Shown here in pieces: positions 1-64,000 of a DNA stretch of 64,000 bases. The stretch comes from Rhizaria sp. SCN 62-66 (taxonomy: Eukaryota). Under the pieces are notes generated by a model. That model did no database searches. It worked only from the letters and a program-made list of their open reading frames with translations, and was not told where the DNA came from. The stretch covers positions 1 to 64,000 of the forward strand of contig MEDY01000049.1 of NCBI GenBank assembly GCA_001724265.1. The letters are read 5' to 3'. Made by a program: the position numbers and the translations under genes. Every line of letters begins with the position of its first letter. Positions within the stretch are counted from its first letter, which is position 1.

Positions 1-911
1 TCATTTAACGGATGTTTGGCAAAGTTGTATGGATATTTAAAACCGCCCCTTCCAGGCGCGTTTTTGCGTTTTTCATAAACCTCTACATCAGGGGTACATT
101 CTTTAAGCTTGTAGCTGTCGCCATCATTACAAAGCATCAATGTTGGCACTCAAAGGAAGATCTTTATTGTTGCGAGTTGAGAGTGAATCAGGCATGCAGT
201 AAGTTAATCTAAAAGTACGAAAAGAGAATGAGGGAGATAGCAAATTGAACTTGGGTTCATTTTTGAAGTTCATTGGTAGGTGTTAGAACTTAAAAAAGAC
301 ACAATGCCGGCTAAAAAAAGCCAAGTATGCGGTCGAACAAGATAAAATAGCTCAATGAAGAAACAAAAAAAAAGCTTATAACCAATAGCAAGGACATGAG
401 CAAACAGCAGACAAGAGCTGAATGCACGCAAGAACAACGGAAATAATCATATCGCTGCCAAACAGTTTGCGTTGTAGTCGTGTTTTGTTGGAATAGTGCA
501 GTGAACAGTAACACAGTGATACAAAGCACACAAGACCTCATTCAAATGATTAAAAAAACATAGATTGTAATTATTTAGCGGTGAAAAAAAAGAGCATTTG
601 CACACTTAGAACTTGATGAAGTGAACAGAGAGAGGAACACGGATCAAAGAGCAATCACAGTGTACTTGTTATTTTCGATCAAGTACAGACGTGAGCAGTA
701 AACACATAGTGACGCGAAAAACAAAAGAAGCTAGAAACACACGACGCAGTAGCTGCACTATGTTCTAAGAAGTCAAATACCCCAACTCAACGAGCTAGGG
801 CAATAAGTTATACAAGAAAACGAAAAAAAAAAGAAGAAGAAAGCATATCAATATGAACAAAATGCGCGAGGTAGACCCATTAACAGACTTGCAGCTAGTA
901 GTGGACTTGAG

Positions 912-3900
912 TTAGTAGTAACCTTCCCAAGCTCCCATATCTTTCCTCACATAGTTACTATCTTGCTGCTGCTGCTGTGGCTGCGGTTGCGAGTATTTGC
1001 TTTTGCTGCTACTGCCAACGTTGGCGTTCGCACCGTCAGCTTCACTGTTGCTCACACCTTTGCTCGTCTTGGTCTTGGCGTTGTTGCCGCGCGCTTGCCC
1101 GTCGCCGTCGGACTCTTCTGAGTCGCTCTCGTCTAGGACATGACCGAGCAGCCCGCCGTTACTTCCGCCAAACATGAGCAGGTTGGCCGTGCTATTGTTG
1201 TTGCTGGTGCCCTCACCAGTGCGACTCGCCTGCGAGATCGACCGCGCCCTCACGCGCTCCAGCTCTTTCAGCAGCGGCGACTCGAACCCCCTCCGGTCGA
1301 ACAGCCCGCCCGCGCCGCCGCCGCCGCCCTCGCCGTGCTCCTCGCCGTGATCGCTCTCCTCCCAGATGCCCAGCCCGGCCCCCGCACCCGGCACCGGCAG
1401 CGGCCCCGGCGAGTCGCGCGGGATGCCGCCGTGCAGGCGCAGACTCAGGTTCGAGCTGCTGTTGCGGCTGCTGCTGAGCGCGGAGGGCGGGCCGCCGGGG
1501 CCAGACGGGGACGCGAGCCGGCTCTGGTTCCGGCTCTGGCTGCGGCTCTGGTTCTGGCTCTGGCTGCTGCTGTGGATGTTGCTGTGGCTATGGCTGTGGC
1601 CGTGAGTGGAGTAGTTGCCGAAGCCCGGGACGCCGGGCACGCCGTGCACGCCATGGGCGGGGCTGTGGTGGGGCGGGGAGCGCAGGCCGCGAGTGAGCAG
1701 CAGATGCGACTGAGAGTGCGGCTGCTGTCCTTGCCAGAGATCAATCTCAACTTCCGTACCTTGTCCCGTCGCTGTCGGTGCATTTTTGTTGTCCAGCGAG
1801 GATGAGTTTGGCAGCGCACCCGCGGGCAGTGCCAACGCACTGCCGCTGTTAGAAGGACTGTTCGCCACCGTATTGCCGGTGGTGTTGGAGATGATTGCGG
1901 CGTACGTGTCGCCGAAGCTCTTGGGGAAGTGTTTCTTGCCAGTCCCAGAGCTCACCGGCGTCGGCGGCTTCGGGGACTTGGTGAATCCGCTGCCATTGCC
2001 GCCATTGGCGTTGCCCACAGTCAGTCGGCTGCCGTCCGCGGCGCCGGTCGCCCCGCCGGCCCCAGTGTGCGAGACCGGGTCTGGGATGGTCACCGTGAGC
2101 CCCATCGCGTTGAAGCCACCGAGACCACCACCAGCGACGCGCGCGGGGGGCGGGCTCAGCAACGCGGGGCTGTGTCCCAAACCGCTAGCAACATCACCTG
2201 CGATAGGAGCGGTGCCGTTGGTGTTTGCCTTGTCACTGCCGCCGCCAATGCTACCGACGTTGTTGCTTGGGTTGGGATTGTTGTTGTCGGTTGGCGAGGA
2301 CATCGTCATTGAGAGCGTGAGCTTTGACGCTGGATCATCGCGTGGCGGTTGGTGCGGCTGCACTTGCGACTGGTGCTGCAGTGACGGCTGCTGAGGGAAA
2401 TACGGCGCCTGGTGGCTGGCAGCGTGCAGCATAAGGCCGGGTCTATTCAGCATCGCCGCTGGGGTTGACGTCATACCGTGCGGCAGAGCATTGGCGACGA
2501 TAGCCGACGGGTGAGCTGGGCTGGTGTTGGAGACGGCGCCGGCGCTGGTCGCACCGTTCGGTGTGTTATTAGCCGGGCCAGTCACCAGTGAGAGCGTACT
2601 AATGCTGTTGCTGTTGCTGTTAGCGATTGCGTTGTTGTTGGCAAAGATCCGCGGGTCCGCCTGCGACTGTGGCTTCAACACCGGCAGCGGCATCGGCGCG
2701 CCGTCGTCCGTCATCGACGTCATGTTGTCGCGGCTGTGGTGGTAGTAGCCCGTCGCGTGACCCTGAGTCGCGCCCACAACAGCTCCAGCGCCGCCGTGGC
2801 GGCCGCTGGCCGCGACGTCGTGGCTGCTCGACGTGTTACTGTAGTTGTGGCTGTTGTGGCTGTTGATGTTGCGCTGCGACGACAGGTCGTGGCCCGAGGA
2901 CGGCGCTTCGGCGACGGTAGGCAGCACCGTGAACATGCTGTGCGTGGACAGCAGCTGGCCCAGCGAGAGGCTGTGTGCGTTGTCGTCGTTCTCGTCGTTA
3001 AAGTCTGCGTGAGCGTCGCTGCTGGTGTTAGGCGGGGCAGTGATTGAAGGGCCATTGCGGGTCGCGGTGTTCTGTTGCTGCGGCTGCGCTTTGACTTCAC
3101 TTAGGCCTTTGTTGCCCTCACGACTTGCGTTCAGGCTCTCGCTTCTGGCGTTGCCACTTTTGCTAGCAGTAAGATTAGTGCCGGATGCAAGCGGCGAGGA
3201 CGCCGGGGACTGTTGCGGCAGCAGCATCTTGCCAACGCTCTGCATCTGGCTCAGACTCAGCGCTGTCACGCTCCGCCGGGAACCCGTTTTCCTGGAAAGA
3301 TTTCCTGCAATCAGGCCGACCCCGCTGTTATGACCGCTGCTGTCGTTGCCGCCGCCGCTGCTGTGGGTGGAGCTCACGTTGCGCATCTCCGTGCCAGCGC
3401 CGGCGCCGCCGATCGCGAGGGAAGAGGGCGGCCTGCTGGCGCTGGTTGCGGCCGCCGCGGCGAGCGACGACGTGGGTCTGCTCGTGTTCGCGGACGTCGA
3501 CCCGGACACGGTGGCCGAGCCCGAGGCCGTCGCCAGGCCAGAGCTGCTTGAGCTTGAGCTCATCGCAAAATCGCCCTGCGACTGCGTGGCCGCAGCGGCA
3601 GCCGCCGCAGCCGCTGCTGCTGCGACAGTAGTCTTGACCGCCCTGGCGCCAGCGGCAGTTGCGGTCGCGTTTTGCCGGATCTTCCCCTTCTCGGAGACGA
3701 CTCCGTCGGCGCTTGTGGTCACGTTGCTCATCGCCCCAGCTTCACCGTGCTGCTGCTGCTCCTGCTGCTCCAGGTGCTGCTGCTGCGAATGGTCGTGCGA
3801 CTGGTCGTGGTCCCTGCGCCGGCCCGGCGACGAGAGCGCGACCGACACGTTGCCGCTGAGACTCACCGACAGGCGTGGGGACGCTTGTGGCGAGCCCGGC

Positions 3901-6900
3901 ATGTAGACGCCGCGCTTCGACGTGACGCCGCCGCGACGCGTGCCGTCTCCGAATGACGACAACGCGCTCTGTTGCCCACTCGCGTTACCTCCGGTGGTAC
4001 CGGCGGCATTCTTGCCGTTGTGATTGGCGTTTTTGGCGCTGGGCGTAGCGGGAGCCGGTGTGACAGTAGTTGCGACAATAGCTGCGCCGGCCTGCATCAA
4101 AGACATGTGATACCCGCTGGCATTATTGCTGCCTTGTGGTGTCTGCGTTTGTGTCTGCGTGCGCGCATGTGAAGGGCTCGGCGCCGTCACCAGAGGCGGG
4201 AGCTGGTGCTGCTGCGCAGACGCAAACGCGACGGCAGACGAAGAGTGCGACGCCGCTTGGGAGAGCGTGGGAGTAGGCGACGGCGTCGGCGACGGGTGCC
4301 GCAACTGCATGTGCGGCTGCAGCGGCGACCGCGCCTGCGTCAGCGAGAGCGGTGTGACCGACTTGGTGCTTGGAACAAGCAGTGACTGCGGCTGCGGCTG
4401 TGCGGCGTAAGGTGACTGCACAAGAGACATCGGACTGTCAGCAATGCGCAGCGGAGCTGCTTTATTACTAGGCGACGCACCAACGGTATTGTTGACAGTA
4501 GCTTGCGAACTGGTGTTAGCGGGATTAGTTGGGAGAAGGGACTTCGTGCTCGAGCCTGTTGCGACGATCGCAGCTCCAGCCATGGCAATTGCAGACATCG
4601 CAGGCGCACTAGCGACATTACCCTTAGTTGGAGTGTTCATCGCAGAGTTGTTCGCTGTACGAAGGCTCGTGATCGCAATATGCGTGGGCATTCGATACGA
4701 ATCACTCTCAGCGGCATTAGCAGCGACCGCCATTACTTTACCTTGGCTATTGCTGCGCGTGGCTCCGCCGTCGTCACCGTCCATATCGTGGTTGCGGTCA
4801 CAGTCGGAGTCATCGCCACTGCTAGAGTCAGTGCAGCCGTCGTACTCAAACCGGTCAGACTCTTCGCCAGCGTCTTGTTTCTGACCAGTCGCACCAGCAA
4901 CAGCCGCACCCTTCGTAGCGCCACTGTTATTACTCGCACTTGCAAGGCTTTTGTCGTTAACCTTGCGACTGCGACTGTGATTTCGGCTGCTGCGCGATCC
5001 ACTGTCTTCCTTCCGCCCAGTACCAGCTCCAGAGCCAGTCTGAGCATGCACAGGACTCTTGTTATTGACAGCGGTTGGCGTGGCGGCGTTCGCCTTCGCG
5101 TCGCTGAAACTCGGAATTGCGACATTCAACATGCTTCCCATCCCACCATATGAGACGACGCCAGCAACAGAGTTCATGTTGCCGATCGTGATGACGCCGC
5201 CAGCGCCCGTATTCGCGCTCAAGCTCGGGTTCAATCTGTCGGCCGCAGTCGCAAACGTGGCCTTGCCTGCGGCGACCTTGGCGAAGGCGGCCTTGGTCGC
5301 GGCGAGCTTCAGCTGCAGCCCCTCGAGGCAGGGAAACAGCCGCACCACGGCCCGGAGCACGGGCGCCGCGGCCTGGTCGATCACGCTCTGCAGCAGGTAT
5401 GCCGCAAACGGCGCCTCGGTCTCAGTCTCGCCTCTCGCAGTCGCGCTGCCGCCGGCGCCGCGCTCGCGGTCACCTGCGGCAGCACCAGCGCCAGCAGCGC
5501 TACTGCCTGGAACGGCAGAGCCCGCTGCAGCTGAGACGTGACTTCTGCTAGTGTTGCTGCTGTTGTTGTTGTTGTTAGCGGTGTTGGCCGCGGGCGCAGC
5601 AGCAGCGGCGGCGGGCGCGGGCCGCAGCCCCATGGCGCGCGACAGCCCGGCCTCGCGCGCGCTCTCCTCGCGCAGCAGCGCGGCGCGCGCGCACGCGGCA
5701 GCGGGCGGCGCGAGTAGCCACGCAAAGGACGACAGCCGCGTGAGCGCGCGCGCGAGCAGCTCCTGGTGCAGCGGCAGCGACAGCAGCCAGTGCCACAGGC
5801 GCGGGCCGGCCTCGGGGTCGGGGTCAGTCGGCGCCGCCAGCGACGCCACGGCCACTGCGGGCGCAGCCGCGGGCTCGGAGTCGCCCTCGGAGTGCTCGGC
5901 AGTCGCAGCGGCGTCGGGCTTAGCCACTGCGACACTCGCCGCGGACGCGTTCACGTTGCTATGACTGGCGCCTGCCGCCGCGAGTGCGGTGAAGTTCGGG
6001 GACGTGGGGCGGGTCGCACTCGTGGCGGTGACAAGCTTAGGACTAGCGGGGCCGCTTCCGCCCTGTTGCTGCTGCTGCTGCACTGCACCACCGCCACTAC
6101 TCGCTGCTGTTGGCGTCGTCGGTGACATTGCGGGGACACCTGTTGTGGCAGCAGAGAGCATGTCCGGGGGTGTTCCGAGCAGCAGCGGCGGAGACTGCCG
6201 GGCAAACGCGGAGGCCCCAGCGCCGCGCAGCAGCGGCGAGAGCGCTCCGGACGCGCCGCCAGCCGCAGTCAGACTCGCCCCGGCACTGGCGCCCGCGCCC
6301 ACGCCGCTGCTGTTGCTGCTCGCGCTGGCGCCCGTGCTTGTGCTGACGAGCGCCGGCAGCGGGAGCGGGCCGGCGCGGCTGAAGAGCGGCGGCGCGGGAA
6401 CGGGCAGCGCGCGCGAAAAGGCCTGCAGCTCTGCGACGATGGCCTCGCCGCCCGTGGCGTCGGTGGCGAGGATACAGCGCGCGATGAGCTGGCGCAGCGC
6501 GACGTGCTCGGGCGAGTTGCTGCGCGGCAGCGCGGCGGCCGGGAACAGCGACACAGAAGCGTCGCACAGCAAACCGACCGTGGAGGACGAAGCGAGGTTC
6601 TCCATCGGACTGTTGCCGTTGTATAGCTGCGACAGTCGCGAGCAGGAGTTGTTCTCGAACGCGTTGCTGAGTCCCGTGTGGTCGATGTCCTGGCTCAGTG
6701 AGGCGATGATCGTGGCCGCGACGACCGAGGACGGCAGCGCGGCGGCAAGTCCCGTGGTGACGAGCAGCGCGTAAGACAGCGACACGCACGACACCGCGCG
6801 CGGCCAAGAGTGGAAAAGCTGCGGGCGGTGGCGCCCCGACAGCGCGGTCAGGTACAGCCGGCTCGCAGAGTCCGAAAGGTTGAAGCGCGCCGCGAGGCCT

Positions 6901-9900
6901 AGATCATGCAGCATGAACACGACGATATCACTCGCCAGCGCGAGGCCGGCAGGCGTGATCGCGCCGGGCACAGCGTTGCGCTGGCGGGTGCTGGCGTTGC
7001 TGCTCGAGCGGCGTACACCGCTGGCGAAGACATCTGGCGTGTCTGCGTCTGCATTTTTGTCCGCGTCGGCGTCGTTGTCAGCCCGCGTCCCCGAGATCGC
7101 CGCAGTTATGCGCGTGCTGCCGTCGGACTCGGACACGGCGAGCAACAACGACCAGAGGTCCGTGTTGTTGTCGATGAGCCACTGGCGCAGCAGCAGTCCG
7201 CTCATCTGAGGCAGGCCGGCAGCGACGCTCACACTATCGCGCTCGCTGAGACCACCCGCGTTGTTGTTGCTGTTGGCAAGCGTTGCGGAGACTGCAGCGG
7301 AGAGCAGCGTGAGTGTGTGAGCTGCCGGAGCGAGCGCTGGCGCAGCAGCGGGCGACACCCAGTGCTTAGCTTGCGCGACAGCAGGCAGCTGCGGCGTCGG
7401 TACGACAACAATCGCCATGGCGGCAGCAGCAAGCGCAGCCGCGGTCGTAGCCGTGGTCGACGCGTTCTTGGGGGAAGACAGCGTTGTACTGCGTGTGACT
7501 GCGTTGTTGATCGTCCTGTTGCTACTGCTGCTGCTGTTGTTAACGGCGACTGCGAACGACGGTGGCGGCGACAAACCAGGCGTTGCCGTCGCAGCACTAC
7601 CCAGGTTGCCCGCCATTGCACTCGGGGCAGCATTAGCAGTGTTCGCCTGCGTGGCGTTGCTGCTCGCGTTGGAGTTGCCGCCAGTGTACGTGACACCGCG
7701 CACTGTGGCGTCCACTGCGCCTTCAAATGCACTCTCAATGCGCGCAACAGCAGTGTTGCGAGTCGCATCAACACCAGCACCTCTCGCAGGAGCAGTGACA
7801 CCGTGACTGTTGCCGCTGGAGCTGCTACTCGTCGTGTTCGTGTTAGTCGCACTGCTGCTGCTGCTGCCGCTCAGGATGCTGCTGCTCGTCTCGGTCGTGC
7901 TCGTCGCGCGCGCGCGCTGGTAGGGCAACATCGGCCTGCTGCGGCCCGCGGACAGCGCGCCCTGCGCCAGCAGCGCGCCACTGGACTCGTCGTTGCTGCC
8001 GATCTCGGCGTCGGGCTCGCTAAGCACGGCGCCCAGCGGCGGCGGGCTCACAAGAGTCGCTGTGGATGCAGCTGCAGCGGCAGCAGCGGCAGCAGCCGCG
8101 GCCGCGACAGCAGCAGCAGCCGCTGCGCTTGCGAACGCAACGGGCGGCGGAGACGCTGCCTGGACCGGACCTAGGATCGTGTTGCGGCCGATAACGCGGC
8201 CGACCTTGCGCGCGTTAACTGCGTTGATGTCCGCGGCGCTGGGGCTCAGGCTTATGGGACGCGCCTTCCCAGCGACCGCGTTGGTGCCGAACGCGGGCAG
8301 ATCGGCGTCAGGAGTTGTGCTCGCCTTGTTATCGGCCCGGTTCGTACTACTTCCCACCGCAGCTGCGTGAGCCTGAATGGCGGAAGCGGATGGCGTTGCA
8401 TTAAGGTTGCTGATCATATTGTTGACATCCGCGGCACTCGTAGCTGCGCCAACGTGCTGTTGCTGTTGGATGGAACTCTGCGCATCAGCAGCGGTGCTAC
8501 CCACAGCGGCCAGTACAGCCGCATTTGTTGCAGCAGCTGCCGCAGCTGCAGCAGCCGCGGCAGCGGCGACTGCGGATGCAGCTGCCTCAGGCTGCACTGC
8601 ACCAACAAGGTCAGAGTGTCCGTACTGCCAGAAACGCACCATGGCGGACGCGGCGTCAGCGCCCATGAGTGCCGCGCGAGTGCCGGAGCTTGCGGCCCCC
8701 GTCTCTGCGGCCGCATCGGCGCCGGCGCGGAGGTCCAGGACGTCTGCCATGACACGCGGCAAAGTAGCGCCGAGCTGCTGACCGATGGCAGCGAGCAAGT
8801 CGGCCTCGCGCGCTGTGAAGGGTTGCGGCAGAGGCTCGCCAGATGGCGCAAACGCAACATTGACAGCGTTCAAACCAGCATCAGGACTATTGTCGTCAGT
8901 GGGCAGAGGAATGCACTGTGAGAGGACGGTGCCGGTGCGGAAAAGGGGACGGGCAAAGCGATTCTCGGCAGAGAACACGGCAAAAACACGACCCTGAGCG
9001 TCCTTGACAGGGACAATGAGCGCTGCGTGCGGGCGCGGCGGCAGCGCGGCCAAGCGCGCGAAATTGGCTGCACGATCTGCCTCGCTGCTGCTGTTCGCGT
9101 TGATATTCGCAATAATGCGCGTCGCGCAGCGCCAGGGTCGGGGCGGGAACGCGGCCGCGGCATCCGCGTCAGCAGCCACATCGGGCAGCTCGATGACGGT
9201 GCCCAGCGCGGCGGCGACTGCGAGAGGATGCGTCGGGTGCGTCATCGGCACGCGCGGGCACAGCAACTGCTTGTCGCTGCTGGCCACCTGCACGACCTCG
9301 CGCTTTTCGCGGTCGATGAGGTGCAGCGACAGACTCTCACAGTAGCACGCCTGGCGCGCCAACGCAAAGATCTGCGCCAGCCCGGCCTCGACGGGCAGCG
9401 ACACGAGCTGCTGCGAGGGCGGCACGGGGCCCGACGACGACGGGCCGAGCGCTTCCGCTGCAAACTGGCCGGCGACCGCGATCTTCTCAGTCTGATCGAC
9501 CATCTTGGAGGTCATGAGGAGCAGCTCGACGTCAGCGCTGCGCTGCGCGGAGGCGGCGGCAAGCGCGGACGTGTACAGGGCGGGCGCGAGGATGCAGTTC
9601 GCAAAGGTGCGCATGAGAGCTTCGTCATGGAGGGTGAAGCTCAGTGTCGCAACGCTGGCACCGTCAACGCTCTTGTTTTCAACGTTATCATCGCCGTCAT
9701 TGTCGCTGTCGTCATCGTCATCAGCAGTGCTTGCGTCCTTCTTCTCTTCCTTGTTGTCACGCATATGCGCCTTTGCACTCGCCGCCTTCGCTGTCGCTGC
9801 AGTTTGACCCGCGCTCGTCGTACTATTGGGCTTAGAGTTCAGCTCAGCAGGGGTGACCGAGATAGGAGGAATCTTGTCAATCAGCTGCACCAGCGCCAAC

Positions 9901-12900
9901 ACACGCTTGCCGCCGCCGAGTCCGCCCACCGAGCCAGTACTTGTGTCCACGTTGTTGACAACGCCATAAGGTATCGCCGGTGGAGGAAGGGCTGGGGAAG
10001 GGAGCTCGCCGAAGTTAAGCCGGGACTTGGCTGAGAAGTTAGGACGTGATGAGACCTTCTGGGCACGGAAGCTGTTCACAACACTGGGAGCAGCAGAGGG
10101 CGTGTTGGAGCTCGGCAGAGGAGCAGACTGATGACTGGAGTGCGCGTTGCCAGCATCAACAGTATTGAAGCTGCTGTTTGCGACAGCCTCATTCAGTTTG
10201 TCGCGACTGAAACTCGACTTGCGGCTCCTCCTCTTGATCTTTCCAGAGTGGATCACATGGCCTTGCTGTTGACCACTCATAGCTGTCTCCGTGGAGTGCA
10301 CCTGTGCCTGCGTCGCCTGTGCCTGACCGCGCGCAGCCATTAGGAGGCGATTAAGCGCTTCCGGCGAAGCCTCCGCAGTCGCTGCCGCGGGTGAGCTCGT
10401 CGTAGGAAGAGCAAGAGACCTCGCGCTCGTAATGTTGCTGTTGCTGTTGCTATGGCTGATGCTGTTGCTGTTGCTGTGGGGGGCGGCCGTGCCATTGGGC
10501 GGCGACGGCGACGGAGCAGGTGACCTGCGCTGGCTCGGAGTCACGACCCCACTCCCGCCTCTTCGTTGCCGCTGCAACAGTCTTTGCTGATGCGGCTGTT
10601 GCGGTGTCCTGACCGCAGAGCTCGCGGGCGCGGGCGTGCCAACACGCGACGGCATATTAGCGGCCGCGGGGACTGGCGGCGGCACCGGCAGACCGGGTGC
10701 GGGCGGACGGCGCGCGAGCGGCCGGCCGCGGGGCGCGAAGGACGCCGTCACCGTGCGCATGCCGCTGCTGACCTTGGCGAGGTTCACGGCGGCCGCGCTG
10801 CCGGAGGCGCCCGGGGTCGCGGTCGCGGGCGTCGTCGCGGTCATCAGCGGCCCCGCAGTGAGGTTGAGCGGGGAGGCGAAGCGGCCCGCCGTGAGAGAGT
10901 GCGCGCCGCCGGGGTGGCCATGCACCGGCGCGTAGCCGTTGTAGCCCGGGTAACCGTGGCCGGTGACCGAGACTGCGGCGGAGACTGGTGGAGACGACGT
11001 GTGGAACGAGGGGGAGCCGCCCGAGTCTGAGCCAGGCGATGAGGGGAACTGGTAGCCCTTTTGCGTCTGCTGGAGTTGTTGCTGCCGCTGTTGCTGCGCG
11101 CCGTTGTTCGTGTGGGCGAACGGCGGCGTGTGCGGAGTCAAGAGCGAGAGCGAGTGCGAATGATGGCGCGTCTGAGCCTGCAGCTGAGTAAGCGCGACAT
11201 CGACAGACGCTGATGCAGCGGCGGAAGTAGAGTTTGTCGCAGCCGAGGCGCCATCGCTACAGCTGAGCAGGCTCGCGTTCGCATTCGCAACTGGACCGGC
11301 AGGTTTCTGGTTTTGCCCCGTTGTGTTGTTGCCGTTGTTTGTGTTCGTGTTCCCGTTGCTGAGGTGGTTAAGCACGCTGCCTGTGAAGCTCTGCATGTGC
11401 GACAGAGGTCCCGGCACCATTTCTCCCGTGCTTCCAATCCCTCCGTTGCCACCAGCGGTACCGCCGGCGTTGGCATGCTGCCCCGAGCGACTTGTGTTCA
11501 GAGCGACCATCATGTTCTGCCGTTGTAGGGTCGCTGCGTCAATGTCGTTTAAGCTGGCGGCAGTATAGCTGTGCTTAAACGTGCCCACCGTGACACCGTG
11601 AGCCACACTGCTGGTAACGAGAAGGCCAATGGAAACGCCGAGAGCATTGACGTCGGTGTTGCTGTTCACAGCAACAGTGGGCGCAGATTGTTGCGTTGGT
11701 TGTTGTTGTTGCTGCTGTTGCTGCTGCTGTTGCTGCGGCGGCTGCGGGCGTGGCTGCTGCTCATCATTAGATCCAGTCGCCAAGAGAGTGAACGAAGACT
11801 GTGAGTGAGGACCCTTGGCGTCTGGCAGCAGCGAGTGCGAATGCGACTGCTGCAGCGGCTGCAGCGTCCGCACAGGTAATTGCACTGATGCTGCAGCTGA
11901 AGCAGAGGTTGAGCTACTCGCATGACTGTGACTCGGAGCGTGATTTTGCGCGTGAATGAGAGGGCTGTTGCCCGTGTCGTTGCTCGAGCTGTTTGCAGCC
12001 GACATAACAAGCGATGCAGCAGTCTGTTGCTTCGGCAGTGTGTTGTAGAGCTTGATACCCACACCGTTGCTGAGCCCAGCATTGTCAGGCATACCGACGT
12101 TCAAGTGAATATTTGTGCTCTGCACCGTGGTCAGCGGAACTCCGGGATTGCTGCTGCCGTGGCCGTTGCTGTTGGTGTTCGTGTTGCTGCTGCCCGTCAC
12201 GCCGCTGCCGCCACTCGGCGCCGGCGATTGCGACTGCGAATATCCCCGCATCAAGCCATGCGCGTGACTCTGACTGGCGCTCGCGCCAGCGGCGTCGCCA
12301 CTGACAACCGACGCCGCGAGCCGCAGCGGCGGCGTCGGCCGAACTGTGATGGTCGCGCCAGTCGGCGTGGGGGCGCGGGCAAAGGCGCTGGGACCCGCCG
12401 GGTTGGCCATCGTGATGTTCACCGTCGCAGCGGGCGAGAACGCTGGCGGCAGCACCGCGATCGTCACCGACGAGGCACCGTCGGACCACTCGTCGTCGCG
12501 ATAGTCGCCTTCGCCTTCGCCGTCGCCGTCGCCGCCGTCGTCAGCGTCGCCAGCGGCACCGCCGCCGAAGAGGCGTGGCTGACTGAGGAAGGCTCTGGCC
12601 GCTGTCGTGGTGTCGCCACCTGCCTCGCTGCCGCCGTCGGGATGGTTGCCAGCGTCGAGCTTGACATTCCCAGCCGCAGCGGCGGCGGCGGTGACAGCGG
12701 CGATAGTTGCGCTGGGCGGGTGGGCGTTGGACGCACTGAGCTCAGAGCGGCAGCTGGCAACGGAGTTAAGCAGAGTCAACAGAGGCGCCTGCTCAACGGC
12801 GCCGGCGCCGGCGTTCGCACCGGCTGCGGCCGCCGCGGCCGCGTTTGCGCCCGTGATGGAGCGCACGCGTACGAACCCGGGCGGGGCGGCGACGAGGGGC

Positions 12901-15900
12901 GATGGTGCGCGCGGCGCGCCGCGCGGGCCGCGGACCTTGCGGGCAGCGCGGGAGCGGCGCGGCAGGCCGAGCGGCAGACCGCCTCCGGTCGCGCCGCCAG
13001 TCGCGCCCGGCTTGCCCACAGCGTTCGCGGTCGAGACGAGAGGCGCGGGCGCGGGCGCTGGTGCGAGAGCGGATGCGAGAACGACAGTCGGGGCGACTGT
13101 GGTAGCTGCGGGCGCGGAGACGCGCGATTGCAGTAGACGATTGTGCGCATGCTTGATGTTGGCTTGGGTCGAGTTTGTCACGCGCAGACTGTAGTTGTTG
13201 CCGTCAACGGCGCCACCGACGGTGACAGGCACTGCTGTGGGTGCCGTCGCCACGGTCCCAGAGAAACTGCCTTCGTCTGTCTGCGTCGGGTGCGCAACAC
13301 TACTGCTGTCGCCAAGAGAGCCGTTCTGACTGCTGGTACCTCCACTGATAGTCTTGCCTGCAGTCAAAGCGCCAGTGATGGTCAGGCCTGTGCCTCCGCT
13401 GGTACCTGCGTTGATGTTCCTGCTGCTGCTACTGTTACTCTGGTTGTGACTACTGTTAATGCTGCTAGTACTGTTGTTGTTCACAGAAACAGCCCCGACT
13501 GCGTGCGACAGCGGGAATAGCGGCGCCGGACGTAGCGGTGGCATGAGACCAGTTGCAGCACCCGCGTTGTTGTTGCTCGACGCGTTCAAGCCCACGCCCC
13601 CACGCAAACGCGCTGCGGCGAGAGCGGTGGCGGCATAAGCGCTGGCACTCACATCAACAGCTCCATCGACATACGCAGCAGCTGAGCTTGCACTGTTTTG
13701 TGTTTGAGCAGCTGTAGAGTACGAAGAGGTCGCGGGAACAGAGTCGGGTTGGCTCGCGGGGATGGGCGAAGATGTTACAGCAGAACGCGACTGGCTATCG
13801 CCGCCGGCGTCGGCGTCGCACTCGCCCTGCTCACGATCACCGTCGCGGTCGCGGCGCGTGCCCGTTGCCGCACCGCCCGACGGCGAGAAGAGCAGACGCG
13901 GAGTGACCACCGAGTTGATGTCACTGTGCGGCCACATCGACGGGGAGCCAGCGCCAATGCTGCGGCCACTCACAGACGTCGCAGATGGGGCTGTCGCCGG
14001 AACTCCAGGAACAGCAAGAGTCGACACTGCGCCCGCGTTTGCAGCACCAGTACTGGGGCTAAGAGACTGCTGAGCGAAGTTGTTGTTCAAGTCTCCACTA
14101 TCATGCTCGTCAACAGTTCCTTCATATTCGTCTTCATGGCCAAAATCGCCTTCGTCTTCGTCATCAACGTCTTCATCATGGTTCTGAGAGTCTGATGCTG
14201 AAAGTGAGTCAGAGACTGAGTCCGAGTCAAACTCGTTATCGTCGCCCTCGCACTCGTCGCTATCATCACCAATAGAGAGCAACATGCGCGGACTGTATGT
14301 GCGTCCATTGGAGGCCGCGACACTGACACCCTCGTTGGACGTAGCAGTACCGATTGTATTGCCGTCATTGATGAGCGCGATAGTACTCATGCTGTCTTTC
14401 TCCGCAGCTGCATCGCCAGGACTGGAGAGATATTGCTGCGCCGGTGAAGGGACATGCGAGTGTGCGGATGATAACGAAGAGTATGACTGTTGCTTTTGCT
14501 GGTGGTGCAACGTATTCGCAGCAACAACACTGCTACGGTGCGAGTGAGGTTGAGTGTCAAGGCTCGCGTAGTTGTTGTAAGCCGAAGCAGCTGCATCAGC
14601 AGTCTCGGCCTTGCGCCACGCCTTGCGCCACAGCAACATCCGCTGCCTGCGGCGCCGCATGCGGTCCGCGATCCTCCTGCTTTCGCGCACACTCTTCATC
14701 GCGCGCTCCTCGATTGCCGCGTCAGCGCCGTCCTCGCCTTCACCGGCGATCGCCGCGGCAGCCACGGCCGCTGCGGTCGCGCTCGCAGCAGTCGCAGAGC
14801 CGCCGGCGCCTGCGCTCGCGGCTGCAGCGCCAGAATGCACGTTGCGCAGCCAGCTGTCGGCCCAAGGCCAGGGGCCCGCGCGCGTGCTTGTCGTGATGCC
14901 CTGAGCGGCCGCGGTCGCCGCTGTGGCTGCGGCACCGACAACGCCCGCTGATGGCTCGACCGTGACAGGGATAAGCAAGGACGAGTGCGGCGCCGGTGCG
15001 CGCGCAGTGACCGACGTGAGGGTGCCATTGACGCTGCTGCTGTTGTGGTGTTGGCCGTAACGGTGCGCAGAGGCTGCCATCAGCGCTAGTTCGCCGTCTC
15101 CAGGCGCCAGGTTCGCGGATACAGCGGTCAGCAGCGCTGCAACGACGGGCGGGGACAACAGGCCAAGCGAGGCGGCAGCAGCGGGGTCGGGGATTGCCTG
15201 CTGTGAGCGCTGTCCATCGTCGTCGTCGCCGTCCACAAGAGCCGCGGCAGCAGCGGCTGCGGTGGCGGACGCTGACAAGAAGAGGAGATTGATAGGCACC
15301 GACACGCTGAAGTTGAGCTCGCTCGCGTTGGCCATATTCGCGGTCGGGTTATCTGTTGGCGCTGCGAAGGAAGTGATGTGGATCAAGTGCTGCCGTGAGT
15401 CGACAACGTAGACGACAGCACGTGCAGCGCCACCCAGTAGCGCGGCCGCAAGCGCAACGCGCTGGTACGTCACACCAGCCTGCGACGGGGCGAAGTTCAT
15501 CACAGGGGCGAGCTGCAACATCCAGAGCATGCGCTGCGAGTGCAAGTACGCGGACGTAATTGCAGATGTCAGTGCCTTGATCTGGGCGCGTGAGATCGCA
15601 CTCGCGGTCGCAAGTGCGTTGTTGACAGCAGTTGCCGTCCGAGTCTTAGGACTTTGTTTCTTGTACGTCGTCGCATCTGTAGTCGGAACAGTGTAAGTGA
15701 GAGCAGTGTGCGGCGACAATGGGTCCAACAAAGCGGGGATCGCTTCTAAGGGTACCCACAGGCCTCCGTTCTTGCCGCAGTCACTCACGTTATCGTAATC
15801 ACACTTGGATTCGTTCTCATTGTCGTTGCAGCGCTTGTTAGTGTTAGCGACCTCGATTTTAACGCCACGCTTGACATTCGTAGAGTTGTTACGCGTCGCC

Positions 15901-18900
15901 AGATTACTTGCATTACAGGTACACTGGCAGTTCGTCTGCATTACACCTGTGTCGACATAGTTAGCACGATCGTTATATGCGCTTTCTGCACGTAAGTCGA
16001 GCGCCGCGGCCATACCCACTCGCCTCATCGCTGTTCGCAGTGCGGATTGCAGCTCGGGACCGTTTGCACGCGGTCGCAAAAGCAGCCAGAACAGAGCGCC
16101 CTCGGTCGCGCTGCACAGAGCGCGCAGTTGCTTGTGCTTGCGGCGGATGCCCGGCAGCACTCGCGCGCGCACTGAGCGGCGCATCACACGATACAGACGC
16201 TGCGCAAGAGCAGACACCGGACGAGACTCTGCGTCGCCGGTGCTGCGCCTCGGAGTCCTGTTGAGCGCAGACGAATAATGCCGGTGCTTGGCGCTGCGAC
16301 TGTTGCGGGCCGCGTGGATTGAGTACGGGTTGCGCAGAAAGCGTCCTTGTTTTTGAGGCAAAGCGCACACGCTTGCGCCAGACCGCACTGGCAGGCTACA
16401 TCCTTCACTGCCAACATCTTCCTCACCAACGTGGGGGTCCTTACTGATGTGCGCAGAACCACTGCCTGCGGATGAAGAGCTATTGGCAGGTGATAGATAC
16501 CCAGTAGCTTCGAGCGACAGAGGCGCACCGCTGTTGTGACTATTTGGCGCACCGAGAAGCACGATGTTTGTCAACTTGTTGTGTGTGTTCGCATTAACAT
16601 GATTGTGAACGCGCGCATGGGAAGAGCTTGAGTTCACAGACATTGTGCTCATGCTGTCGCCATGGAGCAACATCATCGCAGCTCGCGACTGGGCTGTCAG
16701 CACATCGAGATTGCCGTCACGGTCAATCGTTCCTGGCGCAGCACTGTCTGCGCACGTAGCTGCTGTAGCGCTGTTCTTGATGTCGACACTATTGAGAGCG
16801 CCACGTCTACGCGCCCGGGTCGCGTTGTTGCCGTCGCCGTCCACGACGCTGCCCTGCGCCTTGCTACAGCTGCTATTGCTGCTGTGGACGTCGTCATCAG
16901 GATAGTTGTGAGCAGCTTCGTCGCTGTTGTCGTCCTCGTCATCGTTACGACTCATGCGCAGACTTGACTCGCCACCGTAGCGCCTGCCACGGCCCATTAC
17001 AAGTGCGCCAGGCTGTCCACCCGTGCTGCTGTGCGGAACGTCGAAGCCCGCGGGCAGCACCGCGCTCGCGCCACTACCCGTAATGACACTGGGCGGCGCA
17101 GGAGTGATGTACATTCCGCCGGGACCAAAGCCAGCGCTGTGGCTGTAACTCTGACTGTGGCCATGAGCGGAGCCAGTGACAGAACCAGCATAGACGGACT
17201 CGGCGGCCGGTGTGACCGTCGCCATGGCCGCGCCACGCACAGTCGGAAGCACGAGAGACTGACTGAGCGGAATAGCATTCTCCATGAGAGCGCCCGTTGT
17301 ATTCTTGTTCTCAGCACTCGCACGCATGGAATTCGCGTCCGCTGCTGCTTGCGGGCTCCGTATCGTAGAAGTGTCAAGGCCCGTACTGCTACGGCTGCGC
17401 AGCACGCGCTCGCCAATCGGACTCGACGCCAGCGTATGCGACTGGGGCTGGGAGCCTGAGTTGGTGTGATCAAGCGGGCGCGCAGCCGCAGCTGAGTTCG
17501 ACGGCGTTAGGACTGGCGTGGCAGAGCTCGAGCTGCTACGATGTTGCTGCAGCTGCAGTGGCTGCTGTGCAGTTCCGTGGTGCTTGTGCTTTTGCAGAGA
17601 GCCCGACCGTGACTCAGGGGTGCGGTCAACATTGTGACTACGGTAACGGTCGCGGCTGTGCGCAGGACTGCGCACGGGGCTGTGGGCGACGCCACGCCCA
17701 GACTCCGCCGCAGTGGCAACTGTCGCCGCATCATCAAGAGTCGGAGTGAGGATGTCAATGTCATCGATACACGAGTCATAGTCATCATCATCACCTTCGC
17801 CGACACAGTCTTCGTCGTTGTTGTCTTCCTTACTGGCCTTATTGCGGCTTTGACCGGACCCACGGCTCCCTTCCTTGATTCTCCTCGGCAAAAGCTTATT
17901 GCTAACCGACACGGCACGACTGCTCGCACGCGCGCTTTTACGAGCACTGCTCACGCCAACGACTGGCCCGGTAACGGTGACAGTGAGATGCTTGATATGA
18001 TCGGGCGAGGCACTGCCTGCCATTGTCGAAGCCGTATTGCGGCCCGTCGGCGAGCCTGCAGCGGTGCCGGAGGCGCTTGCGGTGTGGGTAGCGGAGCTGC
18101 TCTGGCGGTTGGTGCTGTTGCTGTCGCGCGATGAAACGCGCCGCGACAGTACCAGCACGCTTGCAGGGGCGCCGGTAGTGTTGTGAGTAGAAGTGGGGCG
18201 GGGGAAGTCAGAACCTGGCGCAGCGATAGAAGCCGCAGTCACGTGGTCGTTGTCTCCTGCCAAAGATCCGGTTGTGCTGTTTGCAGCTGCGTCTGCAACA
18301 GTCTTCGCGTGCAGCTGCAACAGAGCAGGAATCGGACCCAGCAGTCCAGCCACGCTGCTGCCGACGTAGCTGCTGCGCGTCACGTCACCGATCGTGCTAC
18401 CACAGACACTGCGCTTGCGCACGGCAACACCGGCGAGCGAGCCGGATGCGCTCGTCGTGACAACTGCAGCACCAGCAGGAGCGTTGTTCGCGGGAACAAC
18501 AACGCTGAGCCCAGCAGCCGAGTGGGTCGCACTGTTCGCCCCTGTGTTTGGAGTAGAGATCGCATTACTCGCGCCCTTGCGCGAGACCAGCGTCGGTGTC
18601 ATTTGCCCACGGCCCTTACCAACCGCAGCTGCAGCAGCCGCGATTGTCGCATGGGACGCTTGCGAGGCTGCGTGATTTCCAACGTATGCATGTAGCATAC
18701 CGAGAGCACCTGAATGGCTTGCGCTCGCGTTGTTATTGTGATTGCTGATTGCAGCAAGAAATGACTCTGTCCCAATCGAGTCGCTGTACATCGTGGAACG
18801 AGACTGGCCGCCGACACTGCTGCGCGCAGCGCCAGGGTAGCGCCGCGGCGCCGCGGTCGGCGTCACCTGTCCGTGAACGACAGTCACGCGCGGCGACGGC

Positions 18901-21900
18901 TGGCGGAAGCTCGCGTACGCACCGGACCGTTTCTCAGTGTGTTGCGCAGTGGAATAAGAAGGCGCGACTGGAGCGCCTGCGGCCGCTGCGGCGGCAAGCA
19001 GCAACATGCTTGCGCGCGGGATGCACCTATCAGCTGGTGAACCAGCTGTGATGACGTCGCTCTCGCTCTCCCAAATCTTCTTGCCCTTGGCGCGCGCCCC
19101 CGTCGACTTGACCGCAGGAACAACGTGGGACAGCGTGGCCGTCGACGCGGGTTCCGCATGTGCGTGAGAATGGCTCTGGTCCTTGCTGCCGCTGGCGTTG
19201 TGAGCGTATGGCGCGGGGTACTGGTCCGGGTGCGTTGCCGCGAGGCCCGTGTTACTGAGCGACGGGGCGACTGAGCCTGCTACGGACCGGGTGCCTGTGA
19301 CCACCGCCGCCACTGCAGCGGCGGTCGCGGCGCGGGCCGCTGCAGCAGCCGCATGGTCGTGCTGATGGTTGAGATACAGCTGCGCCTGCGTCTGCGCGTG
19401 CGGTTGCGATTGCAGCAGACACTGATCTAAGCGACGCGTTGCGGCAACAGCGGACGCGGGGCGGCCAACTAGCGATGCGGACGCTGCCGCAGCCACTGTC
19501 GCCGCAGCAGCAGGGTTAGTGATCGCGACGTTCGAGAACGCGACAGAAGACTGTGCCTGCGCAGCGGCGCTCGCGTTTGCAGGAGATCCAGCGGGAACAG
19601 AGCTGCCACTGACGCTGCTGGAGCTGTTCGTGCTTGCGATGTTGACATTGAGGCTGAGTTTGCCATTGTTGTTGACCGCAGAGTTACGAGCCGTGTCGGA
19701 AAGTGAATGGAGACTCACTGCTACGTTCGGACTAGTACTAATACTACTCGTTGTGGTCATCATATTGGTACCAGCGTTGTTCTTGATAAGCGTCGGTGAC
19801 AGTGTCACGGTCAAAGCCCGCTTCTCGCTGACTGGCCGCGCCATTAGCGCGGCGCCGGCCGTGCGCAGAGCACTTGTTGAGCCAGCCGCAGAGCCCAAGG
19901 GCGGTGTCGCTGCGGCGAGTAAAACGGGCGGCGGAGAAATAGCAGAGAGCGCGACCGACGGCGGGTATGCGGGGGATACTGGGGAGAATTGGACCAAGCC
20001 AACCCCTGCGCTCGCACTCGCAGCAGCCAATGTGCTTGGGAGCTCGACTCTTGGGGGACTCGGACCTGCAGGCACTGGAGATACTGTTGTTGCAGATCCC
20101 TTTTGCACGCAGCCAGCACTCGCTGCAGCAGTTGCAGCAGCAGCTGCAGCGGCCGACTCAAGAATTGCGTCCGCAGCCTCCGTCGCCTCTGCAGCTGCGG
20201 TCGCAGCCGCTGCGGTCGCGACCGCTGCGACCGCAGCAGCCAGCGCAGCACGCGAGCAGCGTCGCTTGTTGCCGTTCTTACTGCCACGTCGCGTGACATG
20301 ACGTAGCCAACGCTGACTACCGCTGTTTGCGCGACGATTATTCCGCCCCTTGCGGTTGCTGCCGCCGGCTTCAGCAGCGGCACTAGGCTGCGGCAAGCCG
20401 AGACTTGCACCGCAGCGTGCAGCGGCGTCGAGCCTGCGCGCGAAGTCTAGCCGCGTCTGCAGATCAAGCTGCCCCACGAGATCAAGCCACGCACGAGTTG
20501 ACTGACGCGTGTTCGTGTACCGCTGCTGTAGGGAAGAGAACTGTGACAGCGACGCAGCGTCCGCACTGCCAGTTGTCGTTGCTGCAACCGCTGCGGCAGC
20601 AGCGGCAACCTGCGCAGCACTGCTATAGTTGTAGCCGCTGTTGTAGCTTAGCCCCGCGCCACTGAAGCTGTGGTTGTAGCCGGGCGGCGAGGGAGTCGAC
20701 CCCATGCTGAACGCGTGGTTGATCACGTTCGTCGCGCCGTACGACCCTGGGGTGACTGTCGGCGTGAGACCGATCACTGTGCCCGTGAACACCCCGGAGC
20801 CCGAGGCGGACACAGGCATCAACGCGGACACGCCGGCCGGCGGACTGGACGAGTAGAGCGCATACGGCGCGGACTGCAGCCCGCCACTGGACTGCATTGC
20901 CGCGAGACCGGGACTGTCCTTGACTGAGCCGTACATCGACGCCGAAGCTGACGCTGACGACGACGACGACGCCATGGCAGAAACAGAGCTCGCGCTGCCC
21001 ACTTGCCGCTGGTTCGCGGCGCTAGGGCTGACTGTGGCGCTCGACGCGCTTAGACTGACGCCCGCACGCATTGGTGGCGTCAACGAGTACGGCGCGAGCT
21101 GCGGTGTGCTGGGCTGGATGAGGCGCGGGCACGTGTTGACAACCGCCGCGCGCGCAACATGTGACGACAGAGAGATCGCAGACGCGGTCGACAAAGCGGC
21201 GGATACACGGCGGGAACGCGGGGGCTGCTGAGATTGAGCCTGCGAATGAGACGGCGACTGCGAGTGCAACTGCGCCTGGGACTGCAGCTGGGCCTGCTGC
21301 TGAGGTTGCAGCTGGGCCTGAGAAGAGGCGGGCACGCCGGCCCCAGCAGTGACTGTCGGCGGAGCGGCTGCAGCAAGACCAGTTGTAGCACTCGCAGGCG
21401 TGCCGCCGCCGATCGTGCTGGCGCTTGTACTATTGTTGTAGCTGTTGCTGTTACGCTGACTGCTGCTGCTACTGCTGCTGCTGCTGCTGCTGCTGCCATT
21501 CGACTTCTGTGCAAACTCGTTCATTGACCCCATTGTGTTAACGTTACTCGCAATCTGAAGAGGCGCCGAGCCCTGCAGAGCACTGGACGGCACGTGCGCA
21601 GAGTTGAACTGGTGCAGCACGACACCGCCAGAAAGAGCAGGGGGACTGACAGACGTAGCCGGTGCGTTTGCGCCCAGAGCAACTGCATTCGAGTTGCCGT
21701 TGTTCGCATGCAGCGACACCGCGGGTGCAGGTGACGCAAAGCTGCGACTGTATTCGCGCTGGGGCAGTCCAGAGTGGGACAAGTACAGCTCCAGCTTAGC
21801 GCCACCGGCGTTGGTCCCGGTCTGATTCGCACCGCCGCCACCACCGGTGGTGCCACCGTGAACGCTGTTGCCGCCGCTGAGGTCACTGGTACTGCTGAGA

Positions 21901-24900
21901 GCCGAGCCAATCGCCGGGGGCTCGCCGGCGACGATGAGCAGTTCGCCGTTGGAGCCGACCACGAGCACGGGCACCGACTGCATCTGGTTCTGAGTCTGGC
22001 TCTGGCTGCGACTCCTGTTGTGGTGGCTGCCATGGCCGTGGATGCTGTTCAACGCGTGGGAAAAGTTGAACTGGCCGTGGGGCCCGCTGAACGCGAGGTC
22101 GCCCGGCAGCATCGGCGACATCGACGGCGAGTGCAGCAGCGAGCCGCCGCGCTGGATGACTGGACGGTGCAGACTGGCAGTGGAGAACAGGGGCGACACA
22201 AGATCGTTCGAGTGGGGCGAGTTAAGCTCGTGGACACTCGTGACGTTGTTCGAGTCAGGAATACCATTCTCCATCTCAACCTCGGTCACAGGTCCAAGCC
22301 CGAAGGATCCCGCCGCAGTGTGCGTCACCGCGACGGGCGACAGGGGACCCGGCCCAGGCACAGTCAAGAACTGGTTTTGCTGCACCGGCGCCGGGCCCGG
22401 GGCGACCGTGGGCGACGCGTCGAGCGGCGTCCACAGGCGCTGCAGCTGCAGCATCGTCGACAGCTGCGACGGCTGCGGCGCCGCGAAGGGCGACGCGATG
22501 TGCGAGGACGCGGGGGACGCGAGCTCGAAGCTGTGCTGCGCGTGGGGACCCTGCTGGTGGTACGTACTGCGGTCGGTTTGGATCAGCGCCTGGCCGTGGA
22601 CAAACAATTGGGAATTGGGCGACTGCATCCCGTTCTGCCACTGGCTCATCGCAGGATTGGCGTTCGCCTGTGAAAACGCAGCGGACAGGTGGGTTGACGG
22701 AGCCGGAGACACATAGCCGTGGGAGGTCGGGAACGATGCCTGTGACGTTTGTGGGTGCTGTTGTCGGTGGCTCGGCGACAGCTTGGCGACGCCATAGCCG
22801 CCAGGCTGTTGCTGCGCGGTCGTCGTGGTCGCGTACGGAATCAGCCCCACTGCACGTTGTTGTTGCTGCTGCTGCTGCTGCTGCAATTGTTGCTGTTGCA
22901 CCTGCAGCTGAACTCTTTGACAAGCCTGCGCGTTCGCAGTCGCAACCACGGCGGCGTCATAGCTTCCCGCAGGAATCGGGGCGAGACAGTACGGCGCGTA
23001 AAACGCCTGGCGCTCGGCCAACACCACCGGCGGCACGGTGGCCACAGCGCCCTGGCCCGCCGCCACCGCGACCGCGGCGACTGCGGCAAATGCCGCACGC
23101 GCGTCGCCGAGCCCGGACGCTAGCGCGGCGAGCGCGAACTGCAGCACGCGGCGCGGGCCCAGCGCGGGCACGGCGGTGTCGGCCAGCGTCCAGAGCGAGG
23201 CGAGCAGCGCCGACGGAGGCAGGGCGAGCAGAGCGGCCGCGCCGGCGATGTCCGCGGCCAGCTCGGCGTCGTTGGCTGCGGCCGGGGTGACGGGGGCGAG
23301 AGGCGCCGCGGCCGCGGCGGCTGCGGCGAGGGCGAAGGGGCCCTCGGTGTAGCTGTGGTGGCACGGCAGGCGCGGGACCGTGCCGCAGAGCGCGGCCAGC
23401 GAAGTGAACAGAAGGCGGCGCGTGCGCTGGCGGTGGCGACGCGTGTGGCTGTGGGGCGGGGACGTAGCGCCGGATGTTGCTGACGCTGCTCCTCCTGCGT
23501 TGTTGTAGATGCAAGAGGGGTTGTTGCAAAGTGCGAAACCGCAATATACGGTGCTGTTGTTGCTGTCACTCAAATACACAGTCGTATCCACGTCCAACGA
23601 CAGGCGTGCTTGACCGGCAGTATGAGTCGTGTAGGCGGTATTGCTAGAGCCGCCGCTGTAGCGTGACAGCTCGTTGTTGAACACAGCAATGCTGTCGTCG
23701 TCTCCAATCACGGCGTCGTTGTTGTCGTAGTCGTAGTCGTCCTCCTCGTCGTCTTCCTCGTGCGCGTCATCATCGCACTTTGCAGCGAGGCACGCGCTAC
23801 TTGTCGTATATGCGTTGGTGTTGGTGCAGTTGTCAGACACTCCTGAGTGCCCATGCTGTTGCTGAAAGAACGCCGCGTCGTCTTCGTCGTCATCGTCATC
23901 ATAGTAGGACCATGACGCGACCGTTGCGGCAGCCGCGGCGGCTTCAATCTCGGCCGCGGTCTCGGGCTCACTCTCGCAGTCGCTGCCGCTACCGCAGCTG
24001 CAGTCGCTGGGGCTGTTGCTGTTGTTATCCGTCGTGCTCGCGTCGTCGCTGAGTTCGTGTCGAGTCTCGTCCTCGTTCTGAGCGGCGGCGCTCTTGCTCT
24101 GGTGGCGTCGCCTGTTCTGCAGCGGGTGATGCTGTTGTTGCTGTTGACGGTCGCGTTCGCTGCTCACCCGCGCGCCCCCGTTGCTGCCACTGCACGCGCC
24201 GCCACTGCTGCGCTTGCTGTCAGCAATGCTTAGACTGCAAGACTTCTTGTTCGAAAGGGTACCGAGAGCTGTGTCGATGAGCGTGATTATATCGCTGTCG
24301 TCGAGCGCAAACGCGCGGCTCACAGTCACCCCTGCGGAAACCAGCGCATGGCCCACCGCCGCAGCGACGCCGGCGCACACCGTAACCATGACAGGCGCAG
24401 CTACAGCCGCCGCCGCCGTTGCCGCAGCTGTTGGGATCGGGGTGGTTGCTGTCGGAGTACCTCCAGTGCCTTTGGCTGCGCTTGCAGGGGTAGGAGATGC
24501 TGATGCCGGCGCAGTTGCCGCTGTTGCACCTACGGCAGATGTGGGATCGCTGCTAGAGTTACTGTTGCTGTTGTTCTTGCTACTGTTATTGCTGATAGAG
24601 CCAGCGGTGGCGTTAAAGCTAGGGAGAGCCGTGCGAGGCTTTGTCAGGAAGCTAACCCACTCGCTAACGTTTTCCGCAGTCTCCTCCGGCGTGAACAGCA
24701 CGTTGCCGGCACTCGCATCAGCAGCCGCACTTGCAGCGTTATTGCAGAGTTTATGCCGCCCCTTAGCTGCGCAGCGGAGCCGCGGGCCGCTGTCGGCGTC
24801 GCTGTTCTCGCTGCGAGTGAACGTGTCGTCGTCGGGACTGATGTGCCCACGGGCGTCGGCAGTGGCCTCGACGCCGACCGTCGCAACGGTGTCAGCCTTG

Positions 24901-25109
24901 CTTGTATTCTTGCTTGCAAAGTCGCTCGTGCTCTTGTCGGTTCTTTTGGAGTTGACGACGTTATTGTTGCCGCAGTGCCTGCAGGCGACCACGGCTCTCG
25001 CGTTGGTCTTTTCGGCAACCGCGGCAACCGCCGCCGCCACCGCCGCCGCCATCGCCTTGGCCTCGGCCTCGGCGTCCGTGTCGGTCTTGGGACTCGTGCT
25101 TGCGTTTGC

Positions 25110-25145
<36 letters not shown>

Positions 25146-25778
25146 TGCCACAATCGCCGCTGTCAGGGCGAGTGCCTTGGCTGCCAGCGCCGAGTCGGGG
25201 GTGACGGCGATCGGGCTGGTGCCCACAATCTCGCGCGAGTGGGTCACTGGCGTCACCTTGGGGCTCGAGCCAGTGTCCGTGGTGTTCGCAGCCGCAGTGG
25301 CAGTCGCAGTGGTGGCGGCGGGGGCGGTGATGACAGCAAGCTCAATCTCTTCGCCGCCGTCTTTGGCCGCGATTGAAGCCGCCGCGGCTGTGATGTCCGC
25401 GCTTGCCTTGTTGCTCTTGACATCCGGCTTCCCCGTGTCCTCGTCCGCCGGCTTGGCGTCGAACTCAGCGGCCGGGGCAGGGGCAGCGTCAGCGCTTGAG
25501 GCAGAGGCAGGACCTGGGACTGGGTCGTCGTCGGACACCAAGGCAACGTCAGTGACAGTTGCCTTATCACCCGCGCCTTTGTTGGTACTCTCCTTGCCGT
25601 CGAACCCCTTGTTGTCTGCCTTTTTGTCTGTATCGGCGCTCTCTGCAGAGGCGGGGGCAGCGGCGGTTGCGTCGCCGCTCGTGCCCCCAGCAGAGGCGCT
25701 GTTTGCGGTGTTGCTGGCGGCTGCAGCGGGGCCCGCCGGAGGGCCCGTATCCGCCGGCTTGGTGCACGCAGCACCCAT
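912..25778 (-). CDS. Giant single-exon (8,288 aa) GAF-GAF-class I cyclic-nucleotide phosphodiesterase-like protein, probably catalytically inactive, with N-terminal dual acylation signal
   Basis: Uninterrupted ORF from ATG 25778 (in-frame TAA just upstream) to TAA 912-914. Starts MGAAC. GAF-B at ~8760-9385 (LARQACYCESLSLHLIDRE...HAALIVPVKD..GRVFAVFSAENR...PFTAREADLL). Fragmented GAF-A. PDEase-like segment ~5300-7000 (FMLHDLGLAARFNL, LFHSWPRAV, IASLSQDIDHTGLSNAF, LYNGNSPMENL, CILATD). The remainder is Ala/Ser/Gly/Asn/Gln low-complexity sequence. Confidence 0.85.
25111..25137. repeat. (GTC)9 trinucleotide microsatellite encoding poly-Thr in the giant minus-strand ORF
   Basis: gtcgtcgtc... read directly. 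One of many coding trinucleotide runs in the window (poly-Q, poly-A, poly-S, poly-N). Confidence 0.9.
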
Positions 25779-26502
25779 CAGCTGATAACGCGGGGTTCGC
25801 TGTTACGGCTGCGGGGTGCACGGGTGCGAGGCGCGGAGGCGGAAGCCGGAAGTCGAGGTGGTGTGCCCTTAAGGGCGAGAGCCGGAGCTTTAAGACCAGC
25901 TAGCAAAAGGAACTGATTGAAAACAAATCTGCAACACCAACGTTAAAAAGGTTGCTACTTTGTTCTAGCGCAAAACACAACTAGTTTGTGTTAAGCGTGT
26001 GTTTCTGTGAGAGAAAACGGTAAAGAAGAATGACGCACACACGTGGGTTCGGCGGACTTAATGAGCAAACTTTTCAGGATTACAGAGCAATATATATTGT
26101 TCCGCAAGAGACTTTTAAATCGAAAAAGGAGCAGCCAAATGGTTCTCTCATTGGACAATCAATTAGATAGCTATTTCCATGAACGCATGGACATAAATTT
26201 GATGCGTCGTTACTGTTCAGCTGCTCTGCTGGAGTGCGACTCCGCTTGGGCCATGCATCCAGCGACGTGACCGTGCAGACACAGTCAACCCTTGCGATGC
26301 CAAATTGGTGCAGAGACTTGAAAGTGAAACAATCTTGTTTTATTTGAGCATACATACGCATGCCAACTCTTTAACTAATAACTATTTAAAACAGCACACG
26401 CACCACAGCACATTTCCAGCTCAAATGACCGTTCTACGCCGCCAACCTCACTGCCCCTCCAGATTCTGTGTGTATGATTTTTAGCTCACATCAGCAGCGT
26501 GC

Positions 26503-28180
26503 TCACAGCTTGGTCGCAATCAGGAGACCATCGCCAACGGGCAGCAAACAGTGCTGCACGCGCGCGTCCTTGGCGATGAACACGTTGAGCTGGTGGAGGA
26601 TCTTGGCGCTGGTCTTGAGCTCGGCCTCGCTGCCGGACTCCGCAGGAGCCGCGGCCGCCGCAGCCGCGGCTGTCGCAGCAGCGGCATCGGTCTGAGCGGC
26701 AGCACCAGCGACGTCGTGGCCCGCCGCGGAGTGCTTCCACTCGCGGATGACGTGTCCGCGGCGCAGCACGTTGTCGAGCGCGACGACGCCGCCCTTGCGC
26801 AGCAGCGTCAGCGCGAGCTCGTAGTACACGGGATACGCGGCCTTGTCGGCGTCGATGAACACGGCGTCGAAACTGCCCACGCAGTCCGTGGCAGCCAGCA
26901 GCTGCATCGTCTCGATCGCGCTGCCGGAGAGGCACCACAGAGGAAGTGCCGGGGACGGCGCGCCGGCCTTGGCCCAGTAGGGCAGGCCGATCGACTTGAA
27001 CGGCGCAGTGTCAACCTCCAGAGTCGCAATACAGGCTGTAGAAACAAACAAATCATAAAGCAACAAAAACCAAGCACATGTGAACTGACACACTCCAATA
27101 TATCTAAACGTGCTTTGGCTTTTAAGTTATCTCCGTCGTAAAATATGAATTGTTTGAATTAAAATGATATGAAATTGAGATTAGAGATAGACCACTGACG
27201 CATCGCTAGAGAGGGCTATATCTTGCGCCTGATTGACGTACGGCCGCGGGTGGGGAGCAGCGAAGGGTCTGTGAGAATGGGGTGCTTCATGGGGCCTGTG
27301 AACTCGCTCTTGCCATTCACGACCCCGGTGCCAACGACCTCCTCGCTGAGGCCGCCGGGCGACGCCGCGGGGGCCGGGTCCGCGCTCCCGGCCGCCGCCG
27401 CGGGCGACAGCGGGCGCCCGGGACGCAGGTTCGCGTTGGCGGCCGCCGTGCACGCGAATGCAAGCGCGGTGGAGCCGGTGAAAGTGCCGATCTCGAGGAT
27501 GCGGGTCGCCTTCTGTATGCAACAAGCGAAAGATACCAAATTATGAGAGAGAAAAAAAAAAAACACGTTTTTTAAAGATCAGACACATGATTTTAATAGT
27601 GATATTCGACTTTTATCTCTTAATAACGATAGACATCGCCATTGTGGTTGATGAAGAAAGCGAAGCAAATAGAAGATATTTCCGAGAGTTTGCGGATAAC
27701 AAGCATCGGAACGGACCATCTGACGCAGCTGCCAAGTCAAAAACTGGATAGAAGCACGGTCAAGCTGCAAACGCGCCTTGTGACCTATATATGAGAAGAA
27801 TCAACATTGTTATAGTGAGATATGCTGTGTACAAGTGAGGTGTAAACTAAAGCACGTGCGGGGATGCACTGTTCGTGGTCACATCAACCAGGAAAGCAGT
27901 GCAGAGATTAATGACGTAAAACAGGTGGCATCGTGGCATTAATGTGAAACGGACCAGTGGTGTCGACAGTGGCCTGGCGAAGCTCCTCAACAATGGCGGG
28001 GGCGCGGGGGCCGACGACAGCGAGGTACGAGTCAACATCCTCGAGAGATGAAGTGAGACCCTTGGTCTGACCGCCAAGAATGGCAGAGGAAGACAGACGA
28101 GCGGCAGAACGGGGGCCCGCAACGGAGCGAAGCGTGCGCGGAAGCAGGCGCGACGACAGGCGAGAAGCTGAACCGAGCAT
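26503..28180 (-). CDS. SAM-dependent O-methyltransferase, caffeoyl-CoA/COMTD1-like family (~365 aa, 4 exons), probable mitochondrial presequence
   Basis: Exons 28180-27955, 27784-27717, 27512-27242 and 27035-26503 join in phase (1,098 nt) across GT-AG introns. Motifs: ILEIGTFTGST, FDAVFIDADK, YYELALTLLRKGGVVALDNVL, LLPVGDGL. N-terminus is Arg/Ser/Leu-rich with no acidic residues. Stop is TGA. Confidence 0.9.
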
Positions 28181-28576
28181 GGGTCAAGCTGGTGGTTAAG
28201 GTTGAGACGGTGGCAGGGAGTGGAAAGCGGCATGCAAGGCGAATCGTGAGAGGTGTGATCTGAGTGGCCTGTAAAATAAATGGTATGAATTAATATATCA
28301 CAGGCGTTGGTATAATATATGCATGCAAGAACAAGCTTAGCGATCAGAAACATTCCCAATATCTTATCCTATTGAAGCCTTCTTTCCGGTGTTTGGACGG
28401 TCGGGCCGAAGGCTCGGCCAACGGTATGGCTGACCGTGAGCAAGATGAACGAACAGCCAATCTTCAGCAGCCTCTAGCGCTCCCAATCTTTCGTCAATCT
28501 CATTGTTCTCAAATTATACTTGTTAAAGCAATTTAAATTATTGTCTTGTTCTTTAATACTTCCTACTGTTTTACTT

Positions 28577-31500
28577 ATGGCCTTCAATTCTAGTAGCAAA
28601 GTCAGCCCGCTCGTTACTTCTCTCCCACGCCGCTCTCAACTTTCTCGCGCGCCCCCGTACCTCTGCGGCCGCACTCTGCCGCCCCAGCCCGGCATGTCGT
28701 TCCACTCGCCCGACATCTTACGTGCGTCGGGCGCTCTGCTTCCCGACCTTGGTCCTCTGCCTCCCGCAGCCGCAGCCCCCCACCAAGCCCCTTTACTCAC
28801 TGCGACTGATAGCAGCTCCAGCAGTGGCGCCCGCAACAGCAGCAGCAGCGCGTTCGCGACTGACCCGCTGCTCGAGCCCCTGGACTACCCGGCCAACCGT
28901 GTTTCTGGTCGCGCCGGCGCTGGCGACGACGGCAACGTGGACTGGCGACCCCGCACAGCGTCACGTCCCCTTTCCCCTACAGACAGTAACGACAGCGCAC
29001 GCTGCGGTCGTGGCGCCACAGGCTCCAGTCTACTGTCCTCGCGCCGCATGGAGCCCCAGAACGGGAGCCACGCTGCCCATGACGCCACCGGCTCCACTGA
29101 GGACTCAGGTGCAGTGTCGCCGACGCAGACCGCCAGCAGCAGCAGTGAGAAAGCGTAGCCCACGTTCACACGCATCATCATCAAGGCTTCGGACCAGCCC
29201 GAATCGGCCGCTAACTCGACGAACAGTAGCAACAACAGCTTCAGCAGCGGCTCTTTGACGAACTTGAATAGCGCAATGGCTAGCTCCGCGGGCGCGCACG
29301 GCGGCGGGCTCTACGGTCTCGGCTACGGCCCCTCGCCCTTCGCCGCGCCCGCGCCGGGCTGCATCGCGACGACGCCGGCTGCGGCAGCCGCCGCGCTCGT
29401 CGCAGCCGTGGCCGCTGCGTCTGGCTCCGGCTCTGCTGTCTTGGCAGGTCACTCCGCGTCATCGTCAGCCTCGTCGTCGTCGTCTTCATCGTTGACTACG
29501 CTGCCCGTCAAAGTGCCCACGCACCTGCTGCCCCCGTCGGTGCCTGTGTTTGCGCTCGCGGCCGACCCCGCCGCGGCAGCACTGCTGGGCAGTATCGACG
29601 GCTTTGCGCAGTCCAATAACCCATTTTTGAACCCTTCAGCGCGTTTGATCGCCGCGCCCAGTGTCGCCAACGACGACGCTGTGACCGTTGCTGTGGCCAC
29701 GGCGGCGGCGGCGGCTGCAAAGGCTGCAGCAGCGGCCGAGGCGGCTGCCGCGCTCAGTGACCCTATTGACACGAAATTTGGAGTCAGCCGGATAAATACG
29801 AACAGCGGCGTGAAGCGCACGACTACTGGCCGTGGCACCATGATCAACAACAACAACACCAGTGCGAACAACGCCAATCCGAGGTCGAGCGCGAGTGTGA
29901 CGGCCAGAGCTGCGCTAGTGGGCCCCTCGCCCACTGGCAGTGGCCATGAGCGTAACCAGTTATCATTACTCGAGGACAGCGACGACATCGCCGCAGTGCG
30001 CGGCTACCCGGCCCCCGCGCCGCCGCTGCAGGCCTCCTTCAGCGACTTTTACCCCACGCCCGCGACTGCGTTCTCACTCGCCGTCTCCACAGACCCTACG
30101 AACAGCGCGAACGGCAGTAGCAACAACAGTGGCTCAACCCCCGGCGCCGCCGCTGCAGAGGCTGCCCCAGCAGCGATCCCCGTGCTTCCGCTGCCCGGCT
30201 CCGACTCGGCCTCGACTCCCGAGGGCGCTGCCGCCGCGGCCGCCGCCGCGCTGCCGACCTTCGCGGCCGCGGCGGCCCGCCTCGCGCGCACGGCGCTGGA
30301 GGACCCGGCCGCGGACGCCGCGTTTAGCCACTGCGTGTCGCACAACAGGCTTGTGCACCAGCGCGCGATGCCGCCAGACGTGTTGGTACGACTGGCGACC
30401 ATCGGGGCCGAGCTCAAGGCCACGGACCCGCCGCCGCGCGCATTGTGGGGTGCACTCTACGGAGACGCCGCCGCGGCCACCGCAGCCAAGGTCGCCGCCG
30501 AGGCCGCGCGCGCGAATAACAGCCAGAACGCTGCGAACCCGCCCCTGCCGCCGCCGTCGCCACTGCTTCCGGCCGGTAGAGGCACCAGTAACAGTGCCGG
30601 ATCACAGTCGCCGTCGTCGCGTCCCCAAACGCAGCAGTCCGCTCGCGGTGACGCGTCTGGCGCCAACAGCAGCGTCACGGGCGCACCGTCAACTATCGAG
30701 CAGCGCACGGCGACGTCGGTGCTTTTCTTCGGGCAGCCGCGGCGCCCGCCGTCGCCGGAGCGTGACTACTCCCTCGGCCACAACAACGCCCCGGTCAAGA
30801 AGCGGCTCGCGCCCTCGCAGGCGCGGCTGCTCGGGTTGCCGCTCGAGATGTGCAAGGGCGCGGCTCCTTTGGCGCCTGCGAGCGCACTCTCGAAGGGCGA
30901 GGGCGGCGGCAAGGCTGGCAAGAAGGGCCGCCGCGGCCGCCGTAACCGCAGCCAGGACATGGACAGCGCCAACGTGGGCAGCGCTAACGGCAGCGGGGAC
31001 GGAGGGATGACCGCGACTGCGAGCGCCGCTGCCGCCGCCGCGGCCGCGGTCGCCGCGCCGATTGACGAGGAGGCGCTGCAGTCGCAGCTCAGCCAGGCCG
31101 TGTTCCCCGAGTACTCGGATGTAGTGTGGACAGAAAAAATCGAGCCCAGCCAGGTCGCCGCCAAGAACGCGTCCCAAGCTGCCGCTGCCGACAGCGTCGG
31201 CTCGCAATCTCCGTCCAAGAGGCGCAGCTCCCTTGTCTTCACGACGCCGAGTGCAGCGCAGGGCACCGCAGCAAACGCCGCGAGCTGCACTAGAGGCGCG
31301 CGCGGCTCCATCAACGGCGGCACCATCCTCACGGCCGCGGCCGCCGTGGCCGCCGCCTCCGCCGCGGCCGCCGCAGCAGCCGCGGCCGTCTCGGGCACGT
31401 CTGCCGCGGTGGCCGCGAGCGCTGGCGTCGGCAGCCGCGACGCGCTGGACGCCTTCGCGGCGCTCGAGGGCGACGACGCCGGCGACAGCGGCGGCGCGGT

Positions 31501-34500
31501 CGGCGGCGGCGGTACGGTGCTGGCTGGCACGGCGGCGCGCGTGCTGGCGGGGCTCGGGCCCGGCGCGGCGGCCGCGCGGCGGCGGCGCACGCCGCTGCTG
31601 TGCGCGCTCCCCGGCGACAAGGACTACACGCGCTCGCGTAACGGGCGGCGCGCGCCGCACTCCGCGCAGGGCCAGGGCCAGGGGCTGGGGCTGGGCGGGG
31701 TGGGCGGTCGTCGGGGCAGCGCGGGCCCACCGGGGAGTGCTCCGAGCAACACGGCGAGTACTCCTAATCAGGCCAGTTGCGACGTCACAAGCGCGGGCTC
31801 AGTGCAATTGCAACTACCCGCTGACGGTGGTGACGGCGATGACATCAACTGTACCGACGAAGACGAGGACGAGGACGAAGACTCCGAGGAAGACGATTTC
31901 GAACACAGTGACAGCGAGACCAGTCTGAGCCGTGCCACCAGCGCCACCAGTAGCACGAGCAACAGCACCGCCGGCAGTCTGAGCGCCACGCCGACGCACG
32001 CTGCACAGAGCCAGAACCGCGCTAGCGGCGCTCGTCCTGCCGGCGCCAGTGGAAGCGGGTACCACAGCGGCATTCACCCCGCTCTCGCCGCCGCTGCTGC
32101 CGCGTCCTCAGCCGCCCGCCAGCGCGGCAGCGGCGACCACAAGGGCAAGATCAGCGCCGCCTTTGCCGCCACAGCCTCCACCGGCACTCCGCGGTCGCGG
32201 CCCGTATCCCGCGGCGGCAACGACCCCGCCGTCGCGGGCGGCGCGCCGTCCCCGCGCAGGCCTGTCTCGGCGAGCCGCGGCCGGCGCCAGCTGTCGATGG
32301 CCCTTGCAGCCGCAGCAGAGGCCGCGACGGCCGCGCTGGACCCCAACGCCCCCGCGCCCGCGGCCGGGCTCTCCGCGACCGGGCTCCATGCCACGGCGCT
32401 GACGACGAGCGCATCGGGCACCGCCAGCGGCGGCAACAGCAGCCCCGCACCCATGCGCAAGTCGCTCTCAGTCTCGGCTGCCGCGGCCGCCGCCTCTGCG
32501 GGCGCGGGCGCGGGCGTCAGCGTGCCACAGGGCTCCGTCGTGTGCGTCACTGCGCTGCCCACGGCGCGCGGCTCCGTACTCGTGGTCTCCGACGCGGCGC
32601 AGCGGAAGCAGCAGCAGCGCGGCAGCGACAAGAAGCGTCCCAACGCGAATAGAAGCAGCGGTCGTCTTAACGCGGATAACAACAGCGGCAACGTGAGCGC
32701 AACCGAAGACGACGGCAGCTAGCCTGTGTCCGCGACTGTGCGCGCCGCACAGCGCAATCTCTCGACGTTTTTGGACGATCCGACCGGCAAAGACATCATC
32801 GCAGCCTATGCTTCGCGCCAGCCGACTGTGATCTTCACCACAGCCGCCCCTGACGCCGCCGCGGTCGCCGCCGCCCTGGCCACCAACGAGGGCGCTGGCT
32901 CTGGCGGCGGCAAGGGCGACGACGATGACGACGACTATGACGACGACGGCAGTGCCGATGTTACGCACAAGCTCAACGGCGCGATTGGCGGGCCCGCGAC
33001 CGACCACGAGGACGGCGACACGTTCGACGTCAACATCTCGCCCCCGCGTCCGACATCGCGGCTTGCCAGCCACGGGTCCAAGGCCAGCTCAAGCGGCGGG
33101 ATCAGCAGGCGGCCGTCGCACAACATCGGCTCCACTGCCAACGCGCTCGCCGCGCCCAACACTGTCCCCACGGCGGCGTCCGCGGCCGCCGCGATCGCCG
33201 CCGCGTCGGCCGCCACGGGCACCGACACCGGGCTGCGCAACACAGTCATCCCGGGCGGCGTGTTCGCGGCGTCCGCTGCGACGGGCAGCACGGGCGTCAG
33301 CTTCTCGTCAATCTCGTCGCTCGCGTCCGGGAACGTCGGCTCCAGCATCAGCAACCAGGCCCCGCGGCTGCAGCGCAACCAGGCCTCGGCGCAGAAACTC
33401 ACGCTCTCGCAGCGCCGGCGCCAGCGCACCGCTCCCAGCCACGCCGACGGCAGCGGCAGCGGCGCCGAGGGCGCCGACGGCAGCATTTCGACGGTGAACA
33501 AGAAAGAGTCGCTCGTGATCGAAGACGTCAGTGACATCGATCTCGGCATCGTCGGTTCTGCAGAGTGGCGTGTTCGCGCGCCGCACGTTTCGGCCGATAC
33601 CGCCGCCGCTACGGGCGCTGCCACCTCGGCCGCAGCCGCCTCAGCCGCTGCGGCTGCCGCCGCCGTCGCCGAGTCCGCCACGACTGCAGCTGATGCCGCC
33701 GCGGCCTCCGCGGCCGCCGTGCGTCTGGCGCGCGCGGCGCGGCTCGCCGCGGTGGGCTTCAGCACCAACGCGCCGGGCCCCGGCGGCATCGGCACGCGCC
33801 AGGAGCGGCTGCGCATCACCACGAACCGGCTCTCAGCGCGCGTCGGCGAGCTCATGGCGCTGCGGCCTGGCGGCGTCACGCGCGGCGACGTGCAGCGCCT
33901 GCGCCGCGTGCTGCGCCCGCTCTACGCGCAGGAGGGCGCCGCGGCGGCCGTGGCGGCCGAGGAGGCTGCCGCTGCAACGGGTCGTGGCGGCGGCGGCGGC
34001 GGCGGCGGGATGCGGCGCGCGCGTACCGGCAGGCACGGCAGCGCCGGTGGCAGCTTGTTCAACGACGATGATAGTAACTCAGCTGCTGCGGCCGCTGCTG
34101 CGGCCGCCGCTGCTGCTGCGTCGTCGTCGTCCACGTCTTCGGCCGCCGCGGCTGCTGCTTCCGCCCCGCTGCGTCTGCTGCCGATCGAGGGCCGCAGCTC
34201 TTCCCTCGCAGATGTGACCACGCACCTGCGCGGCGGCCTAACTTCCACTTTCTCCTCCATGGGCGGCACCGGTTCGTCGTCGGGCCAGTCCTTCGGTGAG
34301 CCTCCCGTGCAGACGGCGGCGTCCGCGGCCTCCGCGACCTTCGGCCACCACTGGCCCGGCGCCCCGGGCGCGCGCGGCACGGGCTCCGTGTCACTGCTTG
34401 CTCCGGCGACGGGGCCGTACATGGGGCCCGGGCGCTACGACGTCGCCGGCCACTCGCTCGCCGCAGGCGCGGGCACCGGCGCGCGCGGCGGCGTGAGCTT

Positions 34501-37500
34501 TGACCGCACCACAGGCCGCAACGGCCGCGGCGGCGGCGTCATCGCGGCCGCCAGCGGGGCCGGGCTCAGCGCCGGCGCGGGCGCGCTCCTCACCGCGCCG
34601 TCGGGCACTGCGGCCGCGATGGCGCTGGCGGGCTCGCACGGCAACAGCGGCGCCAACAGCCACACGCACACGGTGCCCGCCGTGGTCGAGCGCCTGTACC
34701 CGAAGCAAGACCCGTCGGGCGGCGCGACGGCGGCGGCCGCGGCGGCGGCTGCTGCGGCCGTCAATGGCAATAACGGCGTCAAGCGCACGCTCACTGCGCC
34801 GGCGCTCTCCTCGACCCGGACTACTAACTATAACACGACCACTGCGGAGTCCGCTGCGAATGCACATGCCGCAACAGGCGCTGCTGTCGGCGCCGGCGCT
34901 GGCGGCGCTGCCGCGATTGCCAAGCTCGCGCTGATTGCTCTGGCAGAGGCGGACGCTGCGGGCGCACCCGAGTCTCCCGTGCCCAGCACTAGCAACACCG
35001 CCGGTGCGAGCGCGAGCGATAACGCGCACCACGCCGCGCACGACGCGACCGCGGGCATCCCGCCGGTGCTGCTGGCGCTGGCGCTGGCGCCGCGGCCCCC
35101 CGGCGCGACCGAGGCGCAGCCCCGCGACCCTGCGCGCCCGCGCGTGCCGGGCCCGTCGTTCGCGCTGGCGCCGGAGCGCCGCACCACGCTCGGCGTGCCG
35201 CTGGGCGCCGACGGCACCATTGTTGGCGGCGGTGGCGGCGCCGTCGGCGGACTCAGCGGCAGCAGCAACGGGCTCGCCAGCTCCTTCTCCGGCGCGGGCG
35301 CCGGCGGCGGCGCGCACGACGGCGGCCGTGCGGCCGCGCTCACCGCGTCCGCGGGCTCGGGCACGCTCGCTCTGTCGGCCTTCGGCCCGCTGCTGCCGGG
35401 CGGCGCGGCGTCCTCCGTCGCGGGCACGGGCTACAGCAACCGACTGATCCCGTCCCTCGCCCCCGCGACGTTCGGCACGGCGGCGCGGTTTGGGCCCTCG
35501 ACCTTCGGCGGCGCACACAGCGCGGGCTCGGGCCCCACGCCAGGCAACGGCAGCTTCGCGGTGCCCTCCGCGCTGATCAAGCGCGGGACGAACCCGCCCA
35601 GCGACGGCGCCGGACTCGTGGCCTACCGCGGCAAGCAACGCGACCCCGAGACGATCGGCCGCCTGTTGCGCACGCCGTCGCCCGAGAAGCCGCAGCGCGC
35701 GCTGCCGCGGGTCGCGCGGACCAAGCTGGGCGACGGCGACAGCGATGATGACGACGACGGCGACGACGATGACGACGGCGCAAGCGATCCCCGGCTGTTG
35801 TCCGCGTTTGCGCTCGCGGACAACGCTGCAAACAACATCGCTCAGCAACTCAAGCAGCAGCAGTCAAAGCAGCATCAGCAACAACAGTCACACCAGCAGC
35901 AGAAGCAAAAGCACGCGCAGGTGCCTGTGCCGCCGCCGTCGCCGCCGCCACACTCTGCGGTCCCGGCTGCGCTCGTCTCCGGCAGCAACGCCGACGGACT
36001 CGCGGCGCGCGCTTTGACGTCCGGTGTTCTGTCCTCCGCAGCCGCCGCGTCGCTGCTTGCACCGGGCGCCGAGTCGCTGCGTGGCTCTCTCGCGGCCGCT
36101 GCGTTCGCCGAAGTGACGGATACGAACAACACCTCCAGCGATGGCAGTAGCGCGACTCCGCGTGTCGCGCCTGCACTGCTGTCGCCGCTCGAGCTTGCCT
36201 CTGCGCGCGCCGACGCCGCCGCAGCCAACAAGGCGCACGCTGAGGCCGTGTTGGCCCGGTCCACGCGCGTCGCCGCGGCCAAGCTCGCGAAGCTGCGGTG
36301 CAAGGTCATCGACGCGGACCGCGAGCAGCGGCAGCGGCGCCAGCTCCTCCGCGCGCAGGCGCTGTGGCTGACGGTCGCGGCCGCCGCGCAGGCTGCCGCG
36401 GGCTGCGAGCAGCACATTGCGAAGCTCGGACTGCGCATGCCGCTCAACATCAGCCGGCACCTGGCCGCGGCGCGCATTCAGCGGCGCTGGCGCGACCACC
36501 AGGACCGCGTGGCGGAGCGCAAGCAGCGCGAGGCCGCGTCGCTAATTCAGCGCGTGTTCCGCGCGCGCCTGGCCGGCATGAAGCAGCGCCGCATGCGCAT
36601 CGCCGCGGACACGCTGTGTCGGTTCCTGCTCGACGTCAAGGACAACATCCACGACGACACGCGCTCGCTCATCCTCGACCCACTCGCCGCGCCCTCCGCC
36701 GTGGGGGCGGGGGCGGCCGGGGCCAACGCGCGCGGCAGCCCGTCGGGATCACCGCTGCCGGACACGCGCGCGCTGCTGTTCGCAAACCAGCTGCCCGCGC
36801 CCACCGCCGGGTCACCGCAGCAGCCGCAGCAGGCGCGCAGAGGCAAGTCGTCGCAGCTCGTGTCGATCGTCGGCGTCGTCCGCGACTTCAAGGCCAAGAT
36901 CCTGACCTGCCAGCGCGCCGTGCGCCGCTTCCTGGTCCGCCGCGCGGCACAGCGCGAGATCCTGCTGCACTACTGGGCGCAGCTGTCGCACGGCGCGCTC
37001 ACCGCCGGCGCCACGCTTGCCATCGCCGCCGCAGCCGTGGGCGCAGACGACGAGGCCGCCGCGGAGGCCCTTGCGTCCGCGGGGCTGCTGCAGTCGCTCC
37101 CGGCCACGCCGCCGCTCGCCGCGATCATGATGCTCTCTGCGCCCGCGGGGCTCGCGAACGCCAACGCGGCGTTCGCGGCGTACCAGGCCTCTGTGAGCGC
37201 TGGGAGCACCGCAAACAACAGCGCCGCCGCATCGAACAACGTGACGCCGCTGGTGCCCAGCCGCTCGATCAGCGCGGCGGGCGGCAGCGCTGTGGGCGCG
37301 AGCGTGCAGTCGCCCGGCAAGACGAGCCGGCTTGGCAACCGCTCTCTCGCCTCGCCGACCCCCGCCACGCTCATGGCTCCCTCGGCGGCGGCGAGCCTGC
37401 AGCAAGGCGGCAGCGACGACGGCGACGACGCGGTGACCGAGCTGGACACAGCCTACGCGACCGCGTTGGCGACATATAACAGCGGCAGCAGAGGCTGCAG

Positions 37501-40500
37501 TCTCGCGCTCCCCGCCGTGACGCTCGTGCAGGTGCAGCGACTGTGGGCCCGGGCCGCCGCGCGCGCCGCCAAGCTGCCGCTGCAGCACGGCAGCGCCGCC
37601 GCGAGCACCGGGCCCAGCGTCGCGCACTCGCCCAGCGTCGGGCTCGCGTCGAGCACGAACGCCAGGGCCACGGCAGCCGGTGGCAGTCCTGGCCGCGTGC
37701 GCGGTGGGGGCGTTCACAGCCCCCACTTTGTCTTCAACGGCAATACCAACGCGCTTGTCGTGCCGTCTGCCACTAACTCAGCTTTCGGCTCCCGATCCGT
37801 TTCCCCTGCCGCTAGCTCGAGTACGCCCCCGGTGATTGACTTCAACTCGCCGCCCGCGTCCGTCTCCGCGACCGGCTTCTCTGGTCACAATACGAACCCG
37901 GGCAGCGTGAAGGCCTCTTTCCCCACCCCGTCAGAGCTCACAATCACCGCGCCCGCTGCCGCCGCCGCTGCCTCTGCCTCCGCGTCCGCTGCCGCCAGCA
38001 ACATCGGCTTTGCAGCGGCCTCCGCAGCGCGCGCCCGCATGCAGGCCGCGGCCTCGCCCGCCGACGGCGGTTCGCGCAACGCCGCGCCTGTTGCGCGCCG
38101 CGCTGTTGTCACCGACAGCGTGCGCGCGCCAACGCTGACCGCGGGTGACTTCTTCATGCTCCGCTGGCAGCAGGCCTCGAACACGGCCGCCGCCACCACC
38201 GCAACCGCGTCTGCGGCGGCGCTGGCGCTGTCTGCCGGGCTGGAGCTCGCCCCCGTCGCGGCGTCCGCGCTGTCCGCCGCCGCCGCCTCCGCGGTCGCTG
38301 CGGGCGCGTCCTCTGCCTCCGCAGCCGCAGCCGTGCCGGCGATGAACGTCAAGACGGCGCACGCGCTCGTCGCCGCCGCGGCCACGCACTACTGCGGCGT
38401 CGCGCCGCCGGCCCCGCAGCAGCCCACCGCTAGCGCTAGCACCGGCGGGCTCGCGTCGCTCGGGGTCAACAGCAACGGCGCGCTCGTACCGGCCGCGGCC
38501 CCGGCCTCGGCCGCCTCGCTTGCCGCCGCCTCGGCCGCTGCGACGGCCGCGCTGGGGCTGCTGCGTCTCGAGGCGCGCGCGCTCACGGCCGCGGACCGCC
38601 ACGTGTTCGTGTCGTCGCTCATCCGGCGCCGCGTCAGTGCGCACTACGCGGCGATGAAGGCGCACGCCGTGCAGCGCGAGGAACACGCTCGCTCGGTCCG
38701 CGCCAACGTCTTCGGCATGCAAGCCACCACCTCGGCGGCGGCTGCAGGCGGCGGCGACGCGGGCGCAGTGTCCGGCGGCATGGGGGCGTTGGGCGCCGCG
38801 TTGTTTGGACCCGCTGCCGCCGCAGCGTCTGCTGAAGCTGTCGAGAAGGCCTTCTTGGCCAAGTACCCGACTCCGGTGTACTCACTGCTGCCGAGTCCGT
38901 TCGAGATGTTCTTGTTCTTGCTCGCAGTTGCGCGGCTGTGGCTGCTCACTGCCCCTGCCGCCACGTCCCCTGCCACTGCGGCCGCGGCGGCGTCAGCTGC
39001 AGCTGTCACGACCGCTGTTGCTACAGCGCCGACCGCCGCTGCCGCCGCCGCAGCCACCGCGGCTGCGGCTGCCGCAGCGCCGGCGAACGCAGTCTCCTTG
39101 GCCTCAGCCGCGGCCGCCTTCGCGGCCGCTCTGACTGCGGCAGCCACCTCGGCTACGTCCGCGCCCGGCTCGCCTGCAGTCCCCGCGGGCCCGCCCGTGC
39201 TACACGAGCACACGGGCACCGCCGGCAGCTCCGCCGTTGCGTCCGCGGTTGCCGCTGCGGCCGCGGCGCCGAGCACCGGCGCCACGGGCTCCGCCGCGCA
39301 GCTCATGCTGCGGCGCCTGCGCGAGCGCCTCTCGGGCGTCGGCAGCGCTGCCAGCGTTGGCGCCAGCTCGGCCATGCTGGGCGGGGGCGCGTCCGGCGGC
39401 GGCGGCGGCGGCGGTGCGCACCACGCGCGTACGTCGTCTCTGGCGTTGGCGCCGACGCCCGCCAGCCACATGCGCACTATGTCCTCCGACGTGCGTCTCT
39501 CGCACGCCGCCAGTGCGCTGGGCATCACGGGCCCGCTCTCGGTGCCGACTCTCGCTGCCGCGGCCGCCGCCGAGGCCGGGCTCACCGTCACGGATGCGGC
39601 GCTGCTCGCCATCCGCGGCGTCGCGGCGGGCGACCTCCTCGCCGCCGGCGCGGCCACGGGCGTCGTCGCCGTCACCGCGGCGCGCACGACGCCAGCCGCC
39701 GCGGGCGCGACGTGGGGCGCGATGCGCCGCTGTGTGCGTGCCGTGCGCCACCTGGCGCCCGCGCTGGTCATGACGCTGATGCAGCGGCAGCAGCAGGCTG
39801 CGGCGACGCTGAGCCACCTCAACCACGTCGCTGCGGTTCACGCGCGCCGCCGCGGCGCGCTCAACGTGAGCACGAGCAACGCCACGCCCGCGCTCAGGAC
39901 GCGCTCCCCGTCGGCCGCCTCCGGAGCCCCCAATGTGGGTTGGGGCGCCGTGTCACCGCTCATCGCGCACAGCAGCATTACCCCGACTCTGAGCGCGATG
40001 CCGTCGGTGCTGCAGCACCAGCGCTCACTGGCGCTGAACCCCGCACGCCGCGGCACGCTGCCCAGCAACTCGCTGTCGCCGTCGCCGCTGCCTGGCGCGT
40101 CGCCCCCCGGCGTTTCGCGCGCCCCTTCTGTGGCGGGCAACACCGCCGGCGCGAACGCGAACGCGGGGCGCACGAGCCACCGCCGGTCGGGCTCTGCGTT
40201 CACGACGCCCAGCGCGGTGAGCCAGTACCTCCTCACGGTCACCGGGGCCGCGGGCTCACACGGAGGCACCGCGATGGTGGCCGCGGCGACGGGCAACAGT
40301 GCTGCTGTTTTAGCCCCCAACAATAACGCTGGTGGGAATAACCCTGCAACTGCGACTTTGCATGTGCACGTGTCACGCCCGACGTCACCGCATGGTCACA
40401 ACCCGAATGCAGCGAATGCGAGCGGCCGGACGTCACCCAAGACGGGCACGCACGCTCTGAGAGCGTCGGGTGGCAGCTTCAGTGCGAGCGGGCTGCGCGG

Positions 40501-41332
40501 GGCTCCCAGTAGCAGTGGTGGTAGCGGGATGTTGAACAGCAGTCGGACTCGTCGCAGCAGTGTTGAGACGCCTGATGTCGACGTGGAAGTCTCTGCAGCA
40601 GTGAGCGCGAGCACTGTGGGGAGCACTCCCGCGTCTGTGCTACACTCGTTGCGCGGGCAAGACTCTCAAATGGGCAGTGGCAAGCGTAGTAGTGGCTCAA
40701 TTGCCGCCTCTGCGAACAGTAGAGGCTCCGGCTCCAACGCTCAGCTGACGAAACTCGTCCAGGACATTAACACAAACAGCAAAGCGAACAACTTGAACGC
40801 GACTGCAAACTCGCTGGTGTCGCTCTTCTCCCCCGTTGCTAACGCGAGCACAAGCAACAACAGTAGTTTGACTGCAAGTGGCAATGCGGGCGCCAGTCAC
40901 GCGGGAGCCACCGGTGGATCCAGCTCCAGCTCCGGGTCAGGCTATGCGTTGCCGATGGATATTCAAATGCATCTGCGCCCCATGTTTGCATCGCCCACTA
41001 CTGATCCTACTCATGCTCACTCCAATGTGAGCCACAACATCGCTTTCAGCGGGCACAGCAGCAGTGAACTTGACGGTATCTCCACTGCTTTGTTGATGTC
41101 AACCCCCTTGATCGCGGCTCATAGCACCGCTGCTGCGGGCGGCCGCAAGGGTGTGGCGAACAGTAATGTTAATGTGAACGCTGGAGCTGTGGGCACCACT
41201 CCTCAGTTTGCGAGCGGCCGGTTGTATCTCTCTCCGGCTGAACGCAACGCTTTGCCGGTGCCGTTGTCAAAGCTGCAGAAGAACTTGGCTGAGATCATGC
41301 AAGGAGCAGGTAGTGCGGGTGGCAACGCGTAA
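28577..41332 (+). CDS. Giant single-exon protein (~4,251 aa if TAG is sense) with IQ calmodulin-binding motifs and PGP/SHIPPO-like repeats
   Basis: Track ORFs 28520-29158, 29255-32722 and 32726-41332 share one frame and are separated only by TAG (29156-58, 32720-22). There is no AT-rich spacer, and the two downstream pieces lack ATG starts. IQ motifs AAARIQRRWR, AASLIQRVFR and ILTCQRAVRRFL (~36460-36950). GPGRYDV at ~34424. Ends in TAA followed by an AT-rich 3' region. Confidence 0.8.
29156..29158 (+). other. In-frame TAG, inferred sense (Gln)
   Basis: GAG AAA GCG TAG CCC ACG TTC...; the frame stays open for more than 1,180 further codons. Confidence 0.75.
32720..32722 (+). other. In-frame TAG, inferred sense (Gln)
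   Basis: GAC GGC AGC TAG CCT GTG TCC...; the frame stays open for ~2,870 further codons. Confidence 0.8.
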
Positions 41333-42153
41333 TCCTGCTTTTGTTGTTGTTATTAAATATTAACCTATGAATGTAATACTAATAGGCCTATTTTGCGATG
41401 TGAACGAATATTTGACTGCCAGAATTTAGTCTTGATTATCAATACAGCTGTTTTATTTTGACTTTGTTCAGTTCAGTCCATCCATTTTTCGTTATGTCCA
41501 AGCCAGAGTTGTATTAAATTTGGTTTTGAGCAAAGTGCAATGCGAGGCAACATTGACAAGAAATACAATAATCAAATCAAAAAATATACAAGATATAACA
41601 TTTGCAACTCTTTTTGGGGTGAAAAGTTGAGCTAGATGTACTAGTACCAACATACGTACGTGTTACGTGTATTAATATTAATACCAATAAGCTTATTTTT
41701 AATAGTAGTAATCAGCAAGAAACACACACTTGACCATGCGGTCATCTGCTTTTTGTGTTCTTTTCACGCTGGCTGTTTATATGTTTTGTGCATATCTTGA
41801 GTGATTTCAAGCAATGTCTGTGACATGCATGCACCCGATCACCAGGCTTCCTGAGCCGAACACGCTGCTAATAATACAGTGTTTTTCTCTGTTTCTTGGA
41901 CAGCTTCGCAAAATCAAGGAAGACAATTAGGTAAGATAATCTCGATGACATCTCCATATATCCAACTATAAACCAGCATAATTGATATAGTTCACCTTTT
42001 TGATTCTCATATTCAAACTTAACTTTGTGTATCAAATTTGGGGTCTTGTAAACATCACACTGAATCTTCCGCTGCTAACTTGCACAACATCTCGTACCCT
42101 GTTGTGAAGGACTCAAAGGCAGGGAACTAAGGCAAAAGCAGACGACCCACGGG

Positions 42154-44931
42154 ATGTCAAGTAATAATGCTGTTGAATTGTGCGTATCTGATCAGGGTAC
42201 TGCTGCGCGTGAAAGCATGAGTGGTAGCGACTTTCACGAGACCCTGAGCATACCCAACCTGCCGTTTTCGGACTTCCGCATTGTCGATCTGGCTGACCGC
42301 GGTGGCTATTCAGCCGTCTATCGCGCTGTCTACACACCCAGCGGCGGCAAACCAGCCACTGTGGCGCTCAAGGTGCTAAACGCACATGCTGATATCATAC
42401 ACAGCAATAAGGCTGTCATGGGTGAGTTGCAGATTCAATACGGACTGCGATCAACCCATGTTGTGCGTTGTCACGGTGTCACTGTGACAAAAACAATGAC
42501 TGGCGCATTCACCAATGGAAAAACCACTCCAAATGTTGATGGTAGTGGTGAAGACAAGTTCGTGATCGTGATGGAGTACCTCTAGGGTGGCTCGCTCAGT
42601 CGGCTTCTGGCACACCCCAAATACCGCACATTATCTAGCGAGGCACGCGTTTGGCTGGCAAAGCAAGTCACGAGCGCGGTTCGCACATTATCTGCTCAAA
42701 ACATTGTGCACGGAGACATTAAACCCTTGAACTTCCTCTGGGGTGTCGACGCCGATGACACGCGGCCGCTTGTCAAGATTTCCGATTTTGGCAACTCGAA
42801 GCTTCACGCGACGATGATGAGCATGTCAATTGCGCTTTCTACGAGTACGCCAGACTCTCACAATGTGCAATAGCCTTGAATATCAGCATTACGGTTGCGT
42901 TGATCTTGGTTTTATTTCACACTTGCAAGTTGTATCCATATGTTCTTTCTTCATTTGCACCCGATCTTAGACTCAGTCAACGGTACGGTGTCCTGTATGG
43001 CTCCGGAGTTGCTCACTGGCCGTTATCAACATAACTCAAAAACAGATATCTATGCTTTAGCAATGACGCTGTTTGAAATTGCATTTGGCGTCACGCCTTT
43101 TCTGCGCATGTCGAACAGTTCCATCATGGCATTGGTCACCAGTGGCAGCCGGCCCACGCTCGACATCACAGATTACAATGGCGACGCGCAGCCTGAGTTG
43201 CTGCCTGGCACAGCACCCTCGCCAGAAATCACCGCGCTAATTCGCGACTGCTGGGATGGTGAGCGTGACCGGCGGCCGTCGATCGACACGATCGTTGATC
43301 GGCTCGAAGCCATGCCAAGCGATGAAGTCGCTGAAGTCGCTGCTCGCAACTTCATGCTGCACGTCCTCGGACGCGAGCCGTCCGCACAGCTGCAACAGCA
43401 GCAGCCGCGCGTACCTCCGCATGTGCCCCCGCGGCCGGCTATGAAGCCAGCGCCAAAGCCCAATCCGATTGCGGCTCCATCAGATTCATCTCACGGCTCA
43501 CAAACTTCCGAGGAGTGTTCGACTGCTTTGCGGAATACCCAGGACGCGGGTTTCGCATCACAAGTTGTGTCAGCCCCTTCTTTGGCTGCAAATAATTTGG
43601 TATTGCCTTCGCCTGCGCTATCTCTTGTAGCATCGACGGAGAGTCCGTCCTCCGCATCATCATGTCTGTCAGCTTCTCGGGCCGAGTCCAGTAGTTCGGG
43701 AGACTCCGCTGCTTCTACAACAGCTCTGCGTGATCACTTGTTGCAACAACAACTTGATCTTGTGCTTATCCCGTTGAGGGCACCTGCACCTTCCGACCAG
43801 GCAGAGGAGCTGTATGCTACAGGGTTGGAGCTGGTTCGGAAAAGCCCTCAGGGCTACGAGTTGTTAAGGGGTATCGATACACTTGCCCAGGCAGCCAACA
43901 TGGGCCATCAGGACGCCATACGCTAGACAGTACTGTTTTGTTCGCGGCCGCAACATGGAAAGTACAATATCCCACTTGCAATGAGGTGGATGAAAGGGCT
44001 GGCTAATAATAGTATAAGTGGCTGCTACGAGTACGGACTCTGGTTAATGGCGCGGCAACTCAATCTTGATGAGGCCGAGGTCAACCTGCGCCGTGCTAGT
44101 AATGCTGGACACCCACGGGCTGATGGTGCGCTTGCAGCTCTTGATGCGCTCCGGATTGAAACAGATGCAGTGACAGATCTGAGTGATAGCCAACACAAAG
44201 AGCTCGTAACGCGTCTTCGCTCGGGCGTCCAGAGCGGTGATCCGGCAGCCGCGTACATGCTGGGTCGTGCAATGTACAACGGTTATTTGGGTCTCTCGAA
44301 GGACCAAGATACTGGCCATGCGTTGATGATGCGTGCAGGTCGGGCCACCGAAGGCGAGTACTTCTACGGCCCCGCAGCGGCTTATTACAGCCAGAACGGG
44401 AAATCTTTGCCGCACACAATAGCGGCGGCCGAGGCTGGGGTCGTGGAGGAACAACTGTGGCTTGGCAAGCACCTCACCGAGACCGGGAGTGATGTCGAAG
44501 GGTTGGGGTGGCTGCACGTCGCTGCTGACGCGGGCAACGTGCATGCGTTGATTCGACTTGCTGAGATCAGCTACAACGGACGCTGTGGCCAGCCAGTAAG
44601 CAAGGAGAACTCGTACCACTACGCAGTGCGTGCTAACGCAACAGGTCAGCCGGAGGGTGTAGCTGAGCTCGCAATGCACTACATCCTGGGAGTGGGTGTG
44701 GATGCGAATCAGGAGCTCGGCGTTCGATTGCTGCAAGATACTTCAACACGCACGGAAAATAACGAGGCAATATATTTGTTGGCTATATGCTACATCAACG
44801 GCTGGGGAGTTCAGCGTGACATCGAGACCGCGAAAACGTGGTTGAGGCGGACTCGTGAGTATCCCAAGGCACAACGCATGCTGTTCAGGATTGAGTGGTC
44901 TTCAAGTGACTTCACTACCAAGGTCTTCTGA
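42154..44931 (+). CDS. Tyrosine-kinase-like (TKL) protein kinase with C-terminal Sel1-like repeats (~883 aa, 2 exons, two in-frame TAG)
   Basis: Exons 42154-42844 and 42971-44931; intron GTACGC...TTAG, phase 1. Motifs RGGYSAVY, VALK, VMEYL*GGSL, IVHGDIKPLN, KISDFG, GTVSCMAPE, DIYALAM, CWDGERDRRPS. Sel1 repeats (AAYMLGRAMYNG, ALIRLAEISYNG, AIYLLAICYINGWGVQRD). TAG at 42583-85 and 43924-26; stop TGA. The 5' end may extend further upstream. Confidence 0.88.
42583..42585 (+). other. In-frame TAG at the kinase hinge (MEYL*GGSL), inferred Gln
   Basis: ATG GAG TAC CTC TAG GGT GGC TCG CTC. The catalytic loop and DFG follow in frame. Confidence 0.85.
43924..43926 (+). other. In-frame TAG inside a Sel1 repeat, inferred Gln
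   Basis: GHQDAIR*TVLFCSRPQHGKYNIPLAMRW: 18 open codons link it in frame to ORF 43981-44931. Confidence 0.8.
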
Positions 44932-45630
44932 GATACATACGAAGCAAGATATATTCGCTAAAGAGTAGTATATGGGGTATGATTGACGCGCAGTTGATGA
45001 TTATATTGACGCACATGTTGACCTTAGGGCGTTAGGAGCAGGTTCAATGACTTTGCAAAACCCTTGGGTGTAGAAAAGACAACAAGTACTGAACAGTCTG
45101 AACAGTAACTGCAATGATAGTGACTGAAAGGTGAGGCTACACAGAAAATTCAAATGGCGATATCGACGCCGTACTCACTAATGCGTTTACAACACGAGGC
45201 ATGCAACAAATGTTTGCCTCTTCCACTGTTAAAAAAAGAAGAGGAAATGAATATCAAGACGAAAAGTAAGAAGATTAGGAAAGGGGGTGAACGTTTTAAC
45301 ACAAACGAACATTAAGTTACGTTGAACACCAGGCAAGTGATGCTTGGTAAAAACAAAGAGTGGATAAGAATGGTAGTCAATACATGTAGATCAATACACT
45401 TTATTTTATGAGTTCTGCATCGACCGAAATGAACATCATCATTGATGTTTGACTGATCCACTGAGTGTTGCACTCACACCATCATCGCCACATACTATCA
45501 ACCCAACAACCACATGGACATATCTACAACAGAAATATAAAGTCGTGAGTCATCGTAGCTGACCCGAATATTGACTGACCGTGGCTGGCAGGCAGTAGTC
45601 GCAGTCGTAGTACGAATAGGGTAATTACCC

Positions 45631-46269
45631 TCAGTCGACTTTCTTGCTTCCGCCGGTGCCAGTCTTCTTCACACCAACACTCGCACCCGCACTGCCGCTA
45701 CTCTCCAGCACCTCATTCCTCGACGCGCTACTGCTCTTGGCCTCAACAGCGCCGTCGGTGGACTTAGCAGCCTTGGCAGCCTTGGCCGCCGCGTCGGCCG
45801 CCGCGAGGTCCCGTTCCATCCGCGCCTCACGCGCCTCGATCTCGGCCTTCTCCGCCGCGCTCAGCGGCTTGCTCGCCGCGGCGCCGGCGCCGGCGCCATT
45901 GTTGAACTGCGAGAGGTCAATGGGCGCAAAGGCCTTGCCGATGAAGAAGCGCACGACGGCCTGGCCTAGCTGGTTGGCCACGGCGGTGAAGAGATCGCGA
46001 TCGTAAGAGCCCTAGGAGAACCAGTTGAAAAGCAGCGAGACAAGAAAGCTGCTGCCGTACATGTAGTACACGTCGCGGTCCTTTGACGTAGCGAGCGCGA
46101 CGAGGGAGAGCAGGACCCAGAGCGCGAGCGTGGCGTGCTGGCAGTGTAGGAAGACGCTCCACGCGTAGACCTGGCTGTCGTAGAGCAGCACGGCTGTGAG
46201 GATGAGCGCAAGAATAATGCCGTGGAGGCCCATGCCAAACAAGGCAAAGACAAGGCGGTGGTCGACCAT
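45631..46269 (-). CDS. Small multi-pass membrane protein (~212 aa) with a charged C-terminal tail; one in-frame TAG
   Basis: MVDHRLVFALFG... has about three hydrophobic segments, then NWFS*GSYDRDLFTAVANQLG joins ORF 46269-46012 to ORF 45981-45631 in frame. Stop TGA. The start codon is uncertain because an upstream intron is possible. Confidence 0.7.
46012..46014 (-). other. In-frame TAG, inferred sense (Gln)
   Basis: TGG TTC TCC TAG GGC TCT TAC GAT CGC; coding-type GC3 codon usage continues on both sides. Confidence 0.75.
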
Positions 46270-46676
46270 TCGAGTGGCACGGGTCGCAGGGATACAACTG
46301 CTACGGGCGGCTGACGCGACAACAAGGAGAGTGCGAGAAGAATCAAAAGATCAGTTTGAGGAGGATTCTTGCAAAGTAACACAAGTGTGAGAAATAGAAA
46401 ATATACAAGACATCATAGTAAGTACGATTACAAGGTCTTGCTTGTAGGTACTGATGAAGTCACCCGATGCGAGGTTTAATAATGCGCCAGAGGATAGAGC
46501 AGTTGACTGGTGGTTGCCTTGGTGTTTGAATCGGCGACCTTACCAATCCTAGATATCGGTGGTTCTTCCGTCAGTCCAACTGTGACCCCGGATACAGATG
46601 TTAAACACATCTTATACTACCTTCTCTAAAATTCTTCTTTCTAAATCCATGTTTCTGTTGTAGTATCCTTCTTAGA

Positions 46677-47894
46677 ATGTTCGACGAGGTAAACGTTGAA
46701 CAGGTCGCCAACTCGGCAGGCCCCGCCATGCCTTCCCGGCCCCGTCGTGTACGTCTCATGATCTCGAGCTTTAACAGCACATTTGCGATTAGCGCTACAC
46801 TTTTTATTCCGATGTTTCTGTCTGCATCACGCACCACTCATGTTCTATTTCTTCTTATTTTCGCATTCGGTAACAGCCGCGCCCCACGGCCGAGACGTCG
46901 GGCTGGGACGACGCGGCCCCCGCTGCCGCGGCCCCGAACGCCGCCGCCGCCACCGCGCCTGCGTCCGCTGGCTACGCTCAACAGCAGCATTAGCAGCAGC
47001 AGCATCAGCCGACTGCGGCCTCTGTGGCTGCTGGTGGCGCCGCAACCTTCGGCCGCCGCGCCGGTGGTGCCAATGCCAATGACGCCTTCAATAAGTACGC
47101 AGTCAAACGTGTTTTTAATCAACGCGATGACTAACATGATTAAAGTACTCCACGATAACGTTTTCTTTGACTGTCTCAACTCTAGTTGTCCTTATCAGCT
47201 GTGAATCGCTTGGCTCCACTCACATCCAACTGCTTCCTTGCCTGTTTCCCATCCTAACGATTCCGCCTTGCGACTCTGTCACTGCTGCTACCGCTGCTGC
47301 TGCTGCTGATGCTGTTGCGATTACAGCTCTGGCGACAGGTTTGGCCAGTCCCGCGGCACCCAGAACCAGCACGACCTCGCCGACGACGATGCCAGCTTCC
47401 GCAACAACAACAACAACAGCGGCGGTGGGATCAACGGCAACAACGATGACGGCGGTATCATGAACATCCCGACGCTCGACGACGCGGACCACGTCCCCGA
47501 GCTGGGTTCCGGCGCGCCTGCGGCGGCCGAGGCGCCCCAGGGCTGGACGGCCTCGGTGCTAACTCTCGCCGACCTCGACGGAAGCGGCGGCGGCGGCCTC
47601 GCGTCCAGTCACAGCGCCGGCGCCGGGGTGGGCGCGGGCGGGCCCGGCGGCGGCGCCCCGCTGACGGCGCGCGGCGGCATGGCGGGTGGGCTGGCGGCGC
47701 TGCCCACGGTCACCCCCGAGGGCGTCGACCTGTCGCTGCTCAAGGACGCGCTCCTGGCGCCCAGTCTCGTCGCCGAGGGCGAAGAGCGCTGGGGCTTCGA
47801 CGCCGTGCTGGGACAGGTCATGCTGCGGCTCGGCGGGGATGGCGCGGACGCCGCAGAGGAGGCCGCGGCGGGCAGTGGCAAGGCGCGCCGGTGA
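46677..47894 (+). CDS. IFT43: Intraflagellar transport protein 43 (IFT-A subunit), ~285 aa, 3 exons, one in-frame TAG
   Basis: Exons 46677-46748, 46877-47094 and 47327-47894 (858 nt, phases consistent). Motifs SGWDD, FGRRAGG, IPTLDD, AEAP, LTLADLD, EGVDLSLL..LLAP..V.E.EERWGFD match my recollection of the IFT43 family. Stop TGA. Confidence 0.85.
46991..46993 (+). other. In-frame TAG within a polyglutamine tract of IFT43 exon 2
   Basis: CAA CAG CAG CAT TAG CAG CAG CAG CAT CAG = QQQH*QQQHQ, 38 codons after the exon-2 acceptor. Confidence 0.85.
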
Positions 47895-48383
47895 TGATCA
47901 CACTTGCTCTTTGAGATACCAGAAACACATTTTGTGGAATACGGCCAGGTTACTGATCCGATATCAACATGATATTATGATATGATACATAAATACACTC
48001 AACTCGCATTATACGTTGAATTAAATAATGCAAGTCACTATTCGGGTGATATATGCTTCCTTTCGACTCTTGTTCGAGACTTACAGCGCTGACCTCGCTT
48101 GCCAAGTGGTTGTGGTGGCTGACCGAGGGTAGGTCCGAGTGAAGGTCCGAGTATGCTATCGGCAATGCTTAAGCATGCGTCTATCAGTCGTTGATGACAC
48201 GCAGCACCACGCTAAAAAGTTGTAATACGTCCGCGACCACTTATTCCCTTTATTATATTCTTTGATTCAACGTCTATACTCACTTATGCTCTTTGCCGTG
48301 CGCGACCTCTTGACTCCACAGCTTTCGCCTCCTCCCCACTCTTTGGCTTCCACCCGCGCACCCCCGCCACACTCAATAGCATC

Positions 48384-49852
48384 ATGGGCAAGTTCGCCCA
48401 ACTCGTTGTCGGTCCCGCCGGCGCTGGCAAGGTTCGTTACCTCCCTAAACATTGCTTATCCAATGATATCTCACTCTCCTCGTAAACGTTCTCTATCGTT
48501 CTCGCCGTGGCTCACTTCTTACATACACTCTCTCGTTTCCTTATTTGATTCCCTCTTTCCCTCGGCCCACCGCTCCGCAGTCGACCTACTGCAAAGCCCT
48601 CGCGACGCACTTCGAGGCGATCCACCGCCCCGCGCACATCGTGAACCTGGACCCCGCGGCCGAGGCGTTCGACTACCCCGTCTCGGTGGACATCCGGGAC
48701 ATGATCCAACTCGACGACGTCATGGACGAGCTCGGCCTGGGCCCCAACGGTGGGCTCATTTACTGCATGGAGTACATGGTCAAGAACTTCAGCTGGTTTG
48801 AGGACCAGATCGACGACTACAGCGACGACTACCTCGTCATCGACTGCCCTGGGCAGATCGAACTCTACACGCACCTGCCTGTGATGCGCACCTTCGTCTC
48901 CAACCTCAAGCGCATGGGCTACCAGATGTGCGCTGTGTACCTCATGGACTCCTTTCTTATTACCGACCCCACGCGGTACGTTGCAGTCTCCGCACCGCTG
49001 AAAACTGAACGCATTTGCTGAACTGAACGCGCTTTGTCTTCTTTATGCCAATCATGTAGGACTTTTGCATTGAACAAGTTTTTGAATTGTCGCTATTGCA
49101 TTTGCTCGCCGCTAATCTCACCCTTGTTTCTTTTGTTTTTCTGCTTTGTGTCTGCCTTGCTTTTGCATGGCTTCTGCTTCATTTGCTTCTCCCTGCGTAG
49201 CTTCCTGTCGGGCTCGATGATGTGCATGTCTGTGATGGCTCAGCTCGAGCTGCCGCACGTGTCAATCCTGTCCAAGTGCGACCTGCTGCCCGACAAGTCC
49301 GCGCTCGACAACGTGCTGGAGCCAGACACGCACAGTCTGCTCCAGTCACTCAACTGTATGTCGCATAGTGCACTCGCACTCACATCGCACTCGAACAAAC
49401 ACCATTATACTGCTGTAACACTGCCACACTTTATATGTCGACGTAGATGTTGTGATATGGTCTGGAAACATATTGCACACAATAGATGCGCCAGATAATA
49501 TATTCTCATTGGACTTGCTTTGTATTATTGTATCCATGTAAACATAACCCATATTCACTGTTCTCACCTACCACCTGTCCACTTGCTGCTTTTCTTTATG
49601 TTGTTTCTGCACTTCTCGTGTTTAGCCGAGTCCCACGCGGCGATGCGCCCGCTGAACTCGGCGATCGCGGAGCTGGTGGAGGAGTACTCGATGGTGGCTT
49701 TCACGCCCCTCGATGTGACTGACGAGGACAGCGTCGAGAAGGTCCTCAGCATCGTCGACACGGCGATGCAGTACGGCGAGGACACCGAGCCCCGCGACCT
49801 GCTGCCCGAGGAGGGCGGTATGGACGCGCTCGACGGAGGGGACAACTTCTGA
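48384..49852 (+). CDS. GPN3: GPN-loop GTPase 3 (~274 aa, 4 exons)
   Basis: Exons 48384-48431, 48581-48975, 49201-49355 and 49626-49852 (825 nt). Motifs MGKFAQLVVGPAGAGK|STYC, VNLDPAAE, LGLGPNGGLIYCMEY, IDCPGQIELYTH, ILSKCDLL, QYGEDTEP. Stop TGA. Confidence 0.95.
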
Positions 49853-50454
49853 GTTTGTCTCGTTTGTGAGAGAGAGGCTGTCAGGCGAGTTCAGTGAGCT
49901 GGTGAGCGATGCATCATAAGAAGAACTGTCACTCTTGTGTCTGGCCAGGTAACGTGTATCTTGCGCTACTATGCATGGAAGATGCAATTATAGATATGTT
50001 TTATAATACAGACAACTAATATATACTCTCCATTGGAAAGCCTTTTCAACACAAGGAACAAACAGAATAACCGTTGACCGCGACACTATTATTATTGACA
50101 GCTAACCAGTGGTACGTCCTACTCCCCTCCAAAGCGACGTGCCGTGAGGCGACGAACTTTGATCCAGATATTGACGATAGTGCGATCGTCCAAGTGAACT
50201 GCTGTCAAATTGGCACAATCCTTTATTTGCTTCATATATGATTTGTAACTTTAAATGTGCATGATCGCTGTTTATTGTTCTCGGTTGCGTGTCTTTATCT
50301 GGTGGATCCAAGGTTGATTTGCTCGCCCTCAAACCCTATTTTCGTGGTCGATCCCACTCTCCAGTTGAAACTCACTACATCATTCTCTTGTTGTTTTACG
50401 CACATTGCCTTGTATCATTTGCCCCCATAGCACTTTGCAGCTTTCTTGAGCCTC

Positions 50455-51795
50455 ATGAAGCTGTCCCTGCGCTACCTCGCACTGTGCACACTCCTGGCTC
50501 TCGCAGTCGCCGTGTCCTCCTTGCCGACCTTCTCCCAGGCCGCGACCATCGCTGCCCCTGAGATTGAGGACCTCACCACCTATGTTACCGGAGCCCTGGC
50601 CATCGACCCCGTTGCTGCCACGGCCGGCGACGACGAGGACAAGCTCGTCATCGACGCAGTCTTCCCGCACGTTCTCTACGTCGACACCCTGACGACGTAC
50701 ACACACTTCCGCTTCAAGTTCTCCCACACCGGCTCCGCCGCCGCCGCGTACAACGCATCGACCGTCACCGCGGTCCGCTTCAACTCGCACGACGCCGAGA
50801 TCGTCGCGCGCGTGCCTACCCTCGTCGTCAAGTTCCCCGTCTCGGCCGCCATGGCCGAGGAGGAGGCGTCCTTCTCTGCCACAGTCTACACCGGCGCCGA
50901 CAAGGACACCGTGCTCGCCACCCTCGCCGCGGCCGTCGTCATCTCGCCCGCCAAGGACGCCGCCGCGCTGCCCCCGCACGCCGTCTCGACCTCGGATGTC
51001 TTTTTCGTCGCCAAGGAGGCCCAGCCGATCATCAGCGTCAGCTTCCTGACCCTGGACGAGACCGCGTCTGCTGCGCGCCTTGACGGCCGTGCCTGGCAAG
51101 ACGTCGCCATCTCCCGCCACAAGGTCTCAGGCGTCACCACCTTCACCATCACGCTCGCGGGCCTCTGCACCGCGCAGACGTGCGACGGCGAGCTGATCCG
51201 CGCCGAGCTGTCGTTCAACGGCGGCGCCAACAAGTTCCTCTACTACTGGCAGCTGGCGACCGTGGGCGAGGTCACCGGCATCTTCCCCGCGCGCCTGCCG
51301 CTCGCCGACGCCGCGGGCAAGCCCTGCGTGCCGTACACCGTCTCCCTCGCCGAGCCCTCGCGCTTCGTGCCCCTGTCGCTCTTCGTGCTGCCCGCAACGG
51401 CCAGCGGCGCCAAGGGAACCACGCAGCGTACGGACTCGGCCCCCGCCGCGGGCGCGGTCGCCAAGGTCGAGACCGGCTGCGTGCGCTGCCCCGAGTGCAG
51501 CCGCGGCAAGCAGCGCTTCGTCATCGGCGCCGCCTACGGCGACCACGCCGGCAGCGTCGTCCCGGACGGCGGGCTCGTGACGCTCGTCGTCACGGACAAG
51601 AACGACAACGACGGGTCCGGCGGCTCTGGCGGCGGCGGGCTCTCCGACGGCGTCATCGCAGCGATCATCATTGCCGTGCTGGTCGGGCTGGTCGTCGCGG
51701 TCGTGCTGATCAAGCACAAGGTCGGCCAGTGCCAGCGCCGCCGCAGGCAGCGCGAGCTCCTCCACGAGGGCTCGCTCTACGGCAACCTCGCGTAA
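50455..51795 (+). CDS. Type I transmembrane protein (446 aa), function unknown
   Basis: Signal peptide MKLSLRYLALCTLLALAVAVSS, beta-rich ectodomain, Gly/Ser linker, TM helix GVIAAIIIAVLVGLVVAVVLI, basic stop-transfer stretch, tail ending YGNLA. Strong GC3 bias. Stop TAA. Confidence 0.85.
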   Translation: MKLSLRYLALCTLLALAVAVSSLPTFSQAATIAAPEIEDLTTYVTGALAIDPVAATAGDDEDKLVIDAVFPHVLYVDTLTTYTHFRFKFSHTGSAAAAYNASTVTAVRFNSHDAEIVARVPTLVVKFPVSAAMAEEEASFSATVYTGADKDTVLATLAAAVVISPAKDAAALPPHAVSTSDVFFVAKEAQPIISVSFLTLDETASAARLDGRAWQDVAISRHKVSGVTTFTITLAGLCTAQTCDGELIRAELSFNGGANKFLYYWQLATVGEVTGIFPARLPLADAAGKPCVPYTVSLAEPSRFVPLSLFVLPATASGAKGTTQRTDSAPAAGAVAKVETGCVRCPECSRGKQRFVIGAAYGDHAGSVVPDGGLVTLVVTDKNDNDGSGGSGGGGLSDGVIAAIIIAVLVGLVVAVVLIKHKVGQCQRRRRQRELLHEGSLYGNLA

Positions 51796-52231
51796 AGAAC
51801 GGACATTGTCAAGAGCAAGCTGACTGTCGAGTGGTGGTGTTTCTATTTAGACGAATACATAGCATATATATTTGTATTTCTAATGTCATATTTGAATGAT
51901 GACGCTTTGTATGTTTGTTAAGAGGGTGATATAAGTCGCTTTTATGATTTGTTCAAGTGTCACGTTGGAGGTTCTTTCGCTTGCGAGGAGGCGCCAACTT
52001 CGCGCGGCAGCATTTGACTTGTATATCTCTGGACAATGTCCGTTAAACGAACTTCAAGTAATCATTCACATATTAAATTCTACATGTGTGTACGCTTCGT
52101 TAATAATATTCTTCATCAGATTCTGTATCCCACTAAATCCGCATCTCTCTGTCACCCTCCATTCTCCTAGTCTTCGCGAGCCCGATCTATCTCCCGAGGC
52201 GTCTTACGCCCGCGTTTCAACACACTAACAT

Positions 52232-55200
52232 ATGTCATCTCGCGAACCCATGAATAATGGGTCTTCACCGCCACATGGCCCAGAACCCCCGCCGCAGACC
52301 CCACTTCGGCCCTCTGGAGCCACGCTGCAGCAGTCGTCGTCCTCCGCCTCAGCTGCTCATGCGACCGCCGGCCCCACAGCCTCTGCTGCTGCCTCAGAGT
52401 CAGCATTCGCGACGCCAACCCAGCGACATCAAGCATCAAACTCCGCACACACATCCCCCGAGTCGCTAGCGCTGTCAGACTTGTCTATCTCGTCCTCCGC
52501 CCTCGCGTTCTCCCCTGCACAAACGCCTGCAGCCGTCTCAGTCCAACAACAGCAACAACAGCAACAACAGCTTCATTCTCATCAACAACAGCGCGTTGGG
52601 ATTACCCAGCCAGGGCTTATGACTTTGCCTTTGATCGCCCCCGCCAGAAACAGCGCGACCTATCCTACATCAACAGCTTCCGTCTTGCCGACCGCACCTG
52701 CAGCCACGATTGCTGCATCTGCTGCAACGAATGCACCTGGTGCACGCACCAGCGGTACTCTTGGTGTCGGTGACGCTGGCACTGATAAATTGTTGTTTTC
52801 GCGCTCGCGGACGCGGCCGGTCTCCGCCACAACTCCAACTCACGGCTTTTCAGCGAATCACACAGGGGGCTTGAGCGTGGCTCACACCGCAAGTGCTGGT
52901 GGTAGTGCTGGTTCTGGCTCTACAACCAGTGCTGTTGATGCAGCGAGCGCAGTTGGACCTGCACGCTTGCCGGCACTTGCCGTATCCGCTCCGCACCCCC
53001 AGTCCCAAGCACGGTCTTTGTCTTTCTCACAGTCGAGGTCGCAGCCGCCTCAGTCTATTGATAGCGGGACTTTCAGCAGCGGCAGCAGCCCCGCCGCGAG
53101 CCTCGGTCACGCGATGTCCACGAGCGGCCGGACTGACCCCAACGCGACTCCACGCGTTGCCGCTGCCGCTAACGCCGTAGCATCTGCTTCTGCCGTCCGT
53201 GATGCGGGCGCTACCGGTGAGATCGGCGGTGACGGAGACAACGCGACGTCGCTCAGTCTCACCCGCACTCGCACTCGCCCGCCGACTGCTGCTGCCGCCG
53301 CTGCTGTTCACGGTCACTCAACTGCTGCGAGCAGTCAACCTCGAGCAGGTGCGCCTGCGACTGTCACAGCGGTTGAGCCGACCAGCGGTGCTGATCAGGC
53401 GGGTTTCATGGTCACGCCGATTGACTACCACGGCCTCAACCGAGGCGCCGCGAGCAGTCCGCGAAACAACACGACTCCTCACAGCAACAGTGTTAGTAGC
53501 CAGAGCGTTAATGCTGTAAATGCTATCTCACCGGTAGCAGCAGCGGCTCGCCGGCTCCCGACCCTACCGCCACTCTCCGCAACGCCAGTGCCAGTGCAGA
53601 CAGCAGCGTTACCAGCAGCTAATACTGCGCTTGATGCTGGCTGCATCGCCAGCCCAAGCCCGAGCGCGAGTGCGAACGCCGCTGCGACGGCGGCGACCGG
53701 GGCTCTGGGCCTCCCTATTACGCGGGCGTTTGCCCCCGCGCCGCTGGCGCTGCCCGCCACTCCGTCACTGCCGACACTGGCGACGGGCAACAGCAACAGC
53801 AGCGCTGCGGGCGACGCTGGCGCTGCAGACGCGGACGCCAGCGCCAGCAGCGGCGTCAGCGTGGAAAGCTTCACGCTCACGCCTCTCGCTATCGCGACCA
53901 GACACGCGAATACGGCTATGAACGCGAATACTAACACAAACACTGCAGCAGCACCTGCCAGTGCAACTGCGGCTTCGGGAGCTACGACAGCCAGGGCGCC
54001 CGGCGCTGATTCTGGCACTAATGCGGCGGGCGATGCGATCGTCGTCGGGGCCCGCCACAGGCCCACCGGAGCGTCCCACATCGCAGTCACCGCGGGCGCG
54101 CCGGAAGACAACACAAGCTCCCGTTTCCCCTTCAATACACACACGTCGCAAGCTGAGGCAGAGGAGGGGGAAGACGGCGCTGATCTCGCGAGGGCCCGCG
54201 GTGCCGCGACTGGCGGGACACAGAGGCTCCGTCTGACTCTCAACGCTGGCACGGGGCCTATCGGCGCCGACTCGCATTTCACGCCACAAACAGCTGCAGC
54301 AACGACAACGGTGGCTAACGCTTGGACGATGACCGGCACTGGCCAAGCGCGTACTGGTGACGCGGAGCACACTGACCGCCTGCAACGGGCACAGTCGCAG
54401 TCGCCACCGCCTCGCGCCTTCCGCTCCCAGTCACCGGCTGCCGTCTCACCGGCTGCCGTAACCCAACGCACACAGTCACCGCAAAACGGACGCTCGCAAT
54501 CCCCAATGCACACTGTGCGCTTACTGTCACCTGTTGCTGGCCACACTTCACGCTCGCAGTCGCCTGTTATCGCTGCGCGCTCGCCGTCGCCAGCGGTGGG
54601 CGTGGTGCGCTCGCGGTCGCCGCCCGTGAGGCCGCCGCGCCCGTCAGTAGCAGCGGCTGTTGCTCGGACGACACGCGCGACATCGCCCACAACGACCGCT
54701 GCTAGACCCGCAGCTCATGCTGCTGTGGGTTGCAGCGACAACGATGGTGCCGGCGACGATGACGGTGTCAACGGCAGCGACAAGACGGCTCAGTCCGACG
54801 GCGTGACCGCTCAAGGCGGTTTGACGCAGGGCGAAGACGCCCGTCCGTCGCCGTGGCTGCGGTCCGATAGCCCTGAAACTGGCGTTTACGACTACACATT
54901 AGCGTATCTGCGTCAGTCCGACGCGGCGGCAACGCCGACTGCAACTGCGGCGCTGGCAGCGGCACCGCAAACCGCAGGACTGCCGCTTCTGCCGCCGGCT
55001 GCGGTCAACAGCATTGCGACTGGGGCATCGTATGGCAGCAGTAGCAGTCTCAGTCTGAGTACAACGAACAGTAACCCAGCGCTGAGCGGGAGCAGTAGTT
55101 TGATTCCCGTCGCGAGTCTAGCGAACGCTGTCGACTCTGGTGCCGCTGCGAGCCCCGCCGTCGTGCCGTTGTCTTTCCTCACGACCCCGGCAACGACGCC

Positions 55201-58200
55201 GTTTGCACTTGCCCCGCCACAGCCGCAGTCGCTTTCCCAACCGCAGTCGCGTTCTCAGTCACGCACGCAGTCGCCGACGCTGCAGTCGCGGTCAGCCCTG
55301 CTGCTGCCACCGCTGCACCCGAATGCAGCCTTCGCTTTGGGCAGCTCGAGTGCTGTGAGTAGCGATCCAATTCCTGCTGCTGCTGCTGACGCAAGTGGTT
55401 TAGCGGCGCTTGGCGGGCAATACGAGGTATTGGCGCTGCTGCGCCAGATTTTAGCCGCAACAACCGCGCTTGCCAACGCACCCACGCCCGCGGCAACCGC
55501 ACCGGCTCCAGCACTAGCGCCTGCACCGGATGCGAGTACTGCCGGAGCGACTGCCAGCGGCCGTGAGCATGGAAGCAAGGATCGCGCTCGTGGTAACAAC
55601 AGTGACCGTGACCGTGGGCATGACCGTGAGCATGACCGTGAGCATCGCCACCGCAGTGGCAGCAGCCGCAGTCACCGTGGCCACAGCAGCGGAGACCGCC
55701 ACAGGCAAAGCCGCAGCCGCAGTCGCAGTGGCCACGACCGCGACCGTGACCGTGAGCGCTATTACCGCGAACGCGGTGACCGTGAGCGCAATGACCGTGA
55801 GCGACAGAGCCGACACGCAGCTCGCTCTCAGCAACCGCAGTCACCAGGCGTCGCTCAGCCCACAGGCGCAGCTGCTAAAGCAGCAGCAGACAATGCCGCA
55901 ACAACAACGCAAACGGGCACGGTCACGGTGCCTGCAGCGACTGCAGCAGGAAATACGCGTGCAAACACGACAGCGAGCGTGATGTCGACTGTGATGCAAC
56001 AGCTCTCAGCGCTCGCCGACGCCACGGCGCGTTCTGTAGCCGCCAGCGATCCGAATGCAGGCGTGAACGCCGCTCTGAGCACTGCTGCTGCTGCTGCTGC
56101 TGCTGCTGCGAACAGCCCCGACGCTCCTGCTGCAGACGCAACGGTTACTGCGAGCTCTGACGCAACGCAGGCTGATGCTGCAACAACGATTGACCATGAC
56201 GCTATTGTCGCAACGACCGATCAGTGTTTGGCTATACCCTTGTCTCCCCCGGCAGCGACGATTACACTTGCACACATCAACACCGGTGCCACTGACACCG
56301 ACGCAGCGGCAGTGGGAGCAGAGACGACTACAACTACGGCCGCCGCTACTGTCGGGACAGATGTCGCCGATGTTGTTGCTTCTCTCGAACCTTCGAGCGC
56401 AACTTCACCTGAAGATGGACCTGTGATCACAGCTGCAGAGTCCCTATTCGGCCCCGCTGCATCTGCGGCACTTGCAGCAGCGCCGTCCCTGCTGCTCTCT
56501 GAACTGCAAAAGCTCGTCACACGCTACAGCAACGCGAACGCTGGCGCGCGCGGGAGTGACGGATACACTGGCGGTGCGTATCTCGAAGAGATCCACTCAG
56601 ACCGCGACTCCGTCTCCGACAGCGACAGCTTCTGCTCGCTCCCGCCTCCCGACGCGGACGCCCACGACGGCGGCGACGCTGACGAGAGCAAAGAGACTGC
56701 GGGTGCGAGGCGCGGGCGTGACCGTCAGCAGCGCAGCGGCCGCTACAGCAACCGGTACCGCCGGCGCAGCCGCTACTACAGTAGCAGCAGCGACAGTAGC
56801 ACGACGGGCAGCAGCCGCGGTAGTGACAGTGACAGTAGCGACTCAAGCTCCAGCGCTAGCACGAGCGGGTCTGAGCGCAAGAGCAATAGCAATCGCGGCC
56901 GCAAGAGCAAGCGCGACCGCCGGCGCTCTAAGCGCAACGGTGACAAGAACAAGGACAAAGACGACGACGGCGCAAATCCTCCTGAGCAACAGGCCGGTGC
57001 TGCCGCCACAACAGAAGCAGCGAGTGCGAAGGAAGAGGCCTGCCAGGAGGGCGTGTTCACCCACCCCACGAACCTCAACGGCGTTGTCTTCATTGGCGGC
57101 ATCGCCGACGCGCGTAACAAGGCCCGCAATCAGGCTCTTGGCATCGAGTACATCTGCAATCTCGCGCCGAACCAAGTGCCCAACTTCTTCCCGACCGAAT
57201 TCATCTACAAGTCCCTCGCACCGCCGTCTGACGGGCTCGTCGTGCGCACGTTCGAGGAGGTGCTCACGTTCATCGAGCTCGTCAAGGCCGCTAAGGGTAA
57301 AGTGCTCATCCACGACGACGCCGGCGTCGGCCGCGTGATGTGTCCCGTGTTGGCGTACCTGTGCAAGGAGTACAGCTTCACGTTGTTCGAGTCGTTCAAG
57401 TTCATCACTGCAAGGCGCAAGGAGTTCGACGTCCCACCGCCGCTGTGGCGCCAGATGGGCGACTGGGAGCTCGCTGCCCTGGGCTCATCCACCCTCGCAG
57501 ACGTTGTGTTCGCGAAGCGCAAGCGCGCGATGGACGACGACGACGGCATCGTGGGGTTCATGTCCGCGCGGCAGGTCAAGGCGCTGATGGACGAGTACGA
57601 GAACTCTCTCGCCACGCTGCAGGTCAAGGTGCAGCAAATGGAGGTCGGCGCGCTGACGGTCTACTCGGAGCAGGAGCGCAGCCAGGGCGACGTGCGCGAG
57701 GCCATGGGCGGGTTTCTGACCGCGATCAGCTCCGTCGTTGCCGGTGTGTGCGCCGCGCTGGATGAGGACGACGAGAACGACCACGAAGCGAACCCCGGCA
57801 ACAACGCCAACGCGAGCGGCGCGTTTGATGGCAGTGGCGCTGGGTTCAGAAGGGCCGCCTCAGTGACGGCCACCGCAGCCGCAGCTGCAGCAGCGGCGGT
57901 CACAGGCTCACCGCTGCGTCTCCCGTCCTATGGCGGCAACAGCGCGATGAGCGGCTTATCTTCGAACAAGGGCCGCTTGCTGTCACACGGCAACTTCGAG
58001 ACCGTGAGCAGCAGCAGCAGCACTGAGAGCACGCGCAGTCCGTACAAGATCTCGCTCTTTGCGCCGCCGGCCGGCACTGTGTCCTCTGCACCGGGGCAGC
58101 TCGGTGGCCAGAGCCCGGATGATGAAGCCTCGCCAATCGGCGACAGAATCAATGCCTCTGCTTCTTCCCCGATGGACTTTGAGGGCGGTGGCGTCCGACG

Positions 58201-61200
58201 CTTGCCAAGTGACAGCAGTGTCTTCAGCGACAGTGGCTTGGCTCTTGGCGCTGATGATGGCGACGGCGGCTGCTTTGTGTCGTACGAAGACGCAGATGGT
58301 GTCGTGCACACCATCAATGCTATGCAGTTTGACCCGGCCAATGCGTTCGCGAGGCTGCCCTCCGTGGCCGCTGCTGTTTCCCGGGGCGCGTCGCTGTCGG
58401 TGTCAAGCGCAGGGTCACTGCAGGCGCGTCTTCAGAGGCAGCAACAATCGATCTCGCCGAGCACCGCCACGCGCTCAGCGCTCAAGCCGAAGTCAGGCCG
58501 GGACAAGAGCAAAGAGACTAAGACCAAGACTGGTGATGACAGCGACGGCGACGATGGTGACGTTGATGATGCTGATGATGCCTACGGCGACGACGATAAT
58601 GATGAGCAAAAGCGCGACATTGATGAAGACGACGCGAACGATGACAGGAACACGATGCGTGGGTTTGCTTATGACTACGACTACAACGGCGTGACTGTCG
58701 ACGCTGACGCCGCAGATGCGCTGCCGACGTCACTGCTGCTTGCAATGCCGTGGCTGCTGACTGAGCGCAACAGCGCAGCGGCCGGTGCCGCGCGCGGTGA
58801 CCAGACTCTGTCACGCGGGCAGAGCCAGGTCCGGTGGGCGGACGAAGTCAAGGGCGGCGCGAGCGACAGTGACCGCGAGCAGCCGCAGCAACAACAGCAA
58901 CAGCAGAGCGACTCACGTGGCCGTCTGAGTCGCCGCGAGCGCCGCGAGGCTGAACCTACTGCCAAGAAGAGTGAGAGCACCGCTGCCAATGTCGACGACG
59001 ACTTGGAGAGCCAGATGGCTGCTGTGGCAGAGGTCGAAGCCGCGACTCCACAGCTCGAGTTCCTCCGGCAGCTTTCTTCCGCGTTCTCATCTAGTACGGC
59101 CAGCGCGAGCGCGAGCTCGAGCACGGGCTCCGCGGCCGTTGCGTACAGTCCGTTCGCGGGCCCCGCCAGTTACCCGCCACCCCACAGTCTGCACATCCGT
59201 GCCGCGCCGACTGCCGGCCCCGGGTCCAGTCCGCTTCTCAAAGCCTCTGAGGCCGGAGACGGCACTGGCGGCGCTGCCGATGGGGGCGAGTTCACACTGC
59301 CGCCGCCGAAGCTGCATTTCCAGGTTACCGCGCCCACTGGTGAAGTTGTAGCTGCATACGACACAAACGCCGCCAACGCCGGTAAGACTGCAGCTGAGTT
59401 GGCGCAGTCCCGCGCGCTAGGGAGCTCCCCGAATTCATCGGCCGCTGCGTCACCTTCGACTGGCGCGATGAGGCCGTCCATGGTGGAGCACGACTTTTTC
59501 AAGCTGCCCGAGTCGAACGCGACAGCGCTGGATAACTTCAGCAGTGCACGACGCTCCTCGCAATCATCCCCCGCTGTTGCTGGCAATGCAAGCCCCAATC
59601 TGAACACCAACAGCAAGAATGCGAATGCTAAGGGTAACAAGGTCATCGCTATTGATCTTGACAAGCTTCCGTCACTCTCTGAGCTTAGTAGCAATCACGG
59701 TAACGCTGGAACGAACACAGAAAGAGTCTCCAACATTGCTGCTGGTGACGACGATGGCGATGATGATATTGATGAGAAGGCAAAGCACGCGATTGCGGTC
59801 TTGTCTTCGAAGCTAAGCCGGCCCCGCGCCCGCGGTGCGTTGGGCGGACACAAGTCCAAGCTCGAGTCCTTTGTCGAGGAGGAAGAGGAGGACGCAAGTG
59901 AAAACGGCGAGGCCAGTGAAACAGGCAGTCGGTACGCCACACCGCGACTCACCGGTGCAGCTGGACCTTTGGGCTCAAGTCTCAAGGGCAACAGTGCGCC
60001 ATCGAGTCAACTGAGCACGAGTACTCGAACTGCTGCTTCGTATAGCAACACAAACCCGTTTACACACCAGCGTCTCGCCGCGAATAGCAATGCCAACAAC
60101 AAGGGCCCCACTAGCGCGTTCCCCTCTGCGCTCAGTCTCACCACAGATCCCGCTGCTGCCGCTGTCGTCCTTGCTCGCGCCTTCCCAGCCGCATCCGGCG
60201 GCTCCGGTGCATTCACCGGTTTTATCGCCAGCATTGCTGCGCTCTCGGCCGCCGCCACCGCAGCCCGCGCCGCGTCGCGCCGCGACCTGCACTCGTTGCG
60301 CCGGTGCCAGCGCAGGCTCGCGCGCGCCGTTGCCGTTGCCGCGCTGGCGCACCGCGTCGGCCGTCAGGAGCGCGCACGCGCCGTCGCCGCCGTCGCCGCG
60401 GTGACGGTCGCGAGCGCGCAAGACGCTGTGGAGCACGAGGCCGCCGCGGCCGAGGCTGCGCGCGCCAACGAAGCCGCAATGGTCGCTACGGCGCGCGAGC
60501 GCGACAGGCGCATCGCGTTGGCTAACAGGACTGCTGCAGCGCAAGCAGCGGCGGCGCGCGTGGCCGCGGCGGCGGCGAACAAGCGCGAGGCAGCGCTGCG
60601 TGGTTCCGCAGCGGCGTTGCAGCTCGAGATGCAAGACGTCGTGTCGGCAGCAAACAAGCGCGAGCAAGATCTGTTGGCCGCGCTCGACTTCGCGCTGACC
60701 GAGAGCATGGCGCGCGAGGGCGAGATAATCAGTCAAGCCGCGTCTGCGCAGGCCGCGGCGGGCGGGCACAGCGCTAACAACGCGCGCGAGTATCTCGGCG
60801 TCGGCGGCGGGCTCGGCGACGACGACGACGGGGAGGCAACACACTGGTTCGACATCAACAACTCGAACAACGTCACGAGATCACGGCAGCCAAAGTTGAG
60901 CTCAGTCGCGACCGCGCCTGTCGTCACCGGCGGCAGCAACGATCTCAACCACCACAGAGAGCCGACGAGCCCCGCGCTGTCCCGCCACTCGTCGCACCAC
61001 CGCCCGTCCGACGCTGCCGTGGCGGCGTACCCGCTGCACGCCTCGTCTCTACTGACGTCAGCGAACTTCCGCGCCGGCGCCGCCTGGGAACGCGCCTCGC
61101 TGTCCTCGCGTCGCTCTGCGCAGCTGTCCTCGGCCCACGGTCGTCTGGCCGCGGCGCTGGCGCGGCAGCGGCTGACGCACACGCGCCAGCTCCGCGAAGC

Positions 61201-63565
61201 GCAGGCCACGCTGGCGTGGGTGCTGCTTGTCTCGCACAGCGAGGACCGCCTCGGCACGCTTGCGCCGGGCGCCGCCGCGGAGGAGGCGGCCGCGATCCGA
61301 CGCAAGCTCGCAGTGGTCCTTGCCCGGCTTGTGGCCGAGACGAGGGCGATGGCCAGGGAGGGCGGGTTCCTTGCAGCGCCCGCTGCGGCTGCTAGCTACT
61401 ACAAAACACACCTTGCGCTGAACCGTCAGCAAGGCATCGTGAATGGAAGCTCCAGCACTGCCCTCGCTATCATTGGCGAGAGCAGGGATGACAATGACGA
61501 TGCTATCATTACTCAGGCTGGCCTGCCTGCTGATGAGCTTGACATGGACGTCAAGTCTGTTTTGCTGCGACTTCTGCGCGCGCCGACGAACGACGGCAAC
61601 ACCGACGCCGCTGCTGCAGCTGCCGCGGCCGCCGCAGCCGCCGACGCCGCGCACAGTCACTACGCGGCCGCGTTGCTTGCACAGCGCGAGTTGGCCACCG
61701 CGCGCTCTGACGCCGCAGCCGCTGCGTCCGCCGCCGCCGCACGCGAAGACCGTATGAAGCACGCCCACGCCGCGCTCGCTGCCGCGAAGGCCGCCGGCGA
61801 GCGGACACTGCGTGCGCAGTTACAAAAAGCTGCGGACGAGAAGGCCGCGCTTGAAGCCGAACTTACGCAGTACAAGGCGCGTCTGCTGCGGTCGCAACGA
61901 CAGACCAAGGCCGCTGTGGAGGCGGCGACGGCCGCGCGCGCCGCAGTCGCCGCCGAGGCCGACGCCGTGGCTGCCGCGGCTGCGGGTCTCGCTGCACGAT
62001 TTGAAGCTGCGGTCGCCCAGAGCAGCGAGACTGGCGACGGAATTGACCTCCACGACGCTGCTGCGGCCGACGCAGCTGCTGTTCGCGCCGCGGAGGCGGC
62101 CGCAGACACCGGGGCAACGCTCGCCGCGGATGCTGCTAGGGAGGCCGCCGCTGCAACTACTGCTGCCTCCGACGCCGCTGTTCTTGCAGCTCAGACTGCA
62201 GCCTCCGTCTCTCGTAATAGTGCTACAACACAGCCAGACTCTGCTGTCGATGCCTCTGCGGCCGCTGCCGAGGACACCGCGACTGTCGCCGCGACGACTG
62301 CCGCGGACGCAAGGGCTCTGGCGCAGCTCCACCACCACCACCGTGCCCTGCTCTCAGCGCTCGCCGCGACCAGCGCGCGCAACCTCAGCCAGGCCGCGTC
62401 CGCTGCGTCCGCCGTCGCCGCGCGCGACACCGCCCTGCGCAGCCTGCGCCGCGAAGTTGCCTCCAACGAGGCCCTTGTCGCGACTGCGGAGGCGCGCATT
62501 GCCAAGGCCGAGCGCGCACGTGCCCGCGCCACCGCGGAGCGCGTTGCCGCGGCGACGACGGCGCGCAGCGGGCTGGCCGGGATCGCCGAGGAGCGTGCGC
62601 GGCTGCAGCGCGGGCAGAACGCTCTGCTGGCGCAGTCGCGCGCGCAGGCCGCCGCGGCGCAGGAGCGCGAGACGGCGCTGATTGCGCGGCTGCGCGACAC
62701 GGCGCGCGAGCGCGACGCGCTGCAGCTGCACGGCGAGTCCGCGCAGGCGTCGCTGCGGCGGGAGGCCACCGCGCGCGCGACGGCGCTCGAGGCCCGCGTG
62801 CGCGCGCTCGAGACGGACCTCGCTGACACCGTCGCGACTGCGGCGGACGCCGCGGCCGCACTGACGCTGCGCGTTGAGGCGGCTGAAGGCAAGCTCTCGC
62901 TCATGCGGCGCGCGCGCGGGTTCCTCGAGGGCGAGCGGCTTTGGCTGGGCGTAGAAGTCGCGGGCGAGACGCGCGCCAACGCGCGGCCTGGTCTGCGCGT
63001 CCTCGCCCTCGCGCGCGCGGGCCCCTGTCGCGAGGCTGGCGTCGAGCCCGACGACTACATCGTGTCGTGCAACGGCGTCGCGCTGACGCAGACGAGCGAC
63101 ATGGTCGCCATCGCGGCTTCCGCGTGGCCTGGCGACACCGTCTCTCTGCTCGTCGAGCGCAAGGTGCGCGGCGCGCGCGATCAATACGAGCCGCTGCTGT
63201 TCTCGATCAAGACGTGCTCGCGGTCGCTGCCGCACGCCGCGCTGGCGCACCTGGGCGAGATGGCGCGCGGCGCGGCGCTGAGCCCGGACGACGACGCCGC
63301 GCTGGGGAGGTACTTGCGCGCCAACGCGGCCGCGGTCGCCAAACGCGTCGCGACGAGCCACGATGAGGGCGGCGCCGGTGCCGGCTCCGGCGCGAGGGCG
63401 GGGCAGCAACAGCACCAGTCGCAGGCTGGGAGCGCGCGTGACCGCAGCCGCGAGCGCCGGGGCAGTCGGGTCGGACAGCAGCAGCAACAGCAACAACACG
63501 GAGCGGGTGATAGCAGCGGCTCGCCGCGGAGGAGGAGCTTATCGCGCATGGACGAAGGATTCTAA
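52232..63565 (+). CDS. Giant single-exon protein (3,777 aa): inactive dual-specificity phosphatase domain, coiled coils and C-terminal PDZ domain
   Basis: DSP fold at ~57050-57475 (VFIGG..ARN...LGIEYICNLA...KGKVLIHDDAGVGRV..VLAYL). Ala/Arg/Glu coiled coils at ~60350-62900. PDZ at ~62936-63163 (WLGVEV...GLRVLAL..AGPCREAGVEPDDYIVSCNG...PGDTVSLLVER). Stop TAA. Confidence 0.87.
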   Translation: MSSREPMNNGSSPPHGPEPPPQTPLRPSGATLQQSSSSASAAHATAGPTASAAASESAFATPTQRHQASNSAHTSPESLALSDLSISSSALAFSPAQTPAAVSVQQQQQQQQQLHSHQQQRVGITQPGLMTLPLIAPARNSATYPTSTASVLPTAPAATIAASAATNAPGARTSGTLGVGDAGTDKLLFSRSRTRPVSATTPTHGFSANHTGGLSVAHTASAGGSAGSGSTTSAVDAASAVGPARLPALAVSAPHPQSQARSLSFSQSRSQPPQSIDSGTFSSGSSPAASLGHAMSTSGRTDPNATPRVAAAANAVASASAVRDAGATGEIGGDGDNATSLSLTRTRTRPPTAAAAAAVHGHSTAASSQPRAGAPATVTAVEPTSGADQAGFMVTPIDYHGLNRGAASSPRNNTTPHSNSVSSQSVNAVNAISPVAAAARRLPTLPPLSATPVPVQTAALPAANTALDAGCIASPSPSASANAAATAATGALGLPITRAFAPAPLALPATPSLPTLATGNSNSSAAGDAGAADADASASSGVSVESFTLTPLAIATRHANTAMNANTNTNTAAAPASATAASGATTARAPGADSGTNAAGDAIVVGARHRPTGASHIAVTAGAPEDNTSSRFPFNTHTSQAEAEEGEDGADLARARGAATGGTQRLRLTLNAGTGPIGADSHFTPQTAAATTTVANAWTMTGTGQARTGDAEHTDRLQRAQSQSPPPRAFRSQSPAAVSPAAVTQRTQSPQNGRSQSPMHTVRLLSPVAGHTSRSQSPVIAARSPSPAVGVVRSRSPPVRPPRPSVAAAVARTTRATSPTTTAARPAAHAAVGCSDNDGAGDDDGVNGSDKTAQSDGVTAQGGLTQGEDARPSPWLRSDSPETGVYDYTLAYLRQSDAAATPTATAALAAAPQTAGLPLLPPAAVNSIATGASYGSSSSLSLSTTNSNPALSGSSSLIPVASLANAVDSGAAASPAVVPLSFLTTPATTPFALAPPQPQSLSQPQSRSQSRTQSPTLQSRSALLLPPLHPNAAFALGSSSAVSSDPIPAAAADASGLAALGGQYEVLALLRQILAATTALANAPTPAATAPAPALAPAPDASTAGATASGREHGSKDRARGNNSDRDRGHDREHDREHRHRSGSSRSHRGHSSGDRHRQSRSRSRSGHDRDRDRERYYRERGDRERNDRERQSRHAARSQQPQSPGVAQPTGAAAKAAADNAATTTQTGTVTVPAATAAGNTRANTTASVMSTVMQQLSALADATARSVAASDPNAGVNAALSTAAAAAAAAANSPDAPAADATVTASSDATQADAATTIDHDAIVATTDQCLAIPLSPPAATITLAHINTGATDTDAAAVGAETTTTTAAATVGTDVADVVASLEPSSATSPEDGPVITAAESLFGPAASAALAAAPSLLLSELQKLVTRYSNANAGARGSDGYTGGAYLEEIHSDRDSVSDSDSFCSLPPPDADAHDGGDADESKETAGARRGRDRQQRSGRYSNRYRRRSRYYSSSSDSSTTGSSRGSDSDSSDSSSSASTSGSERKSNSNRGRKSKRDRRRSKRNGDKNKDKDDDGANPPEQQAGAAATTEAASAKEEACQEGVFTHPTNLNGVVFIGGIADARNKARNQALGIEYICNLAPNQVPNFFPTEFIYKSLAPPSDGLVVRTFEEVLTFIELVKAAKGKVLIHDDAGVGRVMCPVLAYLCKEYSFTLFESFKFITARRKEFDVPPPLWRQMGDWELAALGSSTLADVVFAKRKRAMDDDDGIVGFMSARQVKALMDEYENSLATLQVKVQQMEVGALTVYSEQERSQGDVREAMGGFLTAISSVVAGVCAALDEDDENDHEANPGNNANASGAFDGSGAGFRRAASVTATAAAAAAAAVTGSPLRLPSYGGNSAMSGLSSNKGRLLSHGNFETVSSSSSTESTRSPYKISLFAPPAGTVSSAPGQLGGQSPDDEASPIGDRINASASSPMDFEGGGVRRLPSDSSVFSDSGLALGADDGDGGCFVSYEDADGVVHTINAMQFDPANAFARLPSVAAAVSRGASLSVSSAGSLQARLQRQQQSISPSTATRSALKPKSGRDKSKETKTKTGDDSDGDDGDVDDADDAYGDDDNDEQKRDIDEDDANDDRNTMRGFAYDYDYNGVTVDADAADALPTSLLLAMPWLLTERNSAAAGAARGDQTLSRGQSQVRWADEVKGGASDSDREQPQQQQQQQSDSRGRLSRRERREAEPTAKKSESTAANVDDDLESQMAAVAEVEAATPQLEFLRQLSSAFSSSTASASASSSTGSAAVAYSPFAGPASYPPPHSLHIRAAPTAGPGSSPLLKASEAGDGTGGAADGGEFTLPPPKLHFQVTAPTGEVVAAYDTNAANAGKTAAELAQSRALGSSPNSSAAASPSTGAMRPSMVEHDFFKLPESNATALDNFSSARRSSQSSPAVAGNASPNLNTNSKNANAKGNKVIAIDLDKLPSLSELSSNHGNAGTNTERVSNIAAGDDDGDDDIDEKAKHAIAVLSSKLSRPRARGALGGHKSKLESFVEEEEEDASENGEASETGSRYATPRLTGAAGPLGSSLKGNSAPSSQLSTSTRTAASYSNTNPFTHQRLAANSNANNKGPTSAFPSALSLTTDPAAAAVVLARAFPAASGGSGAFTGFIASIAALSAAATAARAASRRDLHSLRRCQRRLARAVAVAALAHRVGRQERARAVAAVAAVTVASAQDAVEHEAAAAEAARANEAAMVATARERDRRIALANRTAAAQAAAARVAAAAANKREAALRGSAAALQLEMQDVVSAANKREQDLLAALDFALTESMAREGEIISQAASAQAAAGGHSANNAREYLGVGGGLGDDDDGEATHWFDINNSNNVTRSRQPKLSSVATAPVVTGGSNDLNHHREPTSPALSRHSSHHRPSDAAVAAYPLHASSLLTSANFRAGAAWERASLSSRRSAQLSSAHGRLAAALARQRLTHTRQLREAQATLAWVLLVSHSEDRLGTLAPGAAAEEAAAIRRKLAVVLARLVAETRAMAREGGFLAAPAAAASYYKTHLALNRQQGIVNGSSSTALAIIGESRDDNDDAIITQAGLPADELDMDVKSVLLRLLRAPTNDGNTDAAAAAAAAAAAADAAHSHYAAALLAQRELATARSDAAAAASAAAAREDRMKHAHAALAAAKAAGERTLRAQLQKAADEKAALEAELTQYKARLLRSQRQTKAAVEAATAARAAVAAEADAVAAAAAGLAARFEAAVAQSSETGDGIDLHDAAAADAAAVRAAEAAADTGATLAADAAREAAAATTAASDAAVLAAQTAASVSRNSATTQPDSAVDASAAAAEDTATVAATTAADARALAQLHHHHRALLSALAATSARNLSQAASAASAVAARDTALRSLRREVASNEALVATAEARIAKAERARARATAERVAAATTARSGLAGIAEERARLQRGQNALLAQSRAQAAAAQERETALIARLRDTARERDALQLHGESAQASLRREATARATALEARVRALETDLADTVATAADAAAALTLRVEAAEGKLSLMRRARGFLEGERLWLGVEVAGETRANARPGLRVLALARAGPCREAGVEPDDYIVSCNGVALTQTSDMVAIAASAWPGDTVSLLVERKVRGARDQYEPLLFSIKTCSRSLPHAALAHLGEMARGAALSPDDDAALGRYLRANAAAVAKRVATSHDEGGAGAGSGARAGQQQHQSQAGSARDRSRERRGSRVGQQQQQQQHGAGDSSGSPRRRSLSRMDEGF
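55603..55802 (+). repeat. Degenerate GACCGT(GAG/CAT) tandem repeats encoding an RD/RE/RS mixed-charge tract
   Basis: CATGACCGTGAG units and GACCGTGACCGT runs; translates DRDRGHDREHDREH...RSRSRSGHDRDRDRER. Confidence 0.7.
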
Positions 63566-64000
63566 CGCCACTCTGGTTTAATAACATGTTTCAATTCACT
63601 TTATTTTTTACTGATACCTAGAGTATTGACTATATACACCGAATACTATGTTTGATTCAAACTTCGTTTCGCTTAGGTGCGGTACGCGGACGGTTTGCAC
63701 GATGGCAGAATGACTAACCGTATGTACACAATGTATTACAACTACTGATGCATGTTTTAGTTTTCAAGTTCCGTGCGCCTCGGCCGCCTTTTTATACTTT
63801 TTTAACGACTGGACGAACCATCCCGTCCCAAATCGCCTACAGTCCAGTTAATTACGGAACAAGATCACTTTTCCGATGCGAAATCAGTTGAATTAGTACG
63901 CACTACCTAGTTGATTATCTAGATAAGCTTTTATACACAGAAAATACATAGTATTTATTCTGAAATCAACTCAAATTAATTTCCACCACGAATGACTTTT

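Follow-up and report, generated by a model that had tools for sequence, protein, structure and literature searches.

In-frame UAG codons on a GC-rich contig of an uncultured ciliated eukaryote point to UAG as a probable sense codon beside UAA and UGA terminators

Does UAG still mean stop in a eukaryote that carries six TAG triplets inside the reading frames of four adjacent genes? The organism is an uncultured eukaryote of wastewater and bioreactor samples, known here from one 64-kb contig, which was analysed over its whole length and is called the window below. Runs of at least three studies, spanning ten years, contain it, so more material should be obtainable. A first-pass annotation of the contig had proposed that UAG is read as Gln while UAA and UGA remain stops. 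Our analysis indicates that UAG probably has a sense meaning, and that UAA and UGA act as the stops, in a cilium-bearing and intron-containing eukaryote; the evidence base for this reading of the code is six codons on one 64-kb contig.

The modelled coding sequence amounts to 18,462 codons in nine genes of the window, and the coordinates of the features discussed here are given in Table 1. The DNA is GC-rich, with open reading frames of up to 25 kb and GT-AG introns of 126-222 nt on the 64-kb contig, a combination that we take to be unlike a ciliate macronuclear genome. In the giant low-complexity gene the open reading frames 28478-29158, 29159-32722 and 32723-41332 form a single frame, interrupted solely by the TAGs at 29156 and 32720. 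The kinase gene contains one intron (42845-42970, GTACGC..TTAG, phase 1), which was placed by eye and lies where the open reading frames of seven relatives also run out. The relatives of the kinase were recovered by an HMMER scan of representative proteins. One relative, P0021, is known as a protein alone and ends three residues past the TAG-equivalent position. The exons of IFT43 were likewise placed by eye. The conserved domain of this protein is found in exon 3, downstream of the TAG at 46991 (Pfam E 5.5e-11), and with a gene of the cilium or flagellum and introns in hand, the earlier description of the organism as an intron-bearing flagellate holds. A Pfam scan of the TAG-bearing exon 2 gave no family, and a PDB sequence search with the exon 3 protein returned no match at E values up to 1. 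In the poly(A) RNA run X5, none of the eight contigs among the matches listed covers a TAG site; one of the X5 contigs passes unspliced through a proposed IFT43 intron and is therefore possibly DNA or pre-mRNA, and the joints table of this run, which consists of short GC-rich false joins, held no credible splice joint.

Table 1. Positions in the window of the genes with in-frame TAGs, of the six TAGs and of the terminators of all nine genes (GC, GC fraction before and after the terminator).
Feature	Positions	Strand	Remarks
Giant low-complexity gene	28577..41332	+	~4,251 codons, rich in Ala and Ser, without a Pfam domain; ends TAA
Protein kinase and Sel1-repeat gene	42154..44931	+	exons 42154-42844 and 42971-44931; ends TGA
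Small membrane protein gene	45631..46269	-	212 codons, no known family; ends TGA
IFT43 gene	46677..47894	+	exons 46677-46688, 46877-47094 and 47327-47894; GT..AG introns; ends TGA TGA
TAG 1	29156..29158	+	giant gene, SSSEKA-x-PTFTRI; unchanged in X3 and X4 contigs
TAG 2	32720..32722	+	giant gene; sole break between 1187-codon and 2869-codon ORFs in one frame; unchanged in X3 and X7 contigs
TAG 3	42583..42585	+	kinase domain, VIVMEYL-x-GGSLSR, upstream of the catalytic HGDIKPLN and DFG motifs; unchanged in X4 contig
TAG 4	43924..43926	+	interval between kinase domain and Sel1 repeats, HQDAIR-x-TVLFCS; unchanged in X3 contig and L001
TAG 5	46012..46014	-	small membrane protein, LFNWFS-x-GSYDRD; unchanged in X4 contig
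TAG 6	46991..46993	+	IFT43 exon 2, Gln/His run AQQQH-x-QQQHQ; unchanged in X3 contig
TAA terminator, 8,288-codon phosphodiesterase gene	912..914	-	PDEase_I; GC 0.56 before, 0.40 after
TGA terminator, O-methyltransferase gene	26503..26505	-	Methyltransf_3; GC 0.70 before, 0.49 after
TAA terminator, giant gene	41330..41332	+	GC 0.58 before, 0.32 after
TGA terminator, kinase gene	44929..44931	+	GC 0.52 before, 0.42 after
TGA terminator, small membrane protein gene	45631..45633	-	GC 0.68 before, 0.42 after
TGA terminator, IFT43	47892..47894	+	second TGA immediately 3'; GC 0.80 before, 0.43 after
TGA terminator, GPN-loop GTPase 3 gene	49850..49852	+	PF03029, best PDB match GPN-loop GTPase 3; GC 0.61 before, 0.45 after
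TAA terminator, gene of a protein with signal peptide and membrane anchor	51793..51795	+	GC 0.71 before, 0.39 after
TAA terminator, 3,777-codon phosphatase/PDZ gene	63563..63565	+	DSPc, PDZ_2; GC 0.74 before, 0.41 after

All six TAGs were found in the four genes exactly where the first pass had placed them, followed by the triplets that it had listed (CCC, CCT, GGT, ACA, GGC and CAG). A codon-usage score favours one and the same frame on both flanks of each of the six, at +0.24 to +0.56 nat per codon, and an intergenic stretch used as the control scored -0.14 nat per codon. The GC content drops across none of the sites; at 32720, for instance, it is 0.71 before and 0.68 after the TAG, and an AT-rich spacer is absent. 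The conserved parts of the proteins are encoded downstream of the TAGs, namely the catalytic loop and DFG motif of the kinase, the Sel1 repeats, the IFT43 domain and the SYDRDLFTAVANQ block. The least certain site is 29156, for which there is no homologue to align and where the same-frame coding score is +0.36 nat per codon upstream, over 193 codons, and +0.46 downstream.

Homologues with 38-64% identity cross the TAG without a gap, and with one residue in its place, at all three sites that can be aligned (42583, 43924 and 46012), so that an intron or a gene end is excluded there. In-frame introns around the TAGs were accordingly rejected at these three positions, and they are unlikely at 32720 and 29156, where no AT-rich island is present. 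Standard gene callers truncate the proteins of this organism at TAG, as in a public protein library where the kinase gene is cut exactly at the TAG at 43924 (P0015 extends to residue 304, and P0014 begins at 346). A metagenome scan with kinase exon 2 gave as its sole match an identical 2,245-nt copy (L001) and no DNA of the relatives. Scans of genome contigs and viral contigs with the kinase alignment returned merely distant bacterial and giant-virus kinases (21-44% identity), and the viral-contig scan with the alignment of the small membrane protein gave no match.

The nine genes terminate in TAA (four) or TGA (five) and never in TAG, in agreement with the earlier tabulation, and GC falls to 0.32-0.49 after every one of these terminators; the sample is small, and by our estimate a standard code would yield nine genes free of TAG terminators in roughly 5-10% of cases. 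The 18,462 modelled codons contain six TAGs, no TAA and no TGA in frame, and none of the nine gene models needs a frameshift, both as the first pass had it. Position-specific base composition predicts about 150 TAG, 45 TAA and 41 TGA in frame, which puts TAG at about 4% of its compositional expectation, or some 0.3 per 1,000 codons. A code in which both UAA and UAG (UAR) mean Gln or Glu does not fit the window, given that TAA never occurs in frame and ends four of the nine genes, with GC then at 0.32-0.41; the count of zero TAA among the six in-frame stops is weak evidence alone, CAA being 26% of Gln codons. The TAGs are real, their flanks are coding in the same frame and homologues align across them without gaps, and together with the stop counts and the GC drops this makes a sense meaning of UAG the most likely explanation.

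The rival that survives best, though we consider it improbable, takes the six TAGs for ordinary nonsense mutations in a four-gene block (28.5-47.9 kb) that is being lost under a standard code. All six TAGs lie in these four adjacent genes, which hold 5,605 of 18,458 codons (P 8e-4, uncorrected for the choice of the block), and the two other giant genes are TAG-free over 12,065 codons. The first pass had not noticed this clustering, and it would not be expected if UAG were a sense codon in general use. One X4 contig has an insertion of five letters after position 42389, within exon 1 of the kinase, that would shift the frame, so one population may have a broken copy of at least the kinase gene, and as its family has at least seven relatives one copy may be dispensable. 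Of the nonsense codons that one mutational step can create in these GC-rich genes, 61% are moreover TAG, so that six TAGs out of six have a P of ~0.05 under simple nonsense mutation, a value that is suggestive and not decisive alone. Decaying genes, however, usually gain indels about as quickly as nonsense codons, and in the window the four genes contain neither a frameshift nor a TAA or TGA, while the coding signal downstream of each TAG is undiminished. Part of the variation among samples likewise argues against decay: the kinase differences seen in X4 and/or X5 are synonymous in six of six cases (P 2e-4 to 1.5e-3 under neutrality), all of them downstream of the TAG at 42583 and four downstream of that at 43924. 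Against the sense reading, differences found only in X7 are non-synonymous in five of six cases in this gene, and with all runs pooled seven of 12 are synonymous in the kinase gene and eight of 14 in all coding sequence. The TAGs themselves are identical in samples from 2015-2025 that belong to three studies, and TAG terminates none of the nine genes. Neither the giant gene nor IFT43 nor the gene of the small membrane protein is shifted towards AT; GC3 in the more AT-rich kinase gene is 0.56-0.58. Decay by RIP-like or other C-to-T hypermutation, which the first pass had named as a way for its reading to fail, is not supported: the giant gene has a GC3 of 0.82, no C-to-T or G-to-A hypermutation and no TAA, and CAA accounts for 15% of its Gln codons, as compared with 26% and 33% for the other two giant genes, which lack TAG.

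Somewhat less probable still is that UAG has remained a leaky terminator, read through at six places by near-cognate tRNAs, in a programmed or tolerated manner and without a dedicated tRNA. Readthrough of this kind would suit the rarity of in-frame TAG, which is present six times against about 150 expected and missing from both of the other giant genes, as though its use carried a cost. A C stands directly 3' of three of the six TAGs, and C in this position favours readthrough in eukaryotes. On the other hand, a functional product would require readthrough early in four genes (at residue 144 of the kinase and at about residue 43 of IFT43), the six 3' contexts have no motif in common, and no gene among the nine ends in TAG. 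RNA editing that repairs the TAGs in the message, for example by a U-to-C change to CAG, with a standard code is very unlikely, since it leaves the avoidance of TAG as a terminator unexplained, and we know of no nuclear system that edits stop codons alone. Assembly or sequencing errors are practically excluded, as contigs from runs of two other studies (X3 and X4) carry all six TAGs unchanged. For every site one or more contigs come from a study other than the possible source, and no run shows another letter there; the JGI contig L001, 100% identical across the TAG at 43924, is possibly the same data as X3.

If UAG is a sense codon, as we consider probable, the amino acid that it specifies is a separate matter, and here the proposed Gln is not borne out by the homologues. 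The residues of seven homologues at 42583 are A, E, D, A, D, E and D; the column at 43924 reads E in the closest homologue (51% identity), then L, A and K, with no gap; and at 46012 E stands within a conserved block of P0013, the sole homologue (56% identity), again with no gap. Pooled over the three sites, the 12 residues are four E, three D, three A, one K, one L and no Q, and the closest homologue has E at two of the three. A Codetta-like product of profile emissions over these sites gives 0.67 for E and 0.02 for Q, and the posterior is 0.025 for S and, for L, below 0.011, the value of the last residue listed. The poly-Q setting of the TAG at 46991 in IFT43 is the single site that favours Q: settings resembling QQQH-x-QQQH surround 63 of 718 Q residues, as compared with two of 522 E residues, and when this context is combined with the emission product the values become 0.55 for E and 0.33 for Q. 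Dipeptide statistics of the neighbouring residues were uninformative between Q and E except at this poly-Q site. Also in favour of Gln, one transition turns CAG into TAG, and reassigned UAG most often means Gln. Granted the sense reading, we would place Gln just short of an even chance, Glu slightly below that and any other residue well behind as unlikely; the residue test between Gln and Glu rests on three sites, too few to exclude Gln. The composite proposal that UAG means Glu, with UAA and UGA both as terminators, in a GC-rich eukaryote with introns and a cilium that is known solely from wastewater metagenomes and is not related to the ciliates and trypanosomatids in which stop codons mean Glu, is accordingly tentative and falls well below an even chance.

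By analogy with known cases, UAG would be decoded by a tRNA with the anticodon CUA, which would not read UAA, and eRF1 may have lost or weakened its recognition of UAG, as proposed for other UAG-only codes. The reassignment may be recent or inefficiently decoded, with which the rarity of UAG in frame (six in 18,462 codons) fits. Within the 64-kb window a tRNA/tmRNA search found none; an Rfam search likewise gave no family, and the window does not contain the eRF1 gene. Codes in which UAG and UAA are split bear on how eRF1 discriminates UAG from UAA and on stop-codon capture, and a further case would be a data point on early reassignment, in a GC-rich organism of non-ciliate appearance in which UAG is still very rare.

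In the window, homologues place a residue at in-frame UAG at all three alignable sites, UAG ends no gene, and UAA and UGA end genes and never stand in frame, which is the pattern of a UAG-only code. In the parts of the literature on which we draw here and below, nuclear codes with differing meanings of UAG and UAA are few: Iotanema, exLh, Scotinosphaera, Protocruzia, some phyllopharyngeans and one oligohymenophorean (PMC5304391, PMC11687900). The fornicate Iotanema spirale reads UAG as Gln with UAA and UGA as stops (PMC5304391, PMC9161772), and its eRF1 has a change in the GTS motif (PMC9161772). Our organism resembles it as a non-ciliate flagellate where UAG alone is apparently sense and UAA still ends genes. 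The two differ in that the meaning is Gln in Iotanema, whereas the homologue columns here favour Glu, and in that Iotanema is an endobiont known from its transcriptome, whereas here we deal with GC-rich genomic DNA of wastewater samples.

Phyllopharyngean ciliates and Protocruzia tuzeti have UAG as Gln or Leu and UAA as stop, and suppressor tRNAs were found (PMC11687900). They share with our organism a firm stop function of UAA and, as is probable in our case, a reassignment of UAG without UAA; unlike those ciliates, ours has a 64-kb contig with 25-kb GC-rich open reading frames and GT-AG introns of 126-222 nt. UAG-only reassignment in non-ciliates is likewise described for the rhizarian exLh (UAG as Leu) and for Scotinosphaera (UAG as Ser) (PMC5304391, PMC11687900), but these two residues are poorly supported here, with L in one and S in none of the 12 homologue residues. 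Codes with UAR as Gln, in Amoeboaphelidium protococcarum, Hexamita and many ciliates, or with UAR as Glu, in Blastocrithidia (PMC5304391, PMC6299283, PMC11687900, PMC12153298), similarly turn a stop codon into Gln or Glu, but in these codes UAA is sense too, whereas the window has no in-frame TAA and four TAA terminators. Our literature search, over the portions of the papers available to it, found no nuclear genome that reads UAG as Glu and stops at both UAA and UGA; should the residue be Glu, the code table would be one so far undescribed. The one code that this search found with a separate Glu meaning of UAG is that of an uncultured oligohymenophorean ciliate, where UAA is Lys and UAG is Glu (PMC11687900, PMC10553269). 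Its Glu agrees with the homologue columns of our organism, which favour that residue; the code differs in that UAA is sense there, whereas in our organism TAA ends four of the nine genes and never occurs in frame.

The six in-frame TAG codons listed for the window in the first-pass annotation, five on the forward strand (29156, 32720, 42583, 43924 and 46991) and one on the reverse (46012), were re-checked, and their coordinates and 3' contexts were all correct. They are the only in-frame stops in the 18,462 codons modelled (TAG 6, TAA 0, TGA 0), against about 150 TAG, 45 TAA and 41 TGA expected from position-specific composition. In the giant low-complexity gene, contiguous stop-to-stop ORFs of 226, 1187 and 2869 codons share one frame, with the TAGs at 29156 and 32720 as the sole breaks. 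A codon-usage model, for which the TAG-free portions of the giant genes served as training set, preferred the same frame on both flanks of all six TAGs, with margins of +0.24 to +0.56 nat per codon, the controls being intergenic sequence (-0.14) and the 33 codons ahead of the proposed start at 28577 (-0.02). GC content is steady across every TAG (0.51-0.71 before, 0.52-0.69 after) and drops to 0.32-0.49 behind each of the nine TAA or TGA terminators. With six TAG and no TAA or TGA in frame, the variant code proposed in the annotation most likely stands in so far as it makes UAG a sense codon and keeps UAA and UGA as stops.

Nine genes lie in the 64-kb window, a piece of eukaryotic nuclear DNA with coding stretches of GC 0.52-0.76 and AT-richer spacers between them. 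Several genes contain short GT-AG introns of 126-222 nt, placed by eye. IFT43, whose gene ends in two successive TGA codons (47892-47897), marks the host organism as bearing a cilium or flagellum, and GPN-loop GTPase 3, the most conserved protein of the window, is suitable for phylogenetic placement. The three giants are intron-free and consist mostly of Ala/Ser/Thr/Asn/Gln-rich low-complexity sequence in which small domains are embedded (PDEase_I, DSPc and PDZ); the PDEase_I match is confined to positions 1-127 of a 238-position profile and is possibly split by an insertion. The kinase gene has a codon usage unlike the rest of the window, with a GC3 of 0.56-0.58, much below the 0.69-0.93 of its neighbours, and almost equal use of CAA and CAG.

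Genes of the window and their in-frame TAG codons
Gene	Position	Strand	In-frame TAG	Remarks
Phosphodiesterase giant	912-25802	-	0	8,288-codon ORF; cyclic-nucleotide phosphodiesterase domain
O-methyltransferase			0	
Giant low-complexity gene	28577-41332	+	29156, 32720	~4,251 codons; without Pfam domain
Protein kinase with Sel1 repeats	42154-44931	+	42583, 43924	
Membrane protein			46012 (-)	212 codons; no known family
IFT43			46991	Pfam-recognised domain in exon 3; TAG in exon 2
GPN-loop GTPase 3	48384-49852	+	0	~four exons
Secreted or membrane-anchored protein			0	
Phosphatase/PDZ giant	52232-63565	+	0	3,777-codon ORF; dual-specificity phosphatase and PDZ domains

Homologues could be aligned through three of the TAGs. 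For kinase exon 1, seven relatives of 38-64% identity run ungapped through VIVMEY-L-x-GGSL, their residues at x being A, E, D, A, D, E and D, and the catalytic loop and DFG motif lie downstream of this TAG (42583). The Sel1 part could be aligned with four relatives across DAIR-x-TVLF, x being E, L, A and K in these, and the small membrane protein has a single relative, 56% identical, with FNWFS-E-DSYDRD where the window has FNWFS-x-GSYDRD, within a conserved block. In these alignments a single residue stands at each of the three TAGs. An entry in the public protein library for the window's own kinase gene is cut precisely at TAG 43924, which illustrates the effect of a standard-code gene caller on the proteins of this organism. 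The predicted ORFs of all seven exon 1 relatives (P0006-P0012) lose alignability a few residues past SMS, at the window's intron 42845-42970, and because of this the intron position seems to be common to this family of uncultured kinase relatives. A 34%-identical relative of kinase exon 2 (P0021) ends three residues past the equivalent of TAG 43924, while the domain goes on in other relatives; an in-frame stop in its organism, or an intron, could account for this end.

The reading of UAG as Gln, also proposed in the annotation, was not established: the twelve homologue residues in the three alignable columns are E (4), D (3), A (3), K (1) and L (1), with no Q, and the closest homologue carries E in two of these columns and A in the remaining one. 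When residue profiles were built from the homologues alone and their emissions multiplied over the three columns, the product was 0.67 for E, 0.09 for D, 0.07 for A, 0.06 for K, 0.025 for S and 0.022 for Q. The IFT43 TAG opposes these Glu-favouring columns, lying in a poly-Q context (QQQH-x-QQQH); in the window's proteins at least five Q among eight neighbours were counted for 63 of 718 Q residues and 2 of 522 E residues. Inclusion of this term gave 0.55 for E, 0.33 for Q and 0.07 for K. A change from CAG to TAG is a transition. Passages on published codes give Gln as the commonest meaning of a reassigned UAG (PMC5304391, PMC11687900). Since the columns favour Glu, while the IFT43 context and prior knowledge favour Gln, we regard the two residues as about equally probable; there is little support for Leu, Ser, Tyr or Trp.

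The distribution of the TAGs calls for caution. All six fall in four adjacent genes that comprise 5,605 of 18,458 codons (P 8e-4; scaling by Gln or Glu codons gives 2e-4 to 6e-4; both uncorrected for a block picked after seeing the data), and the phosphodiesterase and phosphatase giants flanking this block are TAG-free over 12,065 codons. The clustering possibly arises from chance, from expression-dependent avoidance of a poorly decoded codon or from a local mutation burst. Under plain nonsense mutation, TAG would be the product in 61% of cases in genes this GC-rich, and six TAGs out of six would have P ~0.05. Several features argue against decay or hypermutation of the block: its copy in the window has no frameshift, TAA or TGA, the coding signal is undamaged downstream of every TAG, and AT-shift is weaker in the TAG-bearing giant than in the other two (CAA share 15% vs 26% and 33%; GC3 0.82).

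Among the 16 single-letter differences listed between runs, 14 are coding. The six kinase-gene differences in X4 and/or X5 (the latter a poly(A) RNA run) are all synonymous (P 2e-4 to 1.5e-3, assuming 24-34% synonymous changes), and all lie downstream of TAG 42583, four of them downstream of TAG 43924. Five of the six differences seen only in run X7 are non-synonymous; because of their low contig depth (2.6-4.1) and nearness to a contig end (33-136 letters), they may be errors or belong to a more distant strain. With all runs pooled, synonymous changes account for 7 of 12 differences in the kinase gene and 8 of 14 in coding sequence as a whole (P ~0.01-0.07). One X4 contig carries a 5-letter insertion behind 42389, in a stretch of kinase exon 1 colinear with homologues, which would frameshift the kinase in that population unless it is a contig error; read by eye, its frame reaches a stop ~34 codons further on. 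No TAG is covered by the X5 contigs listed. One of these (46492-46963) follows the genomic sequence without splicing across 46689-46876, the first intron proposed for IFT43, and may reflect unspliced RNA or DNA carryover in the library.

An assembly artefact is rejected as the source of the TAGs, as contigs from other studies carry them unaltered. Among contigs from four runs aligned to 28400-47950, none has an alternative letter at a TAG site: pieces from X3, a different study, cover 29156, 32720, 43924 and 46991 with zero differences, those from X4, a third study, cover 29156, 42583 and 46012, and X7 covers 32720. L001, a contig from a JGI metagenome, matches the window exactly across 43924; its length equals that of the X3 piece, and both may be the same data. 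At least part of the window was found in twelve runs from eight studies, and at least half of its words in four; the settings were bioreactor, wastewater, activated-sludge and microbial-fuel-cell runs of 2015-2025.

Passages in the literature on known codes assign both UAA and UAG to Gln in Amoeboaphelidium, Hexamita and many ciliates and to Glu in Blastocrithidia (PMC5304391, PMC6299283, PMC11687900, PMC12153298). Neither code fits the window, where TAA ends four of the nine genes at sharp composition boundaries and never occurs in frame; since CAA makes up only 26% of Gln codons, zero TAA among six in-frame events is weak evidence by itself. A full-text literature search, with subscription journals and supplements outside its scope, returned neither a case of UAG = Glu in which UAA stays a stop nor a wastewater eukaryote with UAG reassignment. 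UAG = Glu is described, in the part of PMC11687900 concerned, only alongside UAA = Lys in one ciliate. A new code table, with UAG as Glu and UAA and UGA as stops, is proposed tentatively, as the less probable outcome. By analogy with other UAG-only codes, a tRNA(CUA) would decode UAG and an altered eRF1 would accompany it. In the passages concerned, UAG by itself means Gln in Iotanema spirale, Protocruzia and two phyllopharyngean ciliates (PMC5304391, PMC9161772, PMC11687900), Leu in the rhizarian exLh and a phyllopharyngean clade, and Ser in Scotinosphaera (PMC5304391, PMC11687900). The window's organism probably joins this small UAG-only class, which its code fits, unlike the codes that reassign UAA and UAG together.

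Follow-up and report, generated by a model that had tools for sequence, protein, structure and literature searches.

UAG as a probable glutamate codon, with UAA and UGA as stops, in the nuclear genome of a putative deep-branching heterolobosean

Nuclear codes in which only UAG has become a sense codon have been described in Iotanema spirale (Gln), the rhizarian exLh (Leu) and Scotinosphaera (Ser), as well as in phyllopharyngean ciliates (Leu, Gln) and in Protocruzia tuzeti (Gln) (PMC5304391; PMC11687900). UAG as Glu is listed in PMC11687900 only alongside UAA as Lys or within codes that read UAR as Glu. Nuclear codes that separate UAG from UAA are rare, and the described ones that were found read UAG as Leu, Gln or Ser or have recoded UAA too. 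Two further papers provide comparison literature (PMC9437880; PMC10770858).

The code analysed here has in common with the UAG-only codes a sense UAG, the stops UAA and UGA, and a CUA tRNA. It differs from them in residue (Leu, Gln or Ser there, probably Glu here), in lineage, and in frequency, UAG being present in most genes there and in about one fifth of long ORFs here. In Iotanema, Thr32 of eRF1 is changed too, to Gly there and to Ser here. Codes with UAG as Glu offer a second comparison. In the oligohymenophorean ciliate with UAA as Lys and UAG as Glu (PMC10553269), the CUA tRNAs are likewise derived from tRNA-Glu, whereas UAA is sense and 10 CUA tRNA genes are reported there, against a terminating UAA and one such gene here. 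Peritrichs and Blastocrithidia read amber as Glu, as here, within UAR=Glu codes (PMC11687900; PMC12153298); UAA and UAG are coupled in them, whereas UAA terminates here and no UUA tRNA was found.

We put the probability at about 0.74 that this nuclear code reads UAG as Glu and retains UAA and UGA as stops; that UAG is a sense codon of this nuclear genome, whatever its residue, we regard as nearly certain. The code probably works like that of Iotanema, of which it would be a new, early-stage variant that has Glu for its residue. UAG as Glu with UAA as a stop was not found in the literature searched, which took in few subscription journals and left one paper on heterolobosean codes uncovered. 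Non-canonical codes in Heterolobosea are reportedly the subject of Panek et al. 2025, in which Dactylomonas venusta (Selenaionea) is said to read UAG as Gln. UAG would be reassigned in that organism too, and it probably belongs to the same phylum, but its residue is reportedly Gln and it is placed in Selenaionea, in contrast to the Multisulcus-like 18S rRNA described below. That work could pre-empt part of the novelty.

The window (the whole 64,000-nt stretch of DNA analysed, G000:C49:1-64000) belongs to a eukaryotic assembly of 34.9 Mb in 714 contigs. A preliminary description had reported an in-frame TAG at a kinase hinge, upstream of HGDIKPLN and KISDFG, and translation of window:42571-42870 bears this out: MEYL*GGSL, HGDIKPLN and KISDFG follow one another in a single reading frame, and the stop within the hinge is TAG. 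No listed ORF covers 42586-42844, as had been noticed, because this stretch is flanked by the TAG on one side and by a predicted 126-nt intron on the other. With TAG treated as X, the kinase profile matched exon 1 (Table 1), and the remaining kinase and the Sel1 repeats followed in exon 2; both exons together encode 883 aa when TAG is counted as sense. Specifically, exon 1, with a predicted start ATG at 42154, carries a degenerate Gly loop, the VALK lysine, the alphaC Glu, the hinge, HGDIKPLN and DFG. The residues of the kinase superfamily are all present (Lys, alphaC Glu, catalytic Asp/Lys/Asn, DFG and APE), and the deviations are HGD in place of HRD and Asp in place of the first Gly of the Gly loop. 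The TAG at 42871-73 lies inside the predicted intron and is non-coding, and the paralogues L002 and L003 are broken at the same place as this intron. RNA contigs covered the intron and the hinge TAG unreliably, and no spliced read turned up among them. Known proteins with kinase and Sel1 repeats (Pfam PF00069/PF07714, PF08238) have the same domain layout and the same catalytic motifs, and the TAG codons are the sole oddity of the window gene, which is an ordinary member of a family expanded in this genome.

Table 1. Positions of the features discussed; coordinates without a contig or locus label are those of the window.
Feature	Position	Strand	Evidence or remark
Giant low-complexity ORF, 8296 codons	912-25802	minus	no TAG
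Giant low-complexity ORF beside the kinase gene, 4295 codons, ends TAA	28445..41332	+	open only with TAG as sense
Exon 1, TKL-like non-RD Ser/Thr kinase	42154..42844	+	Pkinase 73.4 bits, E=2.6e-20 (TAG as X)
Hinge TAG, in frame; sense codon, probably Glu	42583..42585	+	sequence; also in run X4 contig
Catalytic loop HGDIKPLN	42709..42732	+	translation
DFG motif	42784..42792	+	translation
Predicted GT-AG intron, 126 nt, phase 1, phase-matched	42845..42970	+	sequence, frame arithmetic
Exon 2: APE, kinase C-lobe, low-complexity linker, Sel1 repeats, TGA stop at 44929-31	42971..44931	+	Sel1 40 bits, Pkinase 38.5 bits
Second in-frame TAG of the kinase gene; GAG (Glu) in another allele	43924..43926	+	T>G at 43924, runs X4 and X5
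TAG inside a gene of unknown family that ends with TGA	46012..46014	-	coding-like on both sides
Giant low-complexity ORF, 3777 codons	52232-63565		no TAG
In-frame TAG of the eRF1 gene, at human position 107	L038:1592-1594, G000:C63	minus	gene ends TAA
tRNA gene, anticodon CUA, tRNA-Glu body	G000:C84:76008-76080	minus	pattern search, ARAGORN
Kinase-Sel1 paralogue L172, pseudogene	G000:C148:57600-59100		frameshift, in-frame TGA, TAG at invariant Trp column
Divergent 18S rRNA gene	L105:1501-5945 (G000:C706)		four group I intron matches

The runs in which the kinase gene was found come from bioreactors, wastewater and sludge. One of them, X4, belongs to another study and has a contig that spans 41400-43391 with two differing letters, none of those listed at the hinge TAG; because the TAG recurs there, an assembly error is unlikely. 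The view that an intact kinase is read through, rather than a pseudogene decaying, is supported by purifying selection 3' of the TAG. Against paralogues, dN/dS downstream of the TAG was 0.09-0.34 in 8 of 10 comparisons, dS being saturated in the remaining two and high in all. Moreover, 14 of 34 allelic changes in exon 2 were synonymous (15 if TAG is Glu), with synonymous sites making up 25%, giving an allelic pN/pS of 0.42-0.47 (P=0.011-0.027). The run X4 contig also carries a 5-nt insertion after 42389, upstream of the hinge, which creates a frameshift allele. This allele and the one broken paralogue (L172) indicate that the kinase-Sel1 family turns over, and they speak against an important role for the window kinase itself.

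The cause is broader than the preliminary description saw, in that UAG is reassigned genome-wide. A codon-phase model was trained on 142 long standard-code ORFs from a 776-kb sample, about 2% of the genome, to which three contigs contributed 600 kb and the window and 30 kinase loci the remainder. Among stops preceded by coding sequence in this sample, coding continued 3' of TAG in 14/24 cases, against 2/64 for TAA and 1/40 for TGA (3/104 together; Fisher p=6e-10). Terminal-looking stops, defined by the model rather than by annotation as having no donor motif and an AT-rich 3' flank, accounted for 15/74 TAA, 8/58 TGA and 0/35 TAG codons (TAG versus 23/132 for TAA and TGA combined; p=0.005). Under a looser end filter 6/35 TAGs passed, with 3' flanks all at 47-65% GC, and two of the six lay within giant ORFs in another frame. 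UAA and UGA are used at gene ends, UAA being the commonest stop, and no terminal TAG, as a context-dependent stop/sense code would have it, was seen in the 776-kb sample, which is small. Reading TAA, TGA or TAR as sense was also tried and rejected, as the real ORFs of the window gained nothing from it.

TAG is the rarest codon, with 31 occurrences among 146,553 codons (~0.02%), distributed over 21 of 100 long ORFs. The same ORFs contain 5,333 Glu and 5,150 Gln codons, so that TAG amounts to ~0.6% of the Glu codons; seven of the 31 TAGs (L122, minus strand) probably belong to a shadow frame and were kept in the codon count and in the context test below. Within the window, the 4295-codon ORF carries TAGs at 28475, 29156 and 32720, the first of which may precede the true start. 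All three giant ORFs are intron-free and rich in Ala, Ser and Gly.

Genuine in-domain TAGs were found in the genes for eRF1, UBE2J1, SUV3, MetRS, a Ras-like protein, a ubiquitin-like protein and five kinases. An uncritical count of TAGs within domain matches was rejected, since most proved to be intron acceptors or intronic. On this ground, judged by eye from pyrimidine-rich flanks, L075, L076, L077, L078, L080, L166, L167, L190, L192, L193, L194, L199 and the first TAG of L191 were dropped before the Pfam test. In searches of the genome itself, no TAG fell within matches to ABC (0/20), AAA (0/22) or WD40 (0/149) domains. The SUV3 gene (L195, G000:C129) is split at its TAG into P0367 and P0368 in public proteins, and both halves are 100% identical; public protein sets thus cut genes of this organism at TAG.

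The CUA tRNA gene is single-copy in the assembly. A broader pattern yielded no second CUA tRNA, the other five matches not being tRNAs, and no UUA tRNA was present among 13 UUA-pattern matches (8 via ARAGORN; 5 being Thr, Lys or Pro tRNAs), although such pattern searches miss long introns and odd T loops and the assembly is possibly incomplete. Among 43 other distinct ARAGORN calls, the nearest to the CUA tRNA was tRNA-Glu(CTC), with 47 of 73 letters alike, against 33 and 29 of 73 for the Gln tRNAs. Of the 32 letters that make up its acceptor (5' and 3' parts) and T arm, the Glu tRNAs share 26 and 25, and the Gln tRNAs 14 and 13. The Glu-like acceptor start, T stem and purine discriminator are presumably GluRS identity features. 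The folding energy was unremarkable (MFE z=-1.0). Pyrrolysine was rejected as the residue, because the ARAGORN label only echoes the CUA anticodon and the tRNA body is Glu-like. Three Glx-tRNA synthetase genes were seen in the genome, and alignment of GluRS revealed no interpretable feature.

The release factor is also altered. T32S and G57S affect positions occupied by T and G in 117/117 eRF1 homologues, and T58K a position with T in 116/117. The nearest homologue, P0005 (84%), keeps T32 and G57, has K58 in common and carries V at 107. According to Panek et al. 2017 (PMC5304391), Thr32 forms a bond with the G in the third position of UAG, and Iotanema has Gly in its place; this T32G is tied to UAG as Gln (PMC5304391; PMC9161772), and standard-code relatives of Iotanema are described as retaining GTS (PMC9161772). 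A metagenome scan for eRF1 relatives returned only the same gene and three distant ones. A TAG is expected by chance in ~9% of cases in a gene of the length of eRF1, and the idea that this in-frame UAG works as a negative-feedback switch, should UAG termination be leaky, is speculative and doubtful.

Several observations bear on the residue. The TAG/GAG pair at 43924 (runs X4 and X5) is the only allelic partner seen. Four TAG columns were sampled, two dominated by E and two by D. At eRF1 position 107 the homologues have E 106, D 10, V 1 and Q 0 (n=117), and in the kinase L176, where TAG stands at the conserved hinge Glu, 28 rows from the same genome include E 17, D 5 and Q 0. The UBE2J1 column contains D 37, N 32, E 8 and Q 0 (n=120), and the SUV3 column D 94, E 10 and Q 6 (n=147). 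As for the starred column of the window hinge, E does occur in 6 of 28 other hinge-like rows from the genome (Q in 0/28), but the column is variable, and the site alone therefore cannot name the residue. The six TAG columns of the kinase-Sel1 family are mixed, one being a W column (the broken C148 copy) and one mostly Y.

In the Pfam test, ten readings were compared at nine in-domain TAG sites and the bits summed; two genuine sites, in the L002 kinase and at the MetRS edge (L146), stood outside it, as did the Sel1 sites. Glu scored highest (562.9), followed by Q 558.9, K 557.4, D 556.2, R 552.9, S 552.4, A 551.4, Y 543.8, L 540.2 and W 538.5. The lead of Glu is 4 bits over Gln, a single site contributing 2.4 of these, and at least 19 over L, Y and W. 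UAG is unlikely to stand for Leu, Tyr, Trp or Ser.

The best-surviving alternative is that UAG is sense but means Gln, with GlnRS charging the Glu-type amber tRNA or with a Gln-type CUA tRNA absent from the assembly; we consider this unlikely. Gln is the runner-up in the Pfam test and ties or leads at four of the nine sites, some TAGs sit within poly-Q tracts, the TAG site of a ubiquitin-like gene (L185) is Q in the ubiquitins of the same genome, and UAG alone has become Gln several times in evolution (PMC11687900). Gln is also favoured by the neighbour-context test, in which the 31 TAG sites gave E minus Q = -17.6, on a scale where true Glu codons score +32 to +42 (sd 8) and true Gln codons -43 to -56 (sd 18-19). 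This result speaks against Glu, except if many of the TAGs stem from CAG>TAG mutations that occurred recently in sequence under no constraint. It may well be mutation-driven, as CAG would be the easiest source of rare TAGs in giant low-complexity proteins; because CAG>TAG is a transition, Gln contexts would be expected under either meaning. Against Gln, the sole CUA tRNA found is Glu-derived, Q is missing from three of the four deep columns (0/117, 0/120 and 0/28), and the only allelic partner observed is GAG.

Less probable still is an ambiguous UAG, for which a suppressor tRNA competes with a partly terminating eRF1, both full-length and truncated proteins are made, and selection keeps TAG rare. 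The codon counts given above, set against UAG in 78-91% of genes in UAG-recoded ciliates (PMC11687900), fit this picture, as do the one copy of the CUA tRNA, the hydroxyl retained by T32S and TAG contexts that resemble a mix of mutational neighbours. However, TAG lies inside presumably essential or single-copy genes (eRF1, UBE2J1 and SUV3), a public contig (L184, which may come from the same sample) also has the eRF1 TAG, and no gene end at TAG was seen in the sample. A standard code, under which the kinase copy would be decaying after a nonsense mutation, show gene-specific readthrough or undergo RNA editing (e.g. to UGG), is very improbable: a frameshift allele, a broken paralogue and the many apparent in-domain TAGs that are intron acceptors would suit it, but it is opposed by purifying selection 3' of the hinge TAG, by TAGs in eRF1, UBE2J1, SUV3 and other kinases, by the CUA tRNA and the eRF1 changes and, for editing, by Trp as the worst of the ten Pfam readings and a TAG at 43924 unchanged in a contig of the poly(A) run X6 (a run that may be DNA).

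Under the preferred Glu reading, UAG would have moved from stop to sense in the nuclear genome while UAA and UGA kept stopping. T32S would loosen the contact between eRF1 and the last base of UAG, its third-base G, while the CUA tRNA, probably charged by GluRS, would pair through C34 with UAG and not with UAA. The window kinase would then be a full-length protein of 883 aa with the hinge MEYLEGGSL. UAG may have been dropped as a stop before its capture as a codon; codon capture fits because TAG is still very rare.

On the assumption that the rDNA contig belongs to the same organism, the 18S rRNA suggests a deep-branching heterolobosean close to Multisulcus. An extra hairpin lies between helices 17 and 18 (helix 17_1, L105 ~2013-2032). 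By eye, this stretch is far closer to Multisulcus malaysiensis than to Psalteriomonas or Pharyngomonas, and helix 18 shows clear differences from M. malaysiensis (Fig. S1b of PMC12328842). Helix 17_1 is given as a marker of Tetramitia, and Multisulcus as a separate deep branch, in section 3.4 of the same paper; neither UAG nor stop codons come up in its main text. A rhizarian identity (Rosculus/Sainouroidea), suggested by the habitat, was rejected, the Rosculus genome having 37.7% GC (PMC10770858) and helix 17_1 fitting Tetramitia. Primer matches were weak, with one of six exact. The first 18S insertion (~2090-3000) contains an ORF, which we take to resemble a homing endonuclease.

Ubiquitin (L186, L188 and L189) is unusually divergent, with Gln at 28 and 46 and a protein that begins MSMQIF; these are monomer genes with a short tail, and no polyubiquitin junction was seen there. 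In L185 (G000:C681:2600-3600), the TAG-bearing ubiquitin-like domain is fused to an unassigned C-terminal part with a coiled-coil-like end; this gene, on an AT-richer contig, is possibly mobile. The two top matches of a tubulin search were a gamma-like and a divergent tubulin, and no clear alpha- or beta-tubulin was among those inspected, suggesting that multicopy genes are under-assembled.

On balance, we lean towards an undescribed code that reads UAG as Glu, stops at UAA and UGA, and is still close to its origin in a deep-branching heterolobosean, with a single tRNA-Glu(CUA) gene, a T32S that is absent from the nearest sequenced relative, and UAG still segregating against GAG. If true, UAG as Glu with UAA as a stop would be a new code table. 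With its natural combination T32S/G57S/T58K, this eRF1 becomes a direct candidate for a release factor blind to amber. The known cases are far advanced, with UAG in most genes, whereas UAG is rare and polymorphic here; because of this, and because the GTS motif is still the normal one in a close relative, codon capture and an ambiguous intermediate could be tested against each other within one lineage.

Follow-up and report, generated by a model that had tools for sequence, protein, structure and literature searches.

An in-frame TAG in the IFT43 gene of an uncultured wastewater eukaryote is probably read as an amino acid

Is a TAG that stands in frame within an IFT43 gene a stop codon or a sense codon and, in the latter case, which amino acid does it specify? 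The question is raised by a stretch of 64,000 nucleotides, here called the window, in which positions 46979-47008 read CAA CAG CAG CAT TAG CAG CAG CAG CAT CAG, with TAG at 46991-46993. The repeat units at 46982-46993 (CAGCAGCATTAG) and 46997-47008 (CAGCAGCATCAG) have T/C as their sole mismatch, so that the TAG does sit where the sister unit has CAG, as the original prediction had it. It should be noted that one TAG in one CAG tract is not testable against chance alone; the pattern across the whole window was used as the test. The organism is a GC-rich, intron-poor, uncultured eukaryote of wastewater and bioreactor metagenomes, and a search of the literature returned no report of this organism.

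The IFT43 TAG is real and is no local sequence error. A contig from another JGI metagenome (L001) equals the window across all 1463 bases, TAG included. Moreover, the codon is covered by one contig in each of four sequencing runs (X1 record 1, X3 record 15, X4 record 21 and X5 record 31), with 0 differing letters. These runs represent three studies: X1 and X3, from two of them, may be the source of the window itself, while X4 and X5 belong to the third, which is ten years later. Over the 7 kb compared, 8 listed positions and one insertion elsewhere set X4 apart from the window, and this diverged population retains the TAGs at 42583, 46012 and 46991. No X4 or X5 contig spans the TAG at 43924, and no X5 contig spans those at 42583 or 46012.

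The identification of the gene as IFT43, a subunit of the intraflagellar transport A complex, holds: exon 3 matches the Pfam profile PF15305 with 42.3 bits (E 1.1e-10) against a cut-off of 27. The organism itself is described as flagellum-bearing. A scan of metagenome contigs with IFT43 returned two loci, L001 and a relative, L002, whose IFT43 is a single uninterrupted open reading frame of 228 codons with a TGA stop and which matches PF15305 with 47.1 bits over profile positions 23-132 of 136. In a global alignment of the three-exon model (Table 1) with L002, in which the window model ended 2 codons before its true end, 141 of the 222 aligned residues are identical, and the two proteins are collinear from the MFDE..NVEQVA start, which they share, as far as the C-terminal domain. 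The window gene differs in having two introns, where L002 has none, and in carrying the Q/H insertion and an N/G-rich insertion, both of which L002 lacks. L002 reads PSRPRRPRP straight through the position of the exon 1/exon 2 junction, and this intronless relative confirms the predicted joint 46748/46877 residue for residue. The second predicted joint, 47094/47327, has canonical ends and preserves the frame, but it falls in a poorly aligned stretch, and we infer its exact position. Exon 3, within the open reading frame 47310-47894, ends with TGA at 47892-47894, directly followed by a second TGA. GC3 is 0.75 in exon 2 and 0.75-0.90 in the gene overall.

These comparisons place the TAG within the IFT43 coding sequence, as had been claimed. 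Two blocks common to the window and L002, SGW upstream of the TAG and ATFGRRAGGA downstream, flank it in one frame. The claim that the IFT43 domain lies beyond the TAG is likewise borne out, the Pfam match in L002 (residues 78-212) being wholly past the TAG-equivalent point. Since the whole domain is downstream, stopping at the TAG would remove it, and the TAG must be translated. A protein search for IFT43 (proteins of 102-326 residues) yielded nothing beyond a truncated piece of the window's own gene product and a relative that is 60% identical. The Atlas clusters for two genes of the window, GPN-loop GTPase 2 and IFT43, gave no taxa that would help to place the lineage.

Table 1. Parts of the IFT43 gene, in-frame TAG codons and gene terminators in the window
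Feature	Position	Strand	Basis or remark
IFT43 exon 1, ATG at 46677, 24 codons	46677..46748	+	16/19 aligned residues identical to L002
IFT43 intron 1, 128 nt, GTACGT...AACAG	46749..46876	+	absent from L002; PSRPRR and PRP contiguous there
IFT43 exon 2, 218 nt, contains in-frame TAG	46877..47094	+	33/55 aligned residues identical to L002
Q/H tract QQQH-TAG-QQQHQ, lineage-specific 10-residue insertion	46979..47008	+	gap in orthologue L002
In-frame TAG of IFT43, codon 63 of the model	46991..46993	+	sequence, runs, L001, alignment; 46 open codons after
IFT43 intron 2, 232 nt, GTACGC...TTACAG	47095..47326	+	canonical ends, frame preserved
IFT43 exon 3 with Pfam domain	47327..47894	+	92/148 aligned residues identical to L002
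Probable in-frame TAG near 5' end of giant Ala-rich ORF, less firm	29156..29158	+	226 open codons before, 1187 after
In-frame TAG, giant Ala-rich ORF (TAA at 41330)	32720..32722	+	1187 open codons before, 2869 after, one frame
In-frame TAG, kinase subdomain V, VIVMEYL-TAG-GGSLSRLL, kinase-Sel1 gene exon 42154-42844	42583..42585	+	homologue alignment, run X4; 95 open codons after
In-frame TAG between kinase and Sel1 repeats, exon 42971-44931, TGA at 44929	43924..43926	+	334 open codons after
In-frame TAG, small membrane-protein gene 45631-46269, TGA stop	46012..46014	-	112 open codons before, 126 after
TAA terminators (4): phosphodiesterase giant, Ala-rich giant, transmembrane glycoprotein, DSPc-PDZ giant			
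TGA terminators (5): kinase-Sel1, membrane protein, IFT43, GPN-loop GTPase, O-methyltransferase			

The same codon interrupts other genes of the window. The gene models, which comprise about 18,400-18,550 codons (the segment sets behind the totals vary slightly), contain six in-frame stops in five genes, and all six are TAG, with 0 TAA and 0 TGA. When TAG is read as X, frames that are split under the standard code become continuous. The open runs that follow the six TAGs are listed in Table 1, the 95- and 46-codon runs ending in introns; between genes, open runs average 16 codons and never exceed 77 (n = 242). Downstream of the TAG at 42583 come the kinase motifs HGDIKPLN and DFG, and a Sel1 Pfam match lies downstream of the TAG at 43924. 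In the membrane-protein gene GC3 is 0.79 before the TAG and 0.84 after it; a protein search with this gene returned its own fragment only, and it has no Pfam match up to E 10. The gene assigned the TAG at 29156 may in truth begin downstream of that codon. Apart from short CAG-repeat matches, no paralogous copies of the TAG flanks were found within the window.

The terminators show the opposite pattern. All nine gene terminators in the window, a small sample, are TAA or TGA, and none is TAG. The distribution of TAG, 6/0 in frame vs 0/9 at gene ends, gives p = 0.0002 by the Fisher exact test, and p = 0.0045 when only the three firmest in-frame TAGs are counted. In a GC-rich genome UAG is expected as a common terminator; it ends 0/9 genes here. 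The coding sequence of the window has a GC3 of 0.55-0.92, the spacers about 52% GC, and introns are few. Six in-frame TAGs together with 0/9 TAG terminators are best read as a reassignment of UAG alone to sense. We put at roughly 0.8 the probability that UAG is decoded as an amino acid throughout the nuclear genes of this organism, with UAA and UGA as the sole terminators, the IFT43 codon being no peculiarity of its gene.

Sense UAG is nevertheless very rare. TAG makes up about 0.03% of codons (6 in about 18,500), to be compared with 723 Gln codons (536 CAG and 187 CAA) or 533 Glu codons. The open reading frames of the window reach 8,288-8,296, 3,778 and about 4,060-4,290 codons, and there is no TAG in those of 8,288-8,296 and 3,778. 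Such rarity may mark an early stage of the code change. No further DNA of this lineage was found among 43 genome-contig and 24 viral-contig loci, all of which belong to distant kinases, with 22-51% identity and the top values reached over short pieces.

A mechanism can be proposed by analogy. The IFT43 TAG would be an ordinary sense codon, most probably derived by a C-to-T change from a CAG of the young CAG/CAT repeat. By analogy with the cases treated in the part of PMC5304391 drawn on here, UAG would be read by a tRNA whose anticodon CUA pairs with UAG and not with UAA; such a tRNA could have arisen from a tRNA-Gln(CUG) or a tRNA-Glu(CUC) gene via one anticodon change. The same analogy suggests an eRF1 that recognises a G in the third place of the stop codon only weakly or no longer. 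No tRNA genes were found in the window by ARAGORN or Rfam, and none in L002 by Rfam.

The original prediction held that the tract identifies the amino acid as Gln. This was not established: the 10-residue insertion is absent from L002, and at the alignable TAG sites Gln occurs in 0/12 homologous residues. Since the orthologue lacks the Q/H tract, no homologue informs the residue at 46991, and the window's own genes must serve as the reference. A Q/H context was defined in them as at least five of the six flanking residues being Q or H, with at least four of them Q. There are 61 positions in this context, occupied by 39 Gln, 4 Lys, 4 Pro, 3 Ser, 3 Leu, 3 His and one each of Ala, Glu, Val and Arg, the remaining position being the TAG itself. 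The context thus accommodates 5.4% of Gln codons (39/724), 1.1% of Lys, 0.22% of Leu and 0.19% of Glu codons (1/537), and one of the six TAGs, a single site. By hand calculation, one TAG in six favours Gln over Glu about 20-22-fold. The 22-fold figure, for which the six TAGs are taken as sampled from the sites that the encoded residue occupies, is an upper bound, because, irrespective of what TAG encodes, no single change in a CAG run is likelier than CAG to TAG, and because most residues would be acceptable in an insertion that is young and disordered.

The homologues of the kinase-Sel1 gene point elsewhere. In the column of the TAG at 42583, the residues of seven homologues with 42-66% identity are A, E, D, A, D, E and D, with 0/7 Gln. 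The column of the TAG at 43924 shows E in the nearest orthologue (about 50% identical) and L, A, M and K in four remoter proteins, with 0/5 Gln. Both alignable columns are variable, so that the overall 0/12 for Gln, from two sites, is a weak test. A likelihood test after Panek et al. was carried out with LG+G4 on a fixed tree, with every amino acid tried one after another at the TAG position; P0006, the fragment that derives from the window itself, was excluded, as were all columns whose occupancy was below 60%. For the two sites together, Asp and Glu were best, followed by Ala (lnL -1.4 relative to the best), Lys (-2.8), Gln (-3.01), Leu (-4.57), Tyr (-6.6) and Trp (-9.8). The gap of 3.0 corresponds to a preference of about 20-fold for Glu over Gln at these two sites. 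The Q/H context, about 20-fold for Gln, and the homologue likelihood, about 20-fold for Glu, therefore cancel. Precedent among UAG reassignments favours Gln. With respect to the anticodon, tRNAs for Gln and Glu each need one change to CUA, and that for Asp needs two. Our estimate gives Gln about an even chance and Glu a distinctly smaller one, with Lys, Asp or some other residue together smaller again; Leu, Tyr and Trp are unlikely.

The strongest rival to the Gln reading is that TAG is a sense codon for Glu, decoded by a tRNA-Glu whose anticodon is CUA. On this view the IFT43 codon would have replaced Gln by Glu, a change which the disordered, lineage-specific insertion tolerated, and E does occur within a Q run of the same genome (QQEQQQ, in the phosphodiesterase open reading frame). 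The kinase and Sel1 columns, where Glu and Asp have the best likelihood, speak for this reading, but they amount to only two sites, both variable, and the polyQ context of the IFT43 codon points to Gln. Moreover, the UAG-only reassignments described in the parts of PMC5304391 and PMC11687900 used here go to Gln or Leu. On balance we regard the Glu reading as doubtful, if far from negligible. Codes in which UAG means Glu reportedly exist in peritrich ciliates and in Blastocrithidia, with UAA also reassigned, and the ciliate PL0344 is said to use UAA and UAG for different amino acids, UAA again being reassigned. If TAG is Glu here, the residue would be the same as in the UAG = Glu codes, but TAA ends 4/9 genes in the window. 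To our knowledge, UAG = Glu with UAA and UGA as stops is in no NCBI table. Such a code in a GC-rich, non-ciliate eukaryote is, in our opinion, a minority possibility of the same order as the Glu reading itself. Stop reassignments are usually found in AT-rich genomes; if UAG is Glu, the change arose in a genome of the opposite base composition, and it would constitute a new code variant.

It is improbable, in comparison with a sense reading of either kind, that TAG is still a stop and is usefully read through, whether a near-cognate tRNA decodes it or the code is ambiguous and depends on context, with full-length protein only partly made. The rarity of TAG in coding sequence (about 0.03% of codons) would fit a costly codon, and directly after three of the six TAGs comes a C, a base which weakens termination when it follows a stop codon. 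The bases after the six TAGs are, however, C, C, G, A, G and C, and the sites have neither a common read-through context nor a common downstream motif. Read-through is also at odds with 0/9 genes terminating in TAG, needs two events in the kinase-Sel1 gene and probably two in the giant Ala-rich open reading frame, and would leave every truncated IFT43 product without the whole domain.

That the interrupted genes, or at least this copy of IFT43, are pseudogenes, with an intact IFT43 paralogue elsewhere in the genome, is very unlikely. A CAG-to-TAG change is the expected nonsense change within a CAG run, and 61-63% of the possible nonsense changes in these GC3-rich genes yield TAG, so that six TAGs out of six under a pure nonsense-mutation model have a p of about 0.05-0.065. 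The kinase-Sel1 gene, where GC3 is lowest (0.55-0.58) and two of the six TAGs lie, carries in X4 a 5-nt insertion after 42389, within an exon; this copy may be decaying. A second IFT43-like gene does exist, that of L002 (60% identical, from another metagenome), which might belong to the same organism. L001 and L002, however, come from different samples, each of which gave just one of the two. Against decay in general, five neighbouring genes are each interrupted by TAG alone; about 18,500 codons hold 0 frameshifts and neither a TAA nor a TGA in frame, where nonsense changes make up 2.2% of the possible single substitutions. In addition, no gene in the window terminates in TAG, populations sampled at an interval of ten years are fixed for the TAGs, and the splice sites, start, stop and GC3 bias (0.75-0.90) of IFT43 are intact.

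Least probable of all is that the TAG is removed or altered in RNA, whether by an alternative 3' splice site (cattAG, cut after the G), by a small intron in exon 2 or by U-to-C editing to CAG. Splicing cannot account for the TAGs in a kinase motif or in a 4,000-codon open reading frame. Use of the AG of TAG as acceptor (intron 46749-46993) would preserve the frame, 46877-46993 being 117 nt, but PRP..SGW, a segment that the intronless L002 has conserved, would be lost, and the 39 codons before the TAG have coding composition (GC3 0.85). Upstream of the TAG, exon 2 has GT only at 46897 and 46962, giving introns of 97 or 32 nt. Their ends, GTCGGG and GTCCGC, differ from the GT[AT]CG[TC] of five intron models (126-232 nt; intron 1 of the GPN-loop GTPase, for example, begins GTTCGT), and the 97-nt candidate would remove SGW.

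X5, the sole polyA metatranscriptome run with the locus, offers low-depth contigs only. One (46945-47186) carries the TAG unchanged, which is weak evidence against editing or removal, as it runs unspliced into intron 2. Another (46492-46963) crosses intron 1 unspliced, and X5 contigs also span the intergenic promoter region; these RNA-library contigs may be DNA or pre-mRNA, and as a whole they favour neither view. No splice joint is listed in any run. The joints that do appear have sides of just 20-23 letters in repeat-like, GC-rich stretches and were disregarded.

If UAG is indeed a sense codon, the window presents another instance of a known but rare kind of code change. The parts of PMC5304391 and PMC11687900 on which this comparison draws indicate that just a handful of eukaryotic lineages give UAG and UAA different meanings. 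They document reassignments of UAG alone in the rhizarian exLh and in Iotanema spirale (Panek et al. 2017, PMC5304391) and, once to Leu and twice to Gln, in phyllopharyngean ciliates (McGowan et al. 2024, PMC11687900). Another independent case would help to test ideas on the origin of such codes.

The closest parallel, if Gln is right, is Iotanema spirale, which would then share the same code table. In this anaerobic fornicate, UAG is described as Gln, with UAA and UGA as stops and UAG at about 8% of Gln codons; the assignment is transcriptome-based and comes from many conserved columns (PMC5304391, in part). Here, too, UAG alone would be sense, UAA and UGA are stops, and UAG is a minor codon. 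The window differs in being GC-rich (GC3 0.55-0.92), and UAG would be just about 0.8% of Gln codons. In exLh, a member of the Sainouroidea, the same part of that paper gives UAG as Leu, with 384/384 in-frame stops being UAG and with UAA (56) and UGA (15) as terminators (PMC5304391). The likeness lies in the in-frame stops being all UAG and the terminators UAA or UGA (here 6 TAG, and 9 TAA or TGA); the difference is that Leu is disfavoured here, by -4.57 lnL at the two alignable sites, and no finding in the window links the organism to Rhizaria.

Phyllopharyngean ciliates, as far as the relevant part of PMC11687900 describes them, read UAG as Leu in three TARA MAGs and as Gln in both Hartmannula sinica and Trochilia petrani. 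UAG accounts there for 6.5-32% of synonymous codons, internal UAG occurs in 78-91% of genes, and the use of UAA as a stop rises after reassignment (PMC11687900). Analogously, the UAG-only change proposed here was found by mining metagenome assemblies, and TAA ends 4/9 genes despite the high GC3. Sense UAG, however, is common in these ciliates and very rare here, and the TAG share in the window falls well short of the known cases covered by those parts of PMC5304391 and PMC11687900, where UAG makes up 8-32% of synonymous codons. In our judgement the window is not ciliate-like, given a 64-kb contig, open reading frames as long as 8,296 codons and a coding sequence rich in GC.

The TAGs have left their trace in public protein sets, which carry these genes as TAG-cut fragments (P0003, P0005, P0006, P0014 and P0058). 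For this reason, eukaryotic bins from wastewater need code-aware gene calling.

The proteins P0003, P0005, P0006, P0014 and P0058, which public protein collections hold and which are pieces of this organism's own genes, are gene fragments that start or end at TAG codons; their source is prokaryote-style gene callers working with the standard stop set. TAA terminates four of the nine genes in the window (at 912, 41330, 51793 and 63563), despite third codon positions that are 70-90% G+C. This share fits a history in which former TAG terminators moved to TAA after the code change. Internal TAG codons are absent from both the GPN-loop GTPase 2-like gene and the O-methyltransferase gene.

Features of the window
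Feature	Position	Strand	Remarks
Giant ORF, apparently intronless, 8,296 codons	912-25802	-	small domain PDEase_I
Family-3 O-methyltransferase gene	26503-28180	-	Methyltransf_3, 87 bits
Giant ORF, apparently intronless, about 4,060-4,290 codons	28376-41332	+	no domains found
Protein kinase with Sel1 repeats fused C-terminally	42154-44931	+	
GPN-loop GTPase 2-like gene	48386-49852	+	multi-exon
Giant ORF, apparently intronless, 3,778 codons	52229-63565	+	small domains DSPc and PDZ
GTACGY 5' splice sites	46749, 47095, 42845, 48976		intron models
GTTCGT 5' splice site	48432		intron model

Other metagenome contigs encode several further members of the family of the kinase-Sel1 protein, 42-66% identical (P0007-P0013 and P0015-P0019), and the prokaryotic and viral collections hold apparently only distant relatives of it (under about 50% identity). 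The contig of X4, a sequencing run from a third study, carries five extra bases, TGACA, after window position 42389 within the kinase exon 42154-42844; this insertion would shift the frame of the exon in the X4 population. Either the polymorphism is real and this member of the family is dispensable, or the contig was misassembled here, at a depth of 7.

All five intron models in the window begin with GT[AT]CG[TC], and the GTACGY hexamer is not enriched across the window (40 found vs. 63 expected). Such an extended 5' splice site could help in placing the lineage. The window's IFT43 gene (46677-47894) has two introns, whereas that of the relative, on metagenome contig L002 (29-715), has none; the two proteins are about 60% identical, and introns have therefore been gained or lost between these organisms. 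Low-complexity sequence rich in Ala, Ser and Gln makes up the bulk of all three giant ORFs.
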